From Candidatus Collierbacteria bacterium UBA2277 (lineage in GTDB: Bacteria > Patescibacteriota > Microgenomatia > UBA1400 > MFAQ01), in contig DDWV01000001.1 of NCBI GenBank assembly GCA_002347045.1, forward strand, positions 223,381-287,380: DNA of 64,000 bases. Reading direction: 5' to 3'. The notes beneath the pieces are model-generated. The model did not search any database and was not told where the DNA came from. It saw nothing but the letters and a program-made list of their open reading frames with translations. The number at the start of each line of letters is the position of its first letter. Within the stretch, counting starts at the first letter, position 1. Below are positions 1 to 64,000 of the stretch, in pieces. The translations under genes were made by a program, and so were the position numbers.

Positions 1-301
1 AAGTGTGTCTGAGGTAAGTATTATTACCTATGACAGTAAACCAATTGAACTATCAATATCTTCTCCTAAAGATGGAAGTGAGTTTTATGGAAAACTAAAT
101 CAAGTGATTGATATAAAGGGAGAAGTAGATAAGAAAAACAGCCAAGTACTTATTAATAATTCTTTTGTGACTCTTGACAGTAATGGAAGTTTTGTTCACA
201 GATTTATGCTTTCAGACGGGGACAACACTCTGACCATTAGAGCATCTGACAAAGCAGGTAACGTTGACGAAAAAAGTCTTAATGTGGTTTACTTTCCCTA
301 A
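1..301 (+). CDS. C-terminal fragment of a surface protein with bacterial Ig-like domain (5' end lies outside the window)
   Basis: ORF is open from the window edge. It carries a beta-rich Ig-like motif 'IRASDKAGNVDEKS', which resembles 'VTATDKAENFNS' at the C-terminus of the 885-aa protein at 10552-13209. Confidence 0.45.
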   Translation, partial: SVSEVSIITYDSKPIELSISSPKDGSEFYGKLNQVIDIKGEVDKKNSQVLINNSFVTLDSNGSFVHRFMLSDGDNTLTIRASDKAGNVDEKSLNVVYFP

Positions 302-1368
302 TCTTTCGAGAAAAGACCAAGGATAAACCAAAAATAAGCGAGTATCCATATATAAAAAAGACTGTTGTTGAATAAGCTATGTACGGCCAATGTAAAAATC
401 ATGGCAAGAAAAACAGAGTCATTTTTCCCTGATTTGATAACTTTGTATCCAAAATTAAAGAAAGATAGAGTGCCCATGGCACCAGTTGTTGCCATAAGCA
501 AGATGAAGCTGTTGTCTATGGATAGTCTGGCGCCAGAGGCAGACCTTAATGTGTTGTATCCCCAACCAAACAATGGTCTTTGAGAAAAGAGAATTATGCC
601 ATTTTTCCAACTTTGCAGTCTGGAAAAAATAGAAAATGTTCGAAGAAGATTAACTCCTTCCCCAAACGGTTTTGGTGACAAAAGAATACCAGCTCCAAGC
701 AATACCAAAGTAATAATAATCCTTTGTTTTTTTTGAAATATCATAAGAAAAATAATTCCCGACACAAAACAAACAAAAGAGGCTCTTGAAAAAGTAAGAG
801 TAAGTAACACAATAAATAGAATTGCTGGAAAATATTTCTTGTTTCCAATAAAAAATATGGCGGTACATGCAAATATAGCTCCAATGAAATTTGGATCATA
901 AAATGAACCAATCAAACGATAGTAGTGGTCGTCAAAACCAATATTTTTTAAATATCTCATGTCTGGAAAGACAAAATACTGACCTAAACTAAGCACTACA
1001 AAAATTCCAAGTGAAGCTAAAACTTGATTTTTTAGCCTTGCAATACCCACTTCTTTTACTGCGATAAAGATAGAAGGATAAATCAGTAAGCGAACAAGAT
1101 ACATCGATGAGGTTAGTATCCCCGAAGATATCGTTTGGCCATAGTTTGCAAACAAGGAAACGGTGGCAATGGTTAAAAATATTGTGTATGACGCCATAAG
1201 AGTTTTTGAAAAGTACCTCTTTCTCTTTGGAGAAACCACCAAATAGAGAAATAGGACAGCGACAATTAAATCCAAATAATATATCGTAAAGGGAAGAGAT
1301 GATGGTGACAGGGAGAGTAGCTGACCAAAAGGCCAGATGTAAAGAAGTAGTGTGAGTAAGAAAGTCAT
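298..1368 (-). CDS. Polytopic membrane protein, O-antigen ligase/polymerase-like (Wzy_C family)
   Basis: 356 aa with about 10 predicted TM helices and a central loop. It sits in a glycosyltransferase cluster, and a similar protein is found at 53590-54921. Confidence 0.5.
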   Translation of the reverse strand: MTFLLTLLLYIWPFGQLLSLSPSSLPFTIYYLDLIVAVLFLYLVVSPKRKRYFSKTLMASYTIFLTIATVSLFANYGQTISSGILTSSMYLVRLLIYPSIFIAVKEVGIARLKNQVLASLGIFVVLSLGQYFVFPDMRYLKNIGFDDHYYRLIGSFYDPNFIGAIFACTAIFFIGNKKYFPAILFIVLLTLTFSRASFVCFVSGIIFLMIFQKKQRIIITLVLLGAGILLSPKPFGEGVNLLRTFSIFSRLQSWKNGIILFSQRPLFGWGYNTLRSASGARLSIDNSFILLMATTGAMGTLSFFNFGYKVIKSGKNDSVFLAMIFTLAVHSLFNNSLFYIWILAYFWFILGLFSKD

Positions 1369-2699
1369 TTATTGTTAAGTTTAAATATTTGAATGCCGAC
1401 TATGTTGGTATGGACTAGTGTACCGTTTACTTCTGATTGGTCGGTGTTTGTAGTTATGAGGAAGTCGTAATCTTGTTCTGGGTTAGCCCATGAGGTGTGG
1501 TCAAAGTTGTGAGGGAAATAATATAAGTTGTGAAGCTTGTCTATAAGTATTCTACTTTCCTCAGGAATGTTGTTTTTTACGAATTCATCTGAGTCTATAA
1601 ATGTGTCAGGCAGACGACTTGCTTGAGTAGTGAGAAAGGTGTTTGTGTTTTGTTTGCCAAGTATGTAAGGAAAGTACTTTTTTACTGCTACGAACCTAAG
1701 TCCAAAAATCATGAGTGACGAAAGAATACACAACGACACAAATACACTAGCATATTTGTCTTTCATCTTGGAAACAAAAGCTACTGCTGCGATGATAATC
1801 GCAGGTAGATATGGAAGAAAATATCGACTGGACGGAGGATCTAAAACCTGGCTAAATATTGCGCCTAATAGCCCAATTTGAGAAATTTTTCTAACGTCTT
1901 TTTGTCTGCTATACAAAGAGAAAACCGCCATGATTACCAATACAAAAATCATAGGAGATAAAAAATCGTCGAAGGGAAAAGTAAGAGACAAAGGTAATAG
2001 AATTAACCTAGTGAAAATTTCCTGAAACGAAGAGAAAGCATTGTGAATAATGGTGTCAAAGATGGGATAAAGAGGATTGCCCGTGAATTTTTGGGCTATG
2101 AAAAACCAGGGGGACGAAATAATTGCGGCTGGTATTATCAAAATTGGCCCAAATACCAAAGCGTATATGGCCAGAGACCCAAGACTAAGCCATTTTGTAC
2201 CAATTGAAAGGCCAATAAAAATTCCTCCCTTTATCATTTTGCCTGAGACAAGATAGAGTAGGGCAACACTTTCTAAAAATGTCCTGAATAAATCTATGTA
2301 AGAGCTTCCCGACTGCCAACTTACTAGCCAAGTGCAATAAAACAACGAAACTGATACTGATTTGAGTATGGTAGAAAACTTAAGCCTGTCGGTGATTTTC
2401 CAAATAATAATACATGTGCCGACACCTGACAAAAACAGAAATGCTTTTGGTCCTATAAAGTCAAAGTATTTTATAAGTGGAATAAATAATGTTTCAGTAA
2501 TCCTGGGCATTACCGAGTAGTACAAAAGTCCTCCTTTGAAATACCATTGTCGCTTGAGAAGCCAGAGTTTTGGGAGAGTAAGATGATACCAGAGAGAGTC
2601 AAAACCAATCTCTGGAGAAAAAACAGTAACTATGTTTAATAGTCCAATCAGAATTATCGGAATCCATATCAAAATCAAGACTGTTTTTCTTTTTCCCAT
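1365..2699 (-). CDS. GT-C fold membrane glycosyltransferase, PMT_2/ArnT-like (GT39/GT83 family)
   Basis: 444 aa multi-TM protein whose N-terminal loop motif matches PMT_2 architecture. It overlaps its neighbours by 4 nt. A paralog-like gene lies at 52157-53593. Confidence 0.5.
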   Translation of the reverse strand: MGKRKTVLILIWIPIILIGLLNIVTVFSPEIGFDSLWYHLTLPKLWLLKRQWYFKGGLLYYSVMPRITETLFIPLIKYFDFIGPKAFLFLSGVGTCIIIWKITDRLKFSTILKSVSVSLFYCTWLVSWQSGSSYIDLFRTFLESVALLYLVSGKMIKGGIFIGLSIGTKWLSLGSLAIYALVFGPILIIPAAIISSPWFFIAQKFTGNPLYPIFDTIIHNAFSSFQEIFTRLILLPLSLTFPFDDFLSPMIFVLVIMAVFSLYSRQKDVRKISQIGLLGAIFSQVLDPPSSRYFLPYLPAIIIAAVAFVSKMKDKYASVFVSLCILSSLMIFGLRFVAVKKYFPYILGKQNTNTFLTTQASRLPDTFIDSDEFVKNNIPEESRILIDKLHNLYYFPHNFDHTSWANPEQDYDFLITTNTDQSEVNGTLVHTNIVGIQIFKLNNK

Positions 2700-3409
2700 T
2701 GAAAAATTCGAACTGATAATGATTGGACACTCATAAGATATGCTTGAAAGAGGCCAGCTAAGCCGTCCAAAAAGCCCATTCTGAAAATATAGTTCTGAAT
2801 AAATTTTGCCTTAGGGAGAAAAAATAATCTCCAGTAAGTAAAAGGTTTGTTTTCTTTTTCAAGAGATTTTGCGTCAATAAGTCCGTACTGTGCCATTCTG
2901 TCCGAGAACTCCGAGACGAAACTATCTTTAATATGATAAAGAGGAGAAACTATCTCTTTGATACTCCCCTTTACTTTCCATGTTTCATGGACAGGACGAG
3001 AAAATTTGCCTGAGTTTTTTCTTGCTAACCGTAGGATTTTAGTATGTCCTGTTTCGCCATGCAGTAGTGGTTGATGAAAGCATACATCTATCCTTGGGAT
3101 GAGATAGCCTCGATTTTCTTTTCTATTGATCACGCTTTGTATTTCTCTGGCAAGCTCTGTGCCAACATACTCATCGTCGTCCACAAACAGAACCCAATCG
3201 CTTTTCGCCTTTTGTAGGGCAAAGTTTCTTTGATCTGCAAAATTTGAGTTAAGAGGCCTGAATATGTGTTTTATGATCCCTTTTTTATATTCATTTTTGT
3301 ACTTATCTGTGTCTGTTATAACCAGTATTTCGTCTGCAAAAGAAATCGATTTTAGCAACAAGCCAGGTATCTCCTCTTTTTTAGAAAGTATTACTACAGA
3401 TAATGACAT
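2675..3409 (-). CDS. Family 2 glycosyltransferase
   Basis: N-terminal 'VVILSKKEE...DEILVITDTD' followed by the DxD-type 'VDDDEY' motif. Confidence 0.6.
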   Translation of the reverse strand: MSLSVVILSKKEEIPGLLLKSISFADEILVITDTDKYKNEYKKGIIKHIFRPLNSNFADQRNFALQKAKSDWVLFVDDDEYVGTELAREIQSVINRKENRGYLIPRIDVCFHQPLLHGETGHTKILRLARKNSGKFSRPVHETWKVKGSIKEIVSPLYHIKDSFVSEFSDRMAQYGLIDAKSLEKENKPFTYWRLFFLPKAKFIQNYIFRMGFLDGLAGLFQAYLMSVQSLSVRIFQWEKEKQS

Positions 3410-4548
3410 TAATGTGAGACTCGACTACTAACTTTCCCTGATAAAACCTGGGAAGGGACTTCGACCAGCCGATATACCAGATATGAAACGGCTGTGGCAA
3501 CGATTGTCGAAATAACAAATAGAGAGATATGAATTATCAGATAGCTATCTTTGTATGGAAGGTTAGGAAAATTTACAAACATAGCTTTACTGATTAAATA
3601 GAGCACAGAGAAATGTATCAGATATAAACTATATGAAATTTTTCCAAAGAACTTGAAGACCTTTCCGTCGAGAAAATTGAAAATGGTTACTTTTTGACTG
3701 AATGCCGATATGCCAATGATAAAAAATGAAATTATGGCTTCAACTACTCCACCAGTGTACTCATTGGTTAGATAGCGGAAGCTTAAAAAGAGGACAATCA
3801 TTAGAGGCGCTAGGACGTGGACAGTCCAGTTTGGAATACCTATAAAAAAACTTTTGAACTTGGGAATAGAAAGACCAAGATAAAACATATAAAGATAACG
3901 AAGATCTCTAAAGTTGTCGATTTTAAAAACAGTAAAACTGAGATAAATTAAGAGTAAAGTGATACAGATGTCTATCCACCAAGATGTTTTATTGTTTAAT
4001 AAGAAAAATACAGGAAACAGTATTGAGGCAATTACAATTACACGAAGAGTCCAGGTGACACCTCCTGTGTATGTATTAACAAGCATTAAATTTAGAACAA
4101 ATTCTTTAGCCGTCATTTGAAAGTTCATCCACCAGTTGAACCATGGAGAAGAGGCGGGAAATGTCTGGTGTACAAAAATGGTGTTCATGTATATCGCTGT
4201 CAAAATGACGATGAGAATATAGACAGGATACAAACGAATTAGTCTTTTTATTAAAAATGACATTAGACCTCGAAAGTTGAACTTTACTTTTGCCAAGGAT
4301 GGACCCAAGACAAGCCCAGACAATAGAAAGAAAAGAGTCACGGCAGCACCTCCGTTGCCAAGAACCATAAGTAACTGCTGGATTTTACTCTGAGGGCTAT
4401 TGAACAAAAGGGGGTTCTGTTTCCAAACATTTGCAAAGCTGGGTATTGAAACTACAAGAAAGGAGTGATTTAGAGCAACAATAAGTGAAAGCAAACCACG
4501 CAAACCGTCAAGCTTTGTAAATCGTGTGGTATTTTTAGCTTCCATCAT
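3409..4548 (-). CDS. Acyltransferase family 3 (membrane O-acyltransferase)
   Basis: 'FTKLDGLRGLLSLIVALNHS' N-terminal signature and about 10 TM helices. Confidence 0.7.
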   Translation of the reverse strand: MMEAKNTTRFTKLDGLRGLLSLIVALNHSFLVVSIPSFANVWKQNPLLFNSPQSKIQQLLMVLGNGGAAVTLFFLLSGLVLGPSLAKVKFNFRGLMSFLIKRLIRLYPVYILIVILTAIYMNTIFVHQTFPASSPWFNWWMNFQMTAKEFVLNLMLVNTYTGGVTWTLRVIVIASILFPVFFLLNNKTSWWIDICITLLLIYLSFTVFKIDNFRDLRYLYMFYLGLSIPKFKSFFIGIPNWTVHVLAPLMIVLFLSFRYLTNEYTGGVVEAIISFFIIGISAFSQKVTIFNFLDGKVFKFFGKISYSLYLIHFSVLYLISKAMFVNFPNLPYKDSYLIIHISLFVISTIVATAVSYLVYRLVEVPSQVLSGKVSSRVSH

Positions 4549-4565
4549 CTTGTATTATAGAGTCA

Positions 4566-5447
4566 ATGAGAGATTTTCGAATACAGACTTTACTTAATTG
4601 CTGGAAAATAGTCAAGAAAAAAGAAATGCCGATTGGGAATTTGTTGGCTTATTCATGGCTTTGGATTAAACCTGCAAAGAGAAAAAAAATAAAGGCCAAT
4701 AAGATGTTTGACCTTAATGACTTCCCCATTCTGAAATATAAATCGTACGAGCTAGCAAAGTTTGATCCATTGTGGTTCCCTAGACTTTTTGAGCCAACCA
4801 CTTTAGGAATACGAACTTGGGAGTATGGTTTGCTACTGGAAAGTACCGGGTTTAGAAAAAAAACTGTTTTGGATGCCGGGTGTGGAAACAGCAGGCTTCC
4901 TCTTTTTTTAGCCAAGAAAGGCGCCAAGGTGACTCTTCTTGACATGAATGACCCCCTAGAAAAAACTGTGGTCAAAAGACATAAAAACCTGAGGTTTGTC
5001 CTTGGTGATATGACCAGGCTAAAGTTCTCAGACAATCACTTTGATAGAGTAATTTGTATCTCTGCAATTGAACACGTGGATATGAAATCTGGTGGAGATT
5101 TTTTTTCAGAAAAAGAATATATTTCTCGTGCTCTTAAAACTATCAAAGAACTAGCTAGAGTTACAAAAGCTAAAGGCGTATTTTATCTAACAACTGACTT
5201 TTATTTACCAAGGCAAGACACGGATAAATGGCCTGGTTCAAAAGACATAATTAGAGGAGCTTTTCCGTGGAAATGTTTGCCTCTTTTTGTGAAGGAAATG
5301 AAAATGAATGGTATCAATTTGGACAGAGAGCCAGAGATAGATGAGGGAATTTTAGTTAGATCAAAGAGTAGAGCAAATTACCGTGGTAGATATTTTACGA
5401 CAGTTTCTTTTAGGGGAGTAAAGTCTTTGCTCGCAAGTAAAGATTGA
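4566..5447 (+). CDS. Class I SAM-dependent methyltransferase (start codon uncertain, may be internal)
   Basis: Motif I 'VLDAGCGNSRL' and acidic 'LLDMND'. Confidence 0.55.
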   Translation: MRDFRIQTLLNCWKIVKKKEMPIGNLLAYSWLWIKPAKRKKIKANKMFDLNDFPILKYKSYELAKFDPLWFPRLFEPTTLGIRTWEYGLLLESTGFRKKTVLDAGCGNSRLPLFLAKKGAKVTLLDMNDPLEKTVVKRHKNLRFVLGDMTRLKFSDNHFDRVICISAIEHVDMKSGGDFFSEKEYISRALKTIKELARVTKAKGVFYLTTDFYLPRQDTDKWPGSKDIIRGAFPWKCLPLFVKEMKMNGINLDREPEIDEGILVRSKSRANYRGRYFTTVSFRGVKSLLASKD

Positions 5448-6213
5448 ATAACAAATAGAATGGCAAACTTGTGACAGGAAGGTGTCTGCGACAAAATCTA
5501 AGATGACTATTGGCTAGAATAATCAATTTTTTCTTACCTAGTTTGTTTGTACTCATAGAAAGATGGTGGAATATCTTTACCGATGGACAAAATCCTAAAC
5601 AAAATCCTTTTTCGACAGCCCTTAGGCAATAGTCTGCATCCTCGTAGTAGAGAAAAAAACCATCATCCAACTTTCCTGCCACATCTAGAACTACCGAAGG
5701 AATCAAAAGACAAACGCCAGAAAAATAATCTGGTCTAATATTTGTGTTTTTACTTAGGTGATAGTTTCTTCCAAAAAACATGTCTACTTTGCCACCATAG
5801 TCATAAACAGCTTTTCCTTTGTCTTTGTACTCTACTTTTGGTGAGATAATGTCCCCTTTAGTTTTCAAAAGCTTTTGGAGAAAGTCTTTACTTTCTACGG
5901 TTGCGTCGTTGTTTATTAGCAAGACGAAGTCTGCCTTCATTTTCTTGGCGTAATCTAGACCTAGATTATTCCCCCCAGCAAAACCTAGATTTTTCTTTGA
6001 AAATATAAATTTTACCTTTGGAAATTTCTTATTTAGATTTCGTGACTCTTCTTCTACGGATCCGCAGTCGACAACTAGTAAGGTTAAGTCTATGCCGTCT
6101 TTGTTTATACCCTTAAACGACTTAAGACAGTCTTCTGTAAGGGCTGCGTTGTTGTAATTTACTGTAATTACTATAATTTTTTTATTTCTTTGTTTCATAA
6201 AATATTTTTTCAA
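5410..6213 (-). CDS. Family 2 glycosyltransferase
   Basis: 'IIVITVNYNN...LLVVDCGS...LINNDATV' GT2 signature. Confidence 0.7.
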   Translation of the reverse strand: MKKYFMKQRNKKIIVITVNYNNAALTEDCLKSFKGINKDGIDLTLLVVDCGSVEEESRNLNKKFPKVKFIFSKKNLGFAGGNNLGLDYAKKMKADFVLLINNDATVESKDFLQKLLKTKGDIISPKVEYKDKGKAVYDYGGKVDMFFGRNYHLSKNTNIRPDYFSGVCLLIPSVVLDVAGKLDDGFFLYYEDADYCLRAVEKGFCLGFCPSVKIFHHLSMSTNKLGKKKLIILANSHLRFCRRHLPVTSLPFYLLFNLYLRAKTLLP

Positions 6214-7276
6214 GTTTCGAGACTGTCTTTTCCCAAGTAAAGAATTTTTTTACTGCCTCTACCCCATTTTTCCCCATCTCTGACTGAAGTTCGCTGTTTG
6301 ACAATAGCATAGATATTGAGTCGGCAATTTTTTGGGGGTTTCTTTCTGTAAGCAGGCCTGTCTTTTTGTGAGTGACTGTTTCCCTAAAGCCTCCCTCACA
6401 AACAGCAATCACAGGTGTTCCGCAAGCCATAGACTCAACTACTGACAGGCCAAAAGGCTCTAAATGCGCTAAAGCTAGAGTGACTCTTGATTGATTGTAA
6501 ACTGTACATAGATCTTTTTGGCTCAGACTAAGAAGTAGTTTGATATCAACCCCTTTCTTTTTGGCAAAATTGACAATTGGCTTCATACTATTCTTTCTGG
6601 GTGAGGCGATAACTAATACTGGTCTAATTTTCTTATCCACCAAAGAGACTGCTTCTATAGAAAGCTTTAGATCTTTTTGCGGTTCATTGTTTCCAATGAC
6701 TAGAAGTTGATTTTTCTTGGCTATTTTTTTAGGGAAGTATTCTTTGGGGTCAACTCCTAAGTGAACTGGAATTGCATTTACTCCATAACTTCTAAATATG
6801 GACTCTACTGAGAAATAAGAGTTTGCTACTGTAACAGTGGCTTTTTTGGCACTAACTATTTCGATGTTTTTTCTGACTTGACGATTAATTTTCTCGTATA
6901 TTCTGTTTGGCAACGGAAGACTCGGGTCTATTTTTAAAAATTCTTCAAAGAGTGCTCGAGTTGGCTCCTGACAAAGAAAAACTGTAGGAGTTTTTAGGAA
7001 CCTTAGGATCCAGGGGGCCTGTGAATGTCTGTCGTGAGATACAAAACAAAGGTCAAAGTTTTTCGAGTCGATGTGTTTGGCAAGTTTGCGTTGCTTTATT
7101 CTTTGCAAAATAATAGATTCAAGATCAATAAACAGTCTATTCCGACTGGTCCACTTGGAGTTTTTTGGATCAGAAAAGAGTGTTATTTTATGTTTCTTGT
7201 TCAAAAGTTTCTGAACTTCTTCCATAGTTCGCGACGCTCCTCCTGAAGGAAGGTCTGAAAAGAAAGCGATCTTCAT
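6182..7276 (-). CDS. Family 4 (GT1-fold) glycosyltransferase
   Basis: C-terminal 'EPFGLSVVESMACGTPVIA' motif. Confidence 0.7.
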   Translation of the reverse strand: MKIAFFSDLPSGGASRTMEEVQKLLNKKHKITLFSDPKNSKWTSRNRLFIDLESIILQRIKQRKLAKHIDSKNFDLCFVSHDRHSQAPWILRFLKTPTVFLCQEPTRALFEEFLKIDPSLPLPNRIYEKINRQVRKNIEIVSAKKATVTVANSYFSVESIFRSYGVNAIPVHLGVDPKEYFPKKIAKKNQLLVIGNNEPQKDLKLSIEAVSLVDKKIRPVLVIASPRKNSMKPIVNFAKKKGVDIKLLLSLSQKDLCTVYNQSRVTLALAHLEPFGLSVVESMACGTPVIAVCEGGFRETVTHKKTGLLTERNPQKIADSISMLLSNSELQSEMGKNGVEAVKKFFTWEKTVSKLEKIFYETKK

Positions 7277-8577
7277 TCTCTTTCAATTGCCATCATCTCC
7301 TTTGTAAAAATTCGCCAAGTTACAAACAAAAAAGGTGGCACGGTAATAACTGAAGCCAAGAGGACACCGTATGCGACACCAACCACTTGATATTTTGGAG
7401 TTAGTATTAGGATTAAAATTATTTCTGTGACAACGGTAAAGACAGCAAAAAATGACGGAATTTGAGGTTTGTTCAAACTTTGTAAAAGGACTGAAGGAAT
7501 GGGTGTGAGAGCTGTGAGAACAAAATATATACTTAGGATTTTTAAGACGGGATATGCCGCCTCAACCACGACGGCGTCTTTAAGCCACCACATGAGGAAT
7601 TCTTTTCCAACTGAGAAGGACAGAAAAATGGCCAAGATGCCACCGATAAAGGTAAGTAACTGAATAGCAATTACTGAAGCCCTGAGCTTTCTAACCCTTT
7701 GCTTTTCCAGCAGTGATGTACCAAGTGGAAAAAAAGCTTGAGCAACTTGTGAGACTACTCCAGCCCCTTTGGCGACAATACTCTGGGGGATACTAAATGC
7801 AGTAATTGCCTGAGCTGAAACCATTACCCCTAAAGCATACTTGGAAAACTGGGCTTCGATTTGACTTGCAAGAGTTCCAACAAAGTTTTTGAGACCAAAA
7901 CCAACCAAAATTTTGCCTTCATTTTTGTAAAATTTTGGCAAGAAGTTCTTACCAGAAAATATTCTAGAAGAATAACGAGCCATAAAGATAAGTGTAAGTA
8001 TATGGAAAACTAACTGAAGAAGGAAAATGAGTGAGATATCAGGATAGTAGCCAGAAAATATTGCCGAGAGAATTGTGTTGGCAGACCCTACGAGAAGAGT
8101 TTTTGAGTTGAACACATCAAACCTTTGTTCTGCTTGAGGAAGACTTAGTAAGTGTGAGTTGATGTGGTTTATGAAAACGGTAATTGTCAGTATTAGAATT
8201 GTAAGGTTTAGCGTTAGTGGGTTCACGTTTTCAAGCAGTGGCAGTGAGTTGCTAAGGTATATTAAGATTGCAGAGATAAGCAAGGAAAGAACTATGCCGA
8301 TTATTAAGAAAAGACTAAAAGATGTTTTCCATGTCTGTATCCTTTCGCTGTCTTTTAAATTTGGAAGTGAAAGGCGGCGAACAACAGCGTTTGATATACC
8401 AAAATCAAATACGGAAGCAAGTGGAACTATAGAGCCTAAAAATAGATACACTCCAAACATATCGCTGCCAAGATTTCTAAGTAGTATGGAGATAGAAAAA
8501 AAACTAGCTAGTAATAGATAGACATAGCTTGCTAGATTAAATCCTGTGTTTTTAATTAAGCTTTTTTTTAGTGACAT
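7273..8577 (-). CDS. Wzx-like oligosaccharide flippase / polysaccharide biosynthesis protein (MOP superfamily)
   Basis: 434 aa with about 12 TM helices and a Wzx-like N-terminus. It is embedded among glycosyltransferase genes. Confidence 0.6.
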   Translation of the reverse strand: MSLKKSLIKNTGFNLASYVYLLLASFFSISILLRNLGSDMFGVYLFLGSIVPLASVFDFGISNAVVRRLSLPNLKDSERIQTWKTSFSLFLIIGIVLSLLISAILIYLSNSLPLLENVNPLTLNLTILILTITVFINHINSHLLSLPQAEQRFDVFNSKTLLVGSANTILSAIFSGYYPDISLIFLLQLVFHILTLIFMARYSSRIFSGKNFLPKFYKNEGKILVGFGLKNFVGTLASQIEAQFSKYALGVMVSAQAITAFSIPQSIVAKGAGVVSQVAQAFFPLGTSLLEKQRVRKLRASVIAIQLLTFIGGILAIFLSFSVGKEFLMWWLKDAVVVEAAYPVLKILSIYFVLTALTPIPSVLLQSLNKPQIPSFFAVFTVVTEIILILILTPKYQVVGVAYGVLLASVITVPPFLFVTWRIFTKEMMAIERE

Positions 8578-9659
8578 GAAATTTCTTCGTAGATTTTTTT
8601 TATTTTTTTGGCAGTTTTTTGACAGTTAAATCTTTCCTCAGCCCTTTGACGGGAGGCGATTGAAAGGGATTGCCTTAGATTTACATTATAAATGAGTTTC
8701 TCTAGGTTTGTTTTGAGTTCGTTGATATCTGAATGTCGAGATATGAGAGCAACATCTCCGCATACTTCAGGAATTGCGCCGCTATTTGTAGTAACTATAG
8801 GAAGTCCGCAGGCCATTGCCTCTAGAAGGCACATGCCATACTGCTCCTTCCATGTTTTTGTTTCCCTGCTTGGTAAGCAGAAAATGTCTGCTTTTTGGTA
8901 CTCTTTTTGAATTTGATGGTAGGGGATTGATTTTACAAATACGTTTTTGAACCCTACTAATTCTGATTTTAGCGGTCCGGAGCCAACGAAAGTAAGATTA
9001 ATTTTTTGATTATTTTCTTTGAGTGACAGGAATGCCTTTAAAAGATCCCCTACACCTTTTTCCGGAACGAGTCTGGCCACACATAAAATATTTACTTTTT
9101 TAGTTTTCTTTGCCGATAGATTTGGTTTGAATTTTTTGAGATCAATACCCATGTTCACTACGGATATTTTTGCTGGCGATACCCCCTCTTTGATTAGAGC
9201 TTGCTTGGCTTTTTCGGTGACGGCAATGAAATGATCGATGTTTTCGTATGCCATTCTTTTATACTGTTTTCTTCCTTTTATACTTTCATTACTAAAGGGT
9301 ATTATTTCCCAAACAGTGCTAACGACCCTCCTTACCATTCCCCTTCTCTTGGCCACAACAGCTTGATATGTATATCCATAATATGTTTCTGCTACGTGGA
9401 CAATATCCGATCCTTTTATCATTTTTTCAAGTCCAAATAGCCTATGGGCGTCTACAAATATTCTGTTGAGCACTGGATACTTGTATGGAAAATTTGGTAG
9501 ATCTGTAGGTGACCATAATTTTTCCAATGGCAAATCGATATTGCTTGATATGGGATGTTTTGAGGAATACACTGAGATTTCGAATGATCTTCTTAGACTG
9601 CTGTAGTTTTGAAGCTCAAAAGGGTTTAAAAAGGCTCCTCTAACGATTGATATTTTCAT
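8568..9659 (-). CDS. Family 4 glycosyltransferase
   Basis: 'EQYGMCLLEAMACGLPIVTT' motif. Confidence 0.7.
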   Translation of the reverse strand: MKISIVRGAFLNPFELQNYSSLRRSFEISVYSSKHPISSNIDLPLEKLWSPTDLPNFPYKYPVLNRIFVDAHRLFGLEKMIKGSDIVHVAETYYGYTYQAVVAKRRGMVRRVVSTVWEIIPFSNESIKGRKQYKRMAYENIDHFIAVTEKAKQALIKEGVSPAKISVVNMGIDLKKFKPNLSAKKTKKVNILCVARLVPEKGVGDLLKAFLSLKENNQKINLTFVGSGPLKSELVGFKNVFVKSIPYHQIQKEYQKADIFCLPSRETKTWKEQYGMCLLEAMACGLPIVTTNSGAIPEVCGDVALISRHSDINELKTNLEKLIYNVNLRQSLSIASRQRAEERFNCQKTAKKIKKIYEEISCH

Positions 9660-10522
9660 GTCCCAATTGACTTCTTCGTAATAATAATTAAATCATCAAT
9701 AAGGAATATCGTTTGTATCAATATATTTTTTACTACTCCAAAATGCTTTAAAAAATATTTTTTTCTTGACCACAACCACGAAGAATGCCTTATCCTATCC
9801 TTATTCTTACTGCTTGCCCCTCCGACATGAAGTATCTCTGATTTACTTGAATAGTAAATTTTATATCCAGCATTTTTTGCTCTCAGACAAAAATCAACAT
9901 CTTCTAAATACATAAAAAATGATTCATCAAACAATCCAACTTTGTTAAACAATGATCGCTTAACTAGCATATAGCCTCCTGTTATAACATCTACTGTAAA
10001 TGAGCTGTTTTGTTTTCTGTCTTGATAGTAGAAATATTTGTGCCATTTGTCATCACGGCGAAGTTTTCTAAAATTTGTAAAGTCGAAAATTCCAACCATC
10101 AAATTTGGAAATCTGAAATGAGAACCGCTTACCCTTCCCTCGTTGTCAATGGTGGCTCCCCCACATATTCCGGCATTATTTTTTTTAGCGCTATCAACCA
10201 AATGAAATAGTGAATTTCTCCTTAATATGGTGTCTGGATTCAATAACAGAACGTATTCACCATTGCTCTCTTTTATTCCCTGATTAACAGCGCAAGCAAA
10301 TCCAGCATTAACTTTATTTTTTAACAGTGATATGATTTTAAATCTTTTTTGTAACTTTAAGATTTTGATTACTGTGAGATCTGATGAGCAATTATCAATG
10401 ACAATTATCTTAGAGATTTCAAAATTTTTATTGTCGCTGTTTACAACAGATTCTATGCATTTATTTATATATCTTTCTGAATTAAATGTTACAATGATGA
10501 TTGTAAGGTTTGATTTTTGCAC
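9656..10522 (-). CDS. Family 2 glycosyltransferase
   Basis: 'LTIIIVTFNSERYI...IIVIDNCSSD...LLLNPDT' GT2 signature. Confidence 0.7.
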   Translation of the reverse strand: MQKSNLTIIIVTFNSERYINKCIESVVNSDNKNFEISKIIVIDNCSSDLTVIKILKLQKRFKIISLLKNKVNAGFACAVNQGIKESNGEYVLLLNPDTILRRNSLFHLVDSAKKNNAGICGGATIDNEGRVSGSHFRFPNLMVGIFDFTNFRKLRRDDKWHKYFYYQDRKQNSSFTVDVITGGYMLVKRSLFNKVGLFDESFFMYLEDVDFCLRAKNAGYKIYYSSKSEILHVGGASSKNKDRIRHSSWLWSRKKYFLKHFGVVKNILIQTIFLIDDLIIITKKSIGT

Positions 10523-10551
10523 TTTAGCTAATTAAAAATTAATTCTACACA

Positions 10552-13209
10552 ATGAAGTCCTGCATTTTGCTTCTTGTTGGGGTGATTATTGGAATCATAA
10601 CACTTTTTGGAATTCCAAAAACAGTTTTTGCTAATTATGATCTTAATGATAATTTTTCGTTTCTAAATAATTCAGTTTGGAATTTTATAAATAACAACGA
10701 AAATATTGAGATTGTCGACGACAATTTACGTTTAAGCGCTGCTAGTGGTTATAAATTCCCTTTTGTTACCCTTAAAAATAAATTGGATCTTGGAGACAAA
10801 TATATTATTGATTTAAGGTTTAAGTTTTCTGGTAATCTTTCGTATGGTAATGGAATTGTTTTTTCGCACATCACTCCATCGAATAACTCTTCAAAAGAAC
10901 TAGATTCAACTAACGTGATATTTCAAATATGGCCAAAAACTAGTGCCATCTGGGGTATTTGGTCACCCTTATGCGACTCAAGAGTGTCATTTTGTGTTGA
11001 TAATAAAAAATTTGAAGTACCGCTCTCCTCAACCCAGGCTACTTCAAACGAATGGCACGAAGTTAAGATAATTTACGAAAATAATACCTACAAAGTTAAT
11101 GTAGATAACACGTTGGTATTCAGCTCACTTAATACAGATTTGGGAATTACTGATATTTGGTTTGGAAACTATGAAAAATTGTTAACAGTTAATTCTTGGC
11201 CTAACTTATACATTGATTACTTATATGTTTATGATGATGTTGCAGAAAATGAACCTACGATAATTATTCCTGGGTTGGGAGCTAGTTGGGACTTGGGCGC
11301 TATGCTTACAGGTACGGATGGTAATAATTGGAATATTCCAAGTTTTATAAATGAATATGATGGACTAAAAAACTCTTTTATAAAAGCAGGCTACTCTGAA
11401 ACTGATGACCAGAATCTCTTTACATTTTCATATGACTGGAGAAAACCGTTGTCTGTTTTAGCCGAACGTTTAAATTCATTTATTGAAGACAGGGTTCCAA
11501 GTGGAAAAATTAATATTGTTGGACATAGCATGGGAGGACTAGTTGCCAGGGCGTATGTGGATTCTTACGGAGATACTAGAATCAATAAAATTGTTGCGGT
11601 TGGATCTCCAAACATGGGGTCAGTAAAGGCTTATGGTCCGTGGGAGGGAGCCACTGTTTGGGATGGTGCATGGTGGACGAAAGTTGCTCTAGATATTACT
11701 ACTCATTTTGGCGTTTTACCTGGAGAGCTGCCTGTTGATACTGTTCAGAGAAAGGTGCCTTCTTTAAAGGATCTTCTCCCAACTTACGATTTTTTAGTTG
11801 ACTCAACTAACTCAACTATTTCTTCATCTTCACTTATCCACAAGAATGATTATTTAAATTCACTTAATCAAAGTTCTGCTCTCAAAGGAGGAAAACTTAC
11901 GACGATTACCAGTCAGGACATACAAACTGAAAAACTTTTGAGGGTCGTTGCCCCTTCTAGTGAAGATGTATTAAATAATTTATGGACGGATGGAAAACCT
12001 TCAGAAACTGATCCATTTGTTTTTGTTGCGGGAGATGGTGTAGTAGTAAATGATAGTGCAAGAGGATTGTTTGATAATAACGTATTTGGAAATGGATGGC
12101 ATGGAGAACTTATTTCTCAAAAAAGAAATATTGAGAAAATATTTAATGTCCTTGGTTTGGATCCAAAGTTTGCTGTTGATGGAACAAGCGACAATAGACC
12201 TAATGTGTTTGTTGCGGCACTAAAATCTCCTGGGGAATTAGTAGTATGCGATTCAGATGATAATAAATGTGGTGATGATCTCGGTTTGTATTTTGATGAG
12301 GAAAAGCTATTTTTGTTGCCTGACTATAATAATCAGAGTTTAAAAATTCGCATTAAAGAAAAGGGCACCGGTTCTTACAGCCTCCACTTGGGAAATATTA
12401 ATGATGAATCAAATTGGATAGTAGCAGGTGGAAGACTGGATAGAGTTGGAGAGGTAGATTTTTTTGATATCTACAGTGATGGACACAGCTTGACAGCAAT
12501 CCAAGACACAACACCACCGAGCACCCCCCAAATATCTGGCTTTATCAATCCGACACTGGGATGTGGTGCAAGTACTCAGCTGCACACCATAACTGTAGAC
12601 TGGACAGATTCATGGGACAAAAATGGAGTACCCGGCTATGAATACAACGTAAACTATCCCATTGGGAATTTGAGGAAGGATTGGAGCACATTTTTTACTA
12701 CTTCTCAGTACAAAGGATCACTAAATGAAGGCGTTCACTATATAAAGGTTAGAACCAGAGATCTCGCTGGAAATGTGTCTGAGTGGTCGAATACATGTAG
12801 TATCACAGCTGACTGGACACCACCTAGCGTGACGATTGAGTCACCGAGTGAAGGAGTATACCAGTCGAAGTCTTTACCAGGCTTAAAATACACCGTAATT
12901 GACAATCTTGATGAGTCTCCTGTTGTAACTGTGACTGGATGGTCAAAGGAAAATGGCGAGCACACAGTAACAGTGACGGCAACAGATAAGGCAGAAAACT
13001 TCAACTCCGCATCAATTACCTATACTATTCAAAATCAAAAGCCAAAACCAGATTCAGATATGTGCAAAAAGAATGGCTGGAGAACGTTTGGACTATTTAG
13101 AGTCTTTCGTTTTAGAAATCAGGGAGAGTGTGTGAGTTATTTCAACAGAATGGAGCGTTTGAGAATAGTTACATTGAATAACTTGAAACGTTTGGGGTGG
13201 AGGAAATGA
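10552..13209 (+). CDS. Secreted multidomain protein: signal peptide, LamG/ConA-like lectin domain, alpha/beta-hydrolase lipase domain (PGAP1/LCAT-like, GHSMGG nucleophile elbow), C-terminal Ig-like repeats
   Basis: Signal peptide 'MKSCILLLVGVIIGIITLFGIPKTVFA'. Lipase motifs 'IIIPGLGASWD' and 'IVGHSMGGLVARAYV'. Ig-like domains 'TTPPSTPQISG' and 'DWTPPSVTIESPSEG...VTATDKAENF'. Cys-containing C-terminal tail. Confidence 0.6.
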   Translation: MKSCILLLVGVIIGIITLFGIPKTVFANYDLNDNFSFLNNSVWNFINNNENIEIVDDNLRLSAASGYKFPFVTLKNKLDLGDKYIIDLRFKFSGNLSYGNGIVFSHITPSNNSSKELDSTNVIFQIWPKTSAIWGIWSPLCDSRVSFCVDNKKFEVPLSSTQATSNEWHEVKIIYENNTYKVNVDNTLVFSSLNTDLGITDIWFGNYEKLLTVNSWPNLYIDYLYVYDDVAENEPTIIIPGLGASWDLGAMLTGTDGNNWNIPSFINEYDGLKNSFIKAGYSETDDQNLFTFSYDWRKPLSVLAERLNSFIEDRVPSGKINIVGHSMGGLVARAYVDSYGDTRINKIVAVGSPNMGSVKAYGPWEGATVWDGAWWTKVALDITTHFGVLPGELPVDTVQRKVPSLKDLLPTYDFLVDSTNSTISSSSLIHKNDYLNSLNQSSALKGGKLTTITSQDIQTEKLLRVVAPSSEDVLNNLWTDGKPSETDPFVFVAGDGVVVNDSARGLFDNNVFGNGWHGELISQKRNIEKIFNVLGLDPKFAVDGTSDNRPNVFVAALKSPGELVVCDSDDNKCGDDLGLYFDEEKLFLLPDYNNQSLKIRIKEKGTGSYSLHLGNINDESNWIVAGGRLDRVGEVDFFDIYSDGHSLTAIQDTTPPSTPQISGFINPTLGCGASTQLHTITVDWTDSWDKNGVPGYEYNVNYPIGNLRKDWSTFFTTSQYKGSLNEGVHYIKVRTRDLAGNVSEWSNTCSITADWTPPSVTIESPSEGVYQSKSLPGLKYTVIDNLDESPVVTVTGWSKENGEHTVTVTATDKAENFNSASITYTIQNQKPKPDSDMCKKNGWRTFGLFRVFRFRNQGECVSYFNRMERLRIVTLNNLKRLGWRK

Positions 13210-13212
13210 TAA

Positions 13213-13243
13213 AAAAACCCACCTAAATAGGTGGGTTTACTTT
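13213..13243. terminator. Bidirectional intrinsic terminator
   Basis: AAAAAAA-CCCACC-TAAATA-GGTGGG-TTT: a 6-bp GC-rich stem flanked by an A-run on one side and a T-run on the other. It lies between convergent genes. Confidence 0.6.
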
Positions 13244-13247
13244 CAAT

Positions 13248-13871
13248 TTATTTGATGGTAATCAACGCAGGGTTTACAACCCCGGAGTCACTATTGACTC
13301 CATACAGATCGTTGTGCCATTGTCGGAGCTGTTCTCCGTAAATCCAAACTTCGCAAAGAAATGCTACAACAATCCCATACATATAACCAGAGAGACCCTG
13401 GTCGTCTGCGATATCCATAGACTTATCAGCGCATTCTTCGAGAGTTTCCCCCAAAGAAATGCGATATTCCATGATTCGAGCCCATTGATCGGCGACTTGG
13501 ATAACTGCTTTGGAGTATGGAGAAGTCTGAACACGAAGAATATCTTCGTACGCTTCCTGATCCTTCACTGACATTTCAAATGGCGCGATTTGAAGCACCT
13601 CTTCCAAATCGGCCTTTCTAAGCGCTTCTATTTTTCTGTACTCTTCCTGGCGAATTGCGTACTGGGGAGATGCCAGATAACGCTTCTCTTTTTCAGCTCT
13701 CCTTTTGTAGAAGTTGCTGATAATTTCCTCGTGCGTCATTCCAGGAGCTGCTTTTACTGTAATTCCGTTGAACTTACACTTGATGACCTGGTGAGTCATT
13801 TTCTGCAAAACAATCATCTTTAAAACTACTACTTCAAGATGATCACCACCCCTTTCTTCCAAAATTATCAT
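13248..13871 (-). CDS. Hypothetical protein (207 aa), compositionally atypical (about 46% GC)
   Basis: Long ORF with a strong upstream SD (AAGGAGGAAG) and a near-consensus promoter. No family recognised. Confidence 0.5.
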   Translation of the reverse strand: MIILEERGGDHLEVVVLKMIVLQKMTHQVIKCKFNGITVKAAPGMTHEEIISNFYKRRAEKEKRYLASPQYAIRQEEYRKIEALRKADLEEVLQIAPFEMSVKDQEAYEDILRVQTSPYSKAVIQVADQWARIMEYRISLGETLEECADKSMDIADDQGLSGYMYGIVVAFLCEVWIYGEQLRQWHNDLYGVNSDSGVVNPALITIK

Positions 13872-13909
13872 TTCTTCCTCCTTGATCTATATTTGAATGT
13901 TCAGTCGGT

Positions 13910-13940
13910 AGATTTTATAACATTATGGGGTAAATGTCAA
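13910..13940 (-). promoter_or_regulatory. Sigma70-like promoter for the 13248-13871 gene: TTGACA-N17-TAAAAT
   Basis: Minus-strand read TTGACATTTACCCCATAATGTTATAAAAT, followed by AAGGAGGAAG and ATG. Confidence 0.4.
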
Positions 13941-14010
13941 TGTGGCTGAGTTTTTCTTTAGGCCTGCCTCGGTGTCGCCACACCTCCGGCTTTCGATTCC
14001 TATAATTATT

Positions 14011-14043
14011 TCTCATAAAAATAAAACTTCCTCGAGGGAAGTT
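14011..14043 (-). terminator. Intrinsic terminator downstream of tRNA-Val
   Basis: Minus-strand hairpin AACTTCCC-TCGA-GGAAGTT followed by TTTATTTTTAT. Confidence 0.4.
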
Positions 14044-14054
14044 CTATTTTTCTG

Positions 14055-14128
14055 TGGTCGCGACAGGAATCGAACCTGTGACCTCTGCAATGTGAATGCA
14101 GCGCTCTAACCAACTGAGCTACGCGACC
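14055..14128 (-). tRNA. tRNA-Val (anticodon CAC)
   Basis: Reverse complement reads GGTCGCGTAGCTCAGTTGGTTAGAGCGCTGCATTCACATTGCAGAGGTCACAGGTTCGATTCCTGTCGCGACCA. It folds into a canonical cloverleaf with anticodon loop TTCACAT. CCA is not encoded. Confidence 0.85.
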
Positions 14129-14171
14129 AAATGATTAACTTGATATATTATACCAATCAGAATAAACTTAA

Positions 14172-14744
14172 TTGATGTCTTTTTTCAGAAAATTTATAAA
14201 GGTTGTATATGAGTTTGTGGAAGCGTTTGTGATATCGGCCTCTGTTTTTGTAGTTGTCTATTTGTTCCTTATGCAACCACATCAAGTGAAGGGAAGTTCC
14301 ATGTACCCTACATTTAGAGACAAGGAGTATTTACTTACAGACAAAGTTACTTATAAAAGAATCGAGCCAAATTTTGGAGATGTAATTGTTTTCAAAGCGC
14401 CAGTCAATGAGAATTTTGACTTTATAAAGAGAGTAATTGCCGTCCCAGGACAAACGGTAATGATAAAAAATGAGCATGTATATATAGATGGAGAACTGCT
14501 TGATGAGTACTATATTTCAGATGATGTAATCACCAATACCGGACAGTTTCTCCAAGAAGGTCGATCTTACACTGTTCAACCTGGGGAGGTAATGGCTTTT
14601 GGTGACAACCGCGAACACTCGTCCGACAGTCGCGATTGGGGTCCTGTACCGGATGACAATATTGTGGGTAGAGTATTTTTCCGATACTGGCCAACGAATG
14701 TTGTAGGAGTTATTTCGAACTCAAAAAAATCCTTTACTAATTAG
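14172..14744 (+). CDS. lepB: Signal peptidase I (S26 family)
   Basis: N-terminal TM helix, catalytic 'GSSMYPTF' Ser box, 'IKRVIAVPGQTV' Lys box and 'GDNREHSSDSRDWG' box. Confidence 0.85.
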   Translation: MMSFFRKFIKVVYEFVEAFVISASVFVVVYLFLMQPHQVKGSSMYPTFRDKEYLLTDKVTYKRIEPNFGDVIVFKAPVNENFDFIKRVIAVPGQTVMIKNEHVYIDGELLDEYYISDDVITNTGQFLQEGRSYTVQPGEVMAFGDNREHSSDSRDWGPVPDDNIVGRVFFRYWPTNVVGVISNSKKSFTN

Positions 14745-14759
14745 AAAGAAAAGGATTGT

Positions 14760-15788
14760 TTAGTAATCAGAAAAATTTTCGGTGTCGTGAGGGATTACGG
14801 TTTCAAGATTTGAGTCGATGCTGTTGTCTACGAATGGCTCAAAAGGATTTGAATATGAAGATGATACTTCTTCGTTTGAGTTTGAGGTTGCGAGCTCTTG
14901 TGTTGGCTCATTTTTTTCTTCGGAGTCTTCCTCTGGTTTAGTTTCTGGCTGTGTTTCCAGTTTTGTGGATGAAGAAACTAAAAGATCGTGAATTTTTTGA
15001 ATCTGTGTTTCTGTTTCTTCAGGATTCCCTTTTAGAACAATATGAATAGCTGTTTCAACTCGAGAGCGACGCATTTTTACATGAACATTCTCCCCTATTG
15101 ATTTTCCAATTGCTGAGGCCATGTTGTCTATAGATTCATTGACTGTTCTTGTGTTGAAGCCATCAGAGGGTTTTGACTTGTGCATGGACTTTTTGAATCT
15201 ACGTGAGAGCTCCTCGGCTCGTCTTACAGACCCACCTTCACGGAGAATCATCTTGTATGCCTCAATCATAGACTGAGTGTCAGGAATAGCTGCTAGAGCT
15301 CTTGCATGACCTTCTGAAATTACGCCTGAGATCAAGCCGTCTTTAAGTGCATCAGGTAACTCGAGAAGACGAAGAGTATTGCTAACAAAGGCGGGGCTTT
15401 TCCCAATACGGGTACAGATATCGGAGTTTGTGAGAGTAAATTCCTTGATTAGTCTTTCAAAAGAGTTGGCTCTATCGATGGGGTTAAGATCTGTTCTCTG
15501 GACATTTTCCACAATAGCCATTTCTAGCATTCCTTGAGGCGATGTTTCTATGATTCGTACAGGAACTTCTTTGAGTCCAGCTAAACGACTGGCTCTCCAT
15601 CTACGCTCCCCAGCAATAATTTGGTAGCCTGCAGGAGTATGTGCCACAACGAGAGGCTGAATGACACCGTGTGTTTTTATCGAGTCTACGAGTTCTGAGA
15701 GAGATTCGGGGGTAATTACACCTCTTGGCTGAAGAGGATTTGGTTGAAGATAGTCGAGAGATAATCTTGCAACGGGTTGGTCGTCCAT
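14760..15788 (-). CDS. parB: ParB/Spo0J family partition protein with acidic/Ser-rich C-terminal tail
   Basis: 'IQPLVV' and 'IIAGERRWRASRLAGLKEVPV' ParB-box motifs plus an HTH region. Confidence 0.8.
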   Translation of the reverse strand: MDDQPVARLSLDYLQPNPLQPRGVITPESLSELVDSIKTHGVIQPLVVAHTPAGYQIIAGERRWRASRLAGLKEVPVRIIETSPQGMLEMAIVENVQRTDLNPIDRANSFERLIKEFTLTNSDICTRIGKSPAFVSNTLRLLELPDALKDGLISGVISEGHARALAAIPDTQSMIEAYKMILREGGSVRRAEELSRRFKKSMHKSKPSDGFNTRTVNESIDNMASAIGKSIGENVHVKMRRSRVETAIHIVLKGNPEETETQIQKIHDLLVSSSTKLETQPETKPEEDSEEKNEPTQELATSNSNEEVSSSYSNPFEPFVDNSIDSNLETVIPHDTENFSDY

Positions 15789-16040
15789 TTATTTTGTGAC
15801 TACGTCTACGTATTTAACACCGTTAAGTTTACGATATTTTACGTTTCCTGAGGCAGTTGCGTAAACAGTAAAATCTCGACCTTTGTCTGTGTTAACACCC
15901 GGATGGAAACCTGCTCCGCGTTGTCTGACGATTATCTGACCTGTTTTAATTGATTCGCCTCCGAATATTTTAACTCCGAGTCTTTTTCCTGCCCTCTGAG
16001 CGTGTTGTCTGGTCGCTCCACCAGATTTGACATGTGCCAT
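15789..16040 (-). CDS. rpmA: 50S ribosomal protein L27
   Basis: 'MAHVKSGGATRQHAQRAGKRLGVKIFGGESI...IIVRQRG' with no N-terminal propeptide. Confidence 0.9.
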   Translation of the reverse strand: MAHVKSGGATRQHAQRAGKRLGVKIFGGESIKTGQIIVRQRGAGFHPGVNTDKGRDFTVYATASGNVKYRKLNGVKYVDVVTK

Positions 16041-16046
16041 ATATGT

Positions 16047-17099
16047 TTATTTTTTTTGTAAGATAACTATTTCACGCTTAACATCCGCGTCGGGACGTGA
16101 ATAAAATATTCCGCGTTTCAATGGATTGTAACTTAGTTTCAGCTTCCCGTCAATAATTTCGCTTGTCTTATATACTTTCTTGCCGTCAGAAAACCAAGGG
16201 AATACCATTACAACGAAACCGCCAGGTTTTAATACCTTTAGCCAGTCTTTTAGGCAACCAAGATATAACTTTCCCAAACCGGGAACCATATAGCGAACCT
16301 CATCGGGTCTGAATTTTGATTTTCCTAAAAATGGCTCGGTGACAATAGCGTCGATATTTGAAAATTTTGTAGACAAATGAGTCGCATCGAGTACTTCAAG
16401 TAGTCCAGAAAAATTCATGGAACGAAGATTTTCTTCGGTGTCACTCACCTGCTTTGAGATAATGTCAGCACCGGCGATGGTGTACCCAAGTTCGGCTGCC
16501 TCAACCAATACGCGACCAGAACCACAAAAGGGGTCTAGAAGTGTCTTTCCCTCACCTGAAAAGGGTACAAGATTTACCATACTTCTGGCAATTTTAGGTG
16601 GAAGCATTCCTGCCCTTGGGTCAATGCGGGGCATATGTCTATCTTTTTTTATCCAGTGAGCAAAATTATGAACCCAGATAGTAGTCCATACTTGTAACTT
16701 TTCTATATTAATGAAAAATTCGTCTACTTTGTGCTTTTTGTTTATTATTGGAGATAAGCCAAAGGAATCTTTGGGAAGGATAAACCGCCCTTTTCCTTTT
16801 AGATCTTTGATTTCTTGATGGAATTTTCCCATTGGGCCTGTTTTTCCCAGTAAAGAAACCGAAAAAGTCTTTTCTTTTATTGCCGAAGCTATTGATTTTT
16901 CATCTGGTGAGACTTTTTCCATCAAAACTGCAAGTTTTATACTTGATCCTAGTCTTCTAGCTAGAGATTTTGCTTCGTCAATTGTGCCTGCAGAAAACAG
17001 ATATACATTGGGGTACTCTTGGGTCGCCTCCTTTATTTGAACGGCTACTTCTTCTGCCGCCAAAGTGTTGTTGGCTCCGACGAACAATAAAAACTGCAT
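16047..17099 (-). CDS. THUMP-domain class I SAM methyltransferase (putative RNA m2G/N6A-type methylase, UPF0020-like)
   Basis: 'LLDPFCGSGRVLVEAAELG' motif I and 'VTEPFLG' motif IV-like. It lies between rplU and rpmA. Confidence 0.55.
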   Translation of the reverse strand: MQFLLFVGANNTLAAEEVAVQIKEATQEYPNVYLFSAGTIDEAKSLARRLGSSIKLAVLMEKVSPDEKSIASAIKEKTFSVSLLGKTGPMGKFHQEIKDLKGKGRFILPKDSFGLSPIINKKHKVDEFFINIEKLQVWTTIWVHNFAHWIKKDRHMPRIDPRAGMLPPKIARSMVNLVPFSGEGKTLLDPFCGSGRVLVEAAELGYTIAGADIISKQVSDTEENLRSMNFSGLLEVLDATHLSTKFSNIDAIVTEPFLGKSKFRPDEVRYMVPGLGKLYLGCLKDWLKVLKPGGFVVMVFPWFSDGKKVYKTSEIIDGKLKLSYNPLKRGIFYSRPDADVKREIVILQKK

Positions 17100-17103
17100 T
17101 TAT

Positions 17104-17430
17104 TTATAGGTTTATAGCCTTGACAGTGAGATAATTCTCAGATTGTCTGTGTCCTTGAATTTTTCTATATCTAGACTTGGCTTTAAACTTTGCTACACGA
17201 ATTTTCTCACCTCTTCCAACACTGTCGAGAGTGAGATCTACAGTAACTTTATCTAGATATGGCTGACCAATAAGAGTTTCCTTTCCATCATGAACTAACA
17301 AAACTTCTTTAACCTTAATGGTGTCGCCTGCTTTGGCTTCAAGTTTTTCTGTTGTAATCTTGTCTCCTTGTTTGACGAGGAACTGTTTGCCGCCAACTTC
17401 AATGACAGCGTATATATTTTTGTCTTCCAT
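17104..17430 (-). CDS. rplU: 50S ribosomal protein L21
   Basis: 'YAVIEVGGKQFLVKQGDKI' N-terminus typical of L21. Confidence 0.9.
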   Translation of the reverse strand: MEDKNIYAVIEVGGKQFLVKQGDKITTEKLEAKAGDTIKVKEVLLVHDGKETLIGQPYLDKVTVDLTLDSVGRGEKIRVAKFKAKSRYRKIQGHRQSENYLTVKAINL

Positions 17431-17438
17431 GTGCGAAA

Positions 17439-18494
17439 TTATATCTCAAAGGGGGTGGTTAAATCAAGCTGGCGAAGTTGTAAACCAATAAGAATTGCAA
17501 AACTGAGTAAAGAACTTCCTCCATATGAAAACAATGGCAGTGTAATACCAGTAATTGGCATCACTCCTAGGTTCATTCCGACGTTAACGATAGTTTGGAA
17601 TGCAAAAACAGTTAGGACTGAGATCGACAAAAGGGATGCATTTTTGTCTTTTAGAATTTTGGCTGTCTGAAGACTAATGCTAAAAACAACGTAATATGCA
17701 GTTAGTAAAATCATAGCACCAACAAAACCAAACTCTTCTACGAATGAAGCGAATATAAAGTCGGTGTGCCTTTCTGGAAGGAAGTTTAGATGTGACTGAG
17801 TTCCCAGTTTCACCCCCTTACCAAGCAGTCCACCTGAACCTACAGCTATTGTGGCTTGGATTACGTTGTATCCCGCACCTCTCGGATCTTTGTACGGATT
17901 AATAAAAGTTTCAATACGTTGTCTCTGATATTGTTTGAGCAGTTGAGCCTCAAGGGGAACGACTAAGGCAAGGAAAACAATCCCTAAAATCATAATTTTT
18001 TTGAAACTTCCTGTAAAAATCAACAGTACGAGAGGGAGACACAGTAAAGTTAGTGCAGATCCGAGGTCTGGCTGAATTACGATGAGAGCTGTCGGTATGG
18101 CAGCTAAAAATAGAAACTTAAAAAGATCCATCCATTTTTCTGGCTTAAACTTTGATAGGTATGAGGAGTAGAAAATCGCCAGTAGAGGTTTTACTATCTC
18201 AGAAGTCTGTAGATTAAAAAATCCTAGATTTATCCAGCGAACAGAACCTCGTATGTTACTACCTATCATCATTGTAAGTACCAAGAGAAAAATACTGAGA
18301 ACGTATAAAAATGTAGCAATACTAAACAAATTTCTAGTATCAAAACGTGAGAGAGACAAAACAATAATGACACCAGCAACCACAAAAGCAAGTTGGGAGT
18401 AGAATAATTCCGAAGCGGTACTCCATATTGTGACAAGACTTAGGACTAATATTAAAGTTATTGCCCCGACATAGAGACCCTTGTTGGGACGCAT
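17439..18494 (-). CDS. SEDS family peptidoglycan polymerase (RodA/FtsW-like), second copy outside the dcw cluster
   Basis: 10 TM helices and the 'GSGGLLGKG...PERHTDFIFASFVEEFGFVG' SEDS signature. Confidence 0.8.
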   Translation of the reverse strand: MRPNKGLYVGAITLILVLSLVTIWSTASELFYSQLAFVVAGVIIVLSLSRFDTRNLFSIATFLYVLSIFLLVLTMMIGSNIRGSVRWINLGFFNLQTSEIVKPLLAIFYSSYLSKFKPEKWMDLFKFLFLAAIPTALIVIQPDLGSALTLLCLPLVLLIFTGSFKKIMILGIVFLALVVPLEAQLLKQYQRQRIETFINPYKDPRGAGYNVIQATIAVGSGGLLGKGVKLGTQSHLNFLPERHTDFIFASFVEEFGFVGAMILLTAYYVVFSISLQTAKILKDKNASLLSISVLTVFAFQTIVNVGMNLGVMPITGITLPLFSYGGSSLLSFAILIGLQLRQLDLTTPFEI

Positions 18495-18495
18495 A

Positions 18496-21459
18496 TTAGT
18501 TTGATCTTACAATTTTTAGATCGTCCCCTTTTGTCAGCTTTGACACTAGAGCTTTTCGCTTTATTTCATCTTCAAACTTTTTGGGCCAGTCTGAAAGCAC
18601 GACTTCAACCTTTTCGTCTAATCTACACCCAGCATCTTTTCGGGCACCTTGTATGTTTCTGACTACTTCACGAACCTTTCCTTTTTGGATAAGATCGTCA
18701 GTCAGGTTTGTGTTTAGTTCGATTGCGTACTGTTTTGAGTCTATAAATACGACAGACTCAATATTAAGTTCTTCTTTAATCAATTGAATTAATCCCTGGG
18801 ACTGGAACAAATCTGACTTAGGAGAATTTATCGTAATATCTGACAGAGGTTGTTTAACAGGAATGTTTTGAGTCTTTCTTATAGAGTGACCTGTTTCACA
18901 TATTTTCCTCACTTCTGCCATAAGGCTGATTAATTTCTTATCATCGTCGGTAACTAGATTTACCTCTGGCCAGTCAGCTAGGTTTACCGACTGATTTCCT
19001 GTGATGTTGGTATAGATCATTTCAGACATGTATGGTGTAAACGGCATAAGCACTCGTGAAAGGGTATCCAAGACTTCATAAAAAGTGTTGTTACAGTTTT
19101 CCTTGTCTTCCCCAGTCTCGGCACTTGGACCAACTCTATCTCTGGATCTTCGGATGTACCAAAGTGAAAAATCTTGAACAAAAGACTCAATCGAGTTTGT
19201 CGCTGAAAAAGCATCAAAGACTTCAAGTTTTTTTGTAGTTTCAAGAACAGTTTCTTTGAGTCTGGCTAAAACCCACTTATCCAGCACATTTTCTGACTGC
19301 TTGGGATTGTCTCTTGGTTGCCAGTTTTCCAGAGCAGCAAAGTTTGCAAAGTACCTGTATGAATTCCAGATGATCATATTGAACTGACGCTTAACTTCCC
19401 CAACTGTATTGTATCCAAATAATAAGTTTCTTTCGGGATTATGCCTCAGGAAAGTCCACCTCATAGCATCAACTCCCATCTTGTCTGCACCTTCGTTGAA
19501 CTCGACAGAATTTCCTGTAGATTTGTGCATCGGACGGCCATCTTCTCCAACGACTGTAGCGAATCCAAGAACAGACTTAAATGGGGTTGTGTCTTCGAGA
19601 ACTGTACTCATGGCTATTAGCGCATAGAACCAGTTTTTAAACTGACCAGGGAAAGACTCAGTTATAAAATCAGCCGGAAACCATTCCTTCCAGGATTCTT
19701 TATCACCTGTGTAGCTAACTTTTCCAGTTTTAGGATCCGTGAGTGTTGAAAAGGGAACGATTCCTGCGTCAAGCCAAGGATTGCCTACGTCTGGAATGCG
19801 ATGCATTAGACCTCCACAAGAGCATTTTATGGTTACTTCGTCTATAAAAGGCTTGTGTGGAGTATGGCCTTCAAACTTGTCCCAACCTGAGGAAGCTCTT
19901 TTCTTTAGCTCTTCTTGGCTACCAATTACGTCAAAACTGTCACAGTCTTCACATACCCAGATAGGCAAAGCTAGGCCCCAGTATCTATTTTTCTTACTTA
20001 TTAGCCAATCGTGCATGTTGTTAAGCCAATCAATCTCTCTTTCGAGTCCGAACTCTGGTTTCCAAGTTATTTCTTTGGCTACGTCTATCATCTTCTGACG
20101 AAGAGTTCTGCCCTTTTCATCTTGAGGATCAACTTTGTCCATGGCTATGTACCATTCGTCGGCTACTTTCCAGACAAGTTCTGTCTTGCAACGCCAGCAA
20201 GCAGGGTATCGATGAGTGTAGTTTTCTACTCGAAAAAGCCAGTTTTCGCCCTTGGCTTCTCTCTCGGCAAGGTAATCAAGGATAATCTCAGGATGTTTTT
20301 TTGCGTTTTGACCTGAGAGGAATCCTAAGTTGGGAAGATAATCTGCATTGTCTCCTATGATTGGAATCATAGGAAGTCCAAGTTTTCGTCCAAGCAAAAA
20401 ATCTTCGGTACCGGCACTGGTCGCGGTATGCACCATACCAGTTCCTTCCGTATTGCTTATTGGCAAAATAAAAGTATCGGTAGCTACAACAACGTGGAAT
20501 TTATCTTGATTCAATTTGGCAACCTCAGCCACAGCGGGAAGAGTGTCGAATGGAGTTGTGTAGTGAAGACCAACGATCTCTGAGCCTAGAGACGTCTTAA
20601 CAATTTTTTTGTAACCATCCTTAAAAACAGAGTCTACAAGTGCTTTCAATACCCAAAAACTATCTCCGCTATTACCTTCAACGAGAGCATATTCTTGCGT
20701 GGCATCCACAGATACGGCGATATTGGCAGGAATAGTCCAAGGAGTTGTTGTCCAGATAATTAAATACTCATTATTTTTATCTACAATAGGTAGCGAAAGA
20801 TAAATTGATTTATGAGTAAGCTCTTTATAGTCTTCGGTAAGCATTTCGTGTTGAGATATTGCAGTTTCACAACGAGGACACCATGGAACGGCATCGTGCC
20901 CTTTGTAAATCCAGCCTTTCTGCCAACAAATTTGAAGAAAGTTCCAGATTGAGTAGTTGTTAGTTTCGGACATGGTGAAGTAAGAGTTATCCCAGTCCAT
21001 AAAATAACCAAGTCTTTTGCTTTGATCAGTTTGAATTTTTGAGTACTTAAGAACTCTTTGCTTACAGAGTTCTACGAATTTGTCTACTCCAAAGGATTCA
21101 ATGTCTTTTTTGGTGCGAAAGCCAAGCTCCTTTTCTACTTCTACTTCTACCCACAAACCCTGACAGTCGAAACCATTTTGAAACCTTTGCTTGAATCCAC
21201 GCATATTGTTGAACCTTTGCCAAAGATCTTTATATGTTCTTCCCCAGGCGTGATGAACTCCCATGGGATTATTTGCTGTGATTGGGCCGTCTAGAAAGGA
21301 AAATTTTTTGTCTGAGTCATTATTTTTACTTAGATATTTTTCTAGTGTTCCGTCTGAGTACCACTTTTCTATAAGTTCTTTTTCCATCAAAGAAAAATCT
21401 GGGGATGACTCCACCTCTTTTATCTTATGTGTTTTTGTGTTTTTCATATTATTGTTCAA
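18496..21459 (-). CDS. ileS: Isoleucyl-tRNA synthetase (type 2-like)
   Basis: Class I aaRS 'NGFDCQGLWVEVEVEK', IleRS-specific 'YPACWRCKTELVWK' and a KMSKS-like 'KMHKSTGN'. 987 aa. The ORF begins at TTG, and an in-frame ATG 12 nt downstream is an alternative start. Confidence 0.8.
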   Translation of the reverse strand: MNNNMKNTKTHKIKEVESSPDFSLMEKELIEKWYSDGTLEKYLSKNNDSDKKFSFLDGPITANNPMGVHHAWGRTYKDLWQRFNNMRGFKQRFQNGFDCQGLWVEVEVEKELGFRTKKDIESFGVDKFVELCKQRVLKYSKIQTDQSKRLGYFMDWDNSYFTMSETNNYSIWNFLQICWQKGWIYKGHDAVPWCPRCETAISQHEMLTEDYKELTHKSIYLSLPIVDKNNEYLIIWTTTPWTIPANIAVSVDATQEYALVEGNSGDSFWVLKALVDSVFKDGYKKIVKTSLGSEIVGLHYTTPFDTLPAVAEVAKLNQDKFHVVVATDTFILPISNTEGTGMVHTATSAGTEDFLLGRKLGLPMIPIIGDNADYLPNLGFLSGQNAKKHPEIILDYLAEREAKGENWLFRVENYTHRYPACWRCKTELVWKVADEWYIAMDKVDPQDEKGRTLRQKMIDVAKEITWKPEFGLEREIDWLNNMHDWLISKKNRYWGLALPIWVCEDCDSFDVIGSQEELKKRASSGWDKFEGHTPHKPFIDEVTIKCSCGGLMHRIPDVGNPWLDAGIVPFSTLTDPKTGKVSYTGDKESWKEWFPADFITESFPGQFKNWFYALIAMSTVLEDTTPFKSVLGFATVVGEDGRPMHKSTGNSVEFNEGADKMGVDAMRWTFLRHNPERNLLFGYNTVGEVKRQFNMIIWNSYRYFANFAALENWQPRDNPKQSENVLDKWVLARLKETVLETTKKLEVFDAFSATNSIESFVQDFSLWYIRRSRDRVGPSAETGEDKENCNNTFYEVLDTLSRVLMPFTPYMSEMIYTNITGNQSVNLADWPEVNLVTDDDKKLISLMAEVRKICETGHSIRKTQNIPVKQPLSDITINSPKSDLFQSQGLIQLIKEELNIESVVFIDSKQYAIELNTNLTDDLIQKGKVREVVRNIQGARKDAGCRLDEKVEVVLSDWPKKFEDEIKRKALVSKLTKGDDLKIVRSN

Positions 21460-21641
21460 AAAAATCCTGCCTTGAGTGATCTCATACAGGATTAGAGTCC
21501 TTTGACTAGCTTAGGACGGTACCATCTAATTTTTTACTTGATTTTAGCTGTTACGGGCCACCCGGAAAGGTCTACTTTATTCTTCTTTCAGCTTGCTGGG
21601 TGATTGCCCAACTCAGACGCCTTTGTTGGTTAATTATAGCA
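21460..21641 (-). promoter_or_regulatory. Candidate T-box riboswitch leader of ileS: extended -10 promoter, AUC specifier candidate, T-box motif, intrinsic terminator
   Basis: Minus-strand TGCTATAAT (21633-21641). GGGCAATCACCC with AUC-A (21598-21609). AATTAGATGGTACCGTCC (21514-21531), which matches the T-box consensus AATTAGGGTGGTACCGCG at 14 of 16 positions once a single-base gap is allowed. Hairpin AATCCTG-TATGAGATCACTCAAGG-CAGGATT plus a U-tract (21458-21493) abuts the start codon. Confidence 0.45.
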
Positions 21642-21733
21642 TTGACTGGAAAGGTGTTTTTAGTTGAAATATTGAAACTTATAATATAAGATACTACCGT
21701 TCGTTAAAATTCTATTCAAAGGAGAAATAGGAT

Positions 21734-23278
21734 ATGAAAAAGGGAACATGGATTATTCTCATATTTGTTATAGTAGTAGTTTTAATTGTCTTTGGTCCAG
21801 GATGGACACTATCTAGTATTGCCAACAGCGTTTTCAATATTGACCCAGTAGCTTGGCTTCTGGGAACCATCGCTTTAGCATGCCTCGCCCTTTCATCATT
21901 AGTAAGCGATTCGGGAAATGATGGAGCAGGAAGATTATTTTTAGCTTTTATTGTTTTTGGTTTCGCCTGGTTGCTTTGGTTTATCTTCCAAGGTCCAATC
22001 ATGCTGAACAGCCTTTACAAAAACACTGGCTATATTGAGTCAGACTTGATCTCGCAAAACAACATCCGTGACGTGCCTTACACGGTTGCTATCACAAACA
22101 TCACTGGGACAAATCCAGAGTCGCGTACTGGTCCTGGTGACCTGGATTTTGTTGAAGGGGTATGGATTAGCTCAATCGACCCCAAAGGCGTATGGAACGC
22201 AATTTCTATGCCTACCCAAGGATTTTTTCTGTATGACCCCAGAAGTAAAGACAAGGTCGTAACCATTTCGCAGGAGATGCCTTACGCTGAAGGAGGGTTG
22301 TTTTTTAACTCGTCGACATATTTCGTTCGCAGCAAGAAATTTTTTGCTGAGTTTACAGAGATTCTTTATGTCCGAGTTAATGATACGGATGAGGTTGTTG
22401 GAGTCATGTCTCTTATCAAGAGACGGGGAATTTCTCGATGGCCATATGTGGCCAACGTGCTGGTTGTCCATGGGGACGGTCAGTATGAGATGCTTTCTGT
22501 TATTCAAGCAGAAGCTGATCCTCGACTTGTCAACATTGCACTCAAACCTGAGTGGTTGGTAAAAAAAGAAGTAGAGGCGTATGGGTATCGGTATGGAGTG
22601 ATCAAGGGAGTTTTTTCAAAAACTGGACGAATTCAAATCCAGAAAAGCTCGGTAAATGACGAAAACTCTCCACCATTTCACCTGAATACTCCTAATGGAT
22701 ATTTTTGGTATGCTCCTTTTTCACCACTGAGAAGCGAAAGTTTAACAGGCATTGCTATGACTTCGAGCCACGATGTTGATGGCCCTGTCTATGTGTGGAC
22801 CCTGCCCAAAGGGCAAGCCTATGTCGGCTCTGATTTCATGGTAGCCACCATTGAAGGGAAACACAAACAATATGCTTGGTATAGAGAAACAGAGGACTCA
22901 AAGTGCGGCAACATGACCGTGCTTGAGATGGTCCCTGTAGTCAAGAGTGAAAATGGGGAAAACAAATTGTATTTCTTGGGGTACGTTTCAACTGCCCCTA
23001 AGTCGGTTGATGTCTTGTTTTATACAATCATAGACCCTGAGACTGGCGTGGTATATGAAGATCTGCAAACAGCAGATCAAGTAAACTTCTGGCTTCAGAA
23101 CGGTGAGTACGACCTGATGCCGATTGGTGAGTATGAGATGACCCAGCCTGCAGTTGGGACTCCAGAAGTCTCTTGCGTTGAAGTTTCTTCGGAAGGACTT
23201 GAGGAAAAAGATACTCAAGATTTAATGGAAATCATCTTCAAGGTAATTTATGAGCTCGGGAGACGAGCTGACAAATAG
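21734..23278 (+). CDS. Hypothetical membrane-anchored protein (3 N-terminal TM helices plus about 400-aa extracytoplasmic domain)
   Basis: Strong SD AAAGGAGAAATAGGATATG. No recognisable family. A terminator lies 11 nt downstream. Confidence 0.5.
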   Translation: MKKGTWIILIFVIVVVLIVFGPGWTLSSIANSVFNIDPVAWLLGTIALACLALSSLVSDSGNDGAGRLFLAFIVFGFAWLLWFIFQGPIMLNSLYKNTGYIESDLISQNNIRDVPYTVAITNITGTNPESRTGPGDLDFVEGVWISSIDPKGVWNAISMPTQGFFLYDPRSKDKVVTISQEMPYAEGGLFFNSSTYFVRSKKFFAEFTEILYVRVNDTDEVVGVMSLIKRRGISRWPYVANVLVVHGDGQYEMLSVIQAEADPRLVNIALKPEWLVKKEVEAYGYRYGVIKGVFSKTGRIQIQKSSVNDENSPPFHLNTPNGYFWYAPFSPLRSESLTGIAMTSSHDVDGPVYVWTLPKGQAYVGSDFMVATIEGKHKQYAWYRETEDSKCGNMTVLEMVPVVKSENGENKLYFLGYVSTAPKSVDVLFYTIIDPETGVVYEDLQTADQVNFWLQNGEYDLMPIGEYEMTQPAVGTPEVSCVEVSSEGLEEKDTQDLMEIIFKVIYELGRRADK

Positions 23279-23288
23279 TATCTTGTAT

Positions 23289-23315
23289 GGGTACCCGAAA
23301 GGGTGCCCTTTTTTT
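23289..23315 (+). terminator. Intrinsic terminator
   Basis: GGGTACCC-GAAA-GGGTGCCC followed by TTTTTTT. Confidence 0.65.
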
Positions 23316-23325
23316 GACTCATAGG

Positions 23326-24045
23326 CTACGGATATATTCCCGTGAGAGTTGTTTCTCCCAGAATGTGCCTCTGAACTATCTGTTCGAGTTCATCTGCGGT
23401 AGCCTCTGAGGGTAACGTAAGGGTGGTGTCTAGGGCATAGAGATTAAATATGTATCGATGCTGACCAGACGTAGGACAAGGATTAAAGTAATGATTTTGC
23501 CCTGCACTGTTCTGCCCTTCAATGGCTTCAGTAGGAACGTTGTTTTCTAGAATACTTTCTGTTTTGGGAGATATGTTCCATATTAGCCAGTGAATAAAGG
23601 TAGCATTGGGTGCGTCTGGATCTCTTAGTGCTAAAACCAACGACTGAGTTCCTTCTGGAACTTCGTGGATCTCTAATGGTGGACTAATACCTTCGCCATT
23701 ACAGGTATATTTTTCAGGTAGTTTTTGATTATTTGTAAATTTTGGACTTGTAAGTTTCATTCTCGACACTTGGTTACTACTCTTTATCGATTTTGCCAGT
23801 ACTAGAGCTACAAATATGGCTACTCCAGAAATTAGGGTTGTAAATATTAATATTTTTCTTCTCACTGGATTTAGTATATATCTTTTGTTCGATATGTTAC
23901 AGTTAGGTTCAATTACACTATTGACAATGTGTGCAGAATTGTGTAAATTGTAATTAATCCCACAAAAAGAGATGTAGGGATAAGTTACAAAAGTAATGAA
24001 CTCTCTAGTCACTTTTGGTACACCGCACTTTTTAAGTGGTAGCAC
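23326..24045 (-). CDS. PEBP family protein (YbhB/YbcL-like), membrane anchored; true start probably downstream of the annotated M
   Basis: 'DPDAP...FIHWLIWNI...NPCPTSGQHRYIFNLYALD' PEBP signature and an N-terminal TM segment. Confidence 0.7.
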   Translation of the reverse strand: MLPLKKCGVPKVTREFITFVTYPYISFCGINYNLHNSAHIVNSVIEPNCNISNKRYILNPVRRKILIFTTLISGVAIFVALVLAKSIKSSNQVSRMKLTSPKFTNNQKLPEKYTCNGEGISPPLEIHEVPEGTQSLVLALRDPDAPNATFIHWLIWNISPKTESILENNVPTEAIEGQNSAGQNHYFNPCPTSGQHRYIFNLYALDTTLTLPSEATADELEQIVQRHILGETTLTGIYP

Positions 24046-24177
24046 AGCCTAGGGATCCTGTCCCACTCTGGGGTACGTGTGCTACGTATCAGTAGAAACC
24101 GGAATGTAAGTAACCGACCTGATTCTTAGCTTAAGATATCGAGGCTTCAGGTTCATGATATTCGGTGTAAATCAGAG

Positions 24178-24216
24178 AAAAAGCCACCTGTCCTTACGAG
24201 CAGATGGCTTTTTTTT
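24178..24216 (-). terminator. Intrinsic terminator downstream of the VanW-like gene (hairpin also followed by a T-run on the plus strand)
   Basis: GCCACCTG-TCCTTACGAG-CAGATGGC stem with one mismatch, flanked by A5 on one side and T8 on the other. Confidence 0.55.
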
Positions 24217-24219
24217 GGA

Positions 24220-24873
24220 TTAGGCAAGCGATATTACTGATACAGACAGATCTCCATCTTGATAAACAAACACAAACTTTACCGGAGTGTCTTGGTTGTT
24301 CTTGATGTATAGATTTTTTTGTGCACCTACTGCGCTGTTATTTGGCATGTAGTAGATAGACACTCCATACTCTTTTGGGATCTCAGGGATGACGGCGAAG
24401 TTGTGATTTGAAGGCACTACTACATCAAGCTTTGCATCTTGAGCAGCCCAGTTTATAAGTGAAGCAAGGTGGCAAACACCGTCTCCATATAGATAGCCAC
24501 TAGACCTAAATCCATCTTGACTATTAAAATGAGCCTCTGTAGTCTTGACTACCAGCCCTTCATACTCAGGAAAAACAGCATCGTGATAAGCAAATACCTC
24601 GTTTGGTTGTAAGACGAACTCTGTTTTGAATGACTTCGTGATTTCGGTCCAGTTGATATCACTTGCATTGCCAACACGCCCATCAAGATAGGCTAGGTTT
24701 AACAAAATGTTGTCTTTGAAAACTTCACTTACACTAGCTACAGGATATCGGTTGTTAAGAGACATCTCTCGACTTGAGATAACAGTCTCTCTTACAGGAA
24801 TGATATTATTAGCCACATTAAGTCCGCCAGGAAAAAGCGCAAAATAGAATCCAATGATTAAATTTTTTATCAT
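24220..24873 (-). CDS. VanW-like domain protein, secreted
   Basis: Signal-peptide-like N-terminus and VanW core motif 'GDGVCHLASLINWAAQ' (compare GGGVCQVSTTLYNA). Confidence 0.55.
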   Translation of the reverse strand: MIKNLIIGFYFALFPGGLNVANNIIPVRETVISSREMSLNNRYPVASVSEVFKDNILLNLAYLDGRVGNASDINWTEITKSFKTEFVLQPNEVFAYHDAVFPEYEGLVVKTTEAHFNSQDGFRSSGYLYGDGVCHLASLINWAAQDAKLDVVVPSNHNFAVIPEIPKEYGVSIYYMPNNSAVGAQKNLYIKNNQDTPVKFVFVYQDGDLSVSVISLA

Positions 24874-24979
24874 AAGGCGCGTATTATATACTATTATAGG
24901 TCTAATGTCAATCTGAAAGTAAGCGAAAATTGTCCAAAAGTAGTACTATTATTTAGTTAGTATTTAATAAAAAAATAAT

Positions 24980-25369
24980 ATGACTGGGTTCCATACAAAC
25001 ATTGAGGCAGAAACACTTAGCAACACTAATTTTAGAAAAGTTCTTTATACTGGCCCTCACAGCCAGTTGGTTCTGATGACTCTCCAACCTGGTGAAGATA
25101 TAGGTATGGAAGTCCACGGAAATGTAGATCAATTTTTCCGATTTGAGGACGGTGAAGGAAAAGCAATATTGGATGGTGAAGAAATTGTGTTTAAGGCGGA
25201 TGATGCACTAGTAGTGCCTGCGGGAACGAATCACAATATCATAAACACTTCGACCACAGAGCCGTTGAAGCTATACACTGTTTACTCTCCAGCAAATCAC
25301 CCAGACGGAACAATTCATGTGACACGAGAGGAAGCAATGGAGGCAGAGGAAGCCGAACACCACCAATAA
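24980..25369 (+). CDS. Cupin domain protein
   Basis: 'GMEVHGNVDQFFRFEDGEG...VVPAGTNHNIINTS' cupin-2 metal-binding motifs. Confidence 0.7.
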   Translation: MTGFHTNIEAETLSNTNFRKVLYTGPHSQLVLMTLQPGEDIGMEVHGNVDQFFRFEDGEGKAILDGEEIVFKADDALVVPAGTNHNIINTSTTEPLKLYTVYSPANHPDGTIHVTREEAMEAEEAEHHQ

Positions 25370-25371
25370 AT

Positions 25372-25845
25372 ATGAAAAAACTTAATTTTGGGAAGTTATT
25401 TATTTCAATCTCTATCCCCCTAATGGCTGGTTTTTTAGGTTCTTTCTTTACCTCTTCGAGTGTAAAAACATGGTATCTAATCATCAATAAACCCTCATGG
25501 AATCCACCATCTTGGGTGTTTGCGCCAGTTTGGACAACGTTGTTTATCATGATGGGGATATCTTTGTACCTTGTCTGGTCAAGAAAAATTGACAACAAAT
25601 CTCGAGTGGCTTTTAAGATGTTTGCCGTTCAGATGGTTTTGAATGTTTTGTGGTCTGTTTTCTTCTTTGGCATGGGTAATTTCTGGTTGGCTTTTGGAGA
25701 GATACTGGTCTTGTGGGCCTTTATCTTGGCCACCATAGTGTCATTTGCAAAAATAAACAAAACAGCAGCTTGGCTATTAGTGCCGTATATTTTATGGGTA
25801 AGTTTTGCTACCTACTTAAACCTTACAATCGCACTTCTAAACTAG
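25372..25845 (+). CDS. tspO: TspO/MBR family tryptophan-rich sensory protein
   Basis: 'KPSWNPPSWVFAPVWTTLFIMMGIS' and 5 TM helices. It starts 2 nt after the cupin stop. Confidence 0.8.
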   Translation: MKKLNFGKLFISISIPLMAGFLGSFFTSSSVKTWYLIINKPSWNPPSWVFAPVWTTLFIMMGISLYLVWSRKIDNKSRVAFKMFAVQMVLNVLWSVFFFGMGNFWLAFGEILVLWAFILATIVSFAKINKTAAWLLVPYILWVSFATYLNLTIALLN

Positions 25846-27093
25846 GTTTTTTATCTGACCAAAACCAATGCGGTCATGAACATGATTACCTGTGTTTGCC
25901 ATAATCGCAGGTGAGATAACAAAATTTCCCCACCTGTCATTGATGTCATCAATAGCAGATATCAATTTTTCTTTTTGAAGACTGTTGGAGAATAAGTCCA
26001 GCTGGAGAGAAGAACGTTTGGTTAGATTAAAACACGATACGGCTAGATTCCGAACCGGAAGTTTGTAAGGTGAGTGACGCAGAATGTGGTGTGCTGCCTT
26101 GTAAATATCTTGACTGTCAAAAATAGGCTGATAAAAGGTACGACCTTTGTGAAAAAACTGATGATTTCGATAGAGAATTCCCAAATGAACTCCTTTGGCT
26201 TGAAAGTCTGCATGACGCATGCGGAAGCCGACCTTTTCAACTAATTTACTGAGAATAGGAGCTAGATCATCTGGACTAACTAAAAATTTTGGTAAGGAGT
26301 ATGAGTGGCCAAAACTTTTCGTCTCAAAATCGATGTCATCTATCTCCCAACCACGAAGACGAAGAAACCAGTAGTAACCATGGACTGAGTGGAAAGCGGA
26401 ACGAAGTAAGGGGATATCGGCGTAAAAAAAATCTAGGACGGTGTAAATCCCGACACAATTTAGACGAGCAGCATTTTGATGATTGATACCTGTAAGATCT
26501 GTAAGGCTTAACTGTCTAAAAATATCTAAGTAATTGCTTTGATTAATTTCGTCTAAACCATCCGGCTTGTGAAGATTAGAGGCGGTTTTAGCTAGGAAAC
26601 GATTTGGTCCTATACCGATAGAGACAGAAAGATAATCTCCTATTTCTTCTTTAATTCTGAGCTTTATTTCCTTAGAAACAGAAATTAGGCCCTTTTGAAA
26701 GGCAGGCGTGCCTGAAAAGTCCAGAACAAATTCATCTATAGACTTGGGAACAACTCTAGGGGTGTAATTTGTGAGAAGATTTTTAAGTCTCAGATGAATA
26801 GCTCTGTACTTGTCTGAGTCAGGAGTGCGAACGATAAGATTGGGACACAAAAGAAGAGCGTCCTTGATACGCATACCGACCTTAACACCAACAAGCTTGG
26901 CTTCTGTCGAGGCAGCGACTATGCAGCCGTTGGGAGTGTCGTAGGCAGCCACAGCAAGAGGTTTATAACGCAGGAATGGATTTGCTTGCTGTTCTACCGA
27001 AGCAAAACAAGAATTAAGATCGATATGCAATACCGTGCTTGGAGCACGATTGAAGCCGAGGCTAATTGGCGAGTCCATCAGAGATTTCTTCAA
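25837..27093 (-). CDS. Y-family translesion DNA polymerase (DinB/ImuB-like)
   Basis: 'VLHIDLNSCFASVEQQANPFLRYKPLAVA...NGCIVAASTEAK' palm motifs. The likely true start is the ATG at 27078. Confidence 0.8.
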   Translation of the reverse strand: MKKSLMDSPISLGFNRAPSTVLHIDLNSCFASVEQQANPFLRYKPLAVAAYDTPNGCIVAASTEAKLVGVKVGMRIKDALLLCPNLIVRTPDSDKYRAIHLRLKNLLTNYTPRVVPKSIDEFVLDFSGTPAFQKGLISVSKEIKLRIKEEIGDYLSVSIGIGPNRFLAKTASNLHKPDGLDEINQSNYLDIFRQLSLTDLTGINHQNAARLNCVGIYTVLDFFYADIPLLRSAFHSVHGYYWFLRLRGWEIDDIDFETKSFGHSYSLPKFLVSPDDLAPILSKLVEKVGFRMRHADFQAKGVHLGILYRNHQFFHKGRTFYQPIFDSQDIYKAAHHILRHSPYKLPVRNLAVSCFNLTKRSSLQLDLFSNSLQKEKLISAIDDINDRWGNFVISPAIMANTGNHVHDRIGFGQIKNLV

Positions 27094-27322
27094 GTGTCCA
27101 AAATAATGTATCGGTGTCTAACTTGAGACGAAAAAATAGATTCTTGGATGTGACGGAAAATATATGGAAAAGGGTACGGCCTTCACGAATAGTGTGATGC
27201 ATGCCAACTTTGGATATCCGAACCACTTGACCATCCCAAAAAATTTGACGGGGACTAACAGTGTGTTGCCTGTGGTCGTAGACTAACTGAACAGAGACTG
27301 GAGCAGATATTTTTTGAATCAT
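27062..27322 (-). CDS. Small hypothetical protein (86 aa) overlapping and probably co-transcribed with the Y-family polymerase
   Basis: ORF sits immediately downstream of a promoter plus LexA-box-like element. It overlaps the polymerase gene 5' end. No SD. Confidence 0.4.
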   Translation of the reverse strand: MIQKISAPVSVQLVYDHRQHTVSPRQIFWDGQVVRISKVGMHHTIREGRTLFHIFSVTSKNLFFRLKLDTDTLFWTLEEISDGLAN

Positions 27323-27338
27323 ATACCCGAAGAATTAA

Positions 27339-27400
27339 CGAACATATCTTCATTAAACCAAAAATTACCCGAACGGTCAAGGGCCAGTATCTTTGCTACA
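27339..27400 (-). promoter_or_regulatory. Sigma70-like promoter (TTGACC-N17-TTTAAT) with overlapping LexA/Cheo-box-like operator
   Basis: Minus-strand read CCCTTGACCGTTCGGGTAATTTTTGGTTTAATGAAGATATGTTCGTT. TGAAGATATGTTCG matches the Gram-positive SOS box CGAACATATGTTCG at 12 of 14 positions. Confidence 0.4.
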
Positions 27401-27405
27401 AAAAC

Positions 27406-27870
27406 TTAGTTGATATACTTTTGATAGTTGTAGCCATAAAGGGAGATTAGCACCTCTTCAGTATCGTCTTGATTTAATAAAGTAATACCTAGTCGCTTTA
27501 CTACGTTCAATATATTGGGATTAAGACTTTCTGAATTGTTTAAAAGACAGTAGAGTGAGTAATTATTGTCGTCCCCTGCAATCCTATTGCAAGAAACATG
27601 ACCACAGTTTACACAGCGATGAACAATCATAAGCTCACCACTTGTTCTTCCGGTGTATTGATTGACTCTAAGATTTTTAAAAGTTAAACCTAGAGGTATC
27701 ATTCTTGATCCACAAGAAGATTTTCTATCTCCAGGCGTTTTTTGATCTAAATGCCTAGACCACAAACACAAGGGGCAGTGATTTCTATTTTTGGTCCCTA
27801 TGGAAGTATTGGAAACGATGGTGTGACAACTCAGACATCTGAAAGATGCCTGATCCGAGCAAAACCTTTT
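27406..27870 (-). CDS. RNHCP-domain zinc-ribbon protein; no canonical start codon upstream of the conserved motif
   Basis: Stop-to-stop frame translates '...FRCLSCHTIVSNTSIGTKNRNHCPLCLWSRH...HRCVNCGHVSCNRIAGDD'. The first ATG/GTG/TTG is the TTG at 27771, which lies after the RNHCP motif (27772-27786). Confidence 0.5.
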   Translation of the reverse strand, partial: KRFCSDQASFRCLSCHTIVSNTSIGTKNRNHCPLCLWSRHLDQKTPGDRKSSCGSRMIPLGLTFKNLRVNQYTGRTSGELMIVHRCVNCGHVSCNRIAGDDNNYSLYCLLNNSESLNPNILNVVKRLGITLLNQDDTEEVLISLYGYNYQKYIN

Positions 27871-28002
27871 CTATTGTTGTTTTTCAACATCAGAGGAAAT
27901 TTTAACATATATACGGCTTTTGGGCATAATTTGACTGACTAATGTTCCAGCAATCAAGGCATTACTAAACCTCTTTAGCAAAAATCGATTATAGTTATCT
28001 CA

Positions 28003-28878
28003 ATGAGTAGGCGGATACTATTTGGCTTGTTGATTTTAAATATCGCGATGGTGACTGTTGTTTTGGTGATACAAAAGGCCGATAAACCCGTACTACCAAT
28101 TCCTCAAAAAATTTCTCAATCCGTACCGCTGGCTACTCCTACAGAATCGCCGGCTCCAACCCCCATGACTTACCAAACAATAGAGCGATATCTTCAGCCG
28201 ATAATTCCTAATACATCGACATATACGCTGATTTTTATTGGGGATTCGATGACAGAAAGCCTGGGAGAAAACTTTGATGCTTTGAGAGTTAACCTAAAAG
28301 AATACTATCCGGATAAAGTATTTGGTCTATTTAATTACGGTTTTGGCTCAACTAGCATCTTGTCGACCGAGGAAAGACTCAATTTTGAAACAATTTATCA
28401 AGGTAGAACACTTCCGGCGATTCTTGGACGCCAGTTTGACGTTGTTTTGATCGAGTCGTTTGGAAACAATCCTCTTTCTGAGTATCCCTTGGAAGAAGGA
28501 CTCCAAAAACAAACTGCTGCACTTGACTATATGGTTGCAGAGATTGCTGATTCTCACCCTGGGTCTCTTATTGTTTTCGTAGCAACAATTGCCCCATCAC
28601 AAGCGTATTATGGCAAAGGGGTGGTAGATCTTTCTGCTCTAGCAAGAAACAAATGGGCCAACGAAAGGCGTGCGTATATTGAAAACCACATTAACTATGC
28701 AAAAAGGCACAATATCCCTTTAATTAATGTATACGAGAAATCCATAGATGAAAATGGCGTTACACTAATCAAGTATCTTGATGATGGTAACTATATTCAT
28801 CCATCAGCTGCAGGAGTAGATCTCATTAGCCAAACGATAGCTGATTTTTTACATAAGAATCAAATTCTAAAAAATTAA
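28003..28878 (+). CDS. SGNH/GDSL hydrolase family esterase, membrane anchored
   Basis: N-terminal TM helix, block I 'IFIGDSMTE', block V 'DGNYIHPSAAG' (DxxH). Confidence 0.7.
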   Translation: MSRRILFGLLILNIAMVTVVLVIQKADKPVLPIPQKISQSVPLATPTESPAPTPMTYQTIERYLQPIIPNTSTYTLIFIGDSMTESLGENFDALRVNLKEYYPDKVFGLFNYGFGSTSILSTEERLNFETIYQGRTLPAILGRQFDVVLIESFGNNPLSEYPLEEGLQKQTAALDYMVAEIADSHPGSLIVFVATIAPSQAYYGKGVVDLSALARNKWANERRAYIENHINYAKRHNIPLINVYEKSIDENGVTLIKYLDDGNYIHPSAAGVDLISQTIADFLHKNQILKN

Positions 28879-28938
28879 CCCTTTCTAACAAAATCCACGA
28901 CGTTCGGATGTTTTTATCCGGATACATTTATACGTGGT

Positions 28939-29136
28939 TTATTCTGCTTGATTAACGTTTACGTCAATCGTGTCAGGGACATTTATCTGGACACCTTTTT
29001 GTTGCATGTTTTGCACTACAGGAAGTCCGTAAACGTATCCCAAATATCCTAAAATGATGAGAATTACCAAACCAATAATCCAACCTATGGGACTACCCGA
29101 TTTTTCTGCGGGTGGTGTGTTTACAATTGTTGTCAT
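28939..29136 (-). CDS. Small single-TM membrane protein
   Basis: 65 aa with the TM helix 'IGWIIGLVILIILGYLGYVYGL'. Confidence 0.4.
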   Translation of the reverse strand: MTTIVNTPPAEKSGSPIGWIIGLVILIILGYLGYVYGLPVVQNMQQKGVQINVPDTIDVNVNQAE

Positions 29137-29166
29137 TTTTTATTCACCTCCTTTGGTGTTTTTTTG

Positions 29167-29361
29167 TTAAGTGAGAATTCCTAAGCCAAACAGTCCGATG
29201 ACTATCAGATAAAAGGCAATTAGGTAATTTAGAGATTTTGGAAACATTAGAATCAGAATTCCAAAAAGTATCGAGGTCCAGGGACTTAGTGACGCAATAG
29301 AAAAATTCATATATATATTAATTAGTAATTTATCAGCCAAGACCGAGTAGACGGGCTGCAA
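29167..29361 (-). CDS. DUF3096-like small membrane protein (likely start at internal M, 29310)
   Basis: 'ILFGILILMFPKSLNYLIAFYLIVIGLFGL' two-helix hairpin typical of DUF3096. Confidence 0.45.
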   Translation of the reverse strand: MQPVYSVLADKLLINIYMNFSIASLSPWTSILFGILILMFPKSLNYLIAFYLIVIGLFGLGILT

Positions 29362-29476
29362 AAATGACTAGGGCGATAACAAGTAACAGATGAATTAGTT
29401 TTCCACCAAATTTTAGTGAAAATCCTCCCAGCCAAGTAACGATTAAAACTACAATAATGATATCAAGTAAGCTCAT
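29333..29476 (-). CDS. lmo0937-family small membrane protein (47 aa), absent from the supplied ORF track
   Basis: ATG at 29476. Translation MSLLDIIIVVLIVTWLGGFSLKFGGKLIHLLLVIALVIFAARLLGLG. TGA stop at 29333-29335. Confidence 0.5.
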   Translation of the reverse strand: MSLLDIIIVVLIVTWLGGFSLKFGGKLIHLLLVIALVIFAARLLGLG

Positions 29477-29496
29477 ATGTTTTTTTGATTAATAAT

Positions 29497-29892
29497 TTAT
29501 ATTTCTTGCTCTTCTCCAGAGAAGATCCTTACTAACCTCACGATACCCCAAGCAACTACAGCGTAGACAATCAGAGCTACAAAAGTTGAGGGCTCGAAAA
29601 CTGATACTGTTTCAATTCCCTGAGCAACCCCTCTACGAAATATTCCCTCAAAGGGTAAAATAAAGACTCCAGTTAATGCATAGATAAAGCTGACAAAACC
29701 ACTTGTGATGCTAGCTCCCATGAGCTTAAGAACTAGACGAAAAGCCAAAAATATTTCTAATGCTCCTAGAATGTAGTAGATAACATACTCTATTGTTTGA
29801 GAATTAGAGGCCTCTCTTCTTGTTTCGATCTTAATGGCTGAACCACCAACACTCCCTTTTGTGGTTACAGATTTTTTGACTATTTCTGCCAT
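29497..29892 (-). CDS. YggT family membrane protein
   Basis: 'YILGALEIFLAFRLVLKLMG' YGGT-type repeat. It lies downstream of ftsZ, as in Gram-positive ylm clusters. Confidence 0.5.
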   Translation of the reverse strand: MAEIVKKSVTTKGSVGGSAIKIETRREASNSQTIEYVIYYILGALEIFLAFRLVLKLMGASITSGFVSFIYALTGVFILPFEGIFRRGVAQGIETVSVFEPSTFVALIVYAVVAWGIVRLVRIFSGEEQEI

Positions 29893-30155
29893 ATTCTTTT
29901 TATTTTATTTTTTACTCCTTTAACGACACCTACAGTGTTTTCTGTTTTATCTTTCCCTTCGGCAATTTTTTCTTCGACCATTTCCTTTTCACTCTCAATA
30001 TAGTCGGTTACTTTGTCCCTTGCATTATTATAGGCTTTTTTTATCTTCTCTTGATTATCTTTGTTACTTAAGAGTACTGCACCAGCACCTACCGCTGCAC
30101 CTACTACAGCTGCTGCGACAGGACAAGCTCCTTTTTTTAGTTTTGATTTTTTCAT
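29880..30155 (-). CDS. Small membrane-anchored coiled-coil protein (YtxH-like)
   Basis: N-terminal Gly/Ala-rich TM 'AAAVVGAAVGAGAVLL' followed by a Lys/Glu-rich helix. Confidence 0.4.
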   Translation of the reverse strand: MKKSKLKKGACPVAAAVVGAAVGAGAVLLSNKDNQEKIKKAYNNARDKVTDYIESEKEMVEEKIAEGKDKTENTVGVVKGVKNKIKRIWQK

Positions 30156-30199
30156 ACTGCATGTTGTTAATAATATTACAGTTTAAGTATAGCAAATTA

Positions 30200-30670
30200 T
30201 TATATTTTGGCAATCAACCTGTCTTTTAAAATCTCGTCAATTAAAAATAGTTGATTTTTACGAATCAAGGGAAGGTTGTCTTGAGTGAAAAAACTAAAAT
30301 CCGTGACCTCATGAGTTGGTTGGAAATCTCCACCGATTAAGGTACCGGAGTAACAGATATCCAGACGTGCCGAACTACGATCAGTTCGAGTTTTTATTAG
30401 ATCGTCCACACTAACCACCAAGCCTGACTCCTCCTTGATTTCTCTTTCCAGAGCCTCTCGGGGATGTTCACCTGAACTGATGTAGCCACCAGGCAAACTC
30501 CAGGAATGTGAACGGTAACTGTGTTTAAAAAGAAGGAATTCGTTTTTGTCGTTAAAAATTACTCCGGTAACACCGACAAGAAACTGATCTTGGACGATGC
30601 GCATTATAAAAAGCTGAACTCCTTTAGGAAGGTGAAGTAGTTTCCAGATCTTGGCGAGAAGTGTTTTCAA
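30200..30670 (-). CDS. NUDIX hydrolase
   Basis: Nudix box 'GGYISSGEHPREALEREIKEESGL'. Confidence 0.8.
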   Translation of the reverse strand: MKTLLAKIWKLLHLPKGVQLFIMRIVQDQFLVGVTGVIFNDKNEFLLFKHSYRSHSWSLPGGYISSGEHPREALEREIKEESGLVVSVDDLIKTRTDRSSARLDICYSGTLIGGDFQPTHEVTDFSFFTQDNLPLIRKNQLFLIDEILKDRLIAKI

Positions 30671-31011
30671 AGTAATTTTGAGTCTTCCGGCTCGCTTATC
30701 GGACTGTGTTTTTGTTTTTCGTTTTCCAACTCCAGCTGATGAATTCTTTTGGTTAGTTCAAGAACTTCGTCTTTGTAAACTTTGATCTCTTTTTCTTTTC
30801 CCCTGAGAGTCAAGGCGATTGAGATGGAGTTTACCAAGTAGATGATATAAGACAGTATAAGTCCTATAACTAATGAACCGACAATGACATAAAACAGAGG
30901 AATTTCCGTATAGGTGATAATTCCTAGATTAAGTGAAACTGGAACAAAGTTAAATTTCGACAAGTAAACAAGTATCGAACCAACAACCAAAAGCAAAATT
31001 AAAGTTAACAT
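30667..31011 (-). CDS. LapA-domain (DUF1049) membrane protein with C-terminal coiled coil
   Basis: Two TM helices followed by 'EVLELTKRIHQLELENEKQK'. Confidence 0.5.
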   Translation of the reverse strand: MLTLILLLVVGSILVYLSKFNFVPVSLNLGIITYTEIPLFYVIVGSLVIGLILSYIIYLVNSISIALTLRGKEKEIKVYKDEVLELTKRIHQLELENEKQKHSPISEPEDSKLL

Positions 31012-31070
31012 GATATCCTATAAAATACTGATAGACTCAGTATACTCTATTTTTCAAGTTCTTGCAGAAA

Positions 31071-31322
31071 TTACTTTTCTACCTCTACGGCGATGGTGCA
31101 CTCGCCTATTAGGGCGGCCATGGCTCCAATGGCGGCGAAAACGGGCAGAAGGGCTGTGGCCACAACACCCATGGTAAGAGGAAACTCCACAATTACTTTA
31201 TCGTTTTTGTCTTTTATGGTTATGTGACGAACATTACCTTTGGCAATTAACTCTTTGACTGTTTTTAGTAGTGACTCTCCAGACACTTTGAAGGTTTCTT
31301 CTTTTATTGCTTTTTTGGCCAT
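31071..31322 (-). CDS. DUF4342 domain protein
   Basis: 'KVSGESLLKTVKELIAKGNVRHITIKDKNDKVIVEFPLTMGVVATALLPVFAAIGAMAALIGECTIAVE' matches the DUF4342 pattern. Confidence 0.6.
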   Translation of the reverse strand: MAKKAIKEETFKVSGESLLKTVKELIAKGNVRHITIKDKNDKVIVEFPLTMGVVATALLPVFAAIGAMAALIGECTIAVEVEK

Positions 31323-31328
31323 ATACTT

Positions 31329-32498
31329 TTAATATTTGTTCCGTAAGAAGGCAGGAATATCTAGATCATCTTCTATATCAACCTCGTTGTGGTGCACTTT
31401 GTACTTACCGGCAAGTTTGGCTTTGGAAGCGGGCTCTTCTTCTTTGGGAGTTTCTTCTTTTGGCTCGGGGCCTGGTATGGGAGGTGTGGGCTGGCTAATG
31501 TATGGATTTGGGGCTGAGATCCCGCCAAACTGACGTCTATTTTCATCAAATCCAGCAGCAATAACGGAGATTTGTATCTCGTCTCCCAAGTCCTCTCGAA
31601 TGGTGGTGCCAAAGATAATATTGGCATCAGCATCGGCTGACTGTGTAATGATTGCGGAGGCCTCATTGATTTCTGTAAGCGTAAGATTTTTGCTACCGGC
31701 AATGTTATATAGAATTCCCCGAGCACCCTCGATGCTGATTTCGAGTAGTGGTGAGCTAACAGCTGCGTTGGCCGCGATAATTGCTCTTTTTTCTCCCTTA
31801 GCTTTACCAACTCCCATCAAAGCTGAGCCGGCATTGATCATGACGGACTTAACATCAGCAAAATCAACGTTGACCAGGCCTGGAATGGTAATGAGATCAG
31901 AGATGCTTTGCACACCCTGACCAAGTACTGAGTCCGCCATACCAAAAGCGTCAAGAAGAGTTTGTTCTTTCTTCGAGACGTCCATGAGGCGCTGATTTGG
32001 AATAATAATCAAAGTATCAACCTGGTCTTTGAGCTTCTCAATACCTTCTTCCGCTTGAACTCGCCTGCGGGCTCCCTCAAAAAGAAAAGGCTTGGTGACA
32101 ACGGCCACAGTAAGAGCACCAACGTCGTTTTTGGAAATATCTGCAATTACAGGGGCGGCTCCGGTACCAGTACCTCCTCCTTCTCCAGCAGTGATAAAAA
32201 CCATATCAGCACCGACCAGAACCTCTTTAATTTTCTCGCGAGATTCTTCGGCAGCCAACTGACCTATCTCTGGATTGGAACCCGACCCAAGACCTTTAGT
32301 TCCCTTCTCACCTATCTGAAGTTTGATGTCTGCATTCGAGTTTATGAGCGCCTGCATGTCAGTATTTATGGCAATAAACTCAACACCTTTTATCTTGCCA
32401 GATGAAATCATAGAGTTGACGGCGTTGTTTCCTCCTCCTCCAACACCCAAAACTTTTATCTTGGCAAATGTATTTGTATCTGGTTTTACGAGACCCAC
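31329..32498 (-). CDS. ftsZ: Cell division GTPase FtsZ
   Basis: '[13 protein letters not shown]' tubulin signature, T7 loop, C-terminal linker and tail. Confidence 0.95.
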
Positions 32499-32499
32499 T

Positions 32500-33768
32500 T
32501 TATGGTAAGAATGATTTGATAAATTTGATTATTTTACTGACAATTTGTTTGCCAGGAATCCCCTTTATCATACCAGACAGATTTAGTCCCGACTGAGAAG
32601 ATTGGTCTTTGTGGCGATAGCCATACAAAGCGAGACCAACTGAAGTGGCATAGACAGGAGAGTTTATTTCATCAGTGAGACCATGGAGTCCTGTTGGGAC
32701 CCCTATCTTGGCTGGAAGTTGCATGACTCTTCGACAGCTCTCGGTACAGTTTACAGTAAGAGCTCCACCTCCAGTGATAATAACCCCGGCAGGTGTTTGA
32801 CCTTGGAAACCTGACTGCTTTATGACGTTGTTGACCATGGCAAAAATCTCATTGAGGCGAGGCCTGATGATACCCTCGACAATTGTTTTTCGAGAAACCT
32901 TTTTTACGTCTTCACTGATACCTAGCTTGAGTAAATCAATTTCGTCACTGGCTTTTGGGTCGGTTGGATTTGGCTTTTCTTTGCCAAGAATGTGTTTGAT
33001 TTTCTCTGCACTATCAACGCTTATCTGAAGACCGATGGCGATGTCATCGCTGATTTTTTTGGCTCCAACAGGAATTACTGCTGAGTAGACACAAGAACCT
33101 TCAACATAGACACAGACACTTGTGGTGCCACCTCCAATGTCAATGAGGATAACTCCAAGCTCTTTGTCTGTTTCGGTGAGAACTGACTCAGCTGAAGCTA
33201 GACCGGTAAAAACTAACCCTGAAACATTAGCTCCCAGCTCACTAACACACCTAGTAACATTTTTTATGGCCGGAGACAAACCTGTGATGAGATGAGCTTC
33301 GGTCTCAAGACGGACACCTGACATGCCTGTAGGATCTTTTATTCCGTGTTGACCATCGACAATGAATTCACATGGCAAAACGTGAATAATTTCTCGAGAA
33401 GTTGGTAACGAAATTGCCCTTGCAGCCTCAATGACACGATAAACGTCATCGGGACTGATTTCATTTTCTGTTTCGGTAATGGCGACTAAACCTTGTGAGT
33501 TTTGGGATTGAATATTTTCTCCTGAGATGGATACATATGCCGAGTCAACTCCAAATCCAGCCATTCTTTCAGCGGACTCGACGCAGTCGGTGATAGAGCT
33601 AACACACTCCTCAATATTTACAATCTGACCACGACGAACACCTCTACTGGTGACTGTGGCAGCTCCAACTAGGTTTATTTTTGTGTTGTCCTGATTAGGG
33701 ATGGTAATCAAGCAAGTAATCTTGCTCGATCCTATGTCTATTGCATTTACGCCTTGTGGTTTTGCCAT
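32500..33768 (-). CDS. ftsA: Cell division protein FtsA
   Basis: Actin-fold '[13 protein letters not shown]' and '[15 protein letters not shown]' motifs. It is adjacent to ftsZ. Confidence 0.9.
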
Positions 33769-33772
33769 ATGT

Positions 33773-34612
33773 TTATCTTATGATCGGATTCTTAAAACTT
33801 AAGTCGATCACTTTTGTGTCCTTTTTTATTGTAACGAGGTAGCTTAATGATTGTAAAGCGTGGGTTATACCTTCCTCATTAAAAGGTACAAGAATAATGA
33901 TATCAGGTTGCCCCTGCTGACTCAAGAAAAAACGCTTATTGATAATGAATATTTGAGAATAATCGGTGTATTTACTTACTAGTTTTAAAAGCTGATAGAT
34001 TTCGGAGATTGTTTCGGCTTCTGGCTTCTGGGAAAAAATATATTTTATCGGAGAACTCTCGGTGGAAGTTGAGATCATGTTTCCGTTGCTAAAGATATTG
34101 AAACTTAAAGAAGACTTGGATGATAAGAACTCTTCGAGTTCGGTACTAGGTTTTGTCCACCACGCTGCAGAGTCTGTGGTGCTTGGCGCTTGATCGATAG
34201 AAAGTACAGGTAAATCATTTACTAGATATACTTCAGCGAGAACTGAAGACTGTGCTTCTTGTAGTTTTACTTGAAGGGTATTTATTTTTTTGAAATATAT
34301 GCGAACCTCTTTGACTGGAAAAATTGATCTTATGTTTTTTTCTACTTCTTTTTGGTTGATGAACATTGAGTTTGAGCCTACTAACTTGTCAAGAACATTA
34401 AGCACTTCACCCGGGCAGGTATCACCGTCAGCAACACAGTCAACCTTGTGAATGATAAATAAACTGTTTGCATAAAGAAGAAGAGCAGCGATGAATATAA
34501 AGGGAAGAGATCTAAATGCCCAATGCTTTGCCTGATCATAGGTTAAGCGAGCACGACGATTAAATCGTTTTGAGGGTGTCACGAATGATCTGGATGATCT
34601 TTTCTGAAGCAT
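33773..34612 (-). CDS. ftsQ: FtsQ/DivIB-like cell division protein (POTRA domain)
   Basis: Single TM helix followed by a POTRA-like region. Position between murG and ftsA. Confidence 0.55.
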   Translation of the reverse strand: MLQKRSSRSFVTPSKRFNRRARLTYDQAKHWAFRSLPFIFIAALLLYANSLFIIHKVDCVADGDTCPGEVLNVLDKLVGSNSMFINQKEVEKNIRSIFPVKEVRIYFKKINTLQVKLQEAQSSVLAEVYLVNDLPVLSIDQAPSTTDSAAWWTKPSTELEEFLSSKSSLSFNIFSNGNMISTSTESSPIKYIFSQKPEAETISEIYQLLKLVSKYTDYSQIFIINKRFFLSQQGQPDIIILVPFNEEGITHALQSLSYLVTIKKDTKVIDLSFKNPIIR

Positions 34613-35639
34613 TGGTCACTAATTTAATAGTTGGCTTAACAGCCGGTTTTCTTACTAAGTTCATAATAGACTCTTTTAGCACGTCTGGATTGAGATCCCT
34701 TTCTTCCAAAACAACACTTCCGATTTCTTTTTGGGCCAGTGTGGCATTGAGGAGCTGTTCGTTGTGGGAAACCCAGGGAATGGGGATCAAAATTGCCTTC
34801 TTTTTGAGTGCAACTAACTCATATACGGAGTGAGCACCTGCACGTCCGATAATTATACTTGCGGAACGAATGTATGTAGCGGCTTCTTCGTCAAAAAAAT
34901 ATGGTGCAAAGATATACCTATCTTTATAATCTCCGAGTTTGTCTTTGATTCTTCTGGCTCGATCTAGGTCTCTTGTTTGGGTATTTGATCCTGTTTGATG
35001 CACTACTGTGAATCTCTTGGTGAGCTCTGGAATTATGGGAAAGACGGCTTCATTTATGACATGCGAACCCTGTTTTCCACACGATATATATATTAATTTT
35101 GGCTCAAATTTTTTTGAGTATTTTTTACTTAAGAGTTTTTTTCTTATTGGTAGACCGACGACGACAGACTTATTTGGGGGAAAGTTTGGTAAAGATGAAG
35201 TGTATGTTAGAAGAATCTTCTTTACGAATGGGGACACTGCTTTGTTGGCCCAACCTGCAACCACAGTTTGCTCGTGAGTGATAGATGGAATACCAAGAAA
35301 CCAGCCAACTATAACAACAGGAACAGATAGATAACCGCCAGATGAAAATATTAGACTGGGACGATACTTAACAAGATACAAAAATGATTGCAAAAAGCCA
35401 AAAATAATTTTAAACCACTCAATTATGGAAAATTTGTTGTAAAACTTTCCTGCCTTTAGTTCTAAAAATTTTATCCCTGAACGAGTAATTTCTTGATACT
35501 CTGCAGATAAGGATTTATCACCCCTTGAGGCAAATTTATGGCCAATCCAAATAACTTCAAAACCTTCTTTTCTTAGATCTTTGGCCACCTCAAGTGCACT
35601 ATTGTGATGTCCCCCTGTGAATGCAATTAATTGTTTCAT
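34560..35639 (-). CDS. murG: Undecaprenyldiphospho-muramoylpentapeptide beta-N-acetylglucosaminyltransferase MurG
   Basis: 'IAFTGGHHNSALEVAKDL' N-terminal G-loop, GT28 fold and dcw context. Confidence 0.85.
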   Translation of the reverse strand: MKQLIAFTGGHHNSALEVAKDLRKEGFEVIWIGHKFASRGDKSLSAEYQEITRSGIKFLELKAGKFYNKFSIIEWFKIIFGFLQSFLYLVKYRPSLIFSSGGYLSVPVVIVGWFLGIPSITHEQTVVAGWANKAVSPFVKKILLTYTSSLPNFPPNKSVVVGLPIRKKLLSKKYSKKFEPKLIYISCGKQGSHVINEAVFPIIPELTKRFTVVHQTGSNTQTRDLDRARRIKDKLGDYKDRYIFAPYFFDEEAATYIRSASIIIGRAGAHSVYELVALKKKAILIPIPWVSHNEQLLNATLAQKEIGSVVLEERDLNPDVLKESIMNLVRKPAVKPTIKLVTNASEKIIQIIRDTLKTI

Positions 35640-36715
35640 GTCCTTTTTGCTATGTTTATTAGAAGTCCTAAGGCGATAAAGTTTGTGACTAAAGATGATC
35701 CTCCGTAAGATATAAAAGGTAGAGGAACTCCTGTTAGCGGAACTAAGGCAACCATAGAACTTAGATTAACAAAGATCTGAATTAAAAATAATAATGAGAT
35801 ACTGCTTGATAGTAGCTTATCAAATTTATCGTTAACATTCAGAGCAACTTTGAAAGATGCAACCAATAGAGAAAGAAGCACCCCAATAAGTAAAGAGGCT
35901 CCTAAGAATCCAAACTCTTCGGCAATAATGGCAAAAATTGAGTCTGTAGTTGCCTCGGGAAGATAGGCATATTTCTGTCTTGACCGTCCAAGTCCAACTC
36001 CCCCAAAGCCACCTGATCCGAGACTATAAAGCACTTGGTTGATGTGATATGAAGCTCCGAGAGGGTCATTTGTAGGATCCATAAAAGTCTTTAGTCGGTC
36101 CATACGATAAGGAGAGAGCAGTATCAACAAACTAATAGCAACCAACAAAATGGCACTAAAGGAAAAAATTACTTTGATTGGTGCCCCAGAAAGATAGTAA
36201 GTCATAAAAGCCATACCAATAACAATAAGGGCTGTACCTAAGTCTGGCTGGAGCATTATCAAAATCAAATTTACAGATAAAAGGGCGAGGAACTGCTTAA
36301 GATCTCTTTCTGACTCAAGCCATTTTGCCAGATATATTGCAAGAGAAACCTTTAGTAGTTCAGACGGCTGAAGCACCATAAAGCCAAGATTTATCCAGCG
36401 CCTTGCTCCAAGAAGTTTTGAGCCTATACCAGGAATGAGAACTAAAACCATAAGTATTAGAGTAAAACCATAAAAGATATGAGCATTGTCTTTTAGAAAC
36501 CGTATAGGAATAACAGAGGTGATTAATGCAACGGCAACACCAATGCAAATCCAGGTTGACTGCTGTTTGACATAGTGAAACTTGTCCCCAAAGGTTCTAA
36601 ATGCGTCTACTACAGATGCATCGTAGATTGCGATGAGACCAAAACAAGCAACAAGAATACCAACAACAAGTATGGCAAGGGGAAGACGTCTATGACGACC
36701 TTTGGAGCGTAACAT
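35636..36715 (-). CDS. ftsW: SEDS family FtsW
   Basis: 'SGGFGGVGLGRSRQKYAYLPEATTDSIFAIIAEEFGFLG'. Confidence 0.85.
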   Translation of the reverse strand: MLRSKGRHRRLPLAILVVGILVACFGLIAIYDASVVDAFRTFGDKFHYVKQQSTWICIGVAVALITSVIPIRFLKDNAHIFYGFTLILMVLVLIPGIGSKLLGARRWINLGFMVLQPSELLKVSLAIYLAKWLESERDLKQFLALLSVNLILIMLQPDLGTALIVIGMAFMTYYLSGAPIKVIFSFSAILLVAISLLILLSPYRMDRLKTFMDPTNDPLGASYHINQVLYSLGSGGFGGVGLGRSRQKYAYLPEATTDSIFAIIAEEFGFLGASLLIGVLLSLLVASFKVALNVNDKFDKLLSSSISLLFLIQIFVNLSSMVALVPLTGVPLPFISYGGSSLVTNFIALGLLINIAKRT

Positions 36716-36716
36716 G

Positions 36717-37742
36717 TTAAATTATGGCTAACCAAATTCCAAATATCACTAGCATAATGCCGACAAGCCATGCTCTTTGAACGATTTTGGGTTCGGTCCA
36801 GCCAATTTTTAATAGATAGTAGTGAAGCGGAGCGATGGGAAGAAGACGTCTATGCAAAAGTTTGACACCAAGAATTTGAATAAGACTGCTAAGGCCATCA
36901 ACCAAGAAGGGCAGTCCTATTATGATAAGGGCTATTACTTTTCCTGTGAGGAGTCCAACAGTGGCAAAGGCTGCACCAAATGCCATGGCGCCAGCGTCTC
37001 CCAAAAATAATCTAGCCGGAAAAACATTGAAATATAAAAAGGCGATTATGCCACCCAACCAAAGGGCAATAAAAATTGATAAGGGAGTGTCCAAAATTGA
37101 GATCGATAGCAGAAGAAAACCAAAAAGACTAATCATTAACAAACCAGCTGCGAGGCCGTCCATGCCGTCGGTAATGTTTACAGCGTTGGTAAAAGTAACT
37201 ACTAACAACGCAGCAAGTGGAACAAACCAAAAACCAAAATGGATAACTCCAAAGAAAGGAATATGGATAATATCAATTCCCAGATTTATGTACATCATGG
37301 CTCCAATGATTAGGCCAAGAGTGATTTGCATCATAAATTTGTAACCAGTTTTTAGTCCGGTGTAGCCTCTTTGTCTGTCGAGCTCAAAAAATTTAATTAT
37401 GTCGTCGTAAAAACCTAATAGACCGAAAGAAATAAAGGTAAAGAAAATGATATTAATTTCATCGTTGATTGGATATACATGAGTGATTTCAAAACCTAAA
37501 AATCTAAGTGCGGGAAGAGAAAAGGCAAAAATTAAACTGGTAATAACCAGTATTAGTATTCCTCCTCCTTCTGGAGTGCGAGCTTTTGATCGAATATGAA
37601 CTGAGGCTTCATCTTTCTTCTCTTTGGATACCGCAGTGGAGCTTTTATAAAACTTTAGTTTGTAGAGAAAATTGATATATGGAACAATTACTAAGGAGTG
37701 AATTATAAAAGAGAAGATTAGTACTCCTAACAATAGATCCAT
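36717..37742 (-). CDS. mraY: Phospho-N-acetylmuramoyl-pentapeptide transferase MraY
   Basis: 'NAVNITDGMDGLAAG' and the 'HHFE'-region equivalents. 10 TM helices. Confidence 0.9.
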   Translation of the reverse strand: MDLLLGVLIFSFIIHSLVIVPYINFLYKLKFYKSSTAVSKEKKDEASVHIRSKARTPEGGGILILVITSLIFAFSLPALRFLGFEITHVYPINDEINIIFFTFISFGLLGFYDDIIKFFELDRQRGYTGLKTGYKFMMQITLGLIIGAMMYINLGIDIIHIPFFGVIHFGFWFVPLAALLVVTFTNAVNITDGMDGLAAGLLMISLFGFLLLSISILDTPLSIFIALWLGGIIAFLYFNVFPARLFLGDAGAMAFGAAFATVGLLTGKVIALIIIGLPFLVDGLSSLIQILGVKLLHRRLLPIAPLHYYLLKIGWTEPKIVQRAWLVGIMLVIFGIWLAII

Positions 37743-37744
37743 AA

Positions 37745-38113
37745 TTAAAGAATAGTTAGTATTTTTGGTAAAAAGATTAGCAAGGCGATGATCACTGAAA
37801 ATGATGCGGAAACAAGAACCATTCCGGCGGCGACATCTTTTGCTATTTTGGCATCAGTCCTTCTCTCGAGTGATATTAGATCTACCATGGCCTCGATAGA
37901 GGTGTTAAGCATCTCAGCCACGACAACCATGTTTATGGTGAATATCAAAATTAACCACTCTGTCATTGAAATTGAGAGGTAAATTCCTAAGATAACAACA
38001 GCTGATGAAGCTAAAAGATGAAAGCGAAAGTTTGGCTGAGTACGAACCGAGTGTAAAAAACCATCAAGTGCGTGTTTAAAACTTACTCTGTGGATCCTAA
38101 ATGGATTTTGCAT
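37745..38113 (-). CDS. dgkA: DgkA-family lipid kinase (diacylglycerol/undecaprenol kinase)
   Basis: 122 aa, 3 TM helices, 'SIEAMVDLISLERRTDAKIAKDVAAGMVL' DgkA motif. Confidence 0.7.
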   Translation of the reverse strand: MQNPFRIHRVSFKHALDGFLHSVRTQPNFRFHLLASSAVVILGIYLSISMTEWLILIFTINMVVVAEMLNTSIEAMVDLISLERRTDAKIAKDVAAGMVLVSASFSVIIALLIFLPKILTIL

Positions 38114-38141
38114 GTTTAGTCTATTTTACCAGTGTTATCTT

Positions 38142-39818
38142 TTATAGCAAAAGTTGTTTTGCTATTGCAAACCAAAGAGGAGCGGCTGTCTCTGACCCCC
38201 ATGGGGAAGTTTTTGGCTCTTTTAGAGTAACCAACATCGTGTATTCAGGGTCGTTTGCGGGAAAAAAGCCCACAAAACTAGCTATTGTTTTTTCTGGATC
38301 ATAGTGTCCTTCAATCGGAATCTGTGCTGTACCTGTTTTGCCTGCAACTACTAGCCCTCGAGGCTTGGCCCACTTTGCTTCTCCGCTGTCTACTGCTTGG
38401 ATCATTATCTGAGTCATTTCATTTGCAGCTTCTGGTGAGATGACCCTTCTTGATCGTCCTTTTTCACCTTTGATAATGGTTGGCTCTAGATAGACTCCTC
38501 CATTTGCAATAGTGTTTACGGCTGAAACCATCTGAATTGGGGTAACAGCGATTCCTTGACCAAAGGAATTTGTTGCGAGGTCTATCTCACCATAGTCTTT
38601 GGCTTTTCTAATCGAGCCAGATACTTCCTCCTGAAGCTGAATCCCAGTCTTTTTACCAAGACCGTATTTCCCTAAATACTCTGCAAATTTGTCTTTTCCA
38701 AGTTTTCTGGCGACGAAAACCATTCCGGTGTTGTCGGAGTTTATGATTGTTTCTGCCATGGTAGTGTTCGGATGATACTGATCGTTCCACGTTTTGATAG
38801 CATATTTTCCTATCAGCAAAGGACTGGCACAGATATCGCATTCAGTTTCAGGAGTAACAACCTTTTCATTTAGACCAGCAGCCATAACAAGAACCTTAAA
38901 CACTGATCCTGGCTCAAAAAGGTCCGCTACAATAGGATTTTTGTAGGTAGTGTTTGGGAACTTAGAAAATATACCTGGGTCATAGTTTGGAAATGAAGCC
39001 ATGGCGACAACATTTCCAGTTTTAGATTCAATTATGGTGACATTTCCGGCTGATGCTTGATACTTTTCCAGACCCTCTTTTAGCAAGGTCTCAGTAAGGA
39101 ACTGGATTTTTTTGCTGATCGTGGTAGTTATTGACTTTCCTTCTATAGCATGAAGAAATTGGTAGTTTCCAATTAAAATCGGATCACCTTTTGCATCATT
39201 TTCAGTTCTTATCTTTCCGGCTCTCCCTTTCAGGAGCCTGTCTCCATAACCTTCAATTCCAAAGTATCCTTGTTCTTGCCCAGCAGCATCCTGACCAACA
39301 AACCCCAAAAGATGTGCCGACATGCTTGCTTCTGGATAGAAACGGACGTACTCGTCCTCAAAACCAAGTCCATCTATAGACATACTTTGGATTGTCTCTT
39401 TTGCTTCTGGAGATAAGTAGTGTTTTAGTGAAACCCAGCTTGCATTAAGTGAAAGCCTACTTTTCAAGTAAGCTCTTAAATCATCGCTTGAAGTAGCTTC
39501 AAGCTCTATGCTTAGTGTCTCTATTAGTTTGTCAATGAGTTCAGAGCTGCTAATCTCAAGTTGGGGCTTATAAACAAACAAGTGATACAGATTTTTTGTC
39601 CCAGCGAGTATGTTTCCATCTCTGTCGAGAATACTGCCTCTTTTGGCCTCTAGGTATGTAGTCGATTCATGCTGACGGCTGGCCAAAGTTTGTAGTTCTG
39701 GACCACGAATAATCTGCCAGTAAAATAGTCGACATAAAATAGCAAATCCAATTACAGGTACTAACAAAATAACAATTTTTAGCCTCTTCTGAGTAAGACT
39801 GCCAGAGTTTTTCGACAT
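38142..39818 (-). CDS. ftsI: Penicillin-binding protein 2/3-type transpeptidase (FtsI)
   Basis: N-terminal TM helix, SxxK 'GSVFK', SxN 'SDNTG', KTGT 'AGKTGTAQ'. Confidence 0.85.
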   Translation of the reverse strand: MSKNSGSLTQKRLKIVILLVPVIGFAILCRLFYWQIIRGPELQTLASRQHESTTYLEAKRGSILDRDGNILAGTKNLYHLFVYKPQLEISSSELIDKLIETLSIELEATSSDDLRAYLKSRLSLNASWVSLKHYLSPEAKETIQSMSIDGLGFEDEYVRFYPEASMSAHLLGFVGQDAAGQEQGYFGIEGYGDRLLKGRAGKIRTENDAKGDPILIGNYQFLHAIEGKSITTTISKKIQFLTETLLKEGLEKYQASAGNVTIIESKTGNVVAMASFPNYDPGIFSKFPNTTYKNPIVADLFEPGSVFKVLVMAAGLNEKVVTPETECDICASPLLIGKYAIKTWNDQYHPNTTMAETIINSDNTGMVFVARKLGKDKFAEYLGKYGLGKKTGIQLQEEVSGSIRKAKDYGEIDLATNSFGQGIAVTPIQMVSAVNTIANGGVYLEPTIIKGEKGRSRRVISPEAANEMTQIMIQAVDSGEAKWAKPRGLVVAGKTGTAQIPIEGHYDPEKTIASFVGFFPANDPEYTMLVTLKEPKTSPWGSETAAPLWFAIAKQLLL

Positions 39819-39821
39819 TTT

Positions 39822-40130
39822 TTATCTTTGGGCAAATGTGTGCGGGGTTGGGACGAACACGATGTGGTTTGATCTGATGAAACCTCGTTCAATAGCCATT
39901 TTTTCAATGTTTTTAAGTTGAACAGCTTCCTCGATCTTAACAGATAACATTTGGTTTTCTTTTTCGAGCTTAAGAGTTTTTGTCTCGGCTTCGCTTACGG
40001 TTATTCCTTCTGTTGCGAGAGAGTTTGTGCCTATAAGATTTAGAGCTGAGACTACAACAAAACACACCGCAGTAACACTGAGGGCAGTTTGATAGTTAAT
40101 TAATTTTTTTAGCGATCCTAAGTTTGGCAC
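39822..40130 (-). CDS. ftsL: FtsL-like cell division protein
   Basis: 102 aa with a single TM helix plus coiled coil. It lies between rsmH and ftsI. Confidence 0.5.
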   Translation of the reverse strand: MPNLGSLKKLINYQTALSVTAVCFVVVSALNLIGTNSLATEGITVSEAETKTLKLEKENQMLSVKIEEAVQLKNIEKMAIERGFIRSNHIVFVPTPHTFAQR

Positions 40131-41028
40131 TTCTTGTTCTTGGACTGATTAATAACTCTGATTTAGAAGGAACGATTGGCTTTTTGGTTACCTCAGCTAA
40201 TAAACCTGCCTCTATCTGACTCGTTAAGTATTCTTTTACTAGTTTGTCTTCACCAGAGTGAAAACTTATTACTCCGAGAAGTCCATCTTTTTTTAGAATA
40301 CCTTGCAACTGAGGGAGAAGAAGACTTATATTCTCTCTTTCAAGATTTACAACCATACGTAAAGCCATAAACACCTGAGTAGCTGGGTGTATCTTCCCCG
40401 GACGGCCTTTTTTGACTTTGTAGACAATGTCAGCAAGCTGTTTTGTGGTTTTTATTGGATTAGCCTGTCTTTGCTTGACGATGATTCTGGCAAGAGGTTT
40501 GGCAAATGGCTCATCACCTAACATGAACAGCTCAGATAGCTCACCCTCGTTGAGAACGGCAAGAAGATCTGCCGCGGTAACGCCAAGATTCTTATCCAAA
40601 CGCATATCCAAAGGTTCATCGATAGCAAAACTAAAGCCTCTGTCTGGAGAAAGAACTTGGTACTGAGATGGTCCGAGATCCGCCATGATTCCGTCTACTT
40701 TTGGAAGCTGTAACTTCTTGAATATCTCCCCCACTTTGACAAAATTTCCCCTTATGACTATCCAAGAAAAATCTTTTGGAGCAGGAAGGCTTATCAACTC
40801 AGAGTCAAAAACCAAAGGTGAGTATTTTTCTGGGACAAACTCTACAGCTCTTTTGATTGCCTCATGATCGATGTCAAATGAAATCACTTTACAGCCGGCG
40901 TCTAAAGCTTCTTGAGTGTGACCTCCGTCACCTAGAGTTAAGTCTAAAAAGGTGTAGTCATTTTTGAAGCCGAAAAGATCCTTTAGTTCTCCCTTGAAAG
41001 CTGAAAAGTGTCTTTCTATTTTTGTCAT
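40096..41028 (-). CDS. rsmH: 16S rRNA (cytosine1402-N4)-methyltransferase RsmH
   Basis: 'FLDLTLGDGGHT' and 'ISFHSGEDK' motifs. Confidence 0.9.
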   Translation of the reverse strand: MTKIERHFSAFKGELKDLFGFKNDYTFLDLTLGDGGHTQEALDAGCKVISFDIDHEAIKRAVEFVPEKYSPLVFDSELISLPAPKDFSWIVIRGNFVKVGEIFKKLQLPKVDGIMADLGPSQYQVLSPDRGFSFAIDEPLDMRLDKNLGVTAADLLAVLNEGELSELFMLGDEPFAKPLARIIVKQRQANPIKTTKQLADIVYKVKKGRPGKIHPATQVFMALRMVVNLERENISLLLPQLQGILKKDGLLGVISFHSGEDKLVKEYLTSQIEAGLLAEVTKKPIVPSKSELLISPRTRSAKLRIAKKIN

Positions 41029-41456
41029 ATATTTAATTCGGCTAGACCTTGGTCTGTTTGACTGATTGTCTGTGTTATTGTGTCGAGGTGTTCGTGATAG
41101 GCATCTCTATCCCAGATTTCAACTCTGGTAAGGGTTCCTGCGACGACCACTTGTTTTTTTAAATTGACCTGATCTCTCAGGTGTTCTGGAATCAATGTTC
41201 TCCCCTGACTGTCGAGATTCAACTCCACTGCTGACTGAACCAAAAGACGCGTTAAGTTCCTGGCCGCTGGATTTGTAAGGGACAGAGAGGCCAGCTTTTC
41301 GGAAAGTTTCTGCCAGTATGATTCTGGAAAAAGAAATAGGCACCCATCTAGACCCCATGTGATTACGCCACCTAATGCTAGTTCTTGCCTGAAGGCCTGA
41401 GGAATAGCTAATCTTCCCTTGGATTCTAGATTGTGGTAGTAGCGTCCAGTAAACAT
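41025..41456 (-). CDS. mraZ: Transcriptional regulator MraZ
   Basis: Two DXXXR repeats 'LESKGRLAIP' and 'LDSQGRTLIP'. Confidence 0.85.
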   Translation of the reverse strand: MFTGRYYHNLESKGRLAIPQAFRQELALGGVITWGLDGCLFLFPESYWQKLSEKLASLSLTNPAARNLTRLLVQSAVELNLDSQGRTLIPEHLRDQVNLKKQVVVAGTLTRVEIWDRDAYHEHLDTITQTISQTDQGLAELNI

Positions 41457-41483
41457 AGTTCATATTTTGGGTTACAAATAGTG

Positions 41484-41545
41484 ATTATAGGTTACTTCAC
41501 CACTTGTCACCACTTTTCAGTATGATACACAATATATAGCATGTC
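41484..41545 (-). promoter_or_regulatory. mraZ promoter region with tandem AAGTGGTGA direct repeats (candidate MraZ boxes)
   Basis: Minus-strand read TTGACA-N17-CATACT GAAAAGTGGTGACAAGTGGTGAAGTAACC TATAAT. The repeats at 41497-41515 have a 10-bp period and overlap the -35 of the proximal promoter. Confidence 0.4.
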
Positions 41546-41612
41546 AAGGGGTGTGTAAAGAGGGTGTGAAAAGATATTTTGGTGAGAAATCATATATATA
41601 GTAAGATGAACT

Positions 41613-42725
41613 ATGGAAAACAAGACCCCTTCCGAAGAAATGGTTATTGAAACCAAACTTGAAACTGTACCTGAGGCAGAAGAGATAAAAATGAAACCAC
41701 CAATTAGAGCTGGTTCGGTTGTAGTTGCTATATTAGTTTTACTGGTGATTGTTTTGGGAATTGCCGTCTTTGCCTTGAGCAAGCGTGTAAATGAAACTTC
41801 TAGCACCCAAGACACAGATATTTCTGAGAGTCAGAGTGACAAAAAGATAGACACCTCAAACTGGAAAACGTACAGTGACCCAAAAATTGGATTCTCTTTT
41901 AAATATCCCGACACTGTTCTAATTAATGATGAGTCGGGAAACACTGACAAACTTATACTATACGTATCATCAGAAAAACTATCTGATATTCCTGATGTGC
42001 TACCTTTGCGAATGGGTCGACTGGACTTACTTGAGGAAAGAGACCGGTTGACAAAAGGTGAGGGAGAGGGACTTATAAAGATCGGGGGTCTATACGGCCA
42101 GACATCAACAATACTATCTCAATTTGAAGTTTGTAGTGTGATATTTTCAAAAAACATGACGTTCTATCCTGGAGCGTATCATGTGAGGCTAAGTCTAAGT
42201 GGTCCAAAAAATGAAATCATGGCTGATATGCCAGATTTTTTTACTACTGATCCTGAAAATTGTGGAACAAGTAAAACTTGGAATTTCGACCGAATGTCGG
42301 TGTTTGAATCTACACTGGCTGACAACAAAGGAGCTGGTATGGGTCAGACTTGGTACAACACTTTTTACGATATTTTAGACACACTAGAACAAGCTACACC
42401 AGTCTTAACTGCAGGCGATGAGACCTTATATTCAAACGAAAAGTATGGCTTTACATTGACACACAGCAATCAATTCAAAGTATTGACTGATAAGGACAAT
42501 CTTTATGGATATCCAAATGGAGTAGCTTTAATCTACAAAGGTGGCCAAGCATACGACATAGTAATTGAAGCTTGGGACTCTCAGTTGGCTTATGAACAAG
42601 CTCATTCTGGAAACTTGGCAAACGTAACAGCTTTCGAAAGCAAAGGGAAATTCATCACTTTTTACAACAATACTGAGTCTCCAGATAACAAGAAAATTAT
42701 CGACTCGGTGAAGATATCGCCTTAA
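41613..42725 (+). CDS. Hypothetical membrane-anchored protein
   Basis: Acidic N-terminus, single TM helix 'VVVAILVLLVIVLGIAVFAL', Ser/Thr-rich linker. Confidence 0.45.
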   Translation: MENKTPSEEMVIETKLETVPEAEEIKMKPPIRAGSVVVAILVLLVIVLGIAVFALSKRVNETSSTQDTDISESQSDKKIDTSNWKTYSDPKIGFSFKYPDTVLINDESGNTDKLILYVSSEKLSDIPDVLPLRMGRLDLLEERDRLTKGEGEGLIKIGGLYGQTSTILSQFEVCSVIFSKNMTFYPGAYHVRLSLSGPKNEIMADMPDFFTTDPENCGTSKTWNFDRMSVFESTLADNKGAGMGQTWYNTFYDILDTLEQATPVLTAGDETLYSNEKYGFTLTHSNQFKVLTDKDNLYGYPNGVALIYKGGQAYDIVIEAWDSQLAYEQAHSGNLANVTAFESKGKFITFYNNTESPDNKKIIDSVKISP

Positions 42726-42731
42726 TGTAAG

Positions 42732-43568
42732 TTATTTATAAAGAACAATTGGGCCAAGAAGATAAAGGTCTAGCGATTCTTTGGATCCTTTTTCATCGTC
42801 GCGAGTAATTTCAGCTTTCATTGACCATGGCTTATTGTTGATAGAAAAGGTCAGAACACCATCCTTTTCTGTGTACTTTAAGTTTTTATATGACTGGCCG
42901 TCGTATATGGAGGCTGAAGTAACACCTGACTGGTTTATGGAAAGAGAACCGACAATGTTTTTATTACTTACAGATGAGATAACAACTGGATAAAGAAGCG
43001 TTTCTCCGTCTACTGCCTTTGGAAGCCCAAAGGAATTTAGAAGTATTAAGTTGTCCTTGGCTGTTGCTTTTGAGGGAGTAAAGATTACTTTTCCATCCGG
43101 TAAGTTGTTTTGGCCTGTGACGAAGGCAAAGTCCCCTTTTAGAACATGAGTAACATTTTGTCCGCTGAAGTTGAGTTTGAACTTCATGGTACCGGACTTA
43201 AGATCAGTATCAAAGGAACATTTTCCACCCGTGGAACAACTTCCAAGAATGATAGCCTTCATGTAAGGGTTCGCGATAGGGGTTTCTAAAGTAGACTTGA
43301 TACCTTTTAGTAAATCACCAGACTGATACTCCAGGTCGAGTGCGGCTGACTTTGATTTATCCGCGTTTATGGCGACAAAAGTAAATAGCTTATTTGTAGA
43401 GTGAGGAACTAGCACTGTAAAGGGCCTTTCTGAAAGAGCAAGCTCGTTTACCAAGAGCTTAGTGCCGGATGTTGGAGTTTCGGTATCTGTTGAGGCAGTC
43501 TTTTTCCCCCCACAAGCCGAGAGAAGTATAGCAAAAATAAATATTGGTAAAAGTCTTTTTATTTTCAT
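42732..43568 (-). CDS. Lipoprotein, hypothetical
   Basis: Signal peptide plus lipobox 'LLSACGG'. Confidence 0.55.
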   Translation of the reverse strand: MKIKRLLPIFIFAILLSACGGKKTASTDTETPTSGTKLLVNELALSERPFTVLVPHSTNKLFTFVAINADKSKSAALDLEYQSGDLLKGIKSTLETPIANPYMKAIILGSCSTGGKCSFDTDLKSGTMKFKLNFSGQNVTHVLKGDFAFVTGQNNLPDGKVIFTPSKATAKDNLILLNSFGLPKAVDGETLLYPVVISSVSNKNIVGSLSINQSGVTSASIYDGQSYKNLKYTEKDGVLTFSINNKPWSMKAEITRDDEKGSKESLDLYLLGPIVLYK

Positions 43569-43610
43569 ATGTTGTTTGATTATTGCAGTTTTTAGCCCCA
43601 GACGTCAAGC

Positions 43611-44150
43611 TTATCTAAATTTTGGGCTAATTAATTTTTTGCTAATTATGGTTTCAAAGTATGAGGTAAGGTTTGCAGATTCTGACATCTTTGGAGTTGG
43701 ATAACCGAGATGGCGGAGAATAAATAAGCCAAATTTTCTACCCAAACGGTTAATTTCTCTTTGACCCTCAGATTTTTCAACCGCATCTAAAAATGACCTA
43801 AGAGAAAGGTATATCTCCTTGTCTTCAACTTCAGCAGGAAGAGTGGACGTTAGTATTTCTACTATGGTAAAAGAGATGTTTATCTTTGAGAAATTTGTCT
43901 TAATTTTTGGATAATAAAAAATAGACTCTACTTGATCTAAAAATCTTGGACTATCTCCCCTACTGGCTTGAAACTTTACAATATTTAGGAGATCTAGATG
44001 TGGAGATTTTTTAGATGTGATTCTTCTAGCTCCCCTGGCAACAAAATGGGACAGTCCATGCTGCTCAGTTAGAATAGAGACGTATTTATCTGCTTCACCT
44101 GAGTCCACTGACCGAACAACAATCCCCGTATCAGAGTATGAGGAGTTCAT
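43611..44150 (-). CDS. recO: RecO-like DNA repair protein (short, 179 aa)
   Basis: N-terminal OB-fold motif 'TGIVVRSVDSGEADKYVSILTEQHG'. Confidence 0.45.
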   Translation of the reverse strand: MNSSYSDTGIVVRSVDSGEADKYVSILTEQHGLSHFVARGARRITSKKSPHLDLLNIVKFQASRGDSPRFLDQVESIFYYPKIKTNFSKINISFTIVEILTSTLPAEVEDKEIYLSLRSFLDAVEKSEGQREINRLGRKFGLFILRHLGYPTPKMSESANLTSYFETIISKKLISPKFR

Positions 44151-44156
44151 CTTGGT

Positions 44157-46058
44157 CTAATTTAGAATTACTTCTTGATCTTGATCTAGCTCTAAGACAG
44201 TCTCGTGTCCATTGAAGATGATTGTGTGCTTTATGGCCGGTGTTCCAGGCTGTTTCTGAATAAGCATTCTATAAATAGACAGATCTAAAGCTGGAAGTTC
44301 GTATTTGAAGACAATTTTACTTTGGCTTTGTGGACGCATAGTAAAGAAAGCTTCAAAGACTGTTTTGTCTAAATCTTCAGAAACTGTCTCTTTTACTTCA
44401 GAACCAACTACTGAGATTAAATTACTACCTTTTGGAACAAAGAGTCGAATGTAGTCACGATATGTGCCATTTAGACATAGTTTTCCTGCCTCAAGATTAC
44501 AGTTGTCTCCTTTTGTGGGATTGCTATAACTGATACTAACTGTTTTTGTAACAATACCGTTTGAGAGCTCAATTTCTTGTTCAACTTCACGAGTGATAAA
44601 CATGTCCGTCTTGGCGCCTCCAAGGTTAGCATCGTTAACGTGAAGATAGTCATAATCGTAAGAGGTAATTCTTCCTGCGGCGTTGAAATCTTCGGCGACC
44701 TTTTGGGTCTCGTCCTCAAAGAAGTAAAAGAGTAGATGTTTTTGCTTGATAGAGTCAAGCGCAACATTTAGAAGTTTTGGCCAAAGGTGTTTTGGACTTC
44801 CCATGGCGTTTGCCATCATTGAGTGCATAAGGGGTCCAAGGACAGTCTTTCGCCCAGTTCTAATGGTGTTTGTTGGCCTGTCAACGATTTCTTCCAAAGC
44901 ATACACCACCTGAGGACAGTTACATCGAGGATCTATCTCTGCACTGAAGTTCCCCCAACCGCCGACTCCAATTGGCCCTATCACTTTTAATATTTCGACT
45001 GGAAGCTGGGTGTCAATGGCGATAATTCCGTCGGGACGAATCATACCGGGGATGTCGTTGTAGTACTTGGTGAATGTGTCCATGGAAACTTTAAAGTCCG
45101 GTGACATGTTTGCGTTGCGTAGGTTTAAGTAGGTCTCGTTTAGATACTTTTTGATGGCGTCTGGAGCGGGAACCTTTTTTGTAAATCGTGCATCAAGGTC
45201 GTATATGTCATATGAGGAAAGTAAGTCTATCTTTCCTTTGGAAACCTTCATAAAAGAATAGGCAGTAAGGAAGCCTCCTGTGGGTCTTAACTCGGCGTCA
45301 TTTTGAAACAAAATCATGTATGTTTTTGGATCAGGGTTACCAAGTAAATCAGGGAGAAGCTTGATGAGTGGTTTTGCTTGAGTTAGTAGCTGGGCAGACT
45401 CCCCTATGGTTGACTTTACGGAAGTAATTTTGCTACGTACCTGTTTACCTCTTATTTCTTTGGGGTATCTGTTTTCGTCGATCATGGCAAGTTCTTTTTG
45501 AGCCATCTCCATTTCGGCACCAACCTTGTCTAGGTCAGGGCTAATCAAGTCTAAAGTCTGAGCCATAAAAACAATTCTGTCTTCGATAGACTGTGCTTTT
45601 GGTAATTCTCCGGAAGGGGTGGCTTCGTCAGTTTTAAAGCCTAGCAAGTCCGCGTACGGAGAGACTGAGACAATAAGTATGTCGACTGCTGTAGCAAGTG
45701 ACTTGCTGGCGTTGATTGCACGCTGTCCATCTTTTGAGTAATTTCCCAAAAGAGGAATGGCAAAGGTCCAGCGAACTTTCTGATACTTTGAGTCGAGATT
45801 GTCTATTTGTTCGGAAAGAGTTTTTACTTCAGTCTTGGCTTGAGCTAAGTCTTGATTTTGAAAGGCCTCAGAAAGTCGTCCTCCAGTAGCCTGCATATCT
45901 GCGACTGATGGCATAAGAGACTTTGCGGTGAAGTATCCATACGTTCCTGTAACAATTACAAGTAGCAAGACTACAGCTAACGGGATAAAAAAGTATAAGT
46001 ATTTCTTCTTCAAAAAGCTTAGAACGTTCTTTATTGTCATTTTTATTTTTGTTACCAT
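44157..46058 (-). CDS. DUF4012-domain membrane-anchored protein
   Basis: N-terminal TM helix and 'FQNDAELRPTGGFLTAYSF' motif. It overlaps the downstream sugar transferase gene by 7 nt. Confidence 0.55.
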   Translation of the reverse strand: MVTKIKMTIKNVLSFLKKKYLYFFIPLAVVLLLVIVTGTYGYFTAKSLMPSVADMQATGGRLSEAFQNQDLAQAKTEVKTLSEQIDNLDSKYQKVRWTFAIPLLGNYSKDGQRAINASKSLATAVDILIVSVSPYADLLGFKTDEATPSGELPKAQSIEDRIVFMAQTLDLISPDLDKVGAEMEMAQKELAMIDENRYPKEIRGKQVRSKITSVKSTIGESAQLLTQAKPLIKLLPDLLGNPDPKTYMILFQNDAELRPTGGFLTAYSFMKVSKGKIDLLSSYDIYDLDARFTKKVPAPDAIKKYLNETYLNLRNANMSPDFKVSMDTFTKYYNDIPGMIRPDGIIAIDTQLPVEILKVIGPIGVGGWGNFSAEIDPRCNCPQVVYALEEIVDRPTNTIRTGRKTVLGPLMHSMMANAMGSPKHLWPKLLNVALDSIKQKHLLFYFFEDETQKVAEDFNAAGRITSYDYDYLHVNDANLGGAKTDMFITREVEQEIELSNGIVTKTVSISYSNPTKGDNCNLEAGKLCLNGTYRDYIRLFVPKGSNLISVVGSEVKETVSEDLDKTVFEAFFTMRPQSQSKIVFKYELPALDLSIYRMLIQKQPGTPAIKHTIIFNGHETVLELDQDQEVILN

Positions 46059-46702
46059 TTACTAATCATAGCAAAAGGGGTTTTTAATAAGATATATAGA
46101 TCATAAATGATAGAGCGACGCTGAGCATAATCGGCGTCGATGGCCACTCTTTGATTCCAAGGAATTTCGTTTCTTCCAGAAACCTGCCACGGACCAGTGA
46201 TACCTGGCTTGGCAGAAAGGCTTTTTTTAATTAAACCTTTTACGTTTTTGCCATAGCGTTTTTTGGCGTCTTCTAGCTCAGGTTTAACGTAAGCTCTTGG
46301 ACCAACAAGGCTCATTTCTCCAGAAAGAACATTAAACACTTGAGGCATTTCGTCGATACTTGTTTGGCGTAGTATTCTCCCTAACTTTGTAATACGAGGA
46401 TCTTCATTTATTTCTAGCTTCCAGCCATTCCGTTTGTATTTTTCAAATATCTCGGGGTTTGCCTTCCAAAACTCAACTGCATGAGCTGCTTTACCCGCCA
46501 CTTCAAACATCTTCATAGATCGAAACTTAAACATATTGAACTTTTTACCGTTTTTCCCAACTCTTTCTGGCTTGTAAAGAATTGGCCCTTTAGAGTCAAG
46601 ACTAATTAGGATTGGAATTATTATCCAGATTGGAAGAAACAAAACGGCTAGAATTGCTGACCCAATAATATCAATCAATCTTTTGATAAAGTCGTAAAAC
46701 AT
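46052..46702 (-). CDS. Initiating phosphoglycosyl transferase (bacterial sugar transferase, PglC/WbaP C-terminal-domain type)
   Basis: Single TM helix, 'KFRSM' and 'SIDEMPQVFNVLSGEMSLVGPRA' motifs. Confidence 0.8.
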   Translation of the reverse strand: MFYDFIKRLIDIIGSAILAVLFLPIWIIIPILISLDSKGPILYKPERVGKNGKKFNMFKFRSMKMFEVAGKAAHAVEFWKANPEIFEKYKRNGWKLEINEDPRITKLGRILRQTSIDEMPQVFNVLSGEMSLVGPRAYVKPELEDAKKRYGKNVKGLIKKSLSAKPGITGPWQVSGRNEIPWNQRVAIDADYAQRRSIIYDLYILLKTPFAMISKW

Positions 46703-46789
46703 ATTTTTAGGTCTTAGGCTAGATACTTATGATTATTTTAATAGTGATTATTTGAGTATACAAACAAAGCGACCAGCACACTTGATTGT

Positions 46790-47830
46790 TTGTATATAAT
46801 ACTTTATATGATACCAGTAATAATCTGTGGAGGTGTAGGGTCAAAGATGTGGCCTCTTAGCAGTCCTAGCCTCCCCAAGCACTTTTTACCGCTTATCAAA
46901 GGTAAGTCTTTGTTTGAGTTAAACTGGGAAGTGTTAAGGACAAGGTTTGAGGCAGACAAAATCTATTTACAGACAAACGCCGAACAGGCAAAGATAGCCA
47001 AGAAAATAGTTCCAGAGATAGTAAAAGAAAACATATTTATCGAACCCGAGTCCAGAAACCAAGGTCCAGCAACTGGCTTAGCTGCCGCTTTTCTTGCCAA
47101 AAAGGGTCTAAACAAGGAACCTTTTTTCCTTATTCAAGTGGATAATTTAAGGATTCCAGGAGAAAACATCTTTAAAATGATGAACCTGGCTGAAAAGCTG
47201 GCTAAGAAAACTGATAAGTATATTACCGGAGGTTTTGTCCCTGACAGATTTATCAAAGGAGTAGATTTTCTTCTTGAGGGAGACCTGGTTGATACAGAAA
47301 ATGGGGTGAAAATTTTTAAGGTGGCTGAGTATGTGGGAAGAGATGAGACAGAAAAGATAGAAAACAACCTATCTTCCGGAAAACTATTGGTACACGCCAA
47401 TCACAGTTGTATGACCCCGGACAACATGCTTAAGATGTTTAAGGAGTATAGACCAGACTGGTACGAACCACTAAAGCGAATAATTGAGGGTGCCGATGTA
47501 GCTCTAGAGTATGCAAAAATGCCAAAGGGAGCGATTGAAGAAATAACCCAACAGGTTCATGCAAAGGGAAATTCTTTAGTGATTGAGCTTCCATTTGAGT
47601 GGACCGATTTTGGAACCTGGGAGAGCTTGGAAAAATATTATCAAGCAAATAACATTGAACCCAAAAATGGTGAGGTTGTTGAGGTGGAAGCAAAAAATAA
47701 TTTTTGCGTCAGTGACAACAAAAAGAAGATCGCCATTATTGGCTTAGACAATATTATTGTTATTGAAGGTAAAGATGGAGTATTGATTTGTCGAAAAGAT
47801 CTAAGTGGAAGAGTCGGTGAAGTAGTCTAA
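46790..47830 (+). CDS. Sugar-1-phosphate nucleotidyltransferase, mannose-1-phosphate guanylyltransferase-like
   Basis: 'MIPVIICGGVGSKMWPLS' G-loop. Confidence 0.7.
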   Translation: MYIILYMIPVIICGGVGSKMWPLSSPSLPKHFLPLIKGKSLFELNWEVLRTRFEADKIYLQTNAEQAKIAKKIVPEIVKENIFIEPESRNQGPATGLAAAFLAKKGLNKEPFFLIQVDNLRIPGENIFKMMNLAEKLAKKTDKYITGGFVPDRFIKGVDFLLEGDLVDTENGVKIFKVAEYVGRDETEKIENNLSSGKLLVHANHSCMTPDNMLKMFKEYRPDWYEPLKRIIEGADVALEYAKMPKGAIEEITQQVHAKGNSLVIELPFEWTDFGTWESLEKYYQANNIEPKNGEVVEVEAKNNFCVSDNKKKIAIIGLDNIIVIEGKDGVLICRKDLSGRVGEVV

Positions 47831-48904
47831 GCAAAAAGATTTAATCTTTGACGAAAAAATATCAATAAAGGATTTTTCGTTGAAACGTAATGCGTTTTTG
47901 TTGCAGTCTCTGGGAGAAATATTCATTTTTTCGAATTTGAGGACTGCTAGAGAAAGAGATTTTACATTTTGAAAGCTGAAGAATACCCCAGTTTTCTTAT
48001 CCACGACTGTTTCAAGAGCACCTCCCTGACCAAAAGCGATTACTGGTGTACCACAAGCTTGGGCTTCAATTGGAACTAGACCAAAGTCTTCTTCTTGAGG
48101 AAAAATTACAGCCTTGGCATGAGAGTAGTAATCAATTAGTTGAGTGTCGTTGATACCTCCCACAAACTTGATATTAGGACCAGACATTTTTTTTAGTCTA
48201 GAGTACTCTGACCCTGTGCCAACTATGATTAACGGTTTATTTAATTTATTGAATGCTGATATTGCTAGGTCAACCTTTTTGTATGGCACCAATCTAGACA
48301 CTACGAGATAGTACATTCTGTCTAAACTAGAAACTAATTTTTTTGGGTAAAATTTATCTTCAATTGATGGATAAATTACCGATGATTCACGATGATAGTA
48401 CTTCTTAATTCTCTCTTTAACTTCATTTGAAATGGCAATGTACTTATCTGGTCTTTTGGATATGAGTAAATCTACTGTTCGGAAATAACTAAGTAACCAT
48501 TGAGGAGTAATTTTCAGTTTCCAGTCTTTTTTGTACTCTCCTGTTCCGCTCCAGTAGTATCGAGTTGGAGTAAGGCAGTAACAAACGTGCAACTGACCCG
48601 GTTTTGTAACGACAGCCTTTGCATCGCTACTCGTAATGGAAATAACTACGTCAAAGCCAGATAGATCTAGTGCTTCAAAGGCCATCGGGGCCAAAGGAGC
48701 TAAGAGTTCATGACGATTTCTAAAGAAGAGAAAGCTGTTTAAAAAGGTTGCCCTTACTTTAAATACATTTGCCCAAGAAGAAGTCTTTGGCTTGTATACA
48801 AGAGTGAACAAAGGAGCTTCCGGAAATATTTTGTGAAGTGAAAGAAGTACTCTTTCAGCTCCCCCAAACTTATTGACCCTATCGTATACAAGAGCAACTT
48901 TCAT
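47801..48904 (-). CDS. Family 4 glycosyltransferase
   Basis: 'EEDFGLVPIEAQACGTPVIAF'. Confidence 0.7.
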   Translation of the reverse strand: MKVALVYDRVNKFGGAERVLLSLHKIFPEAPLFTLVYKPKTSSWANVFKVRATFLNSFLFFRNRHELLAPLAPMAFEALDLSGFDVVISITSSDAKAVVTKPGQLHVCYCLTPTRYYWSGTGEYKKDWKLKITPQWLLSYFRTVDLLISKRPDKYIAISNEVKERIKKYYHRESSVIYPSIEDKFYPKKLVSSLDRMYYLVVSRLVPYKKVDLAISAFNKLNKPLIIVGTGSEYSRLKKMSGPNIKFVGGINDTQLIDYYSHAKAVIFPQEEDFGLVPIEAQACGTPVIAFGQGGALETVVDKKTGVFFSFQNVKSLSLAVLKFEKMNISPRDCNKNALRFNEKSFIDIFSSKIKSFCLDYFTDSST

Positions 48905-50040
48905 TTCTTAATTGCTTTTTTATATACAGAAAGCGTTTTTTCTACCATTCTTACCCAGGAATACTTTCGTTGCTGAAGGTACCCCTTGGCAGAGTACTCT
49001 TCACGAAGTGTTTGATCCTTTATAAATACTTCTAAGCAGGAAACTAAGTCATCAACACTATCTGGATTAAAATAGAGTGCAGCATCTCCGTAGACCTCAG
49101 GCAAACAGCTGGCGTTAGAAGAAATTACGGGGAGACCAACTCCCATGGCTTCCAAGCCGGTTAAGCCAAAACCTTCCATCTTGCTTGGATGCACAAGGGC
49201 AAGAGCCAGGCTGTAAAGCTCTGATACTTTTTCGTCTGGAACGAAGCCAAGAAGCTTTATCCATTTTTGGAGGTTCTCTTTTTCGATTTTGTCTTTTAAT
49301 CTTTGCCAAAAAACAGAACGCGAACAGACAAGGGCAAGTTGCAAATCGACTTCTCGGTTGATATTGTGTTTTTCAATGGCTCTGATAAGAATCTCAACAT
49401 TTTTATGTGGATAAACACTTCCAGTGTAAACAATAAAGGGCCTTGAAAGATGGTATTCTTTTAGAACTTTCTTTTTCTTTTCTTCAGAAAGAGCAATCTC
49501 TTTTATTGAGTCACCCGCAGCCTCATAAGTTACAGTTATTTTTTTTGATGAAATTCCTAAACGTTTACTAACGTCGTTTTTGACATACTCTGAAGGGACA
49601 ATGATGTGTACAGATCGTTTTGCGATTAGACTGGTGAGAAATAGATATCCAAGACGCTTAATTGAGTAAAGCCACTGATGATGAGTAGTTGTGGCTGATC
49701 CCTTTGAGTCATGTTTTATAAGATCGTGGATAGTAAGAAGTAGTTTCCCCGGGTATAAAAGGGGGGCATTGAAATGCGGGACATGAAGTATGTCAAGATT
49801 TTGTCTAGCAAATATTATTGGAAGTATTAACTGTTCGGAGAAACTATATATTGGGATATTGGTGACAACAACTGTTAGTCTCTTTTTGTTTTTAAACTCT
49901 TTTGAGTGGTTTGAGTTTACAAACAAAACATAGTGGTTCTTTTTGTCTTGTACTAGAAGATTATCGACCAACTTCATGACGTAACGGCCCAGACCAGCAT
50001 GTTCAAGTCCGTATAACCGTGCGTCAATACCAATTCGCAT
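48901..50040 (-). CDS. Family 4 glycosyltransferase
   Basis: 'EGFGLTGLEAMGVGLPVISS'. Confidence 0.7.
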   Translation of the reverse strand: MRIGIDARLYGLEHAGLGRYVMKLVDNLLVQDKKNHYVLFVNSNHSKEFKNKKRLTVVVTNIPIYSFSEQLILPIIFARQNLDILHVPHFNAPLLYPGKLLLTIHDLIKHDSKGSATTTHHQWLYSIKRLGYLFLTSLIAKRSVHIIVPSEYVKNDVSKRLGISSKKITVTYEAAGDSIKEIALSEEKKKKVLKEYHLSRPFIVYTGSVYPHKNVEILIRAIEKHNINREVDLQLALVCSRSVFWQRLKDKIEKENLQKWIKLLGFVPDEKVSELYSLALALVHPSKMEGFGLTGLEAMGVGLPVISSNASCLPEVYGDAALYFNPDSVDDLVSCLEVFIKDQTLREEYSAKGYLQQRKYSWVRMVEKTLSVYKKAIKK

Positions 50041-50958
50041 TTATTTACTTAATTTATATTTCAAAACTCTTATCTTTCCCTTGACTGCAATTCCAACTAG
50101 TACTAAGGCTGTAACAAAAAAAGGATAGCGCTTACTATAAAACTTCTTGTAGAAAATTTTCCATGCATCTGCAGATGACTTGGCAATTTTAATTTTGTTT
50201 GCTTTGGAAGAGGCTGTTGATTTGGAGTTTTCTTTTCTGAGGCCTGAGCTGGCTCCACGTAAGTGAAGAGTGCTTACCTTTGGATAGTAAATTATTTTGT
50301 ATCCAGCCTCATTAATACGATAACAGAGATCGATATCTTCACCGTAGAAAAAATATGTCTCATCCCACATACCAATGTCTCTAAACAGTTTTGTTGGCAT
50401 CATCATATATGAACCGGCAGCAACCGGAATTTGATGTATTTTGTTTAGTTTTTGGAAGCCAAGATGGTAGCTATTGAAGAATGTTGACTGTGGAAATAAC
50501 TTGGCTAGGCCTGTAAACTTGGAAATTGAGGCCCAGGGGGTTGGATATCCTCGATGATTGTCGAAGTCTATGGTGCCATCTTTGAGATAAAGCTTGATAG
50601 TGATGGCGCCAACTTTTGGATGAGTCCTAAGATACTTTAGTGGCTTTACAAGGCTATATCTTTTGACTACGGTGTCGGAGTTTAGGAATAGAACATACCT
50701 TGCGTCTGAAGCTTCAACGCCAACATTGTTTGCCTTGGCAAAACCAAGATTTTCTGAGTTCTTAATACCCAAAACTGCCGGATACTTTTTGGCGACCATT
50801 TCCATAGACTCATCAACAGAAGCATTGTCTACAACTATTACTTGTAGTCCCCCTTTGGGAGAGTCTGCTCGAAAGACCGATTCCAAACAGTCATCTAGAA
50901 GCTGTTTTGTGTTGTAATTGACAATAACAATTGCGAGTTCGTTTTTGTATTTTTTCAT
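50041..50958 (-). CDS. Family 2 glycosyltransferase
   Basis: '[20 protein letters not shown]...[10 protein letters not shown]...LFLNSDT'. Confidence 0.7.
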
Positions 50959-52160
50959 TTTGTTCCTAGTTTTTGATAAATTGAGTCCAAGCTTACTGCA
51001 ATTTTACGCCAATCAAAGCTTTCTTCAACATGATTTCTTGTGGTTAAGGCTAATTTTTGCGCCAGTTTGGGTGATTTAATAACTTTTATAATTAAATCAG
51101 CGATTTTTTTGGGCGAATTGCCAATTAAAACATGGACTTTGTCTTTAACCTTTAGCCCTTCAACTCCCACTTTGGTAGAGACAATTGGTAGTTGGCTGGC
51201 CATAGCAGCAAGGTTCTTTAGGCGTGTACCGCCTGGACCTTTTATGGTTGACGCAAAAACAGAAGAGTCATGATAGGCTTTGACTAAACTATCAACGTCG
51301 TTGTCGGCGATTTCTTTTATTGTGATACCCTTTCTCCCTGACGCATGGTCTTTGATATCTTGAGTGATGTGCTGACCGAGAATCAGTAGTTTAGACTTGG
51401 GAAGAGATTTTTTTACAAGAGGAAATACGTCTTTAATTAATACATGAGCTGCTTCAATATTTTGAAGCCATTTGAAGTTACTTACAAACAGAATAGTGGA
51501 CTCTTTGGAGTTCCAGTCAGTTTTCTTTTTAAAAAGATCTAGATTAACTCCGTTTGGTACGATTTCAACCGACAAGTTGGGCTCGAGTTTGTTCATTTCT
51601 TTTTTGTCAGCTTCTGAGACTGCAATAACCTGATCTGCCCTTCGCCAATAGAAGCGTTCTGAGTGTTTTAGCTTCTCCACATCAATCTGAAGCAACGGTC
51701 GGATGTACCAAGGGGCTGTTTCATTAACATAGTGCTGATAAACTAAATACTCAATTGTTTGGTCTACTAGAATTGTGGGAATATCGGTTTTTGGGAGAGA
51801 AGGCATGACATAAAAAGTCTCGGCATGAATTAGGTCATAGTCACCTGAAGCTAGCTCTTTGGCAACAGCTTCTTTTACTCCGACAGCTGAGTTTCTAACA
51901 ATTAGGAAGGGATCCAATGAAAAGCCAGTTTTTAGTATGTTTTTGAGAGTCCAGGGAGTAGCGCTCCGGGGAAAAGTCATCACTTTTTTACAGTACTTAA
52001 GCAGATGTTTGATGTTGTTGTTTTCTTTTTTATCTTTTATGAGTGAAACAAGAGTAATCTCATTATTTTTACACAAATACTTGAGTAGGTTTAGGGTTCG
52101 TATCTGCCCTCCTGAAGAGTCTGGGTATGGCAAATATGGAGTTAGCATTAATATCTTCAT
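50955..52160 (-). CDS. Family 4 glycosyltransferase
   Basis: '[21 protein letters not shown]' GT4 N-terminal domain and C-terminal GT1 domain. Confidence 0.7.
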
Positions 52161-53593
52161 TTGGTTTTTGGTTCTAACTTGATAATGACGTACTTGTCTG
52201 TTTTTTCTATTACTTGGTATTTTTTCTCGAGATCATGCATCTCATCGTCAAAGTTTACACTAGCATAATATGTAGCTCCCTGATCAATATGTTTTTGGAT
52301 ATCATAACCAAGAGGCCAACCAGAACGGTGAGTTTGATACAGAAATGCAGTATCACCATTGTAGGGGGCAATTACTTTTGCGTCTTTGGGTGTAAGTCGG
52401 TCAATGGCTTGTCCAGCCTCGATAATTACCGGATTGTTGATCTGATAATAACCTTTTATGTCGTACCAAGAAACCAACAGCATGCCAACAAAGATAGTAA
52501 CTGTGGCAAAAAGCGTTAGGAAGCGTGAGTATGTGGCTTTTGGTAAATTTGCAAAAAGTAAAACACCTTTTGCTAAGACAAGGCACAAGAATGGAACAAT
52601 TGTGGCTTGATAGTAATCATGACGAACACTACCATCAGCTACTACAACAAAATAAATTAATACACCTATTGCCCATAACCAGTATGTAAGACCTTCTTTT
52701 TTGGGTTTTGATATCAAGCCGAGTATTAGAAAGATTGTGCCATATACACCCAGAATAAGCTTTCCAATTCGTTCACTAAACAACCATCTAAACCAAGCTG
52801 GTCTAAGGCGAATTCCGTAGTAGTTGAGTAAACCTACGCTTACGGGAATGCCTTCGGGATAAAGTTGAATGTGCTGTCTCCACAGATAAAATGGGATCAA
52901 CGAGATAAATGCATAGACGACAATATCAATAAAATTAATTTCTTTTTTCACTAGAGTCCTAAAGATAATGGCAAGATGAGGAAGAGTAAAAAACAAGGCA
53001 TATGGCTTCACCAGTATTGAAACAGCCAAAAGCAAGGCGCTTAGAAAAAAATAGATCCTTTTCTTTGTACCCAGATTATCAACCGTTTGTAAAAGAAACC
53101 AAAAGGATCCCAAGAAAGTAGCTATCATCAACGGCTCCGGAAGAATCACCCTTGAGTAAAAAATATTAAAAGGAAGAACTGCCATGAACAAGGCAGCGAT
53201 TAGGCCTGTCTTGTATCCAGATAATTTCTTTCCAATAAGGTAGACGAAAATTATTGAGACTAGAGAAATTATTACCGATGTTAGTCTGCCTGATTTGTCG
53301 ATTCCCCAGGCTGGATAAGCCTTGTAAACCGCTAGATGCAGTCCATTGTAGAGCGGCATCTCTACCATGCGATATCCGCCCGGATTATCAAAGCCTGACT
53401 GGATGTTGGATACGTCGTGATAAGTTGGGACAAAAATATTTAGACCTTTCTCGGAAAAATTTCGGGTAACCGAGGCAGTGTCAGCTTGACGAAAAGAGTG
53501 CCAGTCTGCAACAGGATTGTCTATCTTGTAAAGCCTGAGAAACAAAGCTAGTACTAAAATTGAAAAAAGGACTAAAGGTTTAACTATTTTCAT
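52157..53593 (-). CDS. GT-C fold membrane glycosyltransferase, PMT_2/ArnT-like (second copy)
   Basis: 478 aa, multi-TM, first-loop motif 'DNPVADWHSFRQADTA' and downstream PMT-like segment. Confidence 0.55.
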   Translation of the reverse strand: MKIVKPLVLFSILVLALFLRLYKIDNPVADWHSFRQADTASVTRNFSEKGLNIFVPTYHDVSNIQSGFDNPGGYRMVEMPLYNGLHLAVYKAYPAWGIDKSGRLTSVIISLVSIIFVYLIGKKLSGYKTGLIAALFMAVLPFNIFYSRVILPEPLMIATFLGSFWFLLQTVDNLGTKKRIYFFLSALLLAVSILVKPYALFFTLPHLAIIFRTLVKKEINFIDIVVYAFISLIPFYLWRQHIQLYPEGIPVSVGLLNYYGIRLRPAWFRWLFSERIGKLILGVYGTIFLILGLISKPKKEGLTYWLWAIGVLIYFVVVADGSVRHDYYQATIVPFLCLVLAKGVLLFANLPKATYSRFLTLFATVTIFVGMLLVSWYDIKGYYQINNPVIIEAGQAIDRLTPKDAKVIAPYNGDTAFLYQTHRSGWPLGYDIQKHIDQGATYYASVNFDDEMHDLEKKYQVIEKTDKYVIIKLEPKTK

Positions 53594-54921
53594 GATTTTG
53601 TACTGAGTGCTAATCCCATGTATGCCCAGAAGAGTATCGCAATCTTGCTGGCTTCAAAAACATCAAGAAATATCGCGGTAGTTGCGAAAGAGAGCAAGAT
53701 ACCAATCGCTGAGATAGTGAAAAGTTTGTCCATTCCCTTTTGACCAGTAAGGTTGTTTTTTAACTTTAAGAAAAGCCCAGCCAGTATTGACAGGAAAGCC
53801 ATCAGTCCTAGAAGACCAGTTTCACCTAGAGATCTTAGATAATCATTGTCTGTGGCTAGACCCAGTGAGGAAAACCCTGTGCCAAAAAGAGGATTTTTGT
53901 AAAAAGACCGAAGAGACATAGGCCACTCTACGTCTAACCTGATACTGGTAGAGGTGTCTTGCTGGATAGAGCGAAGAGCTTCTGTTGGCACTGCTGTAGG
54001 CGTTGCTGTAGGAGATGGTAAGACTGTTGCGTAAACTGGTTTTGCGATATGTACTTCAGAAGTAAAAACCTTAATGATAGACATAAATCGGCCTATGAAA
54101 GAGGGAGAGGTGATCACAAACAGCGACAAAACAATCATTAGGAAAAGACCCAAGAAATACTGACGATAAAGATAACAAATTGTGGCTACAGACAAGAATA
54201 AGCCAAAGAGAGCGATTCTGGATCCGGCTTGCATAAACATCCAAAGAATTGCTAAAAAGAAAATAAAGATAGGAACACGAGTCAGCCATTTTTTTAGTTG
54301 ACAGAGAATAGCTGTAAGGAAAGAAAGAATCATCATAAAATATACTGCAAGGTCATAGTGTCCTGCAAAAGTACTAGACAAAGGAACCCCAGGGCGAAGT
54401 GTCAATGCCATTCCCTTACTTGCTTCGGCATCCATAGTAGATATTACAGGCGCCTTGAAATAAATTTGGGCTAAACCATAAAGAAAGACCCCAATAGCAG
54501 CACAAAGACTAATCTCAAGGAAGTATTTTCTTGTGGCTTGGTCTTTACTTGCCCATAAGACTAAAAAGAAGATTGAAAAATACTCAACTCGACGGAATAA
54601 ATGAAGTGCGGCAACCGATGGAACGATATTTTTTGTAATCAATAAGGCTGAGATCAACGAAAAGGTGCCTATTAGAAGATAAACACCGATCTGAAGCCAC
54701 AAGGGTGGTGTTTTTATTTTTTTAACAAAGAGAAGTCGAAGAAAAAATATCAGCCAGACTGAGGCAATAAGAAAATCTTCTGCTCTGATCTGTACATAAG
54801 TAAAAGGAACCGTAAACAAAGGAAACTTTGGATAAAGCGGTATAAAAATTAGTACTGCGGCAACAGAGTACTTAAAAAATGAGTCCAAGAGCCTGTGTGT
54901 ATGCACTTTTAGCTTTTTCAT
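53590..54921 (-). CDS. O-antigen ligase/polymerase-like (Wzy_C) membrane protein (second copy)
   Basis: 443 aa, about 11 TM helices, Thr/Pro-rich periplasmic loop. It is adjacent to the GT-C gene. Confidence 0.5.
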   Translation of the reverse strand: MKKLKVHTHRLLDSFFKYSVAAVLIFIPLYPKFPLFTVPFTYVQIRAEDFLIASVWLIFFLRLLFVKKIKTPPLWLQIGVYLLIGTFSLISALLITKNIVPSVAALHLFRRVEYFSIFFLVLWASKDQATRKYFLEISLCAAIGVFLYGLAQIYFKAPVISTMDAEASKGMALTLRPGVPLSSTFAGHYDLAVYFMMILSFLTAILCQLKKWLTRVPIFIFFLAILWMFMQAGSRIALFGLFLSVATICYLYRQYFLGLFLMIVLSLFVITSPSFIGRFMSIIKVFTSEVHIAKPVYATVLPSPTATPTAVPTEALRSIQQDTSTSIRLDVEWPMSLRSFYKNPLFGTGFSSLGLATDNDYLRSLGETGLLGLMAFLSILAGLFLKLKNNLTGQKGMDKLFTISAIGILLSFATTAIFLDVFEASKIAILFWAYMGLALSTKS

Positions 54922-55780
54922 CTCCTTTGATTATCCCAAATATTAACAGGCGAAGCAATGAACCACATAAAAAGAAAAACTTTATGAACGGAAGCTGCCA
55001 TTTTGGCTTGTGTTTTTTCCAAAAATAAATCATGTTTTTAATCTCACTGGTAAGCGCAAAGACAGACCCCCCTGACGCTCCCCCTAAGTGGATGATCGAA
55101 GGTGAAATTTGATAAACAGTTTTGTAACCTAGCTTTCTCAGACGGAAACAAAGCTCCATTTCTTCGGTGTACATAAAGATATTTTCATCAAATCCATCTA
55201 CTTGATCGTAGACATCTTTGGGAATAATCATAAAAGCACCTGTAATCCAGTCCATTTGTCTATTCCTATTGTAAGAGGAAAGCTGCGGATGAAATGAAGG
55301 AATTAAGGAGCCGATAAAAGGCAGGTCATCGATAAAGAACTGCCAGGCAAAAACGTTTCCAAATGTGGGGAAGTGACCTCCGGAAGCCTGAACAGTTTTA
55401 TCTGCATTTAAAAGCTTGCATGAATAGACTCCAACATCGGAAAGTTTTTTGAGATTGTCTAGCGACTCTTTGATTGCGTTATCAAAAATAAGAGTATCAG
55501 AGTTTAAAAGAAGCAGATACTCACCCTTGGCTTTTTTGGCACCGAGATTATTTGCCTTGCCAAAACCTACGTTTGCCTTGGCATCAACGAAACGAACTTG
55601 GGGATATTTTTTTTCTAGTTCTTTGATACGCTCTATTGAGCCGTCTTTGGAATCATTATCTACGACGATAATTTCATAGGTAATACCCTTGGTGTATTTA
55701 ACAATCGACTTTATACAATTAGTAAGGATTTCTCGCGTGTTAAAGGAGACTGTGATTATCGAAAGGTCAAGTTTAGGCAT
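54872..55780 (-). CDS. Family 2 glycosyltransferase
   Basis: 'LSIITVSFNT...IIVVDNDSKDGS...LLLNSDT'. Confidence 0.7.
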   Translation of the reverse strand: MPKLDLSIITVSFNTREILTNCIKSIVKYTKGITYEIIVVDNDSKDGSIERIKELEKKYPQVRFVDAKANVGFGKANNLGAKKAKGEYLLLLNSDTLIFDNAIKESLDNLKKLSDVGVYSCKLLNADKTVQASGGHFPTFGNVFAWQFFIDDLPFIGSLIPSFHPQLSSYNRNRQMDWITGAFMIIPKDVYDQVDGFDENIFMYTEEMELCFRLRKLGYKTVYQISPSIIHLGGASGGSVFALTSEIKNMIYFWKKHKPKWQLPFIKFFFLCGSLLRLLIFGIIKGDEKAKSAYTQALGLIF

Positions 55781-56330
55781 ATGAAGCGATAGTTTTCTTA
55801 ACTGATTTGCTTAGCAAGTAGATTGAGGGAAAGACCAGAGTCCACACCAAAACCCTTGCCCAAGGTGAAGAGCTGGTTGGCTTTAGTGTAACTTTACTAA
55901 CAAAAGGCACTCCCCGAAATGAAATCTGGGGAATTTCTTTTTTGTCTTTGCCGGCATATCGAGGTGAGTGTGTTGGCTCCCAACCGTTTACAAAAAGAGA
56001 GCTGTGAAAAGGATAGACAATTTCTTCGAGGTAGTAGCTACTTAACTGGTCTCGAACCAAAGAGTATGACTCTTCAGGACGATAGTTTAATCTGTACGAA
56101 GGAATCTTTACTCCAAAGAGGGTAAGTGAAAACTTGGATTGCATTTCGTTGAGAACTTGTTCACGATCACTGTTTGTGTAAAAACCTTTTTGATCTGGAT
56201 GTTGCCAAGTATCACCTGGTTCATCTGACCTTTCTGCTTGTGACAATTCGGGTACTTCTGGAGTAGGAAGAAGTAAATATGAAAGGCCGATAAGATATAT
56301 GAATAGTACTATTGGCAGCTTTAGTTTCAT
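55773..56330 (-). CDS. Hypothetical protein with N- and C-terminal hydrophobic segments
   Basis: Overlaps both neighbours by 8 nt. No family recognised. Confidence 0.4.
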   Translation of the reverse strand: MKLKLPIVLFIYLIGLSYLLLPTPEVPELSQAERSDEPGDTWQHPDQKGFYTNSDREQVLNEMQSKFSLTLFGVKIPSYRLNYRPEESYSLVRDQLSSYYLEEIVYPFHSSLFVNGWEPTHSPRYAGKDKKEIPQISFRGVPFVSKVTLKPTSSSPWARVLVWTLVFPSIYLLSKSVKKTIASYA

Positions 56331-56962
56331 TGAAAAAGCCTAGCTCTCCCCAGTTTGTAATTTTGTTTTTTCAAAGGTCTTTCCCCTATTACTTTAGCCG
56401 GTACTCCGCCCACGATAGCATTTGCGGGAACATTTTTGGTGACAACTGCACCGCCAGCAACAACTGCACCATCTCCGATGGTGACTCCTGGCATAATAAT
56501 TGATCTAGGACCAATAAAAACATAACTACCTACACTGACCGGTTCTTCAATGGCTGTAAATAAAGGATCTTGGAGGTCGTGCTCCGAGTTGTAGATCATT
56601 ACTTCTGAGGCTATATCGGTATGCTTGCCGATTGTTATCTTCGCCCGGCCATCAAAAAAGGCGTGGTCGCCAATGATGGTACCTTCACCTACTTGAATGT
56701 TCTGGGGTTTGTAGAAACGTGCACCCATGTGGAAGGTTGCTCCTTTGCCGAGCTTGATACCGGCGAGAAAATAGAAAAATTTTCTTACTGTGTGGCTTGG
56801 AAAGTAGCCAACAATCCAAAGAAGGTAAAGCTCCAAGTCAAGAAAGAAGCTGAAAAATCGACCAAAAATTTTGACAAAGGCCTTGGAAACTGGTAATTTT
56901 TGATTGTTTTTGTCAAAAAAGTAAACTCCGTTGGACGATATATTTAGATTCGCTATTTTCAT
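56327..56962 (-). CDS. Hexapeptide-repeat (LbH) sugar O-acetyltransferase
   Basis: Repeated [LIV]GxxxxI hexapeptides: 'IGKHTDIASEVMI', 'IGPRSIIMPGVTIGDGAVVAGGAVV'. Confidence 0.75.
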   Translation of the reverse strand: MKIANLNISSNGVYFFDKNNQKLPVSKAFVKIFGRFFSFFLDLELYLLWIVGYFPSHTVRKFFYFLAGIKLGKGATFHMGARFYKPQNIQVGEGTIIGDHAFFDGRAKITIGKHTDIASEVMIYNSEHDLQDPLFTAIEEPVSVGSYVFIGPRSIIMPGVTIGDGAVVAGGAVVTKNVPANAIVGGVPAKVIGERPLKKQNYKLGRARLFQ

Positions 56963-58074
56963 ACTGTTTTTAGTATTTGTAGTATTTTTTGGGCTGAGAC
57001 TTCCCAGTCAAAACGCTTGGTGTTTTCTTTGCCCTCTTTTATGAGTTTAAGTCTTTCTGAGGAAGAAAGCGAAAGAACTTTGTCGAGAGCTAGCTTGATA
57101 CTATCTATAGACATGGGATCTTCGATATAGATAGCGGACTCTCCTGCTACTTCAGGAAGAGAAGAAACCTTTGAAACTACGATTGGAGTACCAACGGCTT
57201 GAGCCTCAACAGCCGGCATGCCAAAACCTTCATAAAGACTTGGAAGGACAAAGGCTCTACTCCCCTTGATTAAGGCTGGTAAATCGTCGTTTGGAGCAAA
57301 ACCCGTAAAGATTACTCTATGACTTATACCTAAGTTCTTGGCTTGTTCTAGTATTTGTTCGTATAGCCAGCCTTTTTTTCCGCAGATTACAAGCTTTAGC
57401 TGAGGTTTGTCTATCTTTGCAAAAGCTTCAATCAAGCGATTAATGTTTTTTCTTGGCTGGAGAGTACCCCAGTACAAAAGGTAGCTGCCGGTGATACTGT
57501 ATTTCTTTTTTACTGAAACTACTTTTGTTTTGGGTACTTTTCCATGGTAAACCTCTCGATCAAAAGCGGGATAGACTACCTCAACCTTTTCAGGACTTGT
57601 TCCGTATAGCTTAATTATTTCGCTTTTGGAAAACTCAGAGATAGTGATTACTTTTTTGGATTTTTTCACTGATAAAGGAGTCCATTTTTTTAGCTGATTT
57701 ATGTCGTAGTTTGTGAAGTACTCTGTGCCGAATCTCTCAAAACTCATGTCCATGAGATAGATAACAGACTTGGTTGGAGAAAATAACGGAGTGTAATGAC
57801 TAGGAGAAAACAAAACGTCGATCTTGGGCCGGCCAAACCAAAGTCTTTTTGTAAGACTTGTCAAAACCCAAGCTTTTTTGGATCCAAAAATTTCATAAAT
57901 TAAATTATTTGAACCAACTGGCATGTCTGGAAGAGGTCTTTCCTTACCCAGGGCGATCATCTTGTCATCGCCTGAAACCTGCTTTACTAAATGGAAAAAC
58001 GTATTGTAGGCAACTTGATTTACACCAACGCGTTGGGGAATATTTGCTTCGTTGATATCAAAACCTATGTTCAT
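56959..58074 (-). CDS. Family 4 glycosyltransferase
   Basis: 'EGFGMPAVEAQAVGTPIVVS'. Confidence 0.7.
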   Translation of the reverse strand: MNIGFDINEANIPQRVGVNQVAYNTFFHLVKQVSGDDKMIALGKERPLPDMPVGSNNLIYEIFGSKKAWVLTSLTKRLWFGRPKIDVLFSPSHYTPLFSPTKSVIYLMDMSFERFGTEYFTNYDINQLKKWTPLSVKKSKKVITISEFSKSEIIKLYGTSPEKVEVVYPAFDREVYHGKVPKTKVVSVKKKYSITGSYLLYWGTLQPRKNINRLIEAFAKIDKPQLKLVICGKKGWLYEQILEQAKNLGISHRVIFTGFAPNDDLPALIKGSRAFVLPSLYEGFGMPAVEAQAVGTPIVVSKVSSLPEVAGESAIYIEDPMSIDSIKLALDKVLSLSSSERLKLIKEGKENTKRFDWEVSAQKILQILKTV

Positions 58075-59171
58075 TGTATGTTTTCTTTTAACACTTCTAG
58101 ATATACCTGATATGTACTTTCAGCAGCTTTTTCCCAAGTGAATTTTGCTGCTTGCACGAGACTCTTTTCTCTGAGTTCAGCTCTGTTTTTGATAGCCTCA
58201 ATTATACCAGCCGCGATACCCTCTGTACTCTCTGGATCAAAAAGGACTCCAGCCTCACCCACAACCTCAGGAAGTGAGCTAATATCACTAACGGCAACTG
58301 CAGCTCCACAGGCCATTGCTTGAAGAGGTGGAAGACCAAAGCCTTCGTAGATACTTGGAAGAACAAAGGCCAAACAGCCAGAGTAAAGCCCCGGTAAGTC
58401 TGCGTCGGGAATGTAACCTGGCATAGAGACTCCTTCGATCGGTTTGGGAATCTCTCCCCAACCAGTCTTTCCCCCAATTACCAACTGAAGATTTGGATAC
58501 TCTTTTTTTACCAGAGCAAAAGCTTTGATTAATCTTGCTTGATTTTTTCTAGGCTCTAATGTGGAAAGAGTAAAAATATAGTCTTCGTTAATTTTGTAGC
58601 GTTTTTTAATTGTTTCTTGGATATCGATGGACTGGGGACGGTATCGGTCTTCTACACCCTCCGGAATTACGACAATTTTTTCTTCAGGGATTTTTAAGAC
58701 GGAAATTAAATCTTCTTTGGTTGACTGACTTACGGCAATTATCTTGGCAGACTCTCTCATAACCCAGGCAAGACGTTTTTTGTGTGTGTTTCGAATCGAT
58801 TCGGTGGTGGTTTGAGGAAATTTAAAAGGGATTAGGTCGTGAACAGTTGTCACCTTGGGAATTCTGGACGGGGGTTCTGTCCAGTCTGAGGTGTGGATTA
58901 TATCCACCTGACCAACGAGCTTTTCTACCGGGAGAATATGAAGAGAGTTCCAGAGAAAATCCATAAAAGTTGGCGGAAAAGGATATACCTTGGGAATTCC
59001 TTTCAGTTTTTTTATTAGCGCGGATAGCTCACCTCGGCGACGAAGAGAACCTCCAAATAGAACAAACATGTCGTCGGGATAAAGCTTGATTAAGTAGGCA
59101 GCAATATTTTTAGTGTAAACAGACACACCTGTTCCATATATGGCCTGGGAGATGTCGATGGCAATTTTCAT
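58071..59171 (-). CDS. Family 4 glycosyltransferase
   Basis: 'EGFGLPPLQAMACGAAVAVS'. Confidence 0.7.
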   Translation of the reverse strand: MKIAIDISQAIYGTGVSVYTKNIAAYLIKLYPDDMFVLFGGSLRRRGELSALIKKLKGIPKVYPFPPTFMDFLWNSLHILPVEKLVGQVDIIHTSDWTEPPSRIPKVTTVHDLIPFKFPQTTTESIRNTHKKRLAWVMRESAKIIAVSQSTKEDLISVLKIPEEKIVVIPEGVEDRYRPQSIDIQETIKKRYKINEDYIFTLSTLEPRKNQARLIKAFALVKKEYPNLQLVIGGKTGWGEIPKPIEGVSMPGYIPDADLPGLYSGCLAFVLPSIYEGFGLPPLQAMACGAAVAVSDISSLPEVVGEAGVLFDPESTEGIAAGIIEAIKNRAELREKSLVQAAKFTWEKAAESTYQVYLEVLKENIQ

Positions 59172-60472
59172 GGTTTAGGTAGAAAAAGCTGATAATTTCC
59201 GATTTTATCTACCCCGATATAGTTTATTCTAATATACTCAAGGACTCTCCCGCTTTCTAAAGCGATATTTTTACCATCTATCTCGGACTCAAAATCTACA
59301 AGAACGAAGGACTTGGACTTCTCAAGGGACAAGATAATTTTGTCGACAAAGTCTTCTTGACTTAGATACCAAGGAAGCGAAGGAACATAGGTGTAGTTTG
59401 GAGGAATCTTGTCTGAAAGCTGATAAAGAATGTCTGGTGCACCCAAAAGGTATATTTCTATCCCTGGAATTTCTTTGATCTCTTGAACTGCTTTATGAAT
59501 ATCTGGGGTGAGATAAAAATTTCCATAGGGGTGTCTGATGGCAGAGATTAGATTTAGAAGAAAAAGACAAAAAATGAATGAGTAGACGATAATCCCTGGT
59601 TTTTTTTGCAGTAAAGACCAAAACAGGACACCAATCAAAAATACTGGCTGTAAATGTTCGTAGCCAAATCGAGGAAAAAGAAGAAGAACAGATAGAGCTA
59701 TCACTCCAAAATACAAGTATTTTTTGTATTTGATAATTTGGGACACAAGAGGAGCAACCCAGACCAACAAGAAGAAAATCTGCCTTTTTCCAGGCAGCAG
59801 AGAAGCTTCTTTTGGGTATACGGATTGGTTAAACTGGATTGTCAAACGATAAAAGTCTGTGAATATTTCTTGTTTTAGTATAAAAAGAGCAGGAATGGCT
59901 AGGCCAGAAAGACCTCCGAAAAATAGTGACCACGAAAGACCTGAAAAAGAAAATAACAGAATAAGAAGAGCAGGTGTAAATGTGGGTCTAAGTAAAATAA
60001 TTTGCGAGAGAAGAAAGCCAGACACAAAACGGCGAAGATTGTTTTTGGAAAAGGATAAAAATAGCCAAACTGCCAGTAGTAAGTTTACAAACGTTTCAAT
60101 CCAGAGAATGTTTCCTGAAAAATAAACTGATGTTAGGATAAAAAGAATCAACCAAACCAAGGGTTTTTTCACTTTGAAACGATACAGTGAAGCATAGAGA
60201 AAAATATCAGTAAGACAAAGGGTAAGTAAAAAGAGAGCTAAAAGTGGCCAAGGATTAACGGTAAGGAAACTTGGGAGAGAAAATGGGCCGAAGAGAAGAG
60301 AGGGAAAATGTTGGTCGATAATATCTCGATACGGTAGAAAGCCTCGACTGACAAGGTAAGGATATAAAGTAAACTCAGGTGACAAAAAATATCCCCGAGC
60401 CAAGATCAGAGAAATGTGAAAAATTAAGGCTGATGGAAGAAAAGAAACCTTAAGATTTTTTAGAAGTCTCAT
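59168..60472 (-). CDS. Polytopic membrane protein, possible GT-C-type glycosyltransferase (start placed at internal ATG 60472)
   Basis: About 12 TM helices. With the start at 60472 (MRLLKNLK...) the gene begins 1 nt after the upstream GT2 stop instead of overlapping it by 139 nt. Confidence 0.4.
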   Translation of the reverse strand: MRLLKNLKVSFLPSALIFHISLILARGYFLSPEFTLYPYLVSRGFLPYRDIIDQHFPSLLFGPFSLPSFLTVNPWPLLALFLLTLCLTDIFLYASLYRFKVKKPLVWLILFILTSVYFSGNILWIETFVNLLLAVWLFLSFSKNNLRRFVSGFLLSQIILLRPTFTPALLILLFSFSGLSWSLFFGGLSGLAIPALFILKQEIFTDFYRLTIQFNQSVYPKEASLLPGKRQIFFLLVWVAPLVSQIIKYKKYLYFGVIALSVLLLFPRFGYEHLQPVFLIGVLFWSLLQKKPGIIVYSFIFCLFLLNLISAIRHPYGNFYLTPDIHKAVQEIKEIPGIEIYLLGAPDILYQLSDKIPPNYTYVPSLPWYLSQEDFVDKIILSLEKSKSFVLVDFESEIDGKNIALESGRVLEYIRINYIGVDKIGNYQLFLPKP

Positions 60473-61194
60473 TTGGATGTTCTTACTTTTACTGTATGAG
60501 TGATGTAATAAACAGCCTGAAGATAACTTAGAAAAAGACCGTGATAGCCGTCCAAAAAGCCTAGCTTGTAAATATATCGTTTGAAATAGTCTCGCAAAAA
60601 CCACCAAGAAGGAAAGCTTTGCTTTTGTTTTACGGACAGCTCTGAGTAACGATCAATTTTTTCGATAAACTCTGAGACTGTTTCATAGTTTTTGTGAACT
60701 AAAAAGTTTTTTAGCTTACCGGCTTTATTGGTTGTCACGTACTCTTCGTGTACAAGACTTTTCCAAGCTCCATGTCCTTTTTTATAAAGCCAGATGTGAC
60801 AGTCGTCTTGTGGACCCCAGTCGGTGTGATAAATAGGTTTACCCCAGATTAAATTTAGGCGAGGAATAAAGTAGGCTGAGAATTTTTTTGACTTTATCGC
60901 ACTGCGTATCTCTGTTGCTAGATCGGAAGAAACAACGACGTCAGCCTCGAGAGAGAGTATCCAGTCCCCTTTTGCTTCTCTTGCACCAAAATTTCTGGTA
61001 TCTGAAAATGAAGAAAATGGATGGTGAATAACTCTGGCTCCATAATTCTTGGCTATCTCTACAGTCTTGTCTGTGGACCCTGAGTCGACTACTAGAATTT
61101 CATCTGCAAAATCTTTTACTGAAGCGAGAGTTTTGTACAAGTCTATCTCCTCGTTGAGCGTAGGGATAACGACGGTTAGTTTGGCTTTGGCCAT
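60469..61194 (-). CDS. Family 2 glycosyltransferase (start at internal ATG 61194)
   Basis: 'MAKAKLTVVIPTLNEE...ILVVDSGSTD'. The annotated longer ORF would overlap the divergent galE promoter region. Confidence 0.7.
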   Translation of the reverse strand: MAKAKLTVVIPTLNEEIDLYKTLASVKDFADEILVVDSGSTDKTVEIAKNYGARVIHHPFSSFSDTRNFGAREAKGDWILSLEADVVVSSDLATEIRSAIKSKKFSAYFIPRLNLIWGKPIYHTDWGPQDDCHIWLYKKGHGAWKSLVHEEYVTTNKAGKLKNFLVHKNYETVSEFIEKIDRYSELSVKQKQSFPSWWFLRDYFKRYIYKLGFLDGYHGLFLSYLQAVYYITHTVKVRTSK

Positions 61195-61223
61195 AAAAGG
61201 ATTATATTCGATATAATGTACTA

Positions 61224-62201
61224 ATGAATAAATACCTTGTTGTAGGGGGAGCTGGATACATAGGTGGCGTGTGTGTGGAAAAAATGATTGATCAAGGAGA
61301 CGATGTGGTGATACTTGACAATCTAAAAACTGGTCACAAAGAAAATGTGCACCCAAAAGCAGCTTTTTATCAGGGAGACAAAGGAGATGCAGCCTTACTT
61401 GATAAGATTTTTTCTGAACACAAAATTGATACAGTTCTGGACTTTGCAGGTTTAATTCAGGTAGGTGAATCAGTAAAAGAGCCCAGTAAATATTTTCAAA
61501 ACAATCTGGGTCAGGGACTAGATCTTCTTGATGGAATGATGAAAAATAATGTGAAAAAAATCATTTTTTCATCAACTGCTGCCGTTTTTGGGAACCCAAA
61601 AGTAGCACCAATAAATGAGGAAGCCAAAAAAGACCCTATCAACCCTTACGGTGAGTCTAAGTATTTTTTTGAGAGAGTAATCAAGAGATACTCTGAGGCA
61701 TATGGACTTAAATACACAGTCTTTCGCTACTTTAATGCTTGTGGGGCAACAGAGCAAAGTAGAGAGCAACACGCGCAAGAGTCTCACCTAATTCCATTGA
61801 TATTCCAAGCAGCAAAAGGTGAAAGACCAAACATCGCTCTGTTTGGGACAGACTACGACACCCCGGACGGGACTTGTATTCGTGACTATGTGCATGTGTC
61901 TGACTTGGTGGATGCCCATCTTTTGGCGATAAAAAAAATGGAGAGTTCTCCTGCGAATGAATATAATTTGGGAAATGGAAGTGGCTACTCGGTAAAAGAA
62001 GTAATTTCTGCAGTTGAGAAAATTTCGGGGAAGACAGTTCCTGTTGTGATGGCAGAAAGACGGGCAGGAGACCCAGCAAGACTAATAGCTTCTTCGGAAA
62101 AGGCTAAGACCGAGCTTGGATGGGAACCAAAGTATCCAGAAATTGAACAAATAATTGAGTCTGCTTGGAATGCAGAGCTAAATCCACCTTCAGAAAAATA
62201 G
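61224..62201 (+). CDS. galE: UDP-glucose 4-epimerase
   Basis: 'YLVVGGAGYIGG' NAD-binding, catalytic 'YGESKYFFE', 'YFNACGA'. Confidence 0.85.
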   Translation: MNKYLVVGGAGYIGGVCVEKMIDQGDDVVILDNLKTGHKENVHPKAAFYQGDKGDAALLDKIFSEHKIDTVLDFAGLIQVGESVKEPSKYFQNNLGQGLDLLDGMMKNNVKKIIFSSTAAVFGNPKVAPINEEAKKDPINPYGESKYFFERVIKRYSEAYGLKYTVFRYFNACGATEQSREQHAQESHLIPLIFQAAKGERPNIALFGTDYDTPDGTCIRDYVHVSDLVDAHLLAIKKMESSPANEYNLGNGSGYSVKEVISAVEKISGKTVPVVMAERRAGDPARLIASSEKAKTELGWEPKYPEIEQIIESAWNAELNPPSEK

Positions 62202-62203
62202 TT

Positions 62204-62476
62204 TTACTCTAAACTTATTCTCAATTTACTATCAACAGCGCCTGCGTATTGGACATATCTATTTATACTTGTACTGTGTTCACCAGACTCGAGCCTTGAA
62301 ATGGCTGTCTGTTTTGTGCCGAGAATTTTAGCCACATCTGACTGAGTCATTCCAATTTTTAATCTTTTCTCTATTAGTTGACTAATAAGGTCATATTCTG
62401 GCTTGTTTTTTAGATACTCTGCTTTGACTTTTTTGTCTTTAAAAAGTATTGCCTTAAATTCTTTGTATGTTTTCAT
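62204..62476 (-). CDS. XRE-family helix-turn-helix transcriptional regulator
   Basis: 'IGMTQSDVAKILGTKQTAISRLESGE' HTH_XRE. Confidence 0.7.
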   Translation of the reverse strand: MKTYKEFKAILFKDKKVKAEYLKNKPEYDLISQLIEKRLKIGMTQSDVAKILGTKQTAISRLESGEHSTSINRYVQYAGAVDSKLRISLE

Positions 62477-62499
62477 CTTTGTCTTAAATCTAATTAGTT

Positions 62500-62525
62500 A
62501 TAATATAACATTTTTGTTATATTAT
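62500..62525. promoter_or_regulatory. Perfect 11-bp inverted repeat (ATAATATAACA-TTTT-TGTTATATTAT), candidate operator for the XRE regulator
   Basis: Lies 24-49 bp upstream of the XRE gene start and overlaps TATAAT-like hexamers. Confidence 0.45.
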
Positions 62526-62570
62526 TTCAAATTATGTAGTCTTTTTATTCGGGTATCGTTCGGTCAGGTT

Positions 62571-63278
62571 TTAAGCCTTTTTGGCAACCAGCATTAGGCT
62601 TTGGCCAAAAGGAATCGGAAAGTATTTCTCGAGATACAACAGCGGAGTTATTAGTTTGTCAAAAAACTTAGCAAAAATTCCATCGGCATTTGTTTTTGAT
62701 GGAAGCAGACCTCGAAAATACCAAGTGAAGTAACCAGGAAGGTTGACGTACTTTATTTTTTTTACTTGGAAACCAGCTATCTTGGCTTTTTTGATTAAGT
62801 CCTCTTTGGAGTATCTTCTGTAATGCCCCATCGACTCGTCTAGGCTTCCATATATCTCTTGTCTGGCCGGGACAAACAGTAACAGGAGGCCTTTTGGTTT
62901 TAATAGTTTTGAACAGTTTATTAGTGCCTTTTGGTCATCTTTTAAGTGTTCGAAAACGTTGGATGAAAATATAGTGTTGTACCGTACCGAAGTTGACTTT
63001 TCAGAAATATTTTCAATATCAAGACTGATGATTTTATACCCTGCGAGGAACTTAAGCTTCTTAAGGTAGCCAGGCCTTATATCGGAGAGAGTGGTAGTTT
63101 TTTTTGGCAACAGTACTGAGACTCCCCCTAGGCCAGAACCAACCTCTAACAAACTGCCTCCGTGAAGATACCTGGCAAACAAAGAAACTATCCATTGATT
63201 GTAGCCTTGAAGGGCAGTGGCTTGAGACAAAATCTGGTGACTATTTTTTGTCCAGGATTTTTTCATATTGCTGTGCAA
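62571..63278 (-). CDS. Class I SAM-dependent methyltransferase
   Basis: Motif I 'LLEVGSGLGG'. Located in the glycan cluster. Confidence 0.7.
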   Translation of the reverse strand: MHSNMKKSWTKNSHQILSQATALQGYNQWIVSLFARYLHGGSLLEVGSGLGGVSVLLPKKTTTLSDIRPGYLKKLKFLAGYKIISLDIENISEKSTSVRYNTIFSSNVFEHLKDDQKALINCSKLLKPKGLLLLFVPARQEIYGSLDESMGHYRRYSKEDLIKKAKIAGFQVKKIKYVNLPGYFTWYFRGLLPSKTNADGIFAKFFDKLITPLLYLEKYFPIPFGQSLMLVAKKA

Positions 63279-64000
63279 TTTTTGTCCACGAATATCTTTC
63301 TGCTTGAGAAATCTGAGTAGATTTTGTTTTCTTTTTTAGGGCTAGTTTTAAGGCATTTGAGTATTCTTTTGGGTCTTGGGGGTCTTTTACATATATTCCA
63401 GTTTTGCCTAGGATTTCCCGACGACTGCTATCGTCAGTAACTACGCAGGGTAGCCCAGAAGCAAGCGCCTCAAGATATACAATACCAAAAGCTTCACTGC
63501 TGTCGGAGCAAAGTGTAAATACTTTAGACGACCGATAGATACTTGGCATGTCAGAGTGACTAACTTTTAGTCTTTTGTATCTGTTACCCAAAAGACTTTT
63601 CCCCAACATGTCTTCTTCTGTCTCTTGGGGGCCTGTACCCAGCACTAAAAGTGAGGCGTTTTTTATCTTGGACGCTGCACGAATAGTGTCGGGAATTCTT
63701 TTACTTTTTATGGCTGCAGCGACAGCCAAGATAATTGGCTCTGGTAAGTCTATAACACGCTTTGTTCCTCGAGGAGAGTATTCATCTAAATTTACGCCAT
63801 TGGGAATCACGACTATTTTTTGATTTTTCCAAGGGGTAGCTTTTTTGGCCCATTTGGCTTGGGTCTTGGTAAGAGCAACAAAAATATCTGGGTTTACATA
63901 CAAATTTATTTTGTCATTCCAGCCCGGACCGGACTGACCGGCTACAATAACCCTTGCGTTTATAAGGCTTGAAAAAGCTCTAAGTATCAGCACTTGCCAG
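63241..64000 (-). CDS. Family 4 glycosyltransferase, C-terminal part (5' end beyond window)
   Basis: 'SEAFGIVYLEALASGLPCVVTD'. ORF is open to the window edge. Confidence 0.6.
   Translation of the reverse strand, partial: WQVLILRAFSSLINARVIVAGQSGPGWNDKINLYVNPDIFVALTKTQAKWAKKATPWKNQKIVVIPNGVNLDEYSPRGTKRVIDLPEPIILAVAAAIKSKRIPDTIRAASKIKNASLLVLGTGPQETEEDMLGKSLLGNRYKRLKVSHSDMPSIYRSSKVFTLCSDSSEAFGIVYLEALASGLPCVVTDDSSRREILGKTGIYVKDPQDPKEYSNALKLALKKKTKSTQISQAERYSWTKIAQQYEKILDKK

Follow-up and report, generated by a model that had tools for sequence, protein, structure and literature searches.

A conserved four-gene module, encoding an O-antigen-ligase-like enzyme, two glycosyltransferases and a small Ig-like protein with a membrane anchor, ends a sugar-chain assembly island of Candidatus Collierbacteria

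Introduction

Among the systems closest to the locus described here, that of Lactococcus lactis makes a wall polysaccharide pellicle, not a glycoprotein, from a locus without a phosphoglycosyl transferase (PGT), in which a conserved GT2, a flippase and a GT-C enzyme surround variable sugar genes. WpsA/B, WpsG and WpsJ are conserved around variable glycosyltransferases, the polymerase WpsI is accompanied by the membrane-anchored extracellular WpsH, and the pellicle is attached to a conserved rhamnan (PMC9574508). Adjacent GT-A and GT-C genes together with a Wzx-type flippase are a documented layout of monoderm transmembrane glycosylation, and many of the GT-C enzymes are PMT_2 proteins (PMC8035078). 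Gram-positive S-layer glycosylation has Wzy_C O-oligosaccharyltransferases and a lipid-linked branch system of GT2/GT-C type, WsfH/WsfD (PMC2943079), and in a monoderm bacterium the Wzy_C protein TacL joins a chain exported by Wzx to a glycolipid (PMC5727136).

In this work we analysed a window of 64,000 nucleotides from an uncultivated ultra-small CPR bacterium, Candidatus Collierbacteria (Microgenomates), a member of a group reported to have no outer membrane (cryo-EM work as summarised in PMC7137472). Ten tightly packed genes at window positions 298-10522 (island 1) form a genuine sugar-chain assembly island made of ordinary enzyme families, which ends in a four-gene module. With moderate confidence, we read island 1 as a locus for a surface or wall polysaccharide of Gram-positive type that has a GT-A/GT-C pair and resembles the Lactococcus pellicle pathway. 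In this reading it is the form taken in Collierbacteria by a surface-glycan assembly locus that is conserved among Microgenomates (CPR).

Results

Table 1. Genes of island 1, its two neighbours and the PGT gene of the window
Product	Length	Window position	Strand	Basis
Ig229, 3' end of gene	last 99 codons	2..301	+	Pfam Glucodextran_B, Big_13, Big_6
WaaL/Wzy-fold membrane enzyme (Wzy_C)	356 aa	298..1368	-	Pfam Wzy_C 43.2 bits, cutoff 31.7
GT-C-fold glycosyltransferase, ArnT/PMT_2-like	444 aa	1365..2699	-	AlphaFold and Foldseek; Levybacteria orthologues
GT2a, small soluble GT2	244 aa	2675..3409	-	Pfam GT2 34.5 bits, partial match
Acyl_transf_3 membrane O-acyltransferase	379 aa	3409..4548	-	Pfam 87.2 bits
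SAM-dependent methyltransferase	293 aa	4566..5447	+	Pfam Methyltransf_11/25/31
GT2b, rhamnosyltransferase-like	267 aa	5410..6213	-	Pfam GT2 44 bits; NCBIfam rhamnosyltransferase 61 bits, below cutoff
GT4a, variable part	364 aa	6182..7276	-	Pfam Glycos_transf_1 108.6 bits
MOP-superfamily (Wzx-type) flippase, ~9 or more membrane helices	434 aa	7273..8577	-	orthology
GT4b, kept across Collierbacteria	363 aa	8568..9659	-	Pfam Glycos_transf_1 103 bits
GT2c, one C-terminal membrane helix (residue ~263)	288 aa	9656..10522	-	Pfam GT2 93.8 bits
Secreted or anchored lipase-like protein, neighbour	885 aa	10552..13209	+	Pfam Abhydrolase_1, LCAT, Palm_thioest, Big_13, Big_3_3
Sole PGT of the window, small Bac_transf type	216 aa	46052..46702	-	Pfam Bac_transf 196.8 bits; NCBIfam EPS_sugtrans 247 bits

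All ten open reading frames of island 1 are present at the coordinates of Table 1. The family list given by an earlier sequence-only reading (Wzy_C, GT-C, three GT2, two GT4, a MOP flippase, Acyl_transf_3 and a SAM methyltransferase) is confirmed by Pfam searches, by AlphaFold and Foldseek for the GT-C fold and by orthology for the flippase. Its statement that the island lacks a PGT and a chain-length regulator also holds, as profile searches of the island-1 proteins gave no PGT or Wzz/PCP match; the window ORFs that were scanned include neither an LCP ligase nor a PCP, and island 1 encodes no GacJ/WpsB-like or GtrA-like small membrane protein. Start and stop codons of neighbouring genes overlap throughout, indicating two compact operons, and the GC content of the island is 3-4 points below the rest of the window.

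The Wzy_C protein, which we take to act as a polymerase or a ligase, has the WaaL fold, the two arginines of WaaL and a ligase motif of conserved spacing, with no sequence-level match to any PDB chain. Its Asp285 occupies the position of the WaaL catalytic His, and this residue is Asp in 68 of 72 orthologues. The GT-C enzyme, which carries a small C-terminal extracytoplasmic domain, matches nothing in Pfam or PDB by its own sequence; its AlphaFold model (pLDDT 86.7, pTM 0.88) has ArnT as best Foldseek match (5f15, E 3.8e-7, TM 0.62), followed by STT3, ALG9, ALG6, PimE and EmbB. Residues E30, D34, W37, Y38 and H39, immediately past the first helix, are invariant. Since the Levybacteria orthologues exceed the PMT_2 cutoff and ArnT is the best structural match, the earlier label 'PMT/ArnT-like GT-C' was right at the level of the fold. 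GT2a, for which no membrane helix is predicted, is encoded upstream of the GT-C gene, at a distance of no more than 4.5 kb, in 51 of 54 loci; in 39 the two genes are immediate neighbours. Its nearest characterised relatives are GmaR (PDB, E 1.6e-8) and, far below cutoff, SunS-type enzymes, all of which glycosylate proteins or peptides, and no similarity to known polyprenyl-phosphate sugar synthases was detected.

The fourth member of the module, Ig229, is a 229-aa bitopic protein in which a basic N-terminus and a single membrane helix are followed by two Ig-like domains outside the cytoplasm; its gene, complete in related locus L001, overlaps the Wzy_C gene by 4 nt in convergent orientation, so that the two are not co-transcribed. 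The segment LP-x-A-T-N-S-A opens Ig domain 1, and its A68 and T69 are invariant in a 29-sequence alignment. The family has 207 database matches, of which the best 120 are all 228-262 aa long, none of these having the module fused to either enzyme. On the other side of the island, the 885-aa protein combines a LamG-like domain, a lipase/LCAT-like alpha/beta hydrolase (GHSMGG motif) and two C-terminal Ig-like domains; its gene flanks the island in Collierbacteria and is absent there in Levybacteria, save for a weak match in L037, and it is probably outside the pathway. Thus, of the two flanking Ig-like surface protein genes proposed from sequence, that at 1-301 does encode Ig-like domains and is linked to the island, once corrected to the 3' end of a gene for an anchored protein, whereas that at 10552-13209 is mainly LamG-like and lipase-like and adjoins the island only in Collierbacteria. 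The TDKA(E/G)N motif attributed to both is indeed shared: a six-frame search for [STA]D.A[GE]N gave just two sites, in these two genes, and the Ig229 ectodomain aligns with the lipase Ig module (26% identity, 198 aa, E 1.8e-7). TDKAEN is correct on the lipase side, but the Ig229 copy reads SDKAGN, not TDKAGN, and the motif is an ordinary signature of Big_13-type Ig domains.

The order GT-C gene, Wzy_C gene, convergent Ig229 gene was found in 63 of the 64 related loci of Collierbacteria and Levybacteria that were testable, and the Wzy_C-Ig229 linkage persists to ~30% GT-C identity while flanking genes change. The clusters of the quartet are present in 81, 74, 74 and 71 loci, and no other cluster reaches more than 46: an end module of four genes is conserved across two candidate phyla, and the other sugar genes are variable. 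The Acyl_transf_3 gene is kept at the same position in Collierbacteria only, and GT4b counterparts in related loci score 400-630 bits. GT4a is missing or replaced in several relatives, and the methyltransferase gene, the only one of the ten on the plus strand, belongs to the variable part, its presence differing between related loci. Elsewhere this part holds methyltransferases, a radical-SAM enzyme, an NTP transferase, extra GT2 and GT4 enzymes, GT87 and GT2-PMT fusions. The flippase's own matches are sub-threshold (MatE 23.1 bits, WZX_like 18.6), and its orthologue at L002:4652-5959 (556 bits against it) passes Polysacc_synt at 50.2 bits. GT2c is a candidate polyprenyl-phosphate sugar synthase; in Levybacteria, GT2 enzymes of this type are fused to, or encoded directly upstream of, a PMT_2 GT-C.

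The island lies beside guanylate kinase and PIF1 helicase genes in Collierbacteria relatives and beside the ATP synthase operon in Levybacteria. The sequence-only reading had called for this comparison, naming LPS-core adjacency as the outcome that would count against it; an LPS-core locus never adjoins the island in the related loci compared. Its view that this is not a classical O-antigen locus agrees both with these flanks and with a host group without outer membrane (PMC7137472). The same comparison bears on whether the ten genes might be unrelated glycosylation functions held by inherited synteny, with the Ig genes as bystanders. Gene order around the island is broadly shared between Collierbacteria genomes and the lipase-like neighbour behaves as a bystander, but the quartet is kept in Levybacteria despite different genes on either side and a different set of most other island genes, and the overlapping codons speak for operons; we consider such a coincidence very improbable.

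The PGT gene at 46052-46702, missed in the sequence-only reading, heads glycan island 2, which is more conserved than island 1. This PGT is 75-87% identical across Collierbacteria, where the order RecO, DUF4012, PGT, island 2 is always kept, and on a 1.09-Mb Collierbacteria contig it lies ~309 kb away from the island-1 equivalent. None of 79 related loci has a PGT, and no Bac_transf or MraY/WecA-like ORF was found in 1.25 Mb of related loci. It is possible that the island-2 PGT is a shared initiator for island 1. The absence of a PGT had been taken as a sign of protein glycosylation; this argument falls, as none of the 79 related loci has one and a PGT-less layout makes the Lactococcus pellicle (PMC9574508).

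Discussion

Our preference for a surface or wall polysaccharide is based on the gene families, the folds of the Wzy_C and GT-C proteins, a quartet conserved beside a variable middle part, the low GC content, the PGT tied to island 2 and the GT2c-PMT_2 fusions. An O-methylated, O-acylated oligosaccharide would be assembled on a polyprenyl-phosphate carrier by the cytoplasmic GT2 and GT4 enzymes, and priming would be due either to a GT2 that uses polyprenyl monophosphate, in the manner of WpsA or GacI, or to a shared PGT, that of island 2. The MOP flippase would export the lipid-linked unit, the WaaL/Wzy-fold enzyme would join such units outside the membrane, probably with Ig229 as its extracytoplasmic partner, and the ArnT/PMT_2-like GT-C with its adjacent GT2 would transfer a sugar or chain from a polyprenyl-phosphate donor to the final acceptor. 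The likeliest product would be a Gram-positive-type wall or surface heteropolysaccharide, which may be attached to the conserved island-2 polymer, as in the Lactococcus rhamnan/pellicle dual-chain pathway, although this link is circumstantial. WaaL/Wzy enzymes normally take diphosphate-linked donors, for which a PGT is needed, and this counts against a polysaccharide, as do the affinities of GT2a, the lack of a GacJ/WpsB-like or GtrA-like protein in the island and of LCP and PCP among scanned window ORFs, and the properties of Ig229, which with one helix and beta-sandwich domains is unlike Wzz or WpsH and is not co-transcribed with Wzy_C.

The relatives of GT2a and the linkage of Ig229 speak for protein O-glycosylation, in which the flipped oligosaccharide would be moved by the Wzy_C enzyme as a PglL/WsaB/TfpO-type O-oligosaccharyltransferase, or glycosylation would begin with the PMT_2-like GT-C in the role of a protein O-glycosyltransferase. 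The target would be Ig229 and perhaps other proteins with this two-Ig module, such as the lipase. Enzymes dedicated to one protein are often encoded beside their target, for example a pilin with TfpO or TfpW, and the Ig229 gene stays with the Wzy_C gene despite differing flanks. The retained arginines and motif spacing, the Gram-positive S-layer precedent (PMC2943079) and the module common to Ig229 and the lipase C-terminus point the same way. However, the His replaced by Asp is essential in both WaaL and PglL, the island-2 Wzy_C carries the same Asp and has no Ig neighbour, and a TPR partner is absent. The invariant A68 and T69 count in favour of this reading, but the ATNS segment sits where such Ig domains are usually kept for structural reasons; in addition, the lipase is unlinked outside Collierbacteria, and no Ig module is fused to either enzyme among the best 120 matches. 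We regard protein O-glycosylation as rather unlikely. Of the earlier proposal of a dedicated surface-protein or S-layer glycosylation module, the exclusion of an O-antigen locus and the linkage of Ig229 are supported; the argument from PGT absence, the link to the lipase and the protein acceptor are not.

The Wzy_C enzyme could also, like pneumococcal TacL or WaaL, ligate the exported chain to a membrane glycolipid, giving a lipoteichoic-acid-like or lipomannan-like anchor polymer that one or more GT-C enzymes would extend or decorate outside, as in mycobacterial LM/LAM synthesis. Related loci do hold several GT-C enzymes (PMT, PMT_2, GT87), as in actinobacterial lipoglycan pathways, and an LCP gene for peptidoglycan attachment was not seen among scanned window ORFs. 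However, no glycolipid-anchor synthase was identified, GT4 matches to such families being far below cutoff, the ligase-motif His is again replaced by Asp, and this model gives the conserved Ig protein nothing to do. CPR bacteria probably scavenge lipids, which disfavours a dedicated lipid anchor. In spite of the TacL precedent (PMC5727136), a lipoglycan appears improbable.

Island 1 was also compared with individual known systems. E. coli K-12 WaaL (PDB 7tpg/7tpj) differs in its catalytic His338, in being longer than our 356-aa protein, which has no sequence-level PDB match, and in belonging to a host with LPS. TacL of Streptococcus pneumoniae (PMC5727136) is a Wzy_C protein of similar size, acting after Wzx export where there is no outer membrane, but nothing corresponding to its gene context, its glycolipid acceptor pathway or its separate polymerase was identified here. 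ArnT (PDB 5f15/5ezm), the best structural match of the 444-aa protein, shares the GT-C fold and conserved acidic residues in the first outer loop; sequence identity is however ~10%, the outer soluble domain is much smaller here, the host has no lipid A and ArnC/ArnT-type donor synthesis is not evident. The slg loci of Paenibacillus alvei and Geobacillus stearothermophilus (WsfB/WsaB, WsfH/WsfD, WsfP/WsaP; PMC2943079) resemble island 1 in having a Wzy_C enzyme in a monoderm glycan locus, a GT2 with a second lipid-carrier-dependent transferase for a branch sugar, low GC and a variable middle, but they encode their own initiating WsaP/WsfP, export by ABC transporter, use O-oligosaccharyltransferases that have or recruit TPR motifs, and target a large S-layer protein rather than a 229-aa anchored Ig protein. 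With monoderm transmembrane glycosylation (CsbB/GtcA/YfhO, GacI/J/K/L, GtsA/B/C; PMC8035078, PMC5836110) island 1 shares adjacent GT-A and PMT_2-type GT-C genes, a possible Wzx-type flippase (GacK) and, in our case putatively, an extracytoplasmic polymer as acceptor; those systems add single sugars, whereas this ten-gene locus has five more transferases and Wzy_C, and a GtrA-type flippase is absent here.

The L. lactis cwps dual-chain pathway (WpsA/B, WpsC-F, WpsG, WpsI/H, WpsJ; PMC9574508) was compared at the level of locus layout. It differs in that WpsI has a GT-C fold whereas the polymerase candidate here has the WaaL/Wzy_C fold, in that the partner has two helices and a Wzz-like loop instead of one helix and two Ig domains, and in its small membrane protein WpsB/GacJ, which has no equivalent here; moreover, GT2a has no detected similarity to polyprenyl-phosphate sugar synthases, and island 2 is not an ABC-transporter rhamnan locus. 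Both, nevertheless, lack a classical PGT in the locus and conserve genes for a GT-C, a Wzx-type flippase and a GT2 that is small and soluble, with varying glycosyltransferases between them. Both also, in our case putatively, pair a polytopic polymerase with a membrane-anchored extracellular partner and have the acceptor polymer come from a second conserved locus with its own initiator.

Gene content and setting of the first glycan locus

The closest named homologues of the 444-aa GT-C enzyme encoded in island 1, the ten-gene glycan locus, belong to Candidatus Collierbacteria and farther ones (28–35% identity) to Levybacteria; an identical copy of the sequence is present in JGI metagenome 3300040971. 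Collierbacteria and Levybacteria are Microgenomates of the Candidate Phyla Radiation (CPR). Microgenomates cells were reported to be devoid of an outer membrane (PMC7137472, summarising cryo-EM work). The remaining content of the window is compatible with a small genome of monoderm type: it includes a reduced dcw cluster (MraZ, MraW, PBP, MraY, FtsW, MurG, FtsQ, FtsA, FtsZ), RodA, ParB, ribosomal protein L27 and IleRS. A DAGK_prokar gene, possibly for an undecaprenol or diacylglycerol kinase, lies between the PBP and MraY genes of this cluster.

The ten ORFs of island 1 have overlapping or abutting start and stop codons, and nine of them are on the minus strand, the methyltransferase gene alone being on the plus strand. 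Pfam recognizes Wzy_C, three GT2, two GT4 (Glycos_transf_1), Acyl_transf_3 and a SAM methyltransferase, in agreement with the families named in the sequence-only reading, while the GT-C enzyme is identified by its fold and the flippase by orthology: the flippase itself is sub-threshold and its orthologue passes Polysacc_synt, which makes it a MOP-family Wzx. These ORFs, Pfam matches, fold and orthology, together with the absence of a phosphoglycosyl transferase (PGT) and of Wzz, therefore confirm that observation, with three corrections. There is no GtrA-like ORF in island 1, and a lone Wzx-type flippase could serve either a polymer locus or a lipid-linked-sugar system. The GC content of island 1 is 3–4 points under that of the rest of the window. 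A promoter scan showed no enrichment (41 sites for 41.4 expected), the sole convincing regulatory signal being a bidirectional terminator. The C-terminal half of a 207-aa protein, encoded on this CPR chromosome between the lipase-like gene and a signal peptidase gene, matches Tad4 (Pfam, Type I Thoeris inhibitor; 80 bits, E 1.9e-22); this protein has no NCBIfam match.

Features of the window discussed in the text
Feature	Position	Strand	Remarks
Island 1	298-10522		ten sugar genes
Ig229 gene, 3' end	2..301	+	convergent with Wzy_C gene
Wzy_C	298-1368	-	
GT-C	1365-2699	-	444 aa
GT2a	2675-3409	-	small GT2
Wzx-type flippase	7273-8577	-	
GT2c	9656-10522	-	
Lipase-like neighbour	10552-13209	+	885 aa
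Tail of the 885-aa protein	13066-13209	+	
Bidirectional terminator	13215-13238		
Tad4-matching protein	13248-13871	-	207 aa
DAGK_prokar gene	37745-38113	-	
Island 2	44157-64000		DUF4012, PGT, nucleotidyl transferase, five GT4, three GT2, hexapeptide acyltransferase, epimerase
PGT	46052-46702	-	heads island 2
Island-2 PMT_2	52157-53593		
Island-2 Wzy_C	53590-54921		Asp at WaaL His position too
Island-2 polytopic protein	59168-60607	-	479 aa

A conserved quartet in a variable locus

We collected 79 loci around GT-C homologues from species-representative genomes and clustered all their ORFs. Four clusters lead: the GT-C in 81 loci, its upstream small GT2 in 74, Wzy_C in 74 and the Ig protein in 71; the next one reaches only 46. 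The GT-C gene is followed by the Wzy_C gene and a convergent Ig gene in 63 of the 64 loci with a long enough contig, and the small GT2 gene lies within 4.5 kb upstream of it in 51 of 54 such loci. The one exception among the testable loci is L066 (CAYTYO010000007.1), whose GT-C homologue lacks the Wzy_C and Ig genes after it. The quartet is kept from Collierbacteria into Levybacteria despite a change of both flanks, which are guanylate kinase and PIF1 helicase genes in the former and the ATP synthase operon in the latter. The idea that these genes are only coincidental neighbours is contradicted by the Levybacteria loci, and we consider it very improbable.

Conservation of the acyltransferase, of the type of flippase, of one GT4 and of the lipase-like neighbour is confined to Collierbacteria. 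The sugar genes that change from locus to locus encode methyltransferases, a radical-SAM enzyme, a nucleotidyl transferase, a carbamoyltransferase, GT87, GT2-PMT fusions and Pfam-less polytopic proteins. LPS-core genes are never found beside the island in relatives, which is in line with the earlier opinion that the locus is probably not a classical O-antigen one. In some relatives extra polytopic proteins are encoded between the quartet genes (L041:8802-9956, L030:1462-2874, L047:7940-9664 and similar); they are either a GT87-family GT-C (102 bits) or Pfam-less proteins of 350–590 aa with 7–10 helices. Many of the species-representative records with this locus bear the title 'uncultured Pseudomonadales' or 'uncultured Gammaproteobacteria'; such titles look unreliable because they conflict with the Collierbacteria or Levybacteria identity of close relatives.

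The missing initiator and the second glycan locus

None of the ten island-1 proteins is a PGT, and neither a Bac_transf homologue (phmmer, E up to 10) nor an MraY/WecA-like ORF was found in the 79 related loci (1.25 Mb); the absence of a PGT is thus conserved among relatives rather than an accident of this genome. No Wzz-family chain-length regulator was matched by Pfam in any scanned ORF of the window. The earlier claim that an initiating transferase and a chain-length regulator are absent thus holds among the island proteins, but one PGT is present elsewhere in the window: a single Bac_transf gene, 35 kb from island 1, heads island 2. With this PGT as an anchor we obtained 80 metagenome loci. 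The PGT is 75–87% identical across Collierbacteria whose GT-C enzymes are only 53–65% identical, and its gene order is constant (RecO, DUF4012, PGT, nucleotidyl transferase, GT4, GT4, GT2, GT4, PMT_2, Wzy_C, GT2, onward). In a 1.09-Mb Collierbacteria contig it is about 309 kb from the island-1 equivalent. The constant gene order and this separation assign the PGT to island 2. Across Collierbacteria this island is collinear, and its conservation exceeds that of island 1. That these genomes keep a single, highly conserved PGT in another, likewise conserved glycan locus hints at an envelope glycan system with two loci. WaaL/Wzy enzymes usually need diphosphate-linked donors; if that holds here, island 1 would have to share the PGT of island 2. 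Conversely, no recognizable flippase was found in the portion of island 2 within the window, so that the island-1 flippase might be shared with island 2. Island 2 also encodes a polytopic protein of about 8 helices, with no Pfam match and no similarity to the island-1 flippase.

The membrane and glycosyltransferase enzymes of island 1

The 444-aa GT-C protein has no Pfam match and, as a single sequence or as a profile, no sequence-level match in the PDB. An AlphaFold model built from 33 homologues (pLDDT 86.7, pTM 0.88) nevertheless predicts that it has a polytopic GT-C fold, the best Foldseek match being ArnT (E 3.8e-7, TM 0.62), followed by STT3, ALG9, ALG6, ALG3, PimE, EmbB and AftB. GT-C enzymes carry their catalytic acidic residues in the first extracytoplasmic loop, just behind the first helix. 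In the 33 homologues E30 and D34, which immediately follow the helix of residues 3–26, are invariant, and so are the nearby W37, Y38 and H39. The description of this protein as PMT/ArnT-like is thus borne out at the level of the fold and by its Levybacteria orthologues, which pass PMT_2 (28.7 and 27.1 for a cutoff of 26.1), but not by a Pfam match of its own. Two homologues have precomputed GT87 or PMT matches, and the family profile has no detectable relation to the island-2 PMT_2 protein.

GT2a, the small GT2 of the quartet, is a conserved neighbour of the GT-C gene and has no membrane helix. Its nearest characterized relatives are the GT2 domain of GmaR (PDB, E 1.6e-8), an enzyme that O-GlcNAcylates flagellin, and the SunS-type peptide glycosyltransferases (53 bits, well short of the cutoff). 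GT2a bears no resemblance to GtrB or DPM1. GT2c has one C-terminal helix, and is a candidate polyprenyl-phosphate sugar synthase because in Levybacteria enzymes of the same GT2 type are either fused with a PMT_2 enzyme or encoded just ahead of one. Two Levybacteria ORFs (L080:100-2358 and L080:6797-8980) encode fusions of about 730–750 aa, with an N-terminal GT2 and a C-terminal PMT/PMT_2 GT-C, parts that are separate adjacent genes in other Levybacteria.

The Wzy_C identity of the last enzyme of the quartet is confirmed by a Pfam Wzy_C match and a WaaL-like fold. Searches of the PDB by sequence with the Wzy_C and flippase proteins, single or profile, gave nothing useful, and no Wzy polymerase was among the PDB matches of the Wzy_C protein for comparison. 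Its profile alignment with WaaL is weak (probability 13%), yet in register across 280 columns; R195 and R250 align with the outer-loop arginines R215 and R288 of Escherichia coli WaaL, and are present in 73 and 72, respectively, of 75 aligned Wzy_C sequences, the remainder being gaps. The ligase motif carrying the catalytic His, H[NSQ]X9GXX[GTY] in the WaaL literature, here reads D285-N-X9-G296-XX-G299: the His of the WaaL/PglL/PilO-type motif is missing, and Asp occupies its position in 68 of 72 orthologues. Judged from sequence and predicted fold, the protein may be either a polymerase or a ligase. A ligase function had been argued from its conservation across variable loci; this argument was dropped because conservation is still higher in island 2, which has a Wzy_C as well, so that conservation is no sign of a ligase. 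The fold would also suit a TacL-like lipoglycan ligase (PMC5727136), a function that leaves the Ig protein unexplained and that we regard as quite improbable.

The Ig protein and its possible roles

Positions 1–301, read previously as a gene for an Ig-like surface protein, are the 3' end of a gene encoding a 229-aa protein (Ig229) that has a basic N-terminus, a single membrane helix and a pair of Ig-like domains. The neighbour on the other side of island 1, to which the same description was applied, does have two C-terminal Ig-like domains, but it consists mainly of a LamG-like domain and a lipase/LCAT-like hydrolase; past the Ig domains it ends in a basic, aromatic tail (KKNGWRTFGLFRVFRFRNQGECVSYF...). 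Within the window the motif said to be shared by the two proteins has no third occurrence, and their Ig modules are remote homologues (26% identity across 198 aa), but the motif is a common signature of this Ig domain type, and in Ig229 it reads SDKAGN and not TDKAGN. The Ig229 family is small (207 matches); the best 120 of the 207 are uniform in size, and none of these 120 is a Rosetta-stone fusion of the Ig module with Wzy_C, GT-C or another domain.

Residues A68 and T69, where the first Ig domain of Ig229 begins, do not vary. The conserved LP-x-ATNSA segment would be at most a candidate acceptor site, since the pattern of the second Ig domain shows conservation at the corresponding position too. 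This invariance, the tight linkage of the Ig and Wzy_C genes, the action of the small GT2's relatives on proteins, and the precedent of Paenibacillus S-layer Wzy_C O-oligosaccharyltransferases with a GT2 and lipid-carrier branch system (PMC2943079) would agree with O-glycosylation of the Ig protein. The replacement of the essential His by Asp, and the same Asp in island 2 where there is no Ig neighbour, argue against it, and we find O-glycosylation of Ig229 rather unlikely. More specifically, the quartet could be a protein-anchored glycocalyx machine, in which the GT-C enzyme, the His-to-Asp WaaL-like enzyme, or both, would put the variable glycan on Ig229, a proposal that we judge distinctly unlikely. 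If true, Ig229 would be a glycan anchor replacing the lipid anchors (LPS, LTA, lipomannan) of lipid-making bacteria, and such an anchor would suit lipid-scavenging CPR cells.

As an acceptor the Ig protein would be an unusual dedicated glycoprotein anchor; as a partner subunit it would represent an accessory of a new kind, serving Wzy/WaaL-fold or small GT-C enzymes. Accessories of GT-C enzymes are a gap explicitly named in reviews of Gram-positive GT-C systems (PMC8035078). The GT2, the GT-C, the Asp-for-His WaaL-like enzyme and the bitopic Ig protein form a compact marker module that can be searched for and is common to two candidate phyla. A quartet beside a variable sugar-gene cassette is the pattern expected for a surface structure under host or phage selection. 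CPR/Patescibacteria live attached to other microbes and rely on surface contacts, and to our knowledge there is almost no experimental information on their cell envelope; a search of the literature for O-antigen ligases or glycosyltransferases of CPR bacteria gave no relevant paper.

Comparison with known systems

Gram-positive S-layer (slg) clusters differ from island 1 in several respects. They have their own initiating WsaP/WsfP, whereas island 1 has no PGT; their O-oligosaccharyltransferase is TPR-bearing or TPR-assisted, whereas no island-1 protein has a TPR match; and their target is an S-layer protein, whereas island 1 has no S-layer-like protein, the only linked candidate being Ig229.

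The layout of island 1 matches that of documented monoderm-type wall or surface polysaccharide loci, and the reading of the island as such a locus has, in our view, about an even chance of being correct. In these systems adjacent GT-A/GT-C pairs and a GtrA- or Wzx-type flippase decorate extramembrane polymers, and many of the GT-C enzymes are PMT_2 (PMC8035078, PMC5836110). The variable pellicle of Lactococcus lactis is started without a PGT by a small GT2 acting on undecaprenyl monophosphate, extended by strain-specific transferases, flipped by a Wzx-type protein, polymerized by a polytopic enzyme with a membrane-anchored extracellular partner, and joined by a GT-C enzyme to a conserved rhamnan made by a separate gene set; the GT2, flippase and GT-C are conserved and the middle varies (PMC9574508). 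Island 1 would map gene for gene onto this scheme, and island 2 could provide the conserved acceptor polymer for the island-1 chain. The main weak points of the polysaccharide reading are the merely putative role of the small GT2 as a lipid-sugar starter, the absence of a GacJ/WpsB-like protein from island 1, and the diphosphate-linked donors that WaaL/Wzy enzymes usually require. All the families are known already, and as a whole island 1 follows the logic of Gram-positive loci for surface polysaccharides. What is new, in a CPR lineage with an all but uncharacterized envelope, is the quartet, which is invariant and includes a bitopic Ig protein; the WaaL-like enzyme with Asp for His; the PGT, missing throughout; and the fact that island 1 is paired with a second island, conserved and equipped with a PGT.

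Follow-up and report, generated by a model that had tools for sequence, protein, structure and literature searches.

The closest solved folds of the protein described here are two phospholipases: Tle4, a T6SS phospholipase effector of Pseudomonas aeruginosa (PDB 4r1d), and LPLA2, of the LPLA2/LCAT group (PF02450; PDB 4x90, 4xwg). The family I lipases of Burkholderia and Pseudomonas (1ys1, 1ex9) share with it the GHSxGG...GSPHxGS motifs, and the positions of their Asp and His align with its own. For the C-terminus, the comparison is with tripartite sorting signals, which consist of a signature motif, a transmembrane segment and a basic cluster (10.1101/2023.06.07.544157). Those that bear a cysteine are short C-terminal elements with an invariant Cys, carried in each genome by many unrelated secreted proteins: a single Cys is followed by a transmembrane helix, then by an Arg cluster.

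The protein is encoded in a 64-kb stretch of DNA, called the window below, by a real open reading frame of 885 codons with an ATG start (10552..13209, + strand); in public data, an identical protein is found on a JGI metagenome contig of 646,801 bp. Along the protein, an N-terminal signal or anchor helix is followed by a ConA-like beta-sandwich, an alpha/beta-hydrolase, three beta-sandwich domains and a tail. The AF2 model has a mean pLDDT of 91, and its folds agree with these assignments. The features are the following.

10552..10632, + strand: N-terminal signal peptide or signal anchor (aa 1-27, MKSCILLLVGVIIGIITLFGIPKTVFA, followed by NY; Kyte-Doolittle, AF2)
10639..11232, + strand: ConA-like lectin/glucanase-fold beta-sandwich (aa 30-227), Cys pair 141/148
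11257..12171, + strand: alpha/beta-hydrolase (LCAT/LPLA2/lipase-type) with helical cap (aa 236-540)
11527..11529, + strand: catalytic Ser326, the nucleophile in GHSMGG
12034..12036, + strand: catalytic Asp495
12100..12102, + strand: catalytic His517
12205..12504, + strand: family-wide beta-sandwich directly after the hydrolase (aa 552-651), Cys pair 566/573 (AF2)
12532..12810, + strand: Ig/Fn3-like domain 1 (aa 661-753), Cys pair 671/749 (AF2)
12826..13029, + strand: Ig-like domain 2 (aa 759-826), Big_13 type (Pfam, AF2, Foldseek)
13045..13143, + strand: two-cysteine C-terminal module (aa 832-864: KPDSDMCKKNGWRTFGLFRVFRFRNQGECVSYF; Cys838, Cys860)
13144..13206, + strand: basic C-terminal helix that ends in Trp and basic residues (aa 865-885: NRMERLRIVTLNNLKRLGWRK; AF2)

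The reading to which we lean, with modest confidence, is that of a surface-retained, Sec-exported phospholipase or acyltransferase of the LCAT/LPLA2/lipase type, held or docked non-covalently by its C-terminal module.

In the catalytic domain, the match sought around GHSMGG is solid: Abhydrolase_1 (PF00561, 40.5 bits for a cut-off of 25.8), LCAT (PF02450, 39.7 bits for a cut-off of 21), Palm_thioest and PGAP1 all score above the Pfam gathering cut-off, as does Big_13 further downstream, and the predicted fold is an alpha/beta-hydrolase with a cap, like that of solved LCAT/lipase-type members. The lipase core proposed in the initial annotation, with its GHSMGG elbow and its PGAP1/LCAT likeness, is thus confirmed. 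The triad Ser326/Asp495/His517 is invariant in 120 of 120 homologs, and the motifs PGxGxSW, YDWR, GHSxGG and GSPxxG are invariant, or nearly so, in the same set. A profile of the family recognizes LPLA2 and LCAT as well as family I lipases, and the catalytic Asp and His line up in these matches; in Burkholderia lipase, Asp495 and His517 fall on the NDGxV and NH motifs.

These resemblances have limits. Identity to LPLA2/LCAT is only about 17%, the LCAT match spans only the N-terminal quarter of the Pfam model, and the lipase differs from both by its ConA-like N-terminal domain, its three beta-sandwich domains and its Cys tail, as well as by being bacterial and Sec-exported. For family I lipases, BlEst2 and the A. 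fulgidus lipase, sequence likeness is restricted to some 55 residues around the nucleophile; compared with bacterial lipases, there is here no lipase-specific foldase and no type I/II secretion context, and lectin and Ig domains are added. Tle4 differs by its route: the lipase carries an N-terminal signal peptide and its gene lies beside a GT2 gene, a Tad4-like gene and lepB, neighbours among which we find neither T6SS genes nor an adjacent immunity gene, so that the protein does not belong with Tle4-type effectors.

The region of residues 30 to 227 is a jelly-roll beta-sandwich of the ConA-like/LamG superfamily, which bears out an earlier assignment by fold; the sequence profiles LamG (PF02210, 19.2 bits for 22.9) and 3keto-disac_hyd (PF06439, 19.6 bits for 26.8) stay below their Pfam cut-offs. 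The Ig-like domains announced at the C-terminal end are present, but there are three beta-sandwich domains, not two. In the first, whose strands are modeled with pLDDT above 95, residues S559, P560, G607, G614 and W622 are nearly invariant in the family. Alignments with the top Foldseek matches, BlEst2 (6wpx) and the A. fulgidus lipase (2zyr), extend over about 600 to 650 columns, beyond the catalytic domain, and this span suggests that both of them may also have a C-terminal beta domain. Ig/Fn3-like domain 1 has a sub-threshold Pfam score for Big_3_3 and a phmmer match to the Fn3 domain 1k85 of chitinase A1 (E = 0.003). Ig-like domain 2 passes the cut-off of Big_13 (PF19077) marginally, with 28.7 bits for 27; the AF2 beta-sandwich at 759-826 is consistent with this match, and Foldseek finds a resemblance to the adhesins SraP and SiiE.

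Two observations count for export: the hydrophobic N-terminus, with a Kyte-Doolittle 19-residue maximum of 2.8, and the eight cysteines of the mature protein, which form four within-domain pairs. AF2 predicts a helix at residues 3-20, then a low-confidence linker at 22-27, in line with the signal peptide claimed initially. The residues VFA at positions 25-27 are compatible with the -3/-1 rule for signal peptidase I, which would cleave after them; a lipoprotein is excluded, since Cys4 comes too early for a lipobox. Judged from its sequence, the protein is an exported enzyme of the lipase/phospholipase type, conserved in one group of the ultra-small CPR bacteria, the Microgenomates.

Across the Microgenomates (Patescibacteria), the gene is a positional ortholog: in the Woese-, Collier- and Shapirobacteria checked, it occupies one common chromosomal slot, with a surface-polysaccharide gene cluster on one side and signal peptidase I on the other. 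In every ortholog checked, at 30% to 48% identity, the start of the gene lies 29-35 nt from a divergent GT2/GT4/flippase cluster. This position is a reason to consider that the enzyme serves the envelope of its own cell, as a deacylase or an acyltransferase whose substrate is a surface glycopolymer, lipid-linked or O-acylated; the polymer would be the product of the adjacent glycosyltransferase/Wzx/Wzy/acyltransferase-3 cluster, and the ConA-like domain would bind it. The matches to PGAP1, a GPI deacylase, and to the palmitoyl-thioesterase family fit such a role, as does the lectin fold. However, the opposite flank (lepB, parB, L27, L21, ftsW, ileS) is equally conserved, so that adjacency may reflect general collinearity, and the structures nearest to it are those of membrane phospholipases. 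We hold this alternative to be possible but doubtful. Action on host membranes, an early suggestion, is plausible because the nearest folds, Tle4 and LPLA2, are phospholipases, although the conserved place beside glycosyltransferase genes could point to a substrate in the envelope of the cell itself and not in a host.

We now turn to the tail. The true C-terminus of the lipase is ...RMERLRIVTLNNLKRLGWRK; the tail as first quoted stopped 14 residues short of it. The initial annotation missed both the cross-phylum family to which the module belongs and the separate Trp-rich terminus. The tail contains the motif C-x4-W...F-[KR]-N-Q-G-x-C-V-S, and is conserved among orthologs: it is present in 26 of the 120 homologs, some with architectures that lack the Ig domains. 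A profile of these ortholog tails, searched against 5.8e9 sequences, finds carriers that are not lipases, with E-values down to 6e-11. Conversely, a module HMM built without the window protein scores 48 bits on it, and this independent match places the tail in a large module family of 7428 protein clusters (threshold E<=1e-3), found in Actinomycetota, Acidobacteriota, Chloroflexia and Patescibacteria.

The family consensus, PTSKDQCKxGGW-x(3-12)-FKNQGDCVSFVATGGKN, covers roughly 35 residues; the lipase tail shares both Cys, the Trp and F-K/R-N-Q-G. Carriers are otherwise unrelated proteins with a signal peptide, whose passengers adopt unrelated extracellular folds, and the module sits at their extreme C-terminus, where it typically ends 12-18 aa before the stop, in one to three tandem copies. 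In related loci found with a consensus-type alignment of the module, other genomes have several carriers each, at times in tandem gene arrays, and in Patescibacteria there are small stand-alone proteins made of a signal peptide and the module. The window copy is atypical: it reads NGW instead of GGW, is longer by an insert of 3 residues, and ends 25 aa before the stop, followed by a helix and not by ATGGKNPP. A motif scan of all six frames finds no second copy in the 64-kb window. By these comparisons, residues 832-864 belong, as a diverged copy, to an uncurated and very large family of two-cysteine modules.

Neither Pfam-A nor NCBIfam contains this family. The lipase tail has no match in NCBIfam or Pfam even at E<=10; no Pfam or NCBIfam family covers the module in 147, then in 10, general-type carriers; the module profile finds only chance-level matches in PDB (E>1); a Foldseek comparison of the tail model with PDB returns 0 matches; and the literal motif strings do not occur in the 8 million papers searched. 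Two papers on secreted proteomes and lipases contain nothing about the family. AF2 gives the tail a pLDDT of 47-77 in the full-length model and of 76 in isolation.

Could the module be a true C-terminal sorting signal, read by an unlinked dedicated enzyme or export pathway that possibly cleaves it and attaches the protein covalently to the envelope? Its location at the very C-terminal end, with a fixed spacing to the stop codon, its strong conservation across phyla, the many carriers per genome with unrelated passengers, and, in one carrier, a weak choice-of-anchor J match just upstream all speak for this. But the tripartite architecture is missing: the last 60 residues of the lipase contain no transmembrane segment (Kyte-Doolittle 19-residue maximum of 0.09), which sets the tail apart from sortase-type signals, and the module has neither transmembrane helix nor Arg cluster. 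Whereas Cys-bearing sorting signals have one Cys, the module has two; it is predicted to be helical and soluble, and it occurs in tandem and stand-alone copies, which would be odd for a cleaved tag. Membership among the tripartite signals (LPXTG, PEP-CTERM, MYXO-CTERM and others) is excluded by the absence of a transmembrane segment and of a curated-model match, and the tail is indeed unlike known sorting signals, as had been claimed.

The clustering of 2,498 ORFs from 78 loci revealed no conserved partner or processing gene beside the carriers; it yielded nothing but antisense artefacts and a SnoaL-like neighbour confined to one lineage. There is no conserved protease or sortase neighbour in the loci examined, a further point against a processed signal, and two stand-alone Patescibacteria loci have no neighbours in common. 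We regard a true sorting signal as unlikely. A protein-protein docking or oligomerisation element with a dockerin-like role, joining carriers to a scaffold or to each other, would suit a short, helical and highly conserved module whose tandem and stand-alone copies could be competitors or adaptors, but no cohesin-like partner family is seen beside carriers and no Pfam family, Dockerin_1 included, matches the tail at E<=10, which makes it improbable too.

The terminal helix is a separate matter. AF2 extends the tail helix to about residue 880, and over the 27 residues that run from Glu859 to the C-terminus the net charge is +5 and the hydrophobic moment 0.43. The last residues are FFWWI, WSWR, WRWIK or FWWK in orthologs, and RRWWKW or HWWVWNR in homologs that lack the Cys module; other members of the family have, in place of the module, a tail rich in Trp, a transmembrane helix with a basic tail, or a helical domain that closes with IVWK, a pattern that suggests alternative anchors. 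No other ORF of the window has a Trp-rich C-terminus and, in a set of 304 ORFs (100 aa or longer) from the CPR loci examined, only lipase orthologs do. We therefore do not take it for a general signal, and the helix of residues 865-885 appears to be specific to the lipase family.

The surface-retained enzyme that we favour would work as follows. Outside the cytoplasm, it would act as a phospholipase A or an acyltransferase on membrane lipids or glycolipids, with the ConA-like domain as a putative glycan binder and the three beta-sandwich domains as a putative spacer. The module may fold independently into a small hairpin of helices that a disulfide between Cys838 and Cys860 would staple, and it would keep or dock its passenger on the cell surface by non-covalent contacts, without sortase-like cutting; the basic, Trp-ending helix (aa 865-885) may add interfacial affinity for membrane or envelope. 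Stand-alone and tandem copies are compatible with a binding domain, which is no proof of surface retention. In its broadest form, the conjecture is that the module defines a new class of surface-retention or sorting domains without a transmembrane segment, used by thousands of secreted proteins across the lineages named above, and that in Microgenomates it tethers a conserved phospholipase or acyltransferase with which these lipid-auxotrophic cells draw on neighbouring membranes for acyl chains or lysolipids; we offer it tentatively, as less probable than the reading above.

One study reports that CPR bacteria are unable to make membrane lipids and are enriched in lysolipids (PMC7242380). A surface-exposed LPLA2/Tle4-like enzyme, encoded at one position across the Microgenomates, is a candidate for lipid acquisition or envelope remodelling. 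The two-cysteine module occurs in more than 7,000 protein clusters without a Pfam, NCBIfam or PDB match, and none was found in the literature: its partner or recogniser, once defined, would annotate thousands of hypothetical secreted proteins, and the module could reveal a new route of protein display in mostly single-membrane bacteria.

The lipase encoded at 10552..13209(+) carries, near its C-terminus, a variant of a large family of strongly conserved C-terminal modules, undescribed in the curated libraries and literature searched. The open reading frame is present, with an ATG start and 885 amino acids, and an identical protein is on record from a 646,801-bp JGI metagenome contig. The initial annotation of a secreted lipase with a cysteine-containing tail is confirmed; the tail sequence quoted there stopped 14 residues short of the true C-terminus, ...CKKNGWRTFGLFRVFRFRNQGECVSYFNRMERLRIVTLNNLKRLGWRK. 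Among the 175 homologs retrieved with the lipase, the named ones belong to Microgenomates-group Patescibacteria (Collier-, Woese-, Shapiro- and Beckwithbacteria), with the single exception of P0055, labelled Spirochaetia.

An AF2 model computed from a 120-sequence alignment (mean pLDDT 91) divides the protein as follows, in amino acid positions:

3-20: helix
30-227: ConA-like sandwich
236-540: alpha/beta-hydrolase with a helical cap
552-651: beta-sandwich, conserved family-wide
661-753: Ig/Fn3-like domain, first of two
759-826: Ig/Fn3-like domain, second of two
835-885: helical tail (pLDDT 47-77)

Since the model resolves 552-651, 661-753 and 759-826 separately, three beta-sandwich domains follow the catalytic core, and not the two Ig-like domains previously proposed. 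The earlier interpretation is partly supported. In Pfam, four families clear their cut-offs on residues 267-375, namely LCAT (39.7 bits), Abhydrolase_1, Palm_thioest and PGAP1; Big_13 passes marginally near residue 800, and LamG/3keto-disac_hyd and Big_3_3 fall below cut-off. A strongly hydrophobic N-terminus (Kyte-Doolittle 2.8) precedes VFA|N, where cleavage probably occurs. After cleavage the protein would keep eight cysteines, which pair up within domains (141/148, 566/573, 671/749 and 838/860), as is typical of exported proteins.

As an enzyme, the lipase is a new representative of an already known kind, and its class is secure. Residues H325, S326, G328, D495 and H517 are invariant in 120/120 homologs, and the motifs PGxGxSW, YDWR and GSPxxG nearly so. 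Against solved enzymes, the family profile matches the family I lipases of Burkholderia and Pseudomonas (E 3e-8), aligning GDGxV with NDGxV, the motif that holds the catalytic Asp, and nH with NH, the catalytic His; it also matches LPLA2 (E 2e-4), LCAT (E 1e-3), Tle4 and the GPI inositol-deacylase PGAP1. The protein is probably a phospholipase A or an acyltransferase that works outside the cytoplasm, on membrane lipids or glyco-lipids, its substrate being less secure than its class.

The two-cysteine module occupies residues 832-864. For the tail in isolation, AF2 with a 114-sequence alignment (mean pLDDT 76) predicts two helices, the first of them short, and then a loop leading into a long helix; Cys838 and Cys860 would lie on neighbouring helices, and probably form a disulfide. 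The pattern C-x4-W-x(8-12)-F-[KR]-N-Q-G-x-C is found in 26 of 120 lipase homologs, including short architectures without Ig domains. Searched against 5.8e9 sequences, a profile of these 26 tails matched over 120 short proteins and fragments that are unrelated to the lipase (best E 6e-11) and have the consensus PTSKDQCKKGGW...FKNQGDCVSFVATGGKNPP. When 1.84e9 representative proteins were searched exhaustively with HMMER, 7428 clusters reached E<=1e-3, of which 3070 reached E<=1e-10. In nearly all of them 12-18 residues separate the end of the module from the C-terminus, and in some the module is repeated in two or three tandem copies. No Pfam family covers it among the carriers scanned, that is, other secreted proteins ending in the module; NCBIfam, PDB sequence profiles and Foldseek gave no match to it, and its literal motif strings were not found in the literature.

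Genomes of GTDB species contain at least 600 module sites. In the best 78 of these loci, from Thermoleophilia, Acidimicrobiia, other Actinomycetota, Acidobacteriota, Chloroflexia, Saccharimonadia and Daviesbacteria, the carriers bear signal peptides, measure about 170 to 980 amino acids and occur several per genome. As passengers, module-bearing proteins have unrelated extracellular folds, among them beta-propellers, PKD, He_PIG, Calx-beta and FG-GAP. Some carriers form tandem gene arrays: two loci from Thermoleophilaceae MAGs, L006 (765..3126) and L009 (71..3814), hold three to five paralogous secreted proteins, five of them within 4 kb at L009, mostly of about 170-320 amino acids and each terminating in the module. 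SnoaL-like genes recur near carriers in 14 loci. In one coherent family of 68-80-residue proteins, nothing but a Pro-rich linker stands between the signal peptide and the module (P0152, P0157, P0160, P0167, P0168, P0173, P0179, P0183 and others; loci L002 and L004); P0183 is annotated to a Patescibacteria genome, and no conserved neighbours were seen at L002 and L004.

Beyond the module, the proteins from Microgenomates have [ED]-[RK]-x-E-[RK] and then an aromatic or Trp and basic end: FFWWI, WSWR, WRWIK, FWWK and, in our lipase, LGWRK, which closes a helix at 865-885. Nine homologs without the module have the same kind of end directly after an Fn3 domain (RRWWKW, HWWVWNR), 20 others terminate in ...IVWK, and several more in a hydrophobic helix and basic tail. 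Trp and basic residues are enriched at the extreme C-termini of the family (FFWWI, RRWWKW, IVWK), and 25/120 homologs have two or more Trp among their final 10 residues. Because such termini occur in no other protein of the window and, across 304 ORFs (>=100 aa) of CPR loci, in none but the lipase orthologs, CPR being the ultra-small Patescibacteria, we treat this ending as family-specific. From Glu859 to its C-terminus, the lipase has a net charge of +5, a moderate hydrophobic moment (0.43) and no transmembrane segment. In P0027, P0029, P0033-P0035, P0045, P0078 and P0091, one or two VLGE[TA]/VLGT motifs precede a hydrophobic helix that runs into a basic tail; although the motif is unfamiliar, this end resembles a C-terminal anchor or sorting signal of the tripartite type.

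This genome and lipase orthologs of 30-48% identity in Woese-, Collier- and Shapirobacteria share a gene order (298..21459 in the window, also loci L084-L088):

One flank, divergent from the lipase gene: cluster of GT2, GT4, Wzx-like flippase (Wzy, acyltransferase-3)
Other flank: variable slot, lepB (signal peptidase I), parB, L27, L21, ftsW/rodA, ileS

A methyltransferase gene lies between L27 and L21 in this order. Given its conservation across the three groups, the lipase is a core positional ortholog of Microgenomates and not a mobile accessory gene. Only 29 nt separate its ATG (10552) from the divergent GTG of GT2 (10522, minus), and 25-42 nt in orthologous loci, a gap so short that neither promoter can avoid overlap with coding sequence or with the other promoter. 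The variable slot, empty or otherwise filled in orthologous loci, here holds a gene for a 207-amino acid protein (13248..13871(-)) whose C-terminal half matches PF25186, 'Type I Thoeris inhibitor Tad4' (E 1.9e-22, 80 bits for a cut-off of 25), a phage-type anti-defence domain within a CPR chromosome.

We lean slightly towards an exported, surface-retained phospholipase or acyltransferase, in which the module would fold by itself and retain or dock the enzyme non-covalently, with further affinity for interfaces contributed by the basic helix that ends in Trp. The main argument that the C-terminal end may determine retention is the interchange of endings across the family, several of whose members with interchanged endings are confirmed positional orthologs. 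Compatible with this reading of the tail, although less likely, is a substrate in the cell's own envelope: the adjacent surface-polysaccharide genes may be functionally linked to the lipase, but the housekeeping flank is equally conserved, and the adjacency may reflect general collinearity. That the module is a cleaved sorting signal is improbable: the transmembrane helix and Arg cluster that define such signals are both absent from the tail, tandem and passenger-less stand-alone copies exist, and no recurrent protease neighbour was found near carriers in the 78 loci or at L002 and L004. A dockerin-like role is given the same low weight.

Retention at the surface, the reading we prefer, may bear on lipid supply. 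CPR bacteria are described as lacking membrane-lipid synthesis and enriched in lysolipids (PMC7242380), and a conserved surface phospholipase would, on that description, be an attractive candidate for lipid scavenging in these organisms.

Follow-up and report, generated by a model that had tools for sequence, protein, structure and literature searches.

The window, the whole 64-kb stretch of DNA analysed here, carries on its minus strand a 207-aa open reading frame (ORF) that forms a self-contained expression unit, in which an upstream hairpin, a strong promoter, a short 5′ untranslated region (UTR; about 35–40 nt of the mRNA), a strong ribosome-binding site, the gene and a terminator follow one another (Table 1). 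A preliminary description of this DNA had reported the ORF, leaving its strand unstated, together with a TTGACA-N17-TAAAAT promoter, a bidirectional terminator and an adjacent tRNA-Val, and all of these are present at the locus. The tRNA gene lies 183 nt upstream of the ORF's ATG, and the hairpin between the two, which has T-runs on both strands, probably ends the tRNA transcript. The first ATG was taken as the start of the ORF because it stands 5 nt past AAGGAGG and because homologues align from residue 1. This ribosome-binding site, which can also be written AAGGAGGAAG-N2-ATG, corrects the spacing of eight nucleotides between Shine-Dalgarno sequence and ATG given earlier. At the other end, only 9 nt separate the ORF from the terminator, whose hairpin core (ACCCACCTATTTAGGTGGG) also serves a convergent gene of 885 aa.

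Table 1. Features of the Tad4-family locus, with positions counted from the first letter of the window
Feature	Position	Strand	Remarks
Intrinsic (hairpin) terminator, bidirectional	13215..13238		Common to the ORF and the convergent 885-aa gene
CDS, 207-aa two-domain Tad4-family protein	13248..13871	minus	Predicted cytoplasmic
C-terminal Tad4 domain, aa 100–206	13254..13574	minus	All-helical; PF25186 and phrog_9822
N-terminal module, aa 1–99	13575..13871	minus	Beta-alpha-beta-beta-alpha domain, then two long helices
Shine-Dalgarno sequence AAGGAGG	13877..13883	minus	N5 to ATG; identical in the relative L003
Sigma-70-type promoter TTGACA-N17-TAAAAT	13912..13940	minus	11 of 12 positions match
Conserved 41-nt element ‘A’	13945..13985	minus	Upstream of the -35 box; hairpin GGTGT-GGCG-ACACC
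Hairpin between tRNA-Val and cassette	14025..14043		T-runs on both strands
tRNA-Val(CAC)	14054..14128	minus, as the ORF	Rfam RF00005, 75.4 bits

The promoter had been ranked among the strongest of the window, and it is indeed one of just two sites that match at 11 or more of 12 positions in the 64 kb (the other lies at 24911); such sites are, however, no more numerous than chance would give, with two observed against 2.4 ± 1.3 in shuffled sequences. Support for the promoter comes from its placement and from its conservation in a diverged relative (L003, see below), where TTGACT-N17-TATAAT occupies the same place, and not from the count of sites. A small RNA on the plus strand, running from TTGAAT-N17-TATAAC to the hairpin at 14025–14043, was considered as a further transcript and rejected as weak, as its -10 box lacks the final T, the promoter scan did not call it and its fold has a z-score of -1.3.

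The unit is embedded in a chromosome of core genes. The window agrees without difference with a portion of a 646,801-bp metagenomic contig (JGI 3300040971, Ga0242423_000004). On one side of the ORF are found isoleucyl-tRNA synthetase, RodA/FtsW, L21, a methyltransferase, L27, ParB and signal peptidase I, and on the other a secreted lipase-like protein and glycosyltransferases, with a division and cell-wall cluster and glycan-synthesis genes farther along the window. Among the annotated genes of the 64-kb window, which include two proteins checked by Pfam scan (50955–52160 and 52157–53593), none encodes a phage protein, integrase, recombinase or other mobile-element function, and none a TIR, SIR2 or Thoeris protein. 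Furthermore, the direct repeat of the tRNA 3′ end that the preliminary description had proposed to look for around the segment does not occur in the window: the 3′-terminal 18-mer of tRNA-Val, searched with up to three mismatches, has a single match, and a repeat search of the window detected no flanking repeat around the ORF. In the intergenic region and its surroundings, Rfam models matched the tRNA only, both at the gathering threshold and at E<=10.

The base composition of the ORF departs mildly from its surroundings. Its GC content of 43.1% compares with a window mean of 39.1% and with 37.9% in the ±4 kb flanks, an excess of 5.2 points over the flanks that had been overstated as 46–48% against 33–35%. 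Among 624-nt windows, the ORF lies at the 90th percentile of GC, at least four other ORFs being equally or more GC-rich; its GC at third codon positions (43.8%) is the highest of the window by a small margin, and its codon bias ranks sixth of 54. The signal is mild, and the compositional sign of horizontal transfer is weak when this window is taken alone.

The ORF had been described as an orphan in which no protein family was recognisable and from which no function could be read. Both statements fall with profile searches of the protein. Residues 100–206 match the Pfam model PF25186 (Tad4, type I Thoeris inhibitor) with 80.1 bits (E 1.9e-22) over profile positions 1–111 of 113, the curated cutoff of the model being 25 bits, and the PHROG family phrog_9822 matches with E 2e-27. 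The same residues are 38–41% identical (tblastn) to proteins of about 106 aa from Bacillus myophages (among them JBP901, BCP8-2, Bcp1 and Deep Blue), and in an alignment that mixes short phage members with long cellular members, the window protein keeps all 21 of the 21 invariant columns. The most conserved stretch of the domain reads AD-x-(E/Q)-G-(I/L)-(T/S)-G-(F/Y)-M-Y-G, and W-H-N...G-V-x-N-P-A is conserved as well. These sequence comparisons identify the C-terminal half of the protein as a true member of the Tad4 family. When 1.84 billion representatives were searched with a profile, 1238 relatives were retrieved at E<=0.001, 603 of them at E<=1e-10; among the best 150 of the 1238, many are two-domain proteins of about 200–220 aa, while others consist of the C-terminal domain alone. 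Searches against NCBIfam and PADLOC gave no match for the ORF protein, and a sequence search of the PDB gave nothing meaningful; no solved homologue was found.

The N-terminal module (aa 1–99) matches no Pfam family and diverges more than any other part of the protein. An AlphaFold2 model built on a 41-sequence alignment (pLDDT 95.5, pTM 0.80) predicts a small domain, two long helices and a helical C-terminal domain. In comparisons with BFVD, the N-terminal module resembles many phage proteins of 60–75 aa (target-normalised TM 0.7–0.85), and the C-terminal domain matches a protein of mycobacteriophage Kumao. Additionally, the N-terminal module exists in stand-alone form (P0192–P0195). This half of the protein could redirect it to another target.

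Tad4 was reportedly described by Yirmiya and colleagues, in Cell in 2025, as a phage inhibitor of type I Thoeris immunity. The protein directly binds ThsB, the TIR protein of type I Thoeris, and fills its NAD+-processing active site with a flexible loop (PMC13402655; bioRxiv 10.64898/2026.01.28.702374), so that no immune signal is made; a supplementary table of another study likewise gives direct binding of ThsB (bioRxiv 10.1101/2025.06.06.658234). The inhibitors Tad3, Tad5, Tad6 and Tad7 differ from one another in sequence and fold (PMC13402655). None of these four is related in sequence to the window protein, whose proposed action would nevertheless be analogous to theirs, namely that of a small protein plugging the NAD+ site of an immune enzyme. 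With Tad4 itself, the likeness lies in the C-terminal 107 residues, which score far above the model's cutoff and contain the invariant residues. The window protein is set apart from the short, single-domain Tad4 proteins of Bacillus phages (about 110 aa) by being twice as long and carrying the extra N-terminal module, and from phage-encoded Tad4 by the chromosomal position of its gene, near which there are no phage genes. As far as can be judged, its host does not belong to the Bacillus-type carriers of Thoeris; a literature search on Thoeris in Patescibacteria yielded nothing useful.

The gene has a counterpart at the same site in another organism, where two 1.6-kb contigs (L003 and L004) encode a 60%-identical protein (P0002). 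The counterpart shares the convergent downstream neighbour and the upstream region, including the 3′ end of tRNA-Val, and the core of the terminator hairpin is identical in L003. Comparison of the window with L003 shows saturation of synonymous sites in the N-terminal half of the gene, where the proportion of nonsynonymous differences (pN) against P0002 is 0.29. For the C-terminal half, dS comes to about 1.6, for the neighbouring gene to about 1.9, and the Tad4 domain has a dN/dS of 0.14 against P0002. The gene is therefore old at its site and under purifying selection. Of the housekeeping homologue with conserved synteny, which the preliminary description had named as evidence that would speak against its claim, a part is found, the gene occupying the same site in a relative with saturated synonymous sites; retention at this site in so deeply diverged a relative points to an acquisition that is old and selected rather than recent.

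Species-representative genomes and viral contigs were scanned with the family alignment, which found 105 relatives in the former and 323 in the latter. The best full-length matches in species-representative genomes come nearly all from metagenome-assembled Patescibacteria, and the cellular relatives as a whole belong mostly to Patescibacteria and low-GC Clostridia, several of them being solitary GC-rich genes. Cellular and viral copies differ in composition: the GC excess over the flanks has a median of 7.8 points in cellular copies and reaches at least 10 points in 33 of 77, against a median of 1.1 points and a single copy in 80 among the viral ones (p=8e-11). In the cellular relatives, the GC-rich stretch coincides with the ORF. 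That the high GC of the family might be forced by its amino-acid composition was ruled out, since the GC of viral copies, which spans about 33 to 69%, follows that of their flanks, and the excess in cells is hence not dictated by the protein sequence.

The neighbourhood of tRNA genes is a second property in which the cellular copies stand out. A same-strand tRNA lies within 1 kb upstream of 12 of the 66 cellular copies, compared with 17 of 686 control ORFs at the same loci (p=1.2e-6), and of none of the 75 viral copies; a tRNA on the opposite strand was found at none of the 66 cellular copies. The significance that had been attached to the neighbouring tRNA is thereby upheld as more than coincidence, and the earlier suggestion of a horizontally acquired, strongly expressed gene is supported in outline, its best evidence coming from the GC excess and the tRNA adjacency of the relatives rather than from the window.

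Adjacency to a tRNA could also mean that a prophage or integrative element formerly occupied tRNA-Val and that the ORF is what remains of it, without function, the last gene by the attachment site having survived by chance. Such an origin would fit the position of the gene immediately downstream of the tRNA, shared with the 12 relatives counted above, as well as a relative located in a small island after tRNA-Ala (L166). It would also fit L003, in which the body of the tRNA is absent and only its last 20 nt are present. The break falls in the T-loop, as it would at an attachment site, and ahead of these 20 nt stand 17 nt and another copy of element ‘A’; this partial tRNA could be the attachment-site junction of an element integrated in tRNA-Val, or else an assembly artefact. 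The window itself, however, has neither an integrase nor a repeat of the tRNA end. The age of the gene and the purifying selection on it argue against a decaying remnant: with a dN/dS of 0.14, with reading frame and invariant residues preserved in both of two lineages that have reached saturation at synonymous sites, and with promoter, ribosome-binding site and terminator all conserved, a decaying relic is ruled out. We thus regard a leftover without function as highly improbable, although the gene may have begun as the end of an integrated element.

The setting of the relatives links the family both to cellular chromosomes and to mobile elements. Several copies are placed among core genes, for example near DnaK (L005), between glyoxalases and a Mur ligase (L037), between ParA and a glycosyltransferase (L064), after RecG and tRNA-Leu (L039), or with L10, L7/L12 and tRNA-Val(CAC) upstream and a beta-CASP RNase downstream (L049). 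The island after tRNA-Ala also holds a TrwB-like ATPase. Full-length relatives occur, too, among the small early genes of phage-like contigs. In one such contig (L168), Gad2 is encoded two genes away from the Tad4 relative, and another relative (L169) belongs to a temperate phage with an integrase, repressor-like genes, a primase-polymerase and methyltransferases. A Clostridium copy (L023) adjoins a Mob_Pre relaxase, in which it resembles the anti-defence genes in the leading regions of plasmids.

Two known kinds of genomic unit offer themselves for comparison. Phage ‘morons’, as termed by Hendrix and colleagues, are extra genes with a promoter and terminator of their own and a composition unlike that of their neighbours, and by definition they lie between conserved prophage genes. 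The present unit resembles them as a promoter, gene and terminator insulated by hairpins on both sides, with promoter and terminator kept in L003, and in a composition unlike that of the flanks, a difference that is mild here and strong in relatives; its neighbours, in contrast, are cellular core genes, both here and in L049, L005, L037 and L064. With tRNA-linked islets and the remnants of integrative elements, it has in common the position immediately 3′ of a tRNA in the same orientation and, in L003, the partial tRNA end. It differs from them in that the unit amounts to a single gene of about 0.9 kb, in a window free of integrase genes and of tRNA-end repeats.

Taken with the family membership of the protein, these settings lead us to the interpretation that we consider probable, namely that the ORF encodes a horizontally acquired, self-expressing inhibitor of phage type, directed against TIR-domain NAD+-processing enzymes, which came to lie beside tRNA-Val and has been retained by selection. 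The gene would most likely have been acquired from a phage or another mobile element and kept by selection since then. Its product would be made constitutively in a small-genome host, probably one of the Patescibacteria to judge by the small contig, the gene content and the closest relatives of the ORF, and, as we infer from the mode of action of Tad4, would bind and inhibit a TIR-type NAD+-consuming enzyme. The beneficiary may be a resident or incoming mobile element or the cell itself. Accordingly varied roles can be envisaged for the protein, which might bring mobile elements past a Thoeris-like immunity, restrain a cellular TIR enzyme, or guard against foreign NADase toxins.

A related but rather unlikely alternative is that the cell has domesticated the fold as a protector or regulator of its own, either as an orphan immunity protein against the TIR or other NADase toxins of competitors or as a brake on an NAD+-consuming enzyme of the cell. 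The biochemistry would be the same as that of a TIR inhibitor acting for a mobile element, and the beneficiary alone would differ. A core-gene chromosome with no mobile-element genes in the window, long retention under purifying selection, conserved expression signals of constitutive appearance and the many solitary copies in bacteria with reduced genomes would all suit a domesticated protector. Against it stand the lack of any adjacent partner or toxin gene and the observation that every relative whose context is functionally informative lies in a phage or a mobilisable element.

The region upstream of the ORF is conserved to an unusual degree. From the tRNA 3′ end to the ATG, 201 nt are 95.5% identical between the window and L003, whereas the coding sequence is 65% identical, the entire 1.57-kb alignment 74%, and dS of the neighbouring gene about 1.9, as given above. 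Three cassettes of Patescibacteria (L049, L064 and L007) stand behind different tRNAs; promoter (TTGACT-N17-TAAGAT or TAGGAT), 5′ UTR, ribosome-binding site and terminator are common to them. The pattern recurs between L049 and L007, where nucleotide identity is 78% upstream and 85% downstream, yet 61.5% in the coding sequence, so that the flanks are again better conserved than the gene and the N-terminal half is again its most divergent part. Between L049 and L064, the corresponding values are 73% upstream, 74% downstream and 77% for the coding sequence, with 67% in the N-terminal and 86% in the C-terminal half.

Such conservation might indicate that the stretch from tRNA-Val to the ORF holds a non-coding element of its own, for example a small RNA or a protein-binding site, which would be the real reason for the constraint. 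In addition to the conserved flanks in the pairs window–L003 and L049–L007, the minus strand of the region folds better than shuffled sequences (z = -3.6). Most of this folding energy, however, comes from the terminator hairpin; the plus-strand fold is no better than shuffles, and no Rfam family matches. The region is represented by two sequences only: the conserved upstream motif, scanned for across metagenomes, came up in no contig but the one already known, and neither this motif nor the tRNA-Val 3′ end was found in viral scans. The same pattern could also arise if related cassettes or attachment sites recombined with one another. On balance, we judge a non-coding element to be an unlikely cause of the constraint, and a selected TIR inhibitor remains our preferred reading of the locus.

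A long, two-domain Tad4 protein encoded by a conserved, strongly promoted, stand-alone chromosomal gene would imply that cells, or else tiny mobile units, keep TIR inhibitors to their own advantage. The arrangement also provides a searchable genomic signature, composed of a tRNA, a hairpin, a strong promoter, a GC-rich gene and a terminator, and it supplies a testable candidate for how ultra-small symbiotic bacteria handle NAD-based immunity. Speculatively, and as a long shot, the product might in episymbiotic Patescibacteria serve the parasitic lifestyle, for instance by acting against the TIR immunity or NADase attack of the bacterial host, rather than serving a phage.

On a similarly speculative note, two-domain Tad4-like genes as a group may constitute anti-immunity cassettes of about 1 kb that express themselves and, though they encode no recombinase, move between the reduced-genome chromosomes of Patescibacteria and low-GC Clostridia, landing just downstream of tRNAs, with conserved flanks and with a coding part, above all the N-terminal module, that is diversified or swapped. 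We hold this general scheme to be a long shot. Movement of the unit may proceed by capture at tRNA attachment sites, by recombination through the conserved flanks, or by transposition; the last of these is suggested by L007, whose cassette is bracketed by inverted repeats of 107 nt.

The non-coding sequence upstream of the Tad4-like gene is 95.5% identical between the window and L003, a 1.6-kb contig of the relative with the 60%-identical protein; identity falls from the start codon onward, and in the adjoining coding sequences of the same two organisms synonymous sites are saturated. L003 and its companion contig L004 also carry a counterpart of the segment that runs from the 41-nt element, situated upstream of the gene's promoter, to tRNA-Val, with the body of the tRNA absent. 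Only the last 20 nt of tRNA-Val are kept in L003, the break falling within the T-loop, and ahead of this 3' remnant come 17 nt and the 41-nt element once more, as a duplicate. The truncated tRNA and duplicated element could mark the junction of an attachment site, or they could have arisen as an artefact of assembly.

In three Patescibacteria lineages (loci L049, L064 and L007), the cassettes are found downstream of three different tRNAs and have the promoter, 5' UTR, ribosome-binding site and terminator in common. Their divergence is greatest in the N-terminal half of the gene, a pattern that suggests modular exchange. The L007 cassette, from a Vogelbacteria genome, is located within a four-gene tRNA cluster and flanked by 107-nt inverted repeats that are 90% complementary. 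Tad4-like copies in Clostridia genomes of 25-30% GC (L036, L039, L058 and L069) share a conserved 5' UTR of their own (…AGCAGACTT…TAGTCAG…) and a terminator (…CTTTTCCTCGAAAGAGGTT…); the tRNA differs per copy, with the gene 445-831 nt downstream.

The N-terminal module also occurs without a further domain, as the 113-aa protein P0195, whose gene in L173 has those for Met-tRNA formyltransferase and peptide deformylase on either side. Directly behind the P0195 gene are 450 nt that carry no annotation and might be the site of a decayed Tad4 domain. Among other relatives, a Mob_Pre relaxase gene lies immediately after the Tad4-like gene, and convergent with it, in a metagenome-assembled Clostridium genome, and in a phage-like contig a full-length Tad4-like gene is followed, at a distance of 1.7 kb, by a homologue of Gad2 (anti-Gabija).

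Coordinates of features in the window and in related loci
Feature	Sequence	Positions	Strand
Upstream non-coding region	window	13872-14072	
Same, relative	L003	59-260	
Element-to-tRNA segment	window	13945-14072	
Counterpart	L003	1-190	
Cassette	L049	7787-8800	
Cassette	L064	7585-8540	
Cassette	L007	2100-3010	
Inverted repeats	L007	1929-2035 and 3063-3169	
P0195 gene	L173	6001-6342	
Mob_Pre gene	L023	8654-9967	
Gad2 homologue	L168	6794-7735	
885-aa gene	window	10552-13209	+
17-nt inverted repeat	window	13196-13212 / 13865-13881	
514-aa ORF	window	21734-23278	+
VanW-domain gene	window	24220-24873	
12/12 promoter	window	24883-24911	-

Elsewhere in the window, a perfect 12/12 promoter match (TTGACA-N17-TATAAT) precedes a 217-aa VanW-domain gene, and a 514-aa ORF, with no Pfam family on record, has the second-highest GC3 (42.5%). 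An 885-aa protein with a hydrophobic N-terminus combines lipase/PGAP1/LCAT-type hydrolase domains with a faint Big_13 match; it is 74% identical to its counterpart in the relative across the final 229 residues, the final ~30 codons being clearly more conserved than the remainder. The last part of this gene and the region of the Tad4-like ORF that spans its ribosome-binding site and start are linked by an inverted repeat of 17 nt (88%), probably by chance.

Follow-up and report, generated by a model that had tools for sequence, protein, structure and literature searches.

Organization of the locus

On the minus strand of the window, i.e. the complete 64-kb stretch of DNA that was analysed, a small open reading frame (ORF) and a gene for a Y-family DNA polymerase are located behind a sigma70-like promoter sequence that contains a TTCGG direct repeat. 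The following features were considered:

27375..27380, minus strand: -35 hexamer TTGACC, read directly from the sequence
27358..27373, minus strand: operator O1, TTCGGGTAATTTTTGG, proposed LexA site (PWM score 23.8, the best in the window)
27352..27360, minus strand: extended -10 region, TGg plus TTTAAT (hexamer at 27352-27357), read directly from the sequence
27339..27352, minus strand: Cheo-like box TGAAGATATGTTCG, 12 of 14 positions matching CGAACATATGTTCG
27327..27342, minus strand: operator O2, TTCGTTAATTCTTCGG, weaker second direct repeat (PWM score 12.1)
27062..27322, minus strand: 86-aa standalone ImuB-C/DUF6504-like protein, all-beta (ATG at 27322, stop at 27062-27064)
25837..27078, minus strand: 413-aa DinB-like Y-family DNA polymerase (ATG at 27078, end at 25837; Pfam IMS and IMS_C)
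62548..62563, plus strand: possible further copy of the motif, TTCGGGTATCGTTCGG (PWM score 20.6, second best in the window)

The small ORF with an overlapping polymerase gene downstream, as given in a preliminary description of this DNA, was confirmed, the overlap being 17 nt. The small ORF is strongly conserved in orthologous loci, and its suggested co-occurrence with Y-family polymerases was borne out: the polymerase gene lies directly 3′ of the small ORF wherever downstream sequence exists, with the exception of the fragmentary locus L064. SRAP genes adjoin the cassette in L054, L056, L053, L049 and L037, with a partial match in L032, and a LexA-like gene is located upstream of the cassette in L054 and L065-68.

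Promoter and direct repeats

By sequence inspection, TTGACC (27380-27375), a 17-nt spacer and TTTAAT (27357-27352) form a sigma70-like promoter on the minus strand, exactly as described previously; the predicted transcription start is near 27345. This promoter was not listed by a simple promoter scanner, because position 2 of the -10 hexamer is T and not A. CTTGAC was invariant across 11 aligned close orthologous promoters, and the GG..AAT of the -10 region was kept in close relatives, so that the predicted operon promoter is well supported by conservation.

The 17-nt promoter spacer is filled by O1, which consists of two TTCGG-like units 11 bp apart, while O2 is located in the short 5′ leader and ends 5 nt before the ATG. 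The conserved 11-bp direct repeat has the consensus TTCGGGTwwTnTTYGG and an information content of about 22 bits in the orthologous loci. Of 59 orthologous loci, 51 contained a motif with a PWM score of at least 14 in the 300 nt before the small ORF; the arrangement of promoter plus repeat recurs in these loci, and TTGAC was found 5′ of the repeat in most of the 51. For O2, TTCG-N7-TTCGG was invariant in 11 relatives of the Woese/Collierbacteria clade, and the equivalent sites in L011, L013, L014, L016 and L022 scored between 14.4 and 21.3.

In the PWM scan only one strong promoter-associated site was detected in the 64-kb window. The possible further copy at 62548..62563 is intergenic: two minus-strand genes, one for a methyltransferase and one for an XRE-type HTH protein, leave 94 nt between them, and the copy falls into this interval, with no -35 or -10 alongside. 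A functional role is possible but uncertain, and a look-up of the adjoining XRE-type HTH protein returned no record. An Rfam scan of positions 26900-27900 revealed no RNA family, and an RNA leader element was rejected since in many loci the motif is part of the promoter spacer and the genes appear to be leaderless. The score of O2 (12.1) and the non-canonical -10 hexamer with T at position 2 are points against the explanation favoured below.

It had been proposed that TGAAGATATGTTCG, a Cheo-like palindrome at the transcription start, is a LexA operator of the Gram-positive CGAAC-N4-GTTCG type. The match of 12 out of 14 positions is real and is located just 3′ of the -10 hexamer, and related Microgenomates use GTGAAC-N4-GTTCAC boxes before lexA-like genes and before the same cassette (L054, L056, L059, L065 and L069). 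In these sister lineages, however, the true boxes sit in the promoter spacer, which is here filled by the TTCGG repeat, and TGAAGATATGTTCG extends from the -10 T to the first TTCG of O2; its GTTCG half is the first unit of O2. Chance alone would yield 0.12 Cheo matches with two mismatches or fewer per window, and such matches were found in 12 of 100 shuffles. The left half reads GAAG and not GAAC, i.e. the palindromic GAAC-N4-GTTC core is not formed. In close relatives, the left half and the gap to TTCG vary by 0, 1 or 2 nt (GAAGATATGTTCG, GAA-TTATGTTCG, GAA--AGTATTCG); the geometry of the palindrome with its N4 spacing is already broken by a 1-nt deletion in relatives of 93% protein identity, the half-site has turned into ATTCG in other close relatives, and the best Cheo-like match in most orthologous loci reaches only 7-9 of 14 positions. 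Moreover, neither a lexA homologue nor any exact GAAC-N4-GTTC, and hence no second box, is present in the 64-kb window, which counts against the Cheo-box reading. As TGAAGATATGTTCG is no better than chance and not conserved, it was rejected as a chance palindrome; its role as an operator is largely refuted by the missing conservation and is very unlikely. Thus, of the operator over a promoter that had been proposed for this operon, the promoter, the overlapping operator and the coupled small ORF and polymerase were retained, whereas the conserved control site is predicted to be the TTCGG direct repeat and not a palindromic box.

The 86-aa protein

Homologues of the 86-aa protein fall into 110 clusters, nearly all of them 86 aa long, and the family comprises 683 representatives at E ≤ 1e-3. 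Residues G40, H43, G48, L51, H53 and W75 are invariant, and R65 is conserved at 90% or more. The AlphaFold2 model (pLDDT 93.8) contains seven strands. Single-sequence scans of the protein against Pfam and NCBIfam gave no match. Matches to DUF6504 were weak among the homologues; the distant member P0249 passes the Pfam threshold, and a homologue search started from it returned only 4 close relatives.

The assignment to ImuB-C/DUF6504 is transitive, via relatives from Geobacter and from L065. The family aligned with an 84-aa ORF of the Geobacter anodireducens lexA-ORF-polY operon over 81 columns (hhalign probability 95.6%, E 1.2e-8) and with the Gottesmanbacteria orthologue of L065 (hhalign E 2e-25), and the latter scored 26.5 bits on PF20114 against a cut-off of 24.2. 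Residues 430-500 of the S. meliloti pSymA ImuB gave a sub-threshold match to PF20114 (E 0.0065), and hhalign returned no alignment between the family profile and this single ImuB C-terminus. ImuB-C was described as a mostly beta domain of about 80 residues, in which a C-terminal Trp and basic residues are conserved and a catalytic motif is lacking, and its standalone, GSU0042-like form is found most often with DinB and often with LexA and SRAP (Aravind et al. 2013, PMC3765255); standalone ImuB-C is also covered by Timinskas & Venclovas 2019, section 17 (PMC6511836). The 86-aa protein agrees with this description in length (about 80 residues), in its predominantly beta structure and in W75 and R65. 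No fold match to the model was found in the PDB, and a profile search of PDB sequences with the family found nothing; the former agrees with the finding that ImuB-C, which occurs in PolY-ImuB-C-RecA complexes, is a beta-barrel of novel fold (PMC12926913). A literature search revealed no mention of DUF6504.

The 86-aa protein is accordingly classified by sequence as a divergent standalone ImuB-C/DUF6504 protein. It had been suspected to be a new accessory subunit; with the alignments given above (E 1.2e-8 and E 2e-25) it falls into the known ImuB-C family instead. The remark that it resembles none of UmuD, ImuA and YolD proved correct, as no such Pfam or NCBIfam match was obtained for the protein and 32 aligned homologues; these identities were rejected in the absence of an S24 peptidase, YolD or RecA-like domain. 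The missing Pfam match of the protein itself, with the transitive link to ImuB-C, and the failure of the single ImuB C-terminus to align with the family profile are points against the best explanation.

The Y-family polymerase

The downstream gene product matches Pfam IMS (1.2e-36) and IMS_C (9.4e-17). Its best NCBIfam match is DNA polymerase IV, with 228.5 bits against an equivalog cut-off of 399, and it is assigned on this scale to a DinB-like subgroup and not to the Pol IV equivalog. Sequence inspection revealed the catalytic motifs HIDLNSCFASVE and KSIDEF and the clamp motif QLDLF. An inactive, ImuB-like polymerase was rejected owing to the presence of the catalytic acidic residues; with these residues and both IMS and IMS_C retained, the protein is predicted to be an active polymerase of the DinB-like type. 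The C-terminal LQKEKLISAIDDINDRWGNFVIS, a candidate RecA-NT-like tail, aligns to RecA residues 6-28 with P 5e-4, but with a probability of only 31%.

The regulator of the direct repeat

In metagenomes, 81 exact matches to promoter plus motif were found, only 25 of which are located upstream of the small ORF. The sequence precedes canonical lexA (PF01726 + PF00717) in L147, L118 and L149, the LexA of L147 being the Gottesmanbacteria LexA KKU95569.1, and for the canonical lexA genes of two distant lineages (39% identity) the motif is located in the spacer of the gene's own promoter. It was also found upstream of a Zn-ribbon-recA-recX operon in L074 and upstream of dinB on the metagenome contigs L140 and L093. 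Further targets are polY alone, ten Bro-N/DinD-like genes and one radical-SAM repair gene. Self-regulation is a hallmark of LexA. Its occurrence before lexA, recA-recX, dinB and DinD-like genes, and its position in the lexA and recA promoters of other organisms, make a LexA operator of the direct-repeat type the most likely identity of the TTCGG repeat.

By means of tblastn and a LexA HMM, neither lexA nor another S24 peptidase gene was detected in the 64-kb window or in the flanks of the direct-repeat loci, and the result for the window is a point against the best explanation. The LexA of this organism is assumed to be present and encoded outside the window. The missing lexA is also in line with a different reading, in which a damage regulator other than LexA, either a repressor or an activator, acts at the TTCGG repeat and governs lexA and recA as well, LexA having no role at this promoter. 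Many motif-bearing genes are of the mobile-element type (Bro-N, RhuM, LAGLIDADG, Gp49 toxin, methylases), as would suit such a regulator, and LexA-independent damage regulons occur in other phyla (PMC8565304, PMC12288472). Against it stand the motif in the own promoter spacer of canonical lexA in the two distant lineages and the target set of lexA, recA and dinB, which belongs to the LexA core regulon (PMC8565304). In addition, direct-repeat LexA motifs are documented, and a Patescibacteria SOS study of 2017 is listed among these cases in PMC7739468. Finally, no candidate regulator is kept beside the operon, as the clustering of all ORFs within 5-6 kb in 50+ loci revealed no conserved neighbouring regulator. 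A regulator other than LexA is thus considered unlikely.

The conserved sequence might also reflect nothing but a preference of RNA polymerase for a certain promoter architecture, in the spacer or the discriminator, in a class of leaderless genes, with the operon being expressed constitutively. The motif is always joined to TTGAC and followed by a -10, and many of the motif-bearing promoters in the metagenome matches end 6-16 nt before the start codon. However, about 22 bits are located inside a spacer that is normally sequence-neutral, the O2 copy is conserved outside the promoter, the downstream genes are strongly enriched for damage response and not for housekeeping functions, and the 64 kb contain a single strong promoter-associated site. 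We regard this architectural explanation as highly improbable.

Proposed model and significance

A LexA operator thus remains the preferred reading of the direct repeat, and the locus probably represents a bicistronic damage-inducible translesion-synthesis operon of the type 'standalone ImuB-C plus active PolY' from a Woesebacteria-like genome of the Microgenomates within the Candidate Phyla Radiation (CPR). In this model, canonical LexA from outside the window would bind to O1 and O2 and block RNA polymerase. RecA filaments on damaged DNA would trigger the self-cleavage of LexA and thereby the derepression of the operon, and the 86-aa protein and the polymerase would be produced by coupled translation. 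The polymerase would be attached to both the beta clamp and RecA, with the ImuB-C-like beta protein as the putative non-catalytic accessory subunit of a PolY-[ImuB-C]-RecA complex.

To our knowledge, no biochemical function has been assigned to ImuB-C, and a compact two-gene version with a presumably active polymerase would therefore be convenient for testing the role of this domain. Operons of ImuB-C and PolY as well as direct-repeat LexA boxes have been described before, and current concepts are unchanged. According to the model, a regulated module with an error-prone polymerase, of the poorly understood ImuB-C type, has been retained in CPR bacteria with reduced genomes. The ImuB-C family gains a large and very divergent branch (683 representative clusters), and one cassette under two different repressor/operator pairs offers a natural comparison.

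Tentatively, TTCGGGTwwTnTTYGG may differ from the published Patescibacteria motif and represent an operator that has not been described so far, for canonical LexA or for a different damage regulator, which we hold to be rather unlikely. If true, the regulon under this operator would contain many mobile-element genes and span the Candidate Phyla Radiation, apparently extending to some high-GC bacteria. The imuB-C-polY cassette would then have been switched within the Microgenomates between two S24 repressors with unrelated operators, the TTCGG direct repeat serving canonical LexA and the GTGAAC-N4-GTTCAC palindrome serving a non-canonical repressor encoded in the operon.

Comparison with known systems

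The likeness to damage-inducible mutagenesis cassettes that had been noted for this locus is supported at the level of membership in the SOS-type mutagenesis family. In Geobacter, the operon lexA - imuB-C (GSU0042-like) - polY encodes a homologous small protein (hhalign E 1.2e-8), and SRAP genes often adjoin operons of this kind, standalone ImuB-C plus DinB operons in general included (PMC3765255, PMC6511836). The Geobacter operon includes lexA, unlike the operon described here; the small protein is here too divergent for direct detection by Pfam DUF6504, and the Geobacter LexA operator is GGTT-N10-AACC (PMC8565304) instead of a TTCGG direct repeat.

Within the same superphylum, the lexA-like - DUF6504 - polY operons of Gottesmanbacteria and Roizmanbacteria (L054, L065-L068) contain an orthologous small protein (E 2e-25) and polymerase, and their operator is likewise located in the promoter spacer. 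They differ in carrying their own S24 repressor, the N-terminal domain of which is not recognised as LexA_DNA_bind, and in having the palindromic GTGAAC-N4-GTTCAC box. Among the sister lineages with a cassette driven by this box, the S24 repressor gene lies within the operon in three.

The C-terminal domain of ImuB from the ImuA-ImuB-DnaE2 mutasome is the founding member of the ImuB-C superfamily, and this mutasome is subject to SOS-type regulation, as predicted here. At the present locus neither ImuA nor DnaE2 was seen, and ImuB-C is a separate polypeptide. As the Y-family protein keeps its catalytic residues, a second polymerase would not be needed, unlike in the ImuA-ImuB-DnaE2 system. In umuDC (Pol V) and in yqjX-yqjW and yolD-uvrX of B. 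subtilis, a small accessory gene likewise precedes the gene of a Y-family polymerase; these systems are controlled by LexA, and the polymerase has a RecA-NT motif. The small protein described here, however, is neither an S24 peptidase nor YolD-like and is devoid of a self-cleavage motif.

Direct-repeat LexA operators are known from Alphaproteobacteria (GTTC-N7-GTTC), from Balneolaeota and, according to a citation in PMC7739468, from Patescibacteria. As in the operon described here, they consist of two units about 11 bp apart and overlap the promoters of lexA, recA and translesion polymerase genes; the repeat unit is here TTCGG(G)T, compared with GTTC in Alphaproteobacteria.

Promoter and proposed operators of the mutagenesis-type cassette

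All elements of the cassette lie on the minus strand, on which its promoter region reads cccTTGACCgttcgggtaatttttggTTTAATgaagatatgttcgttaattcttcgggtatATG.

Features of the cassette (positions in the window)
27380-27375, minus: -35 hexamer TTGACC (direct reading)
27373-27358, minus: O1, proposed LexA operator, TTCGGGT-N4-TTYGG directly after CTTGAC; fills the spacer; invariant
27357-27352, minus: -10 hexamer TTTAAT, with a 17-nt spacer between it and TTGACC (direct reading)
27352-27339, minus: Cheo-like palindrome TGAAGATATGTTCG, 12/14 identical to CGAACATATGTTCG
27342-27327, minus: O2, second proposed operator, TTCG-N7-TTCGG; invariant in the window's clade
27322 (ATG) to 27062 (end), minus: 86-aa ORF
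27078 (ATG) to 25837 (end), minus: 413-aa Y-family polymerase ORF (Pfam IMS 1.2e-36, IMS_C 9.4e-17)

The preliminary description of a TTGACC-N17-TTTAAT promoter followed by a box, an 86-aa ORF and an overlapping Y-family polymerase was accurate, and every element was located as described. Its reading of the palindrome as a Cheo-type LexA operator had to be abandoned. The box is weak evidence: by chance, 0.12 matches with at most two mismatches are expected per window, and such a match turned up in 12 of 100 shuffles; exact GAAC-N4-GTTC had zero copies across the 64-kb window. Phylogenetic footprinting revealed that the box is shorter by one base (GAATTATGTTCG) in relatives with 93% protein identity and that elsewhere among relatives it is shorter by two bases or has ATTCG replacing GTTCG, so that the geometry of the palindrome is not kept. 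CTTGAC, O1 and the -10 region were invariant in the same footprinting of cassette promoters, and the first unit of O2 is the GTTCG of the palindrome. Judged from these alignments, the box is best read as a chance palindrome overlapping a real, different operator.

For the TTCGG direct repeat a weight matrix (~22 bits) was built from 44 distinct instances; of 59 loci, 51 have a site that scores at least 14 in the 300 nt before the small ORF. The eight loci without a site comprise two 5′-truncated contigs (L026, L062), a fragment (L064), two loci with a variant repeat whose units are swapped (L038, L042), two with a perfect AGTGAAC-N4-GTTCACT at the same spacer position (L056, L059), and L054, where the cassette lies behind a lexA-like gene with AGTAAAC-N4-GTTTACT in its promoter.

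GAAC-type boxes of this kind also precede the lexA-like genes of Gottesmanbacteria and Roizmanbacteria, in which GTGAAC-N4-GTTCAC is located between TTGACA/TTGACT and TATAAT/TATACT. Real GAAC-type boxes therefore occur in this superphylum, but not in the window's lineage. The spacer palindromes belong either to the cassette itself or to lexA-like genes, and a lexA-like gene lies within the cassette operon in L054 and L065-68.

Perfect promoter-spacer palindromes in other loci
L054 9380-9410, L065 3785-3810, L069 3960-3990: GTGAAC-N4-GTTCAC or AGTAAAC-N4-GTTTACT
L056, L059: ~30 nt upstream of the small ORF

The repressors of the GAAC-box operons (L054, L065, L069) contain an S24 domain, while their N-terminal domain was not recognised as LexA_DNA_bind; one cassette thus appears to be under two repressor/operator pairs.

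Several further observations concern the surroundings of the promoter. The product of the gene immediately upstream (27406-27771, minus) has an RNHCP domain (Pfam E 6e-17), and no terminator was predicted between this gene and the operon in the window, so that read-through is possible; in close relatives (L004), by contrast, the promoter is immediately preceded by a hairpin-plus-T-run that looks like an intrinsic terminator. Several Collierbacteria-like loci (L015, L019, L020, L022) carry, between the conserved promoter/operator and the small ORF, an insertion of ~150 nt that is bounded by inverted repeats GTCATTCC...GGAATGAC and looks like a miniature transposable element. The leader in the window's lineage is ~23 nt long and includes O2; in many motif-bearing promoters (many of L073-L152; L024, L025, L027, others) the -10 ends only 6-9 nt before the start codon, which points to mRNAs with little or no leader. 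On the minus strand of L027 (~10015), L043 and L060 (both ~10021) the motif recurs as its reverse complement (TTCGGATAnTnTTTGG, scores 19.4-21.5), inside codons 1-8 of the small ORF (M-x-Q-x-x-S-E-P/Q) and ~50 bp away from the promoter copy. This copy may serve as a third operator, or may reflect conservation of the protein's N-terminus.

A second strong match in the window, TTCGGGTATCGTTCGG (62548-62563, plus, PWM score 20.6), has no adjoining -35 or -10. It is located 72-87 nt upstream of, and in opposite orientation to, a 90-aa XRE/HigA-like HTH gene (62204-62476, minus), whose promoter region contains a separate palindrome, TAATATAACA-N5-TGTTATATTA. In L134 and L141 the TTCGG motif drives Gp49/HigB-type toxin genes.

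Genes behind the repeat and the candidate regulator

JGI metagenome contigs were scanned with the exact pattern TTGAC-N0-2-TTCGGGTWWTNTTYGG; at least 120 stretches matched and 80 loci were examined. Among the matches listed, the small ORF was downstream of 25 of 81 motif sites, and the majority of sites, counted from the listing, were within 60 nt of the downstream ORF start. Also among these matches, canonical LexA (LexA_DNA_bind plus Peptidase_S24) was encoded behind the motif in L147, L118 and L149; these proteins fall into two lineages that share 39% identity, and the one in L147 is annotated as Gottesmanbacteria LexA (KKU95569.1). In L074 (865-3482) a promoter with the motif leads into a Zn-ribbon gene, with recA 22 nt behind it and then an ORF that is RecX-like by eye. 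The listed matches further included polY without the small ORF (L140, L093), ten Bro-N/DinD-like genes, RhuM, LAGLIDADG endonucleases, a Gp49/HigB-type toxin and a C5 methylase. Since the identical promoter-plus-TTCGG-repeat was found in high-GC contigs clearly outside the Candidate Phyla Radiation (CPR) (L077, L093, L113, L146; GC 0.64-0.68), before a radical-SAM repair-type gene, dinB and an HExxH protein (ImmA/IrrE-like by eye), the operator is not restricted to the CPR.

The Zn-ribbon gene is split into two ORFs in L074 and encodes 282 aa in L133; the motif also precedes a member of its family in L115 and L133 and one of a separate Zn-ribbon family in L087 and L138. In L118 (5992-7045) the canonical LexA frame stays open into an N6/N4 DNA methyltransferase domain (344+ aa, truncated at the contig end), for which a LexA-methylase fusion and an assembly/frameshift artefact are the two explanations.

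No lexA or S24 gene was found in the 64-kb window, and no conserved regulator adjoined the operon among the compared loci. The core LexA regulon consists of self-regulated lexA, recA and translesion polymerases (PMC8565304). PMC7739468 counts a 2017 Patescibacteria study among the cases in which LexA recognition has evolved towards a direct repeat.

The small protein and its polymerase

Homologues of the small protein formed 110 clusters, nearly all of exactly 86 aa, the plausibly named ones being from Woesebacteria, Collierbacteria and Curtissbacteria; a profile search retrieved 683 representative clusters at E<=1e-3. G40, H43, G48, L51, H53 and W75 are invariant. The proposal that the protein might be a new accessory subunit gave way to membership of a known family. 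Alone, it matched no model in Pfam or NCBIfam; DUF6504 (PF20114) matched 7 of 32 homologues weakly, and its Pfam cut-off was passed by the distant member P0249 and by the Gottesmanbacteria orthologue (L065:4608-4871), to which the family profile aligned with E 2e-25. The profile also aligned end to end (95.6% probability, E 1.2e-8) with an 84-aa ORF of Geobacter anodireducens plasmid pSD, where lexA and a Y-family polymerase flank it. This type of Geobacter ORF is what Aravind et al. 2013 (PMC3765255) describe as the 'GSU0042-like' standalone ImuB-C domain: beta-rich, about 80 residues long, its C-terminal Trp conserved, and most often adjoining DinB, often LexA and SRAP. A real ImuB C-terminus (S. 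meliloti pSymA, DnaE2 following it) gave a sub-threshold DUF6504 match (E 0.0065) and no direct alignment with the CPR family profile. The links to DUF6504 and to the Geobacter ORF, drawn from profile comparisons, are indirect but consistent.

Co-occurrence with a Y-family polymerase was borne out in a survey of 57 GTDB loci and metagenome copies: the polymerase is directly next in every locus whose sequence extends beyond the small ORF, the fragmentary L064 excepted, and the 17-nt overlap of its start with the small ORF, present in the window, is usually kept. SRAP adjoins the cassette in L054, L056, L053, L049 and L037, with a partial match in L032. The polymerase is DinB-like, below the NCBIfam Pol IV cut-offs, and retains the catalytic motifs HIDLNSCFASVE and KSIDEF and a canonical clamp motif, QLDLF. 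The conserved tail LQKEKLISAIDDINDRWGNFVIS after the clamp motif aligned with RecA residues 6-28 (P 5e-4, low probability). In L007 (Geobacter plasmid copy, 4195-5423) and in L032 and L037 (both CPR) the polymerase occupies two frames or segments, which suggests occasional pseudogenisation or sequencing frameshifts.

Proposed mechanism and relation to known systems

A LexA encoded elsewhere in the genome would bind O1 in the spacer and O2 in the leader, and repression would be relieved by RecA-stimulated self-cleavage of LexA. Both proteins would then be made by coupled translation, the small beta protein presumably assisting, without catalysis of its own, a polymerase that is tethered to the clamp and to RecA. 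The regulated mutagenesis-type cassette originally proposed is real, though its operator differs and its small protein is of a known family. What remains new is the precise operator sequence, if unpublished, and the comparison of two repressors on one cassette. The polymerase tail fits the RecA-NT motif of PMC6511836, albeit here as a low-probability alignment, and the module is of the 'PolY-[ImuB-C]-RecA' type of putative mutasome (PMC12926913). Operons of ImuB-C with PolY and direct-repeat LexA boxes are both already documented kinds, and the window's cassette is a divergent new member of both in a CPR lineage.
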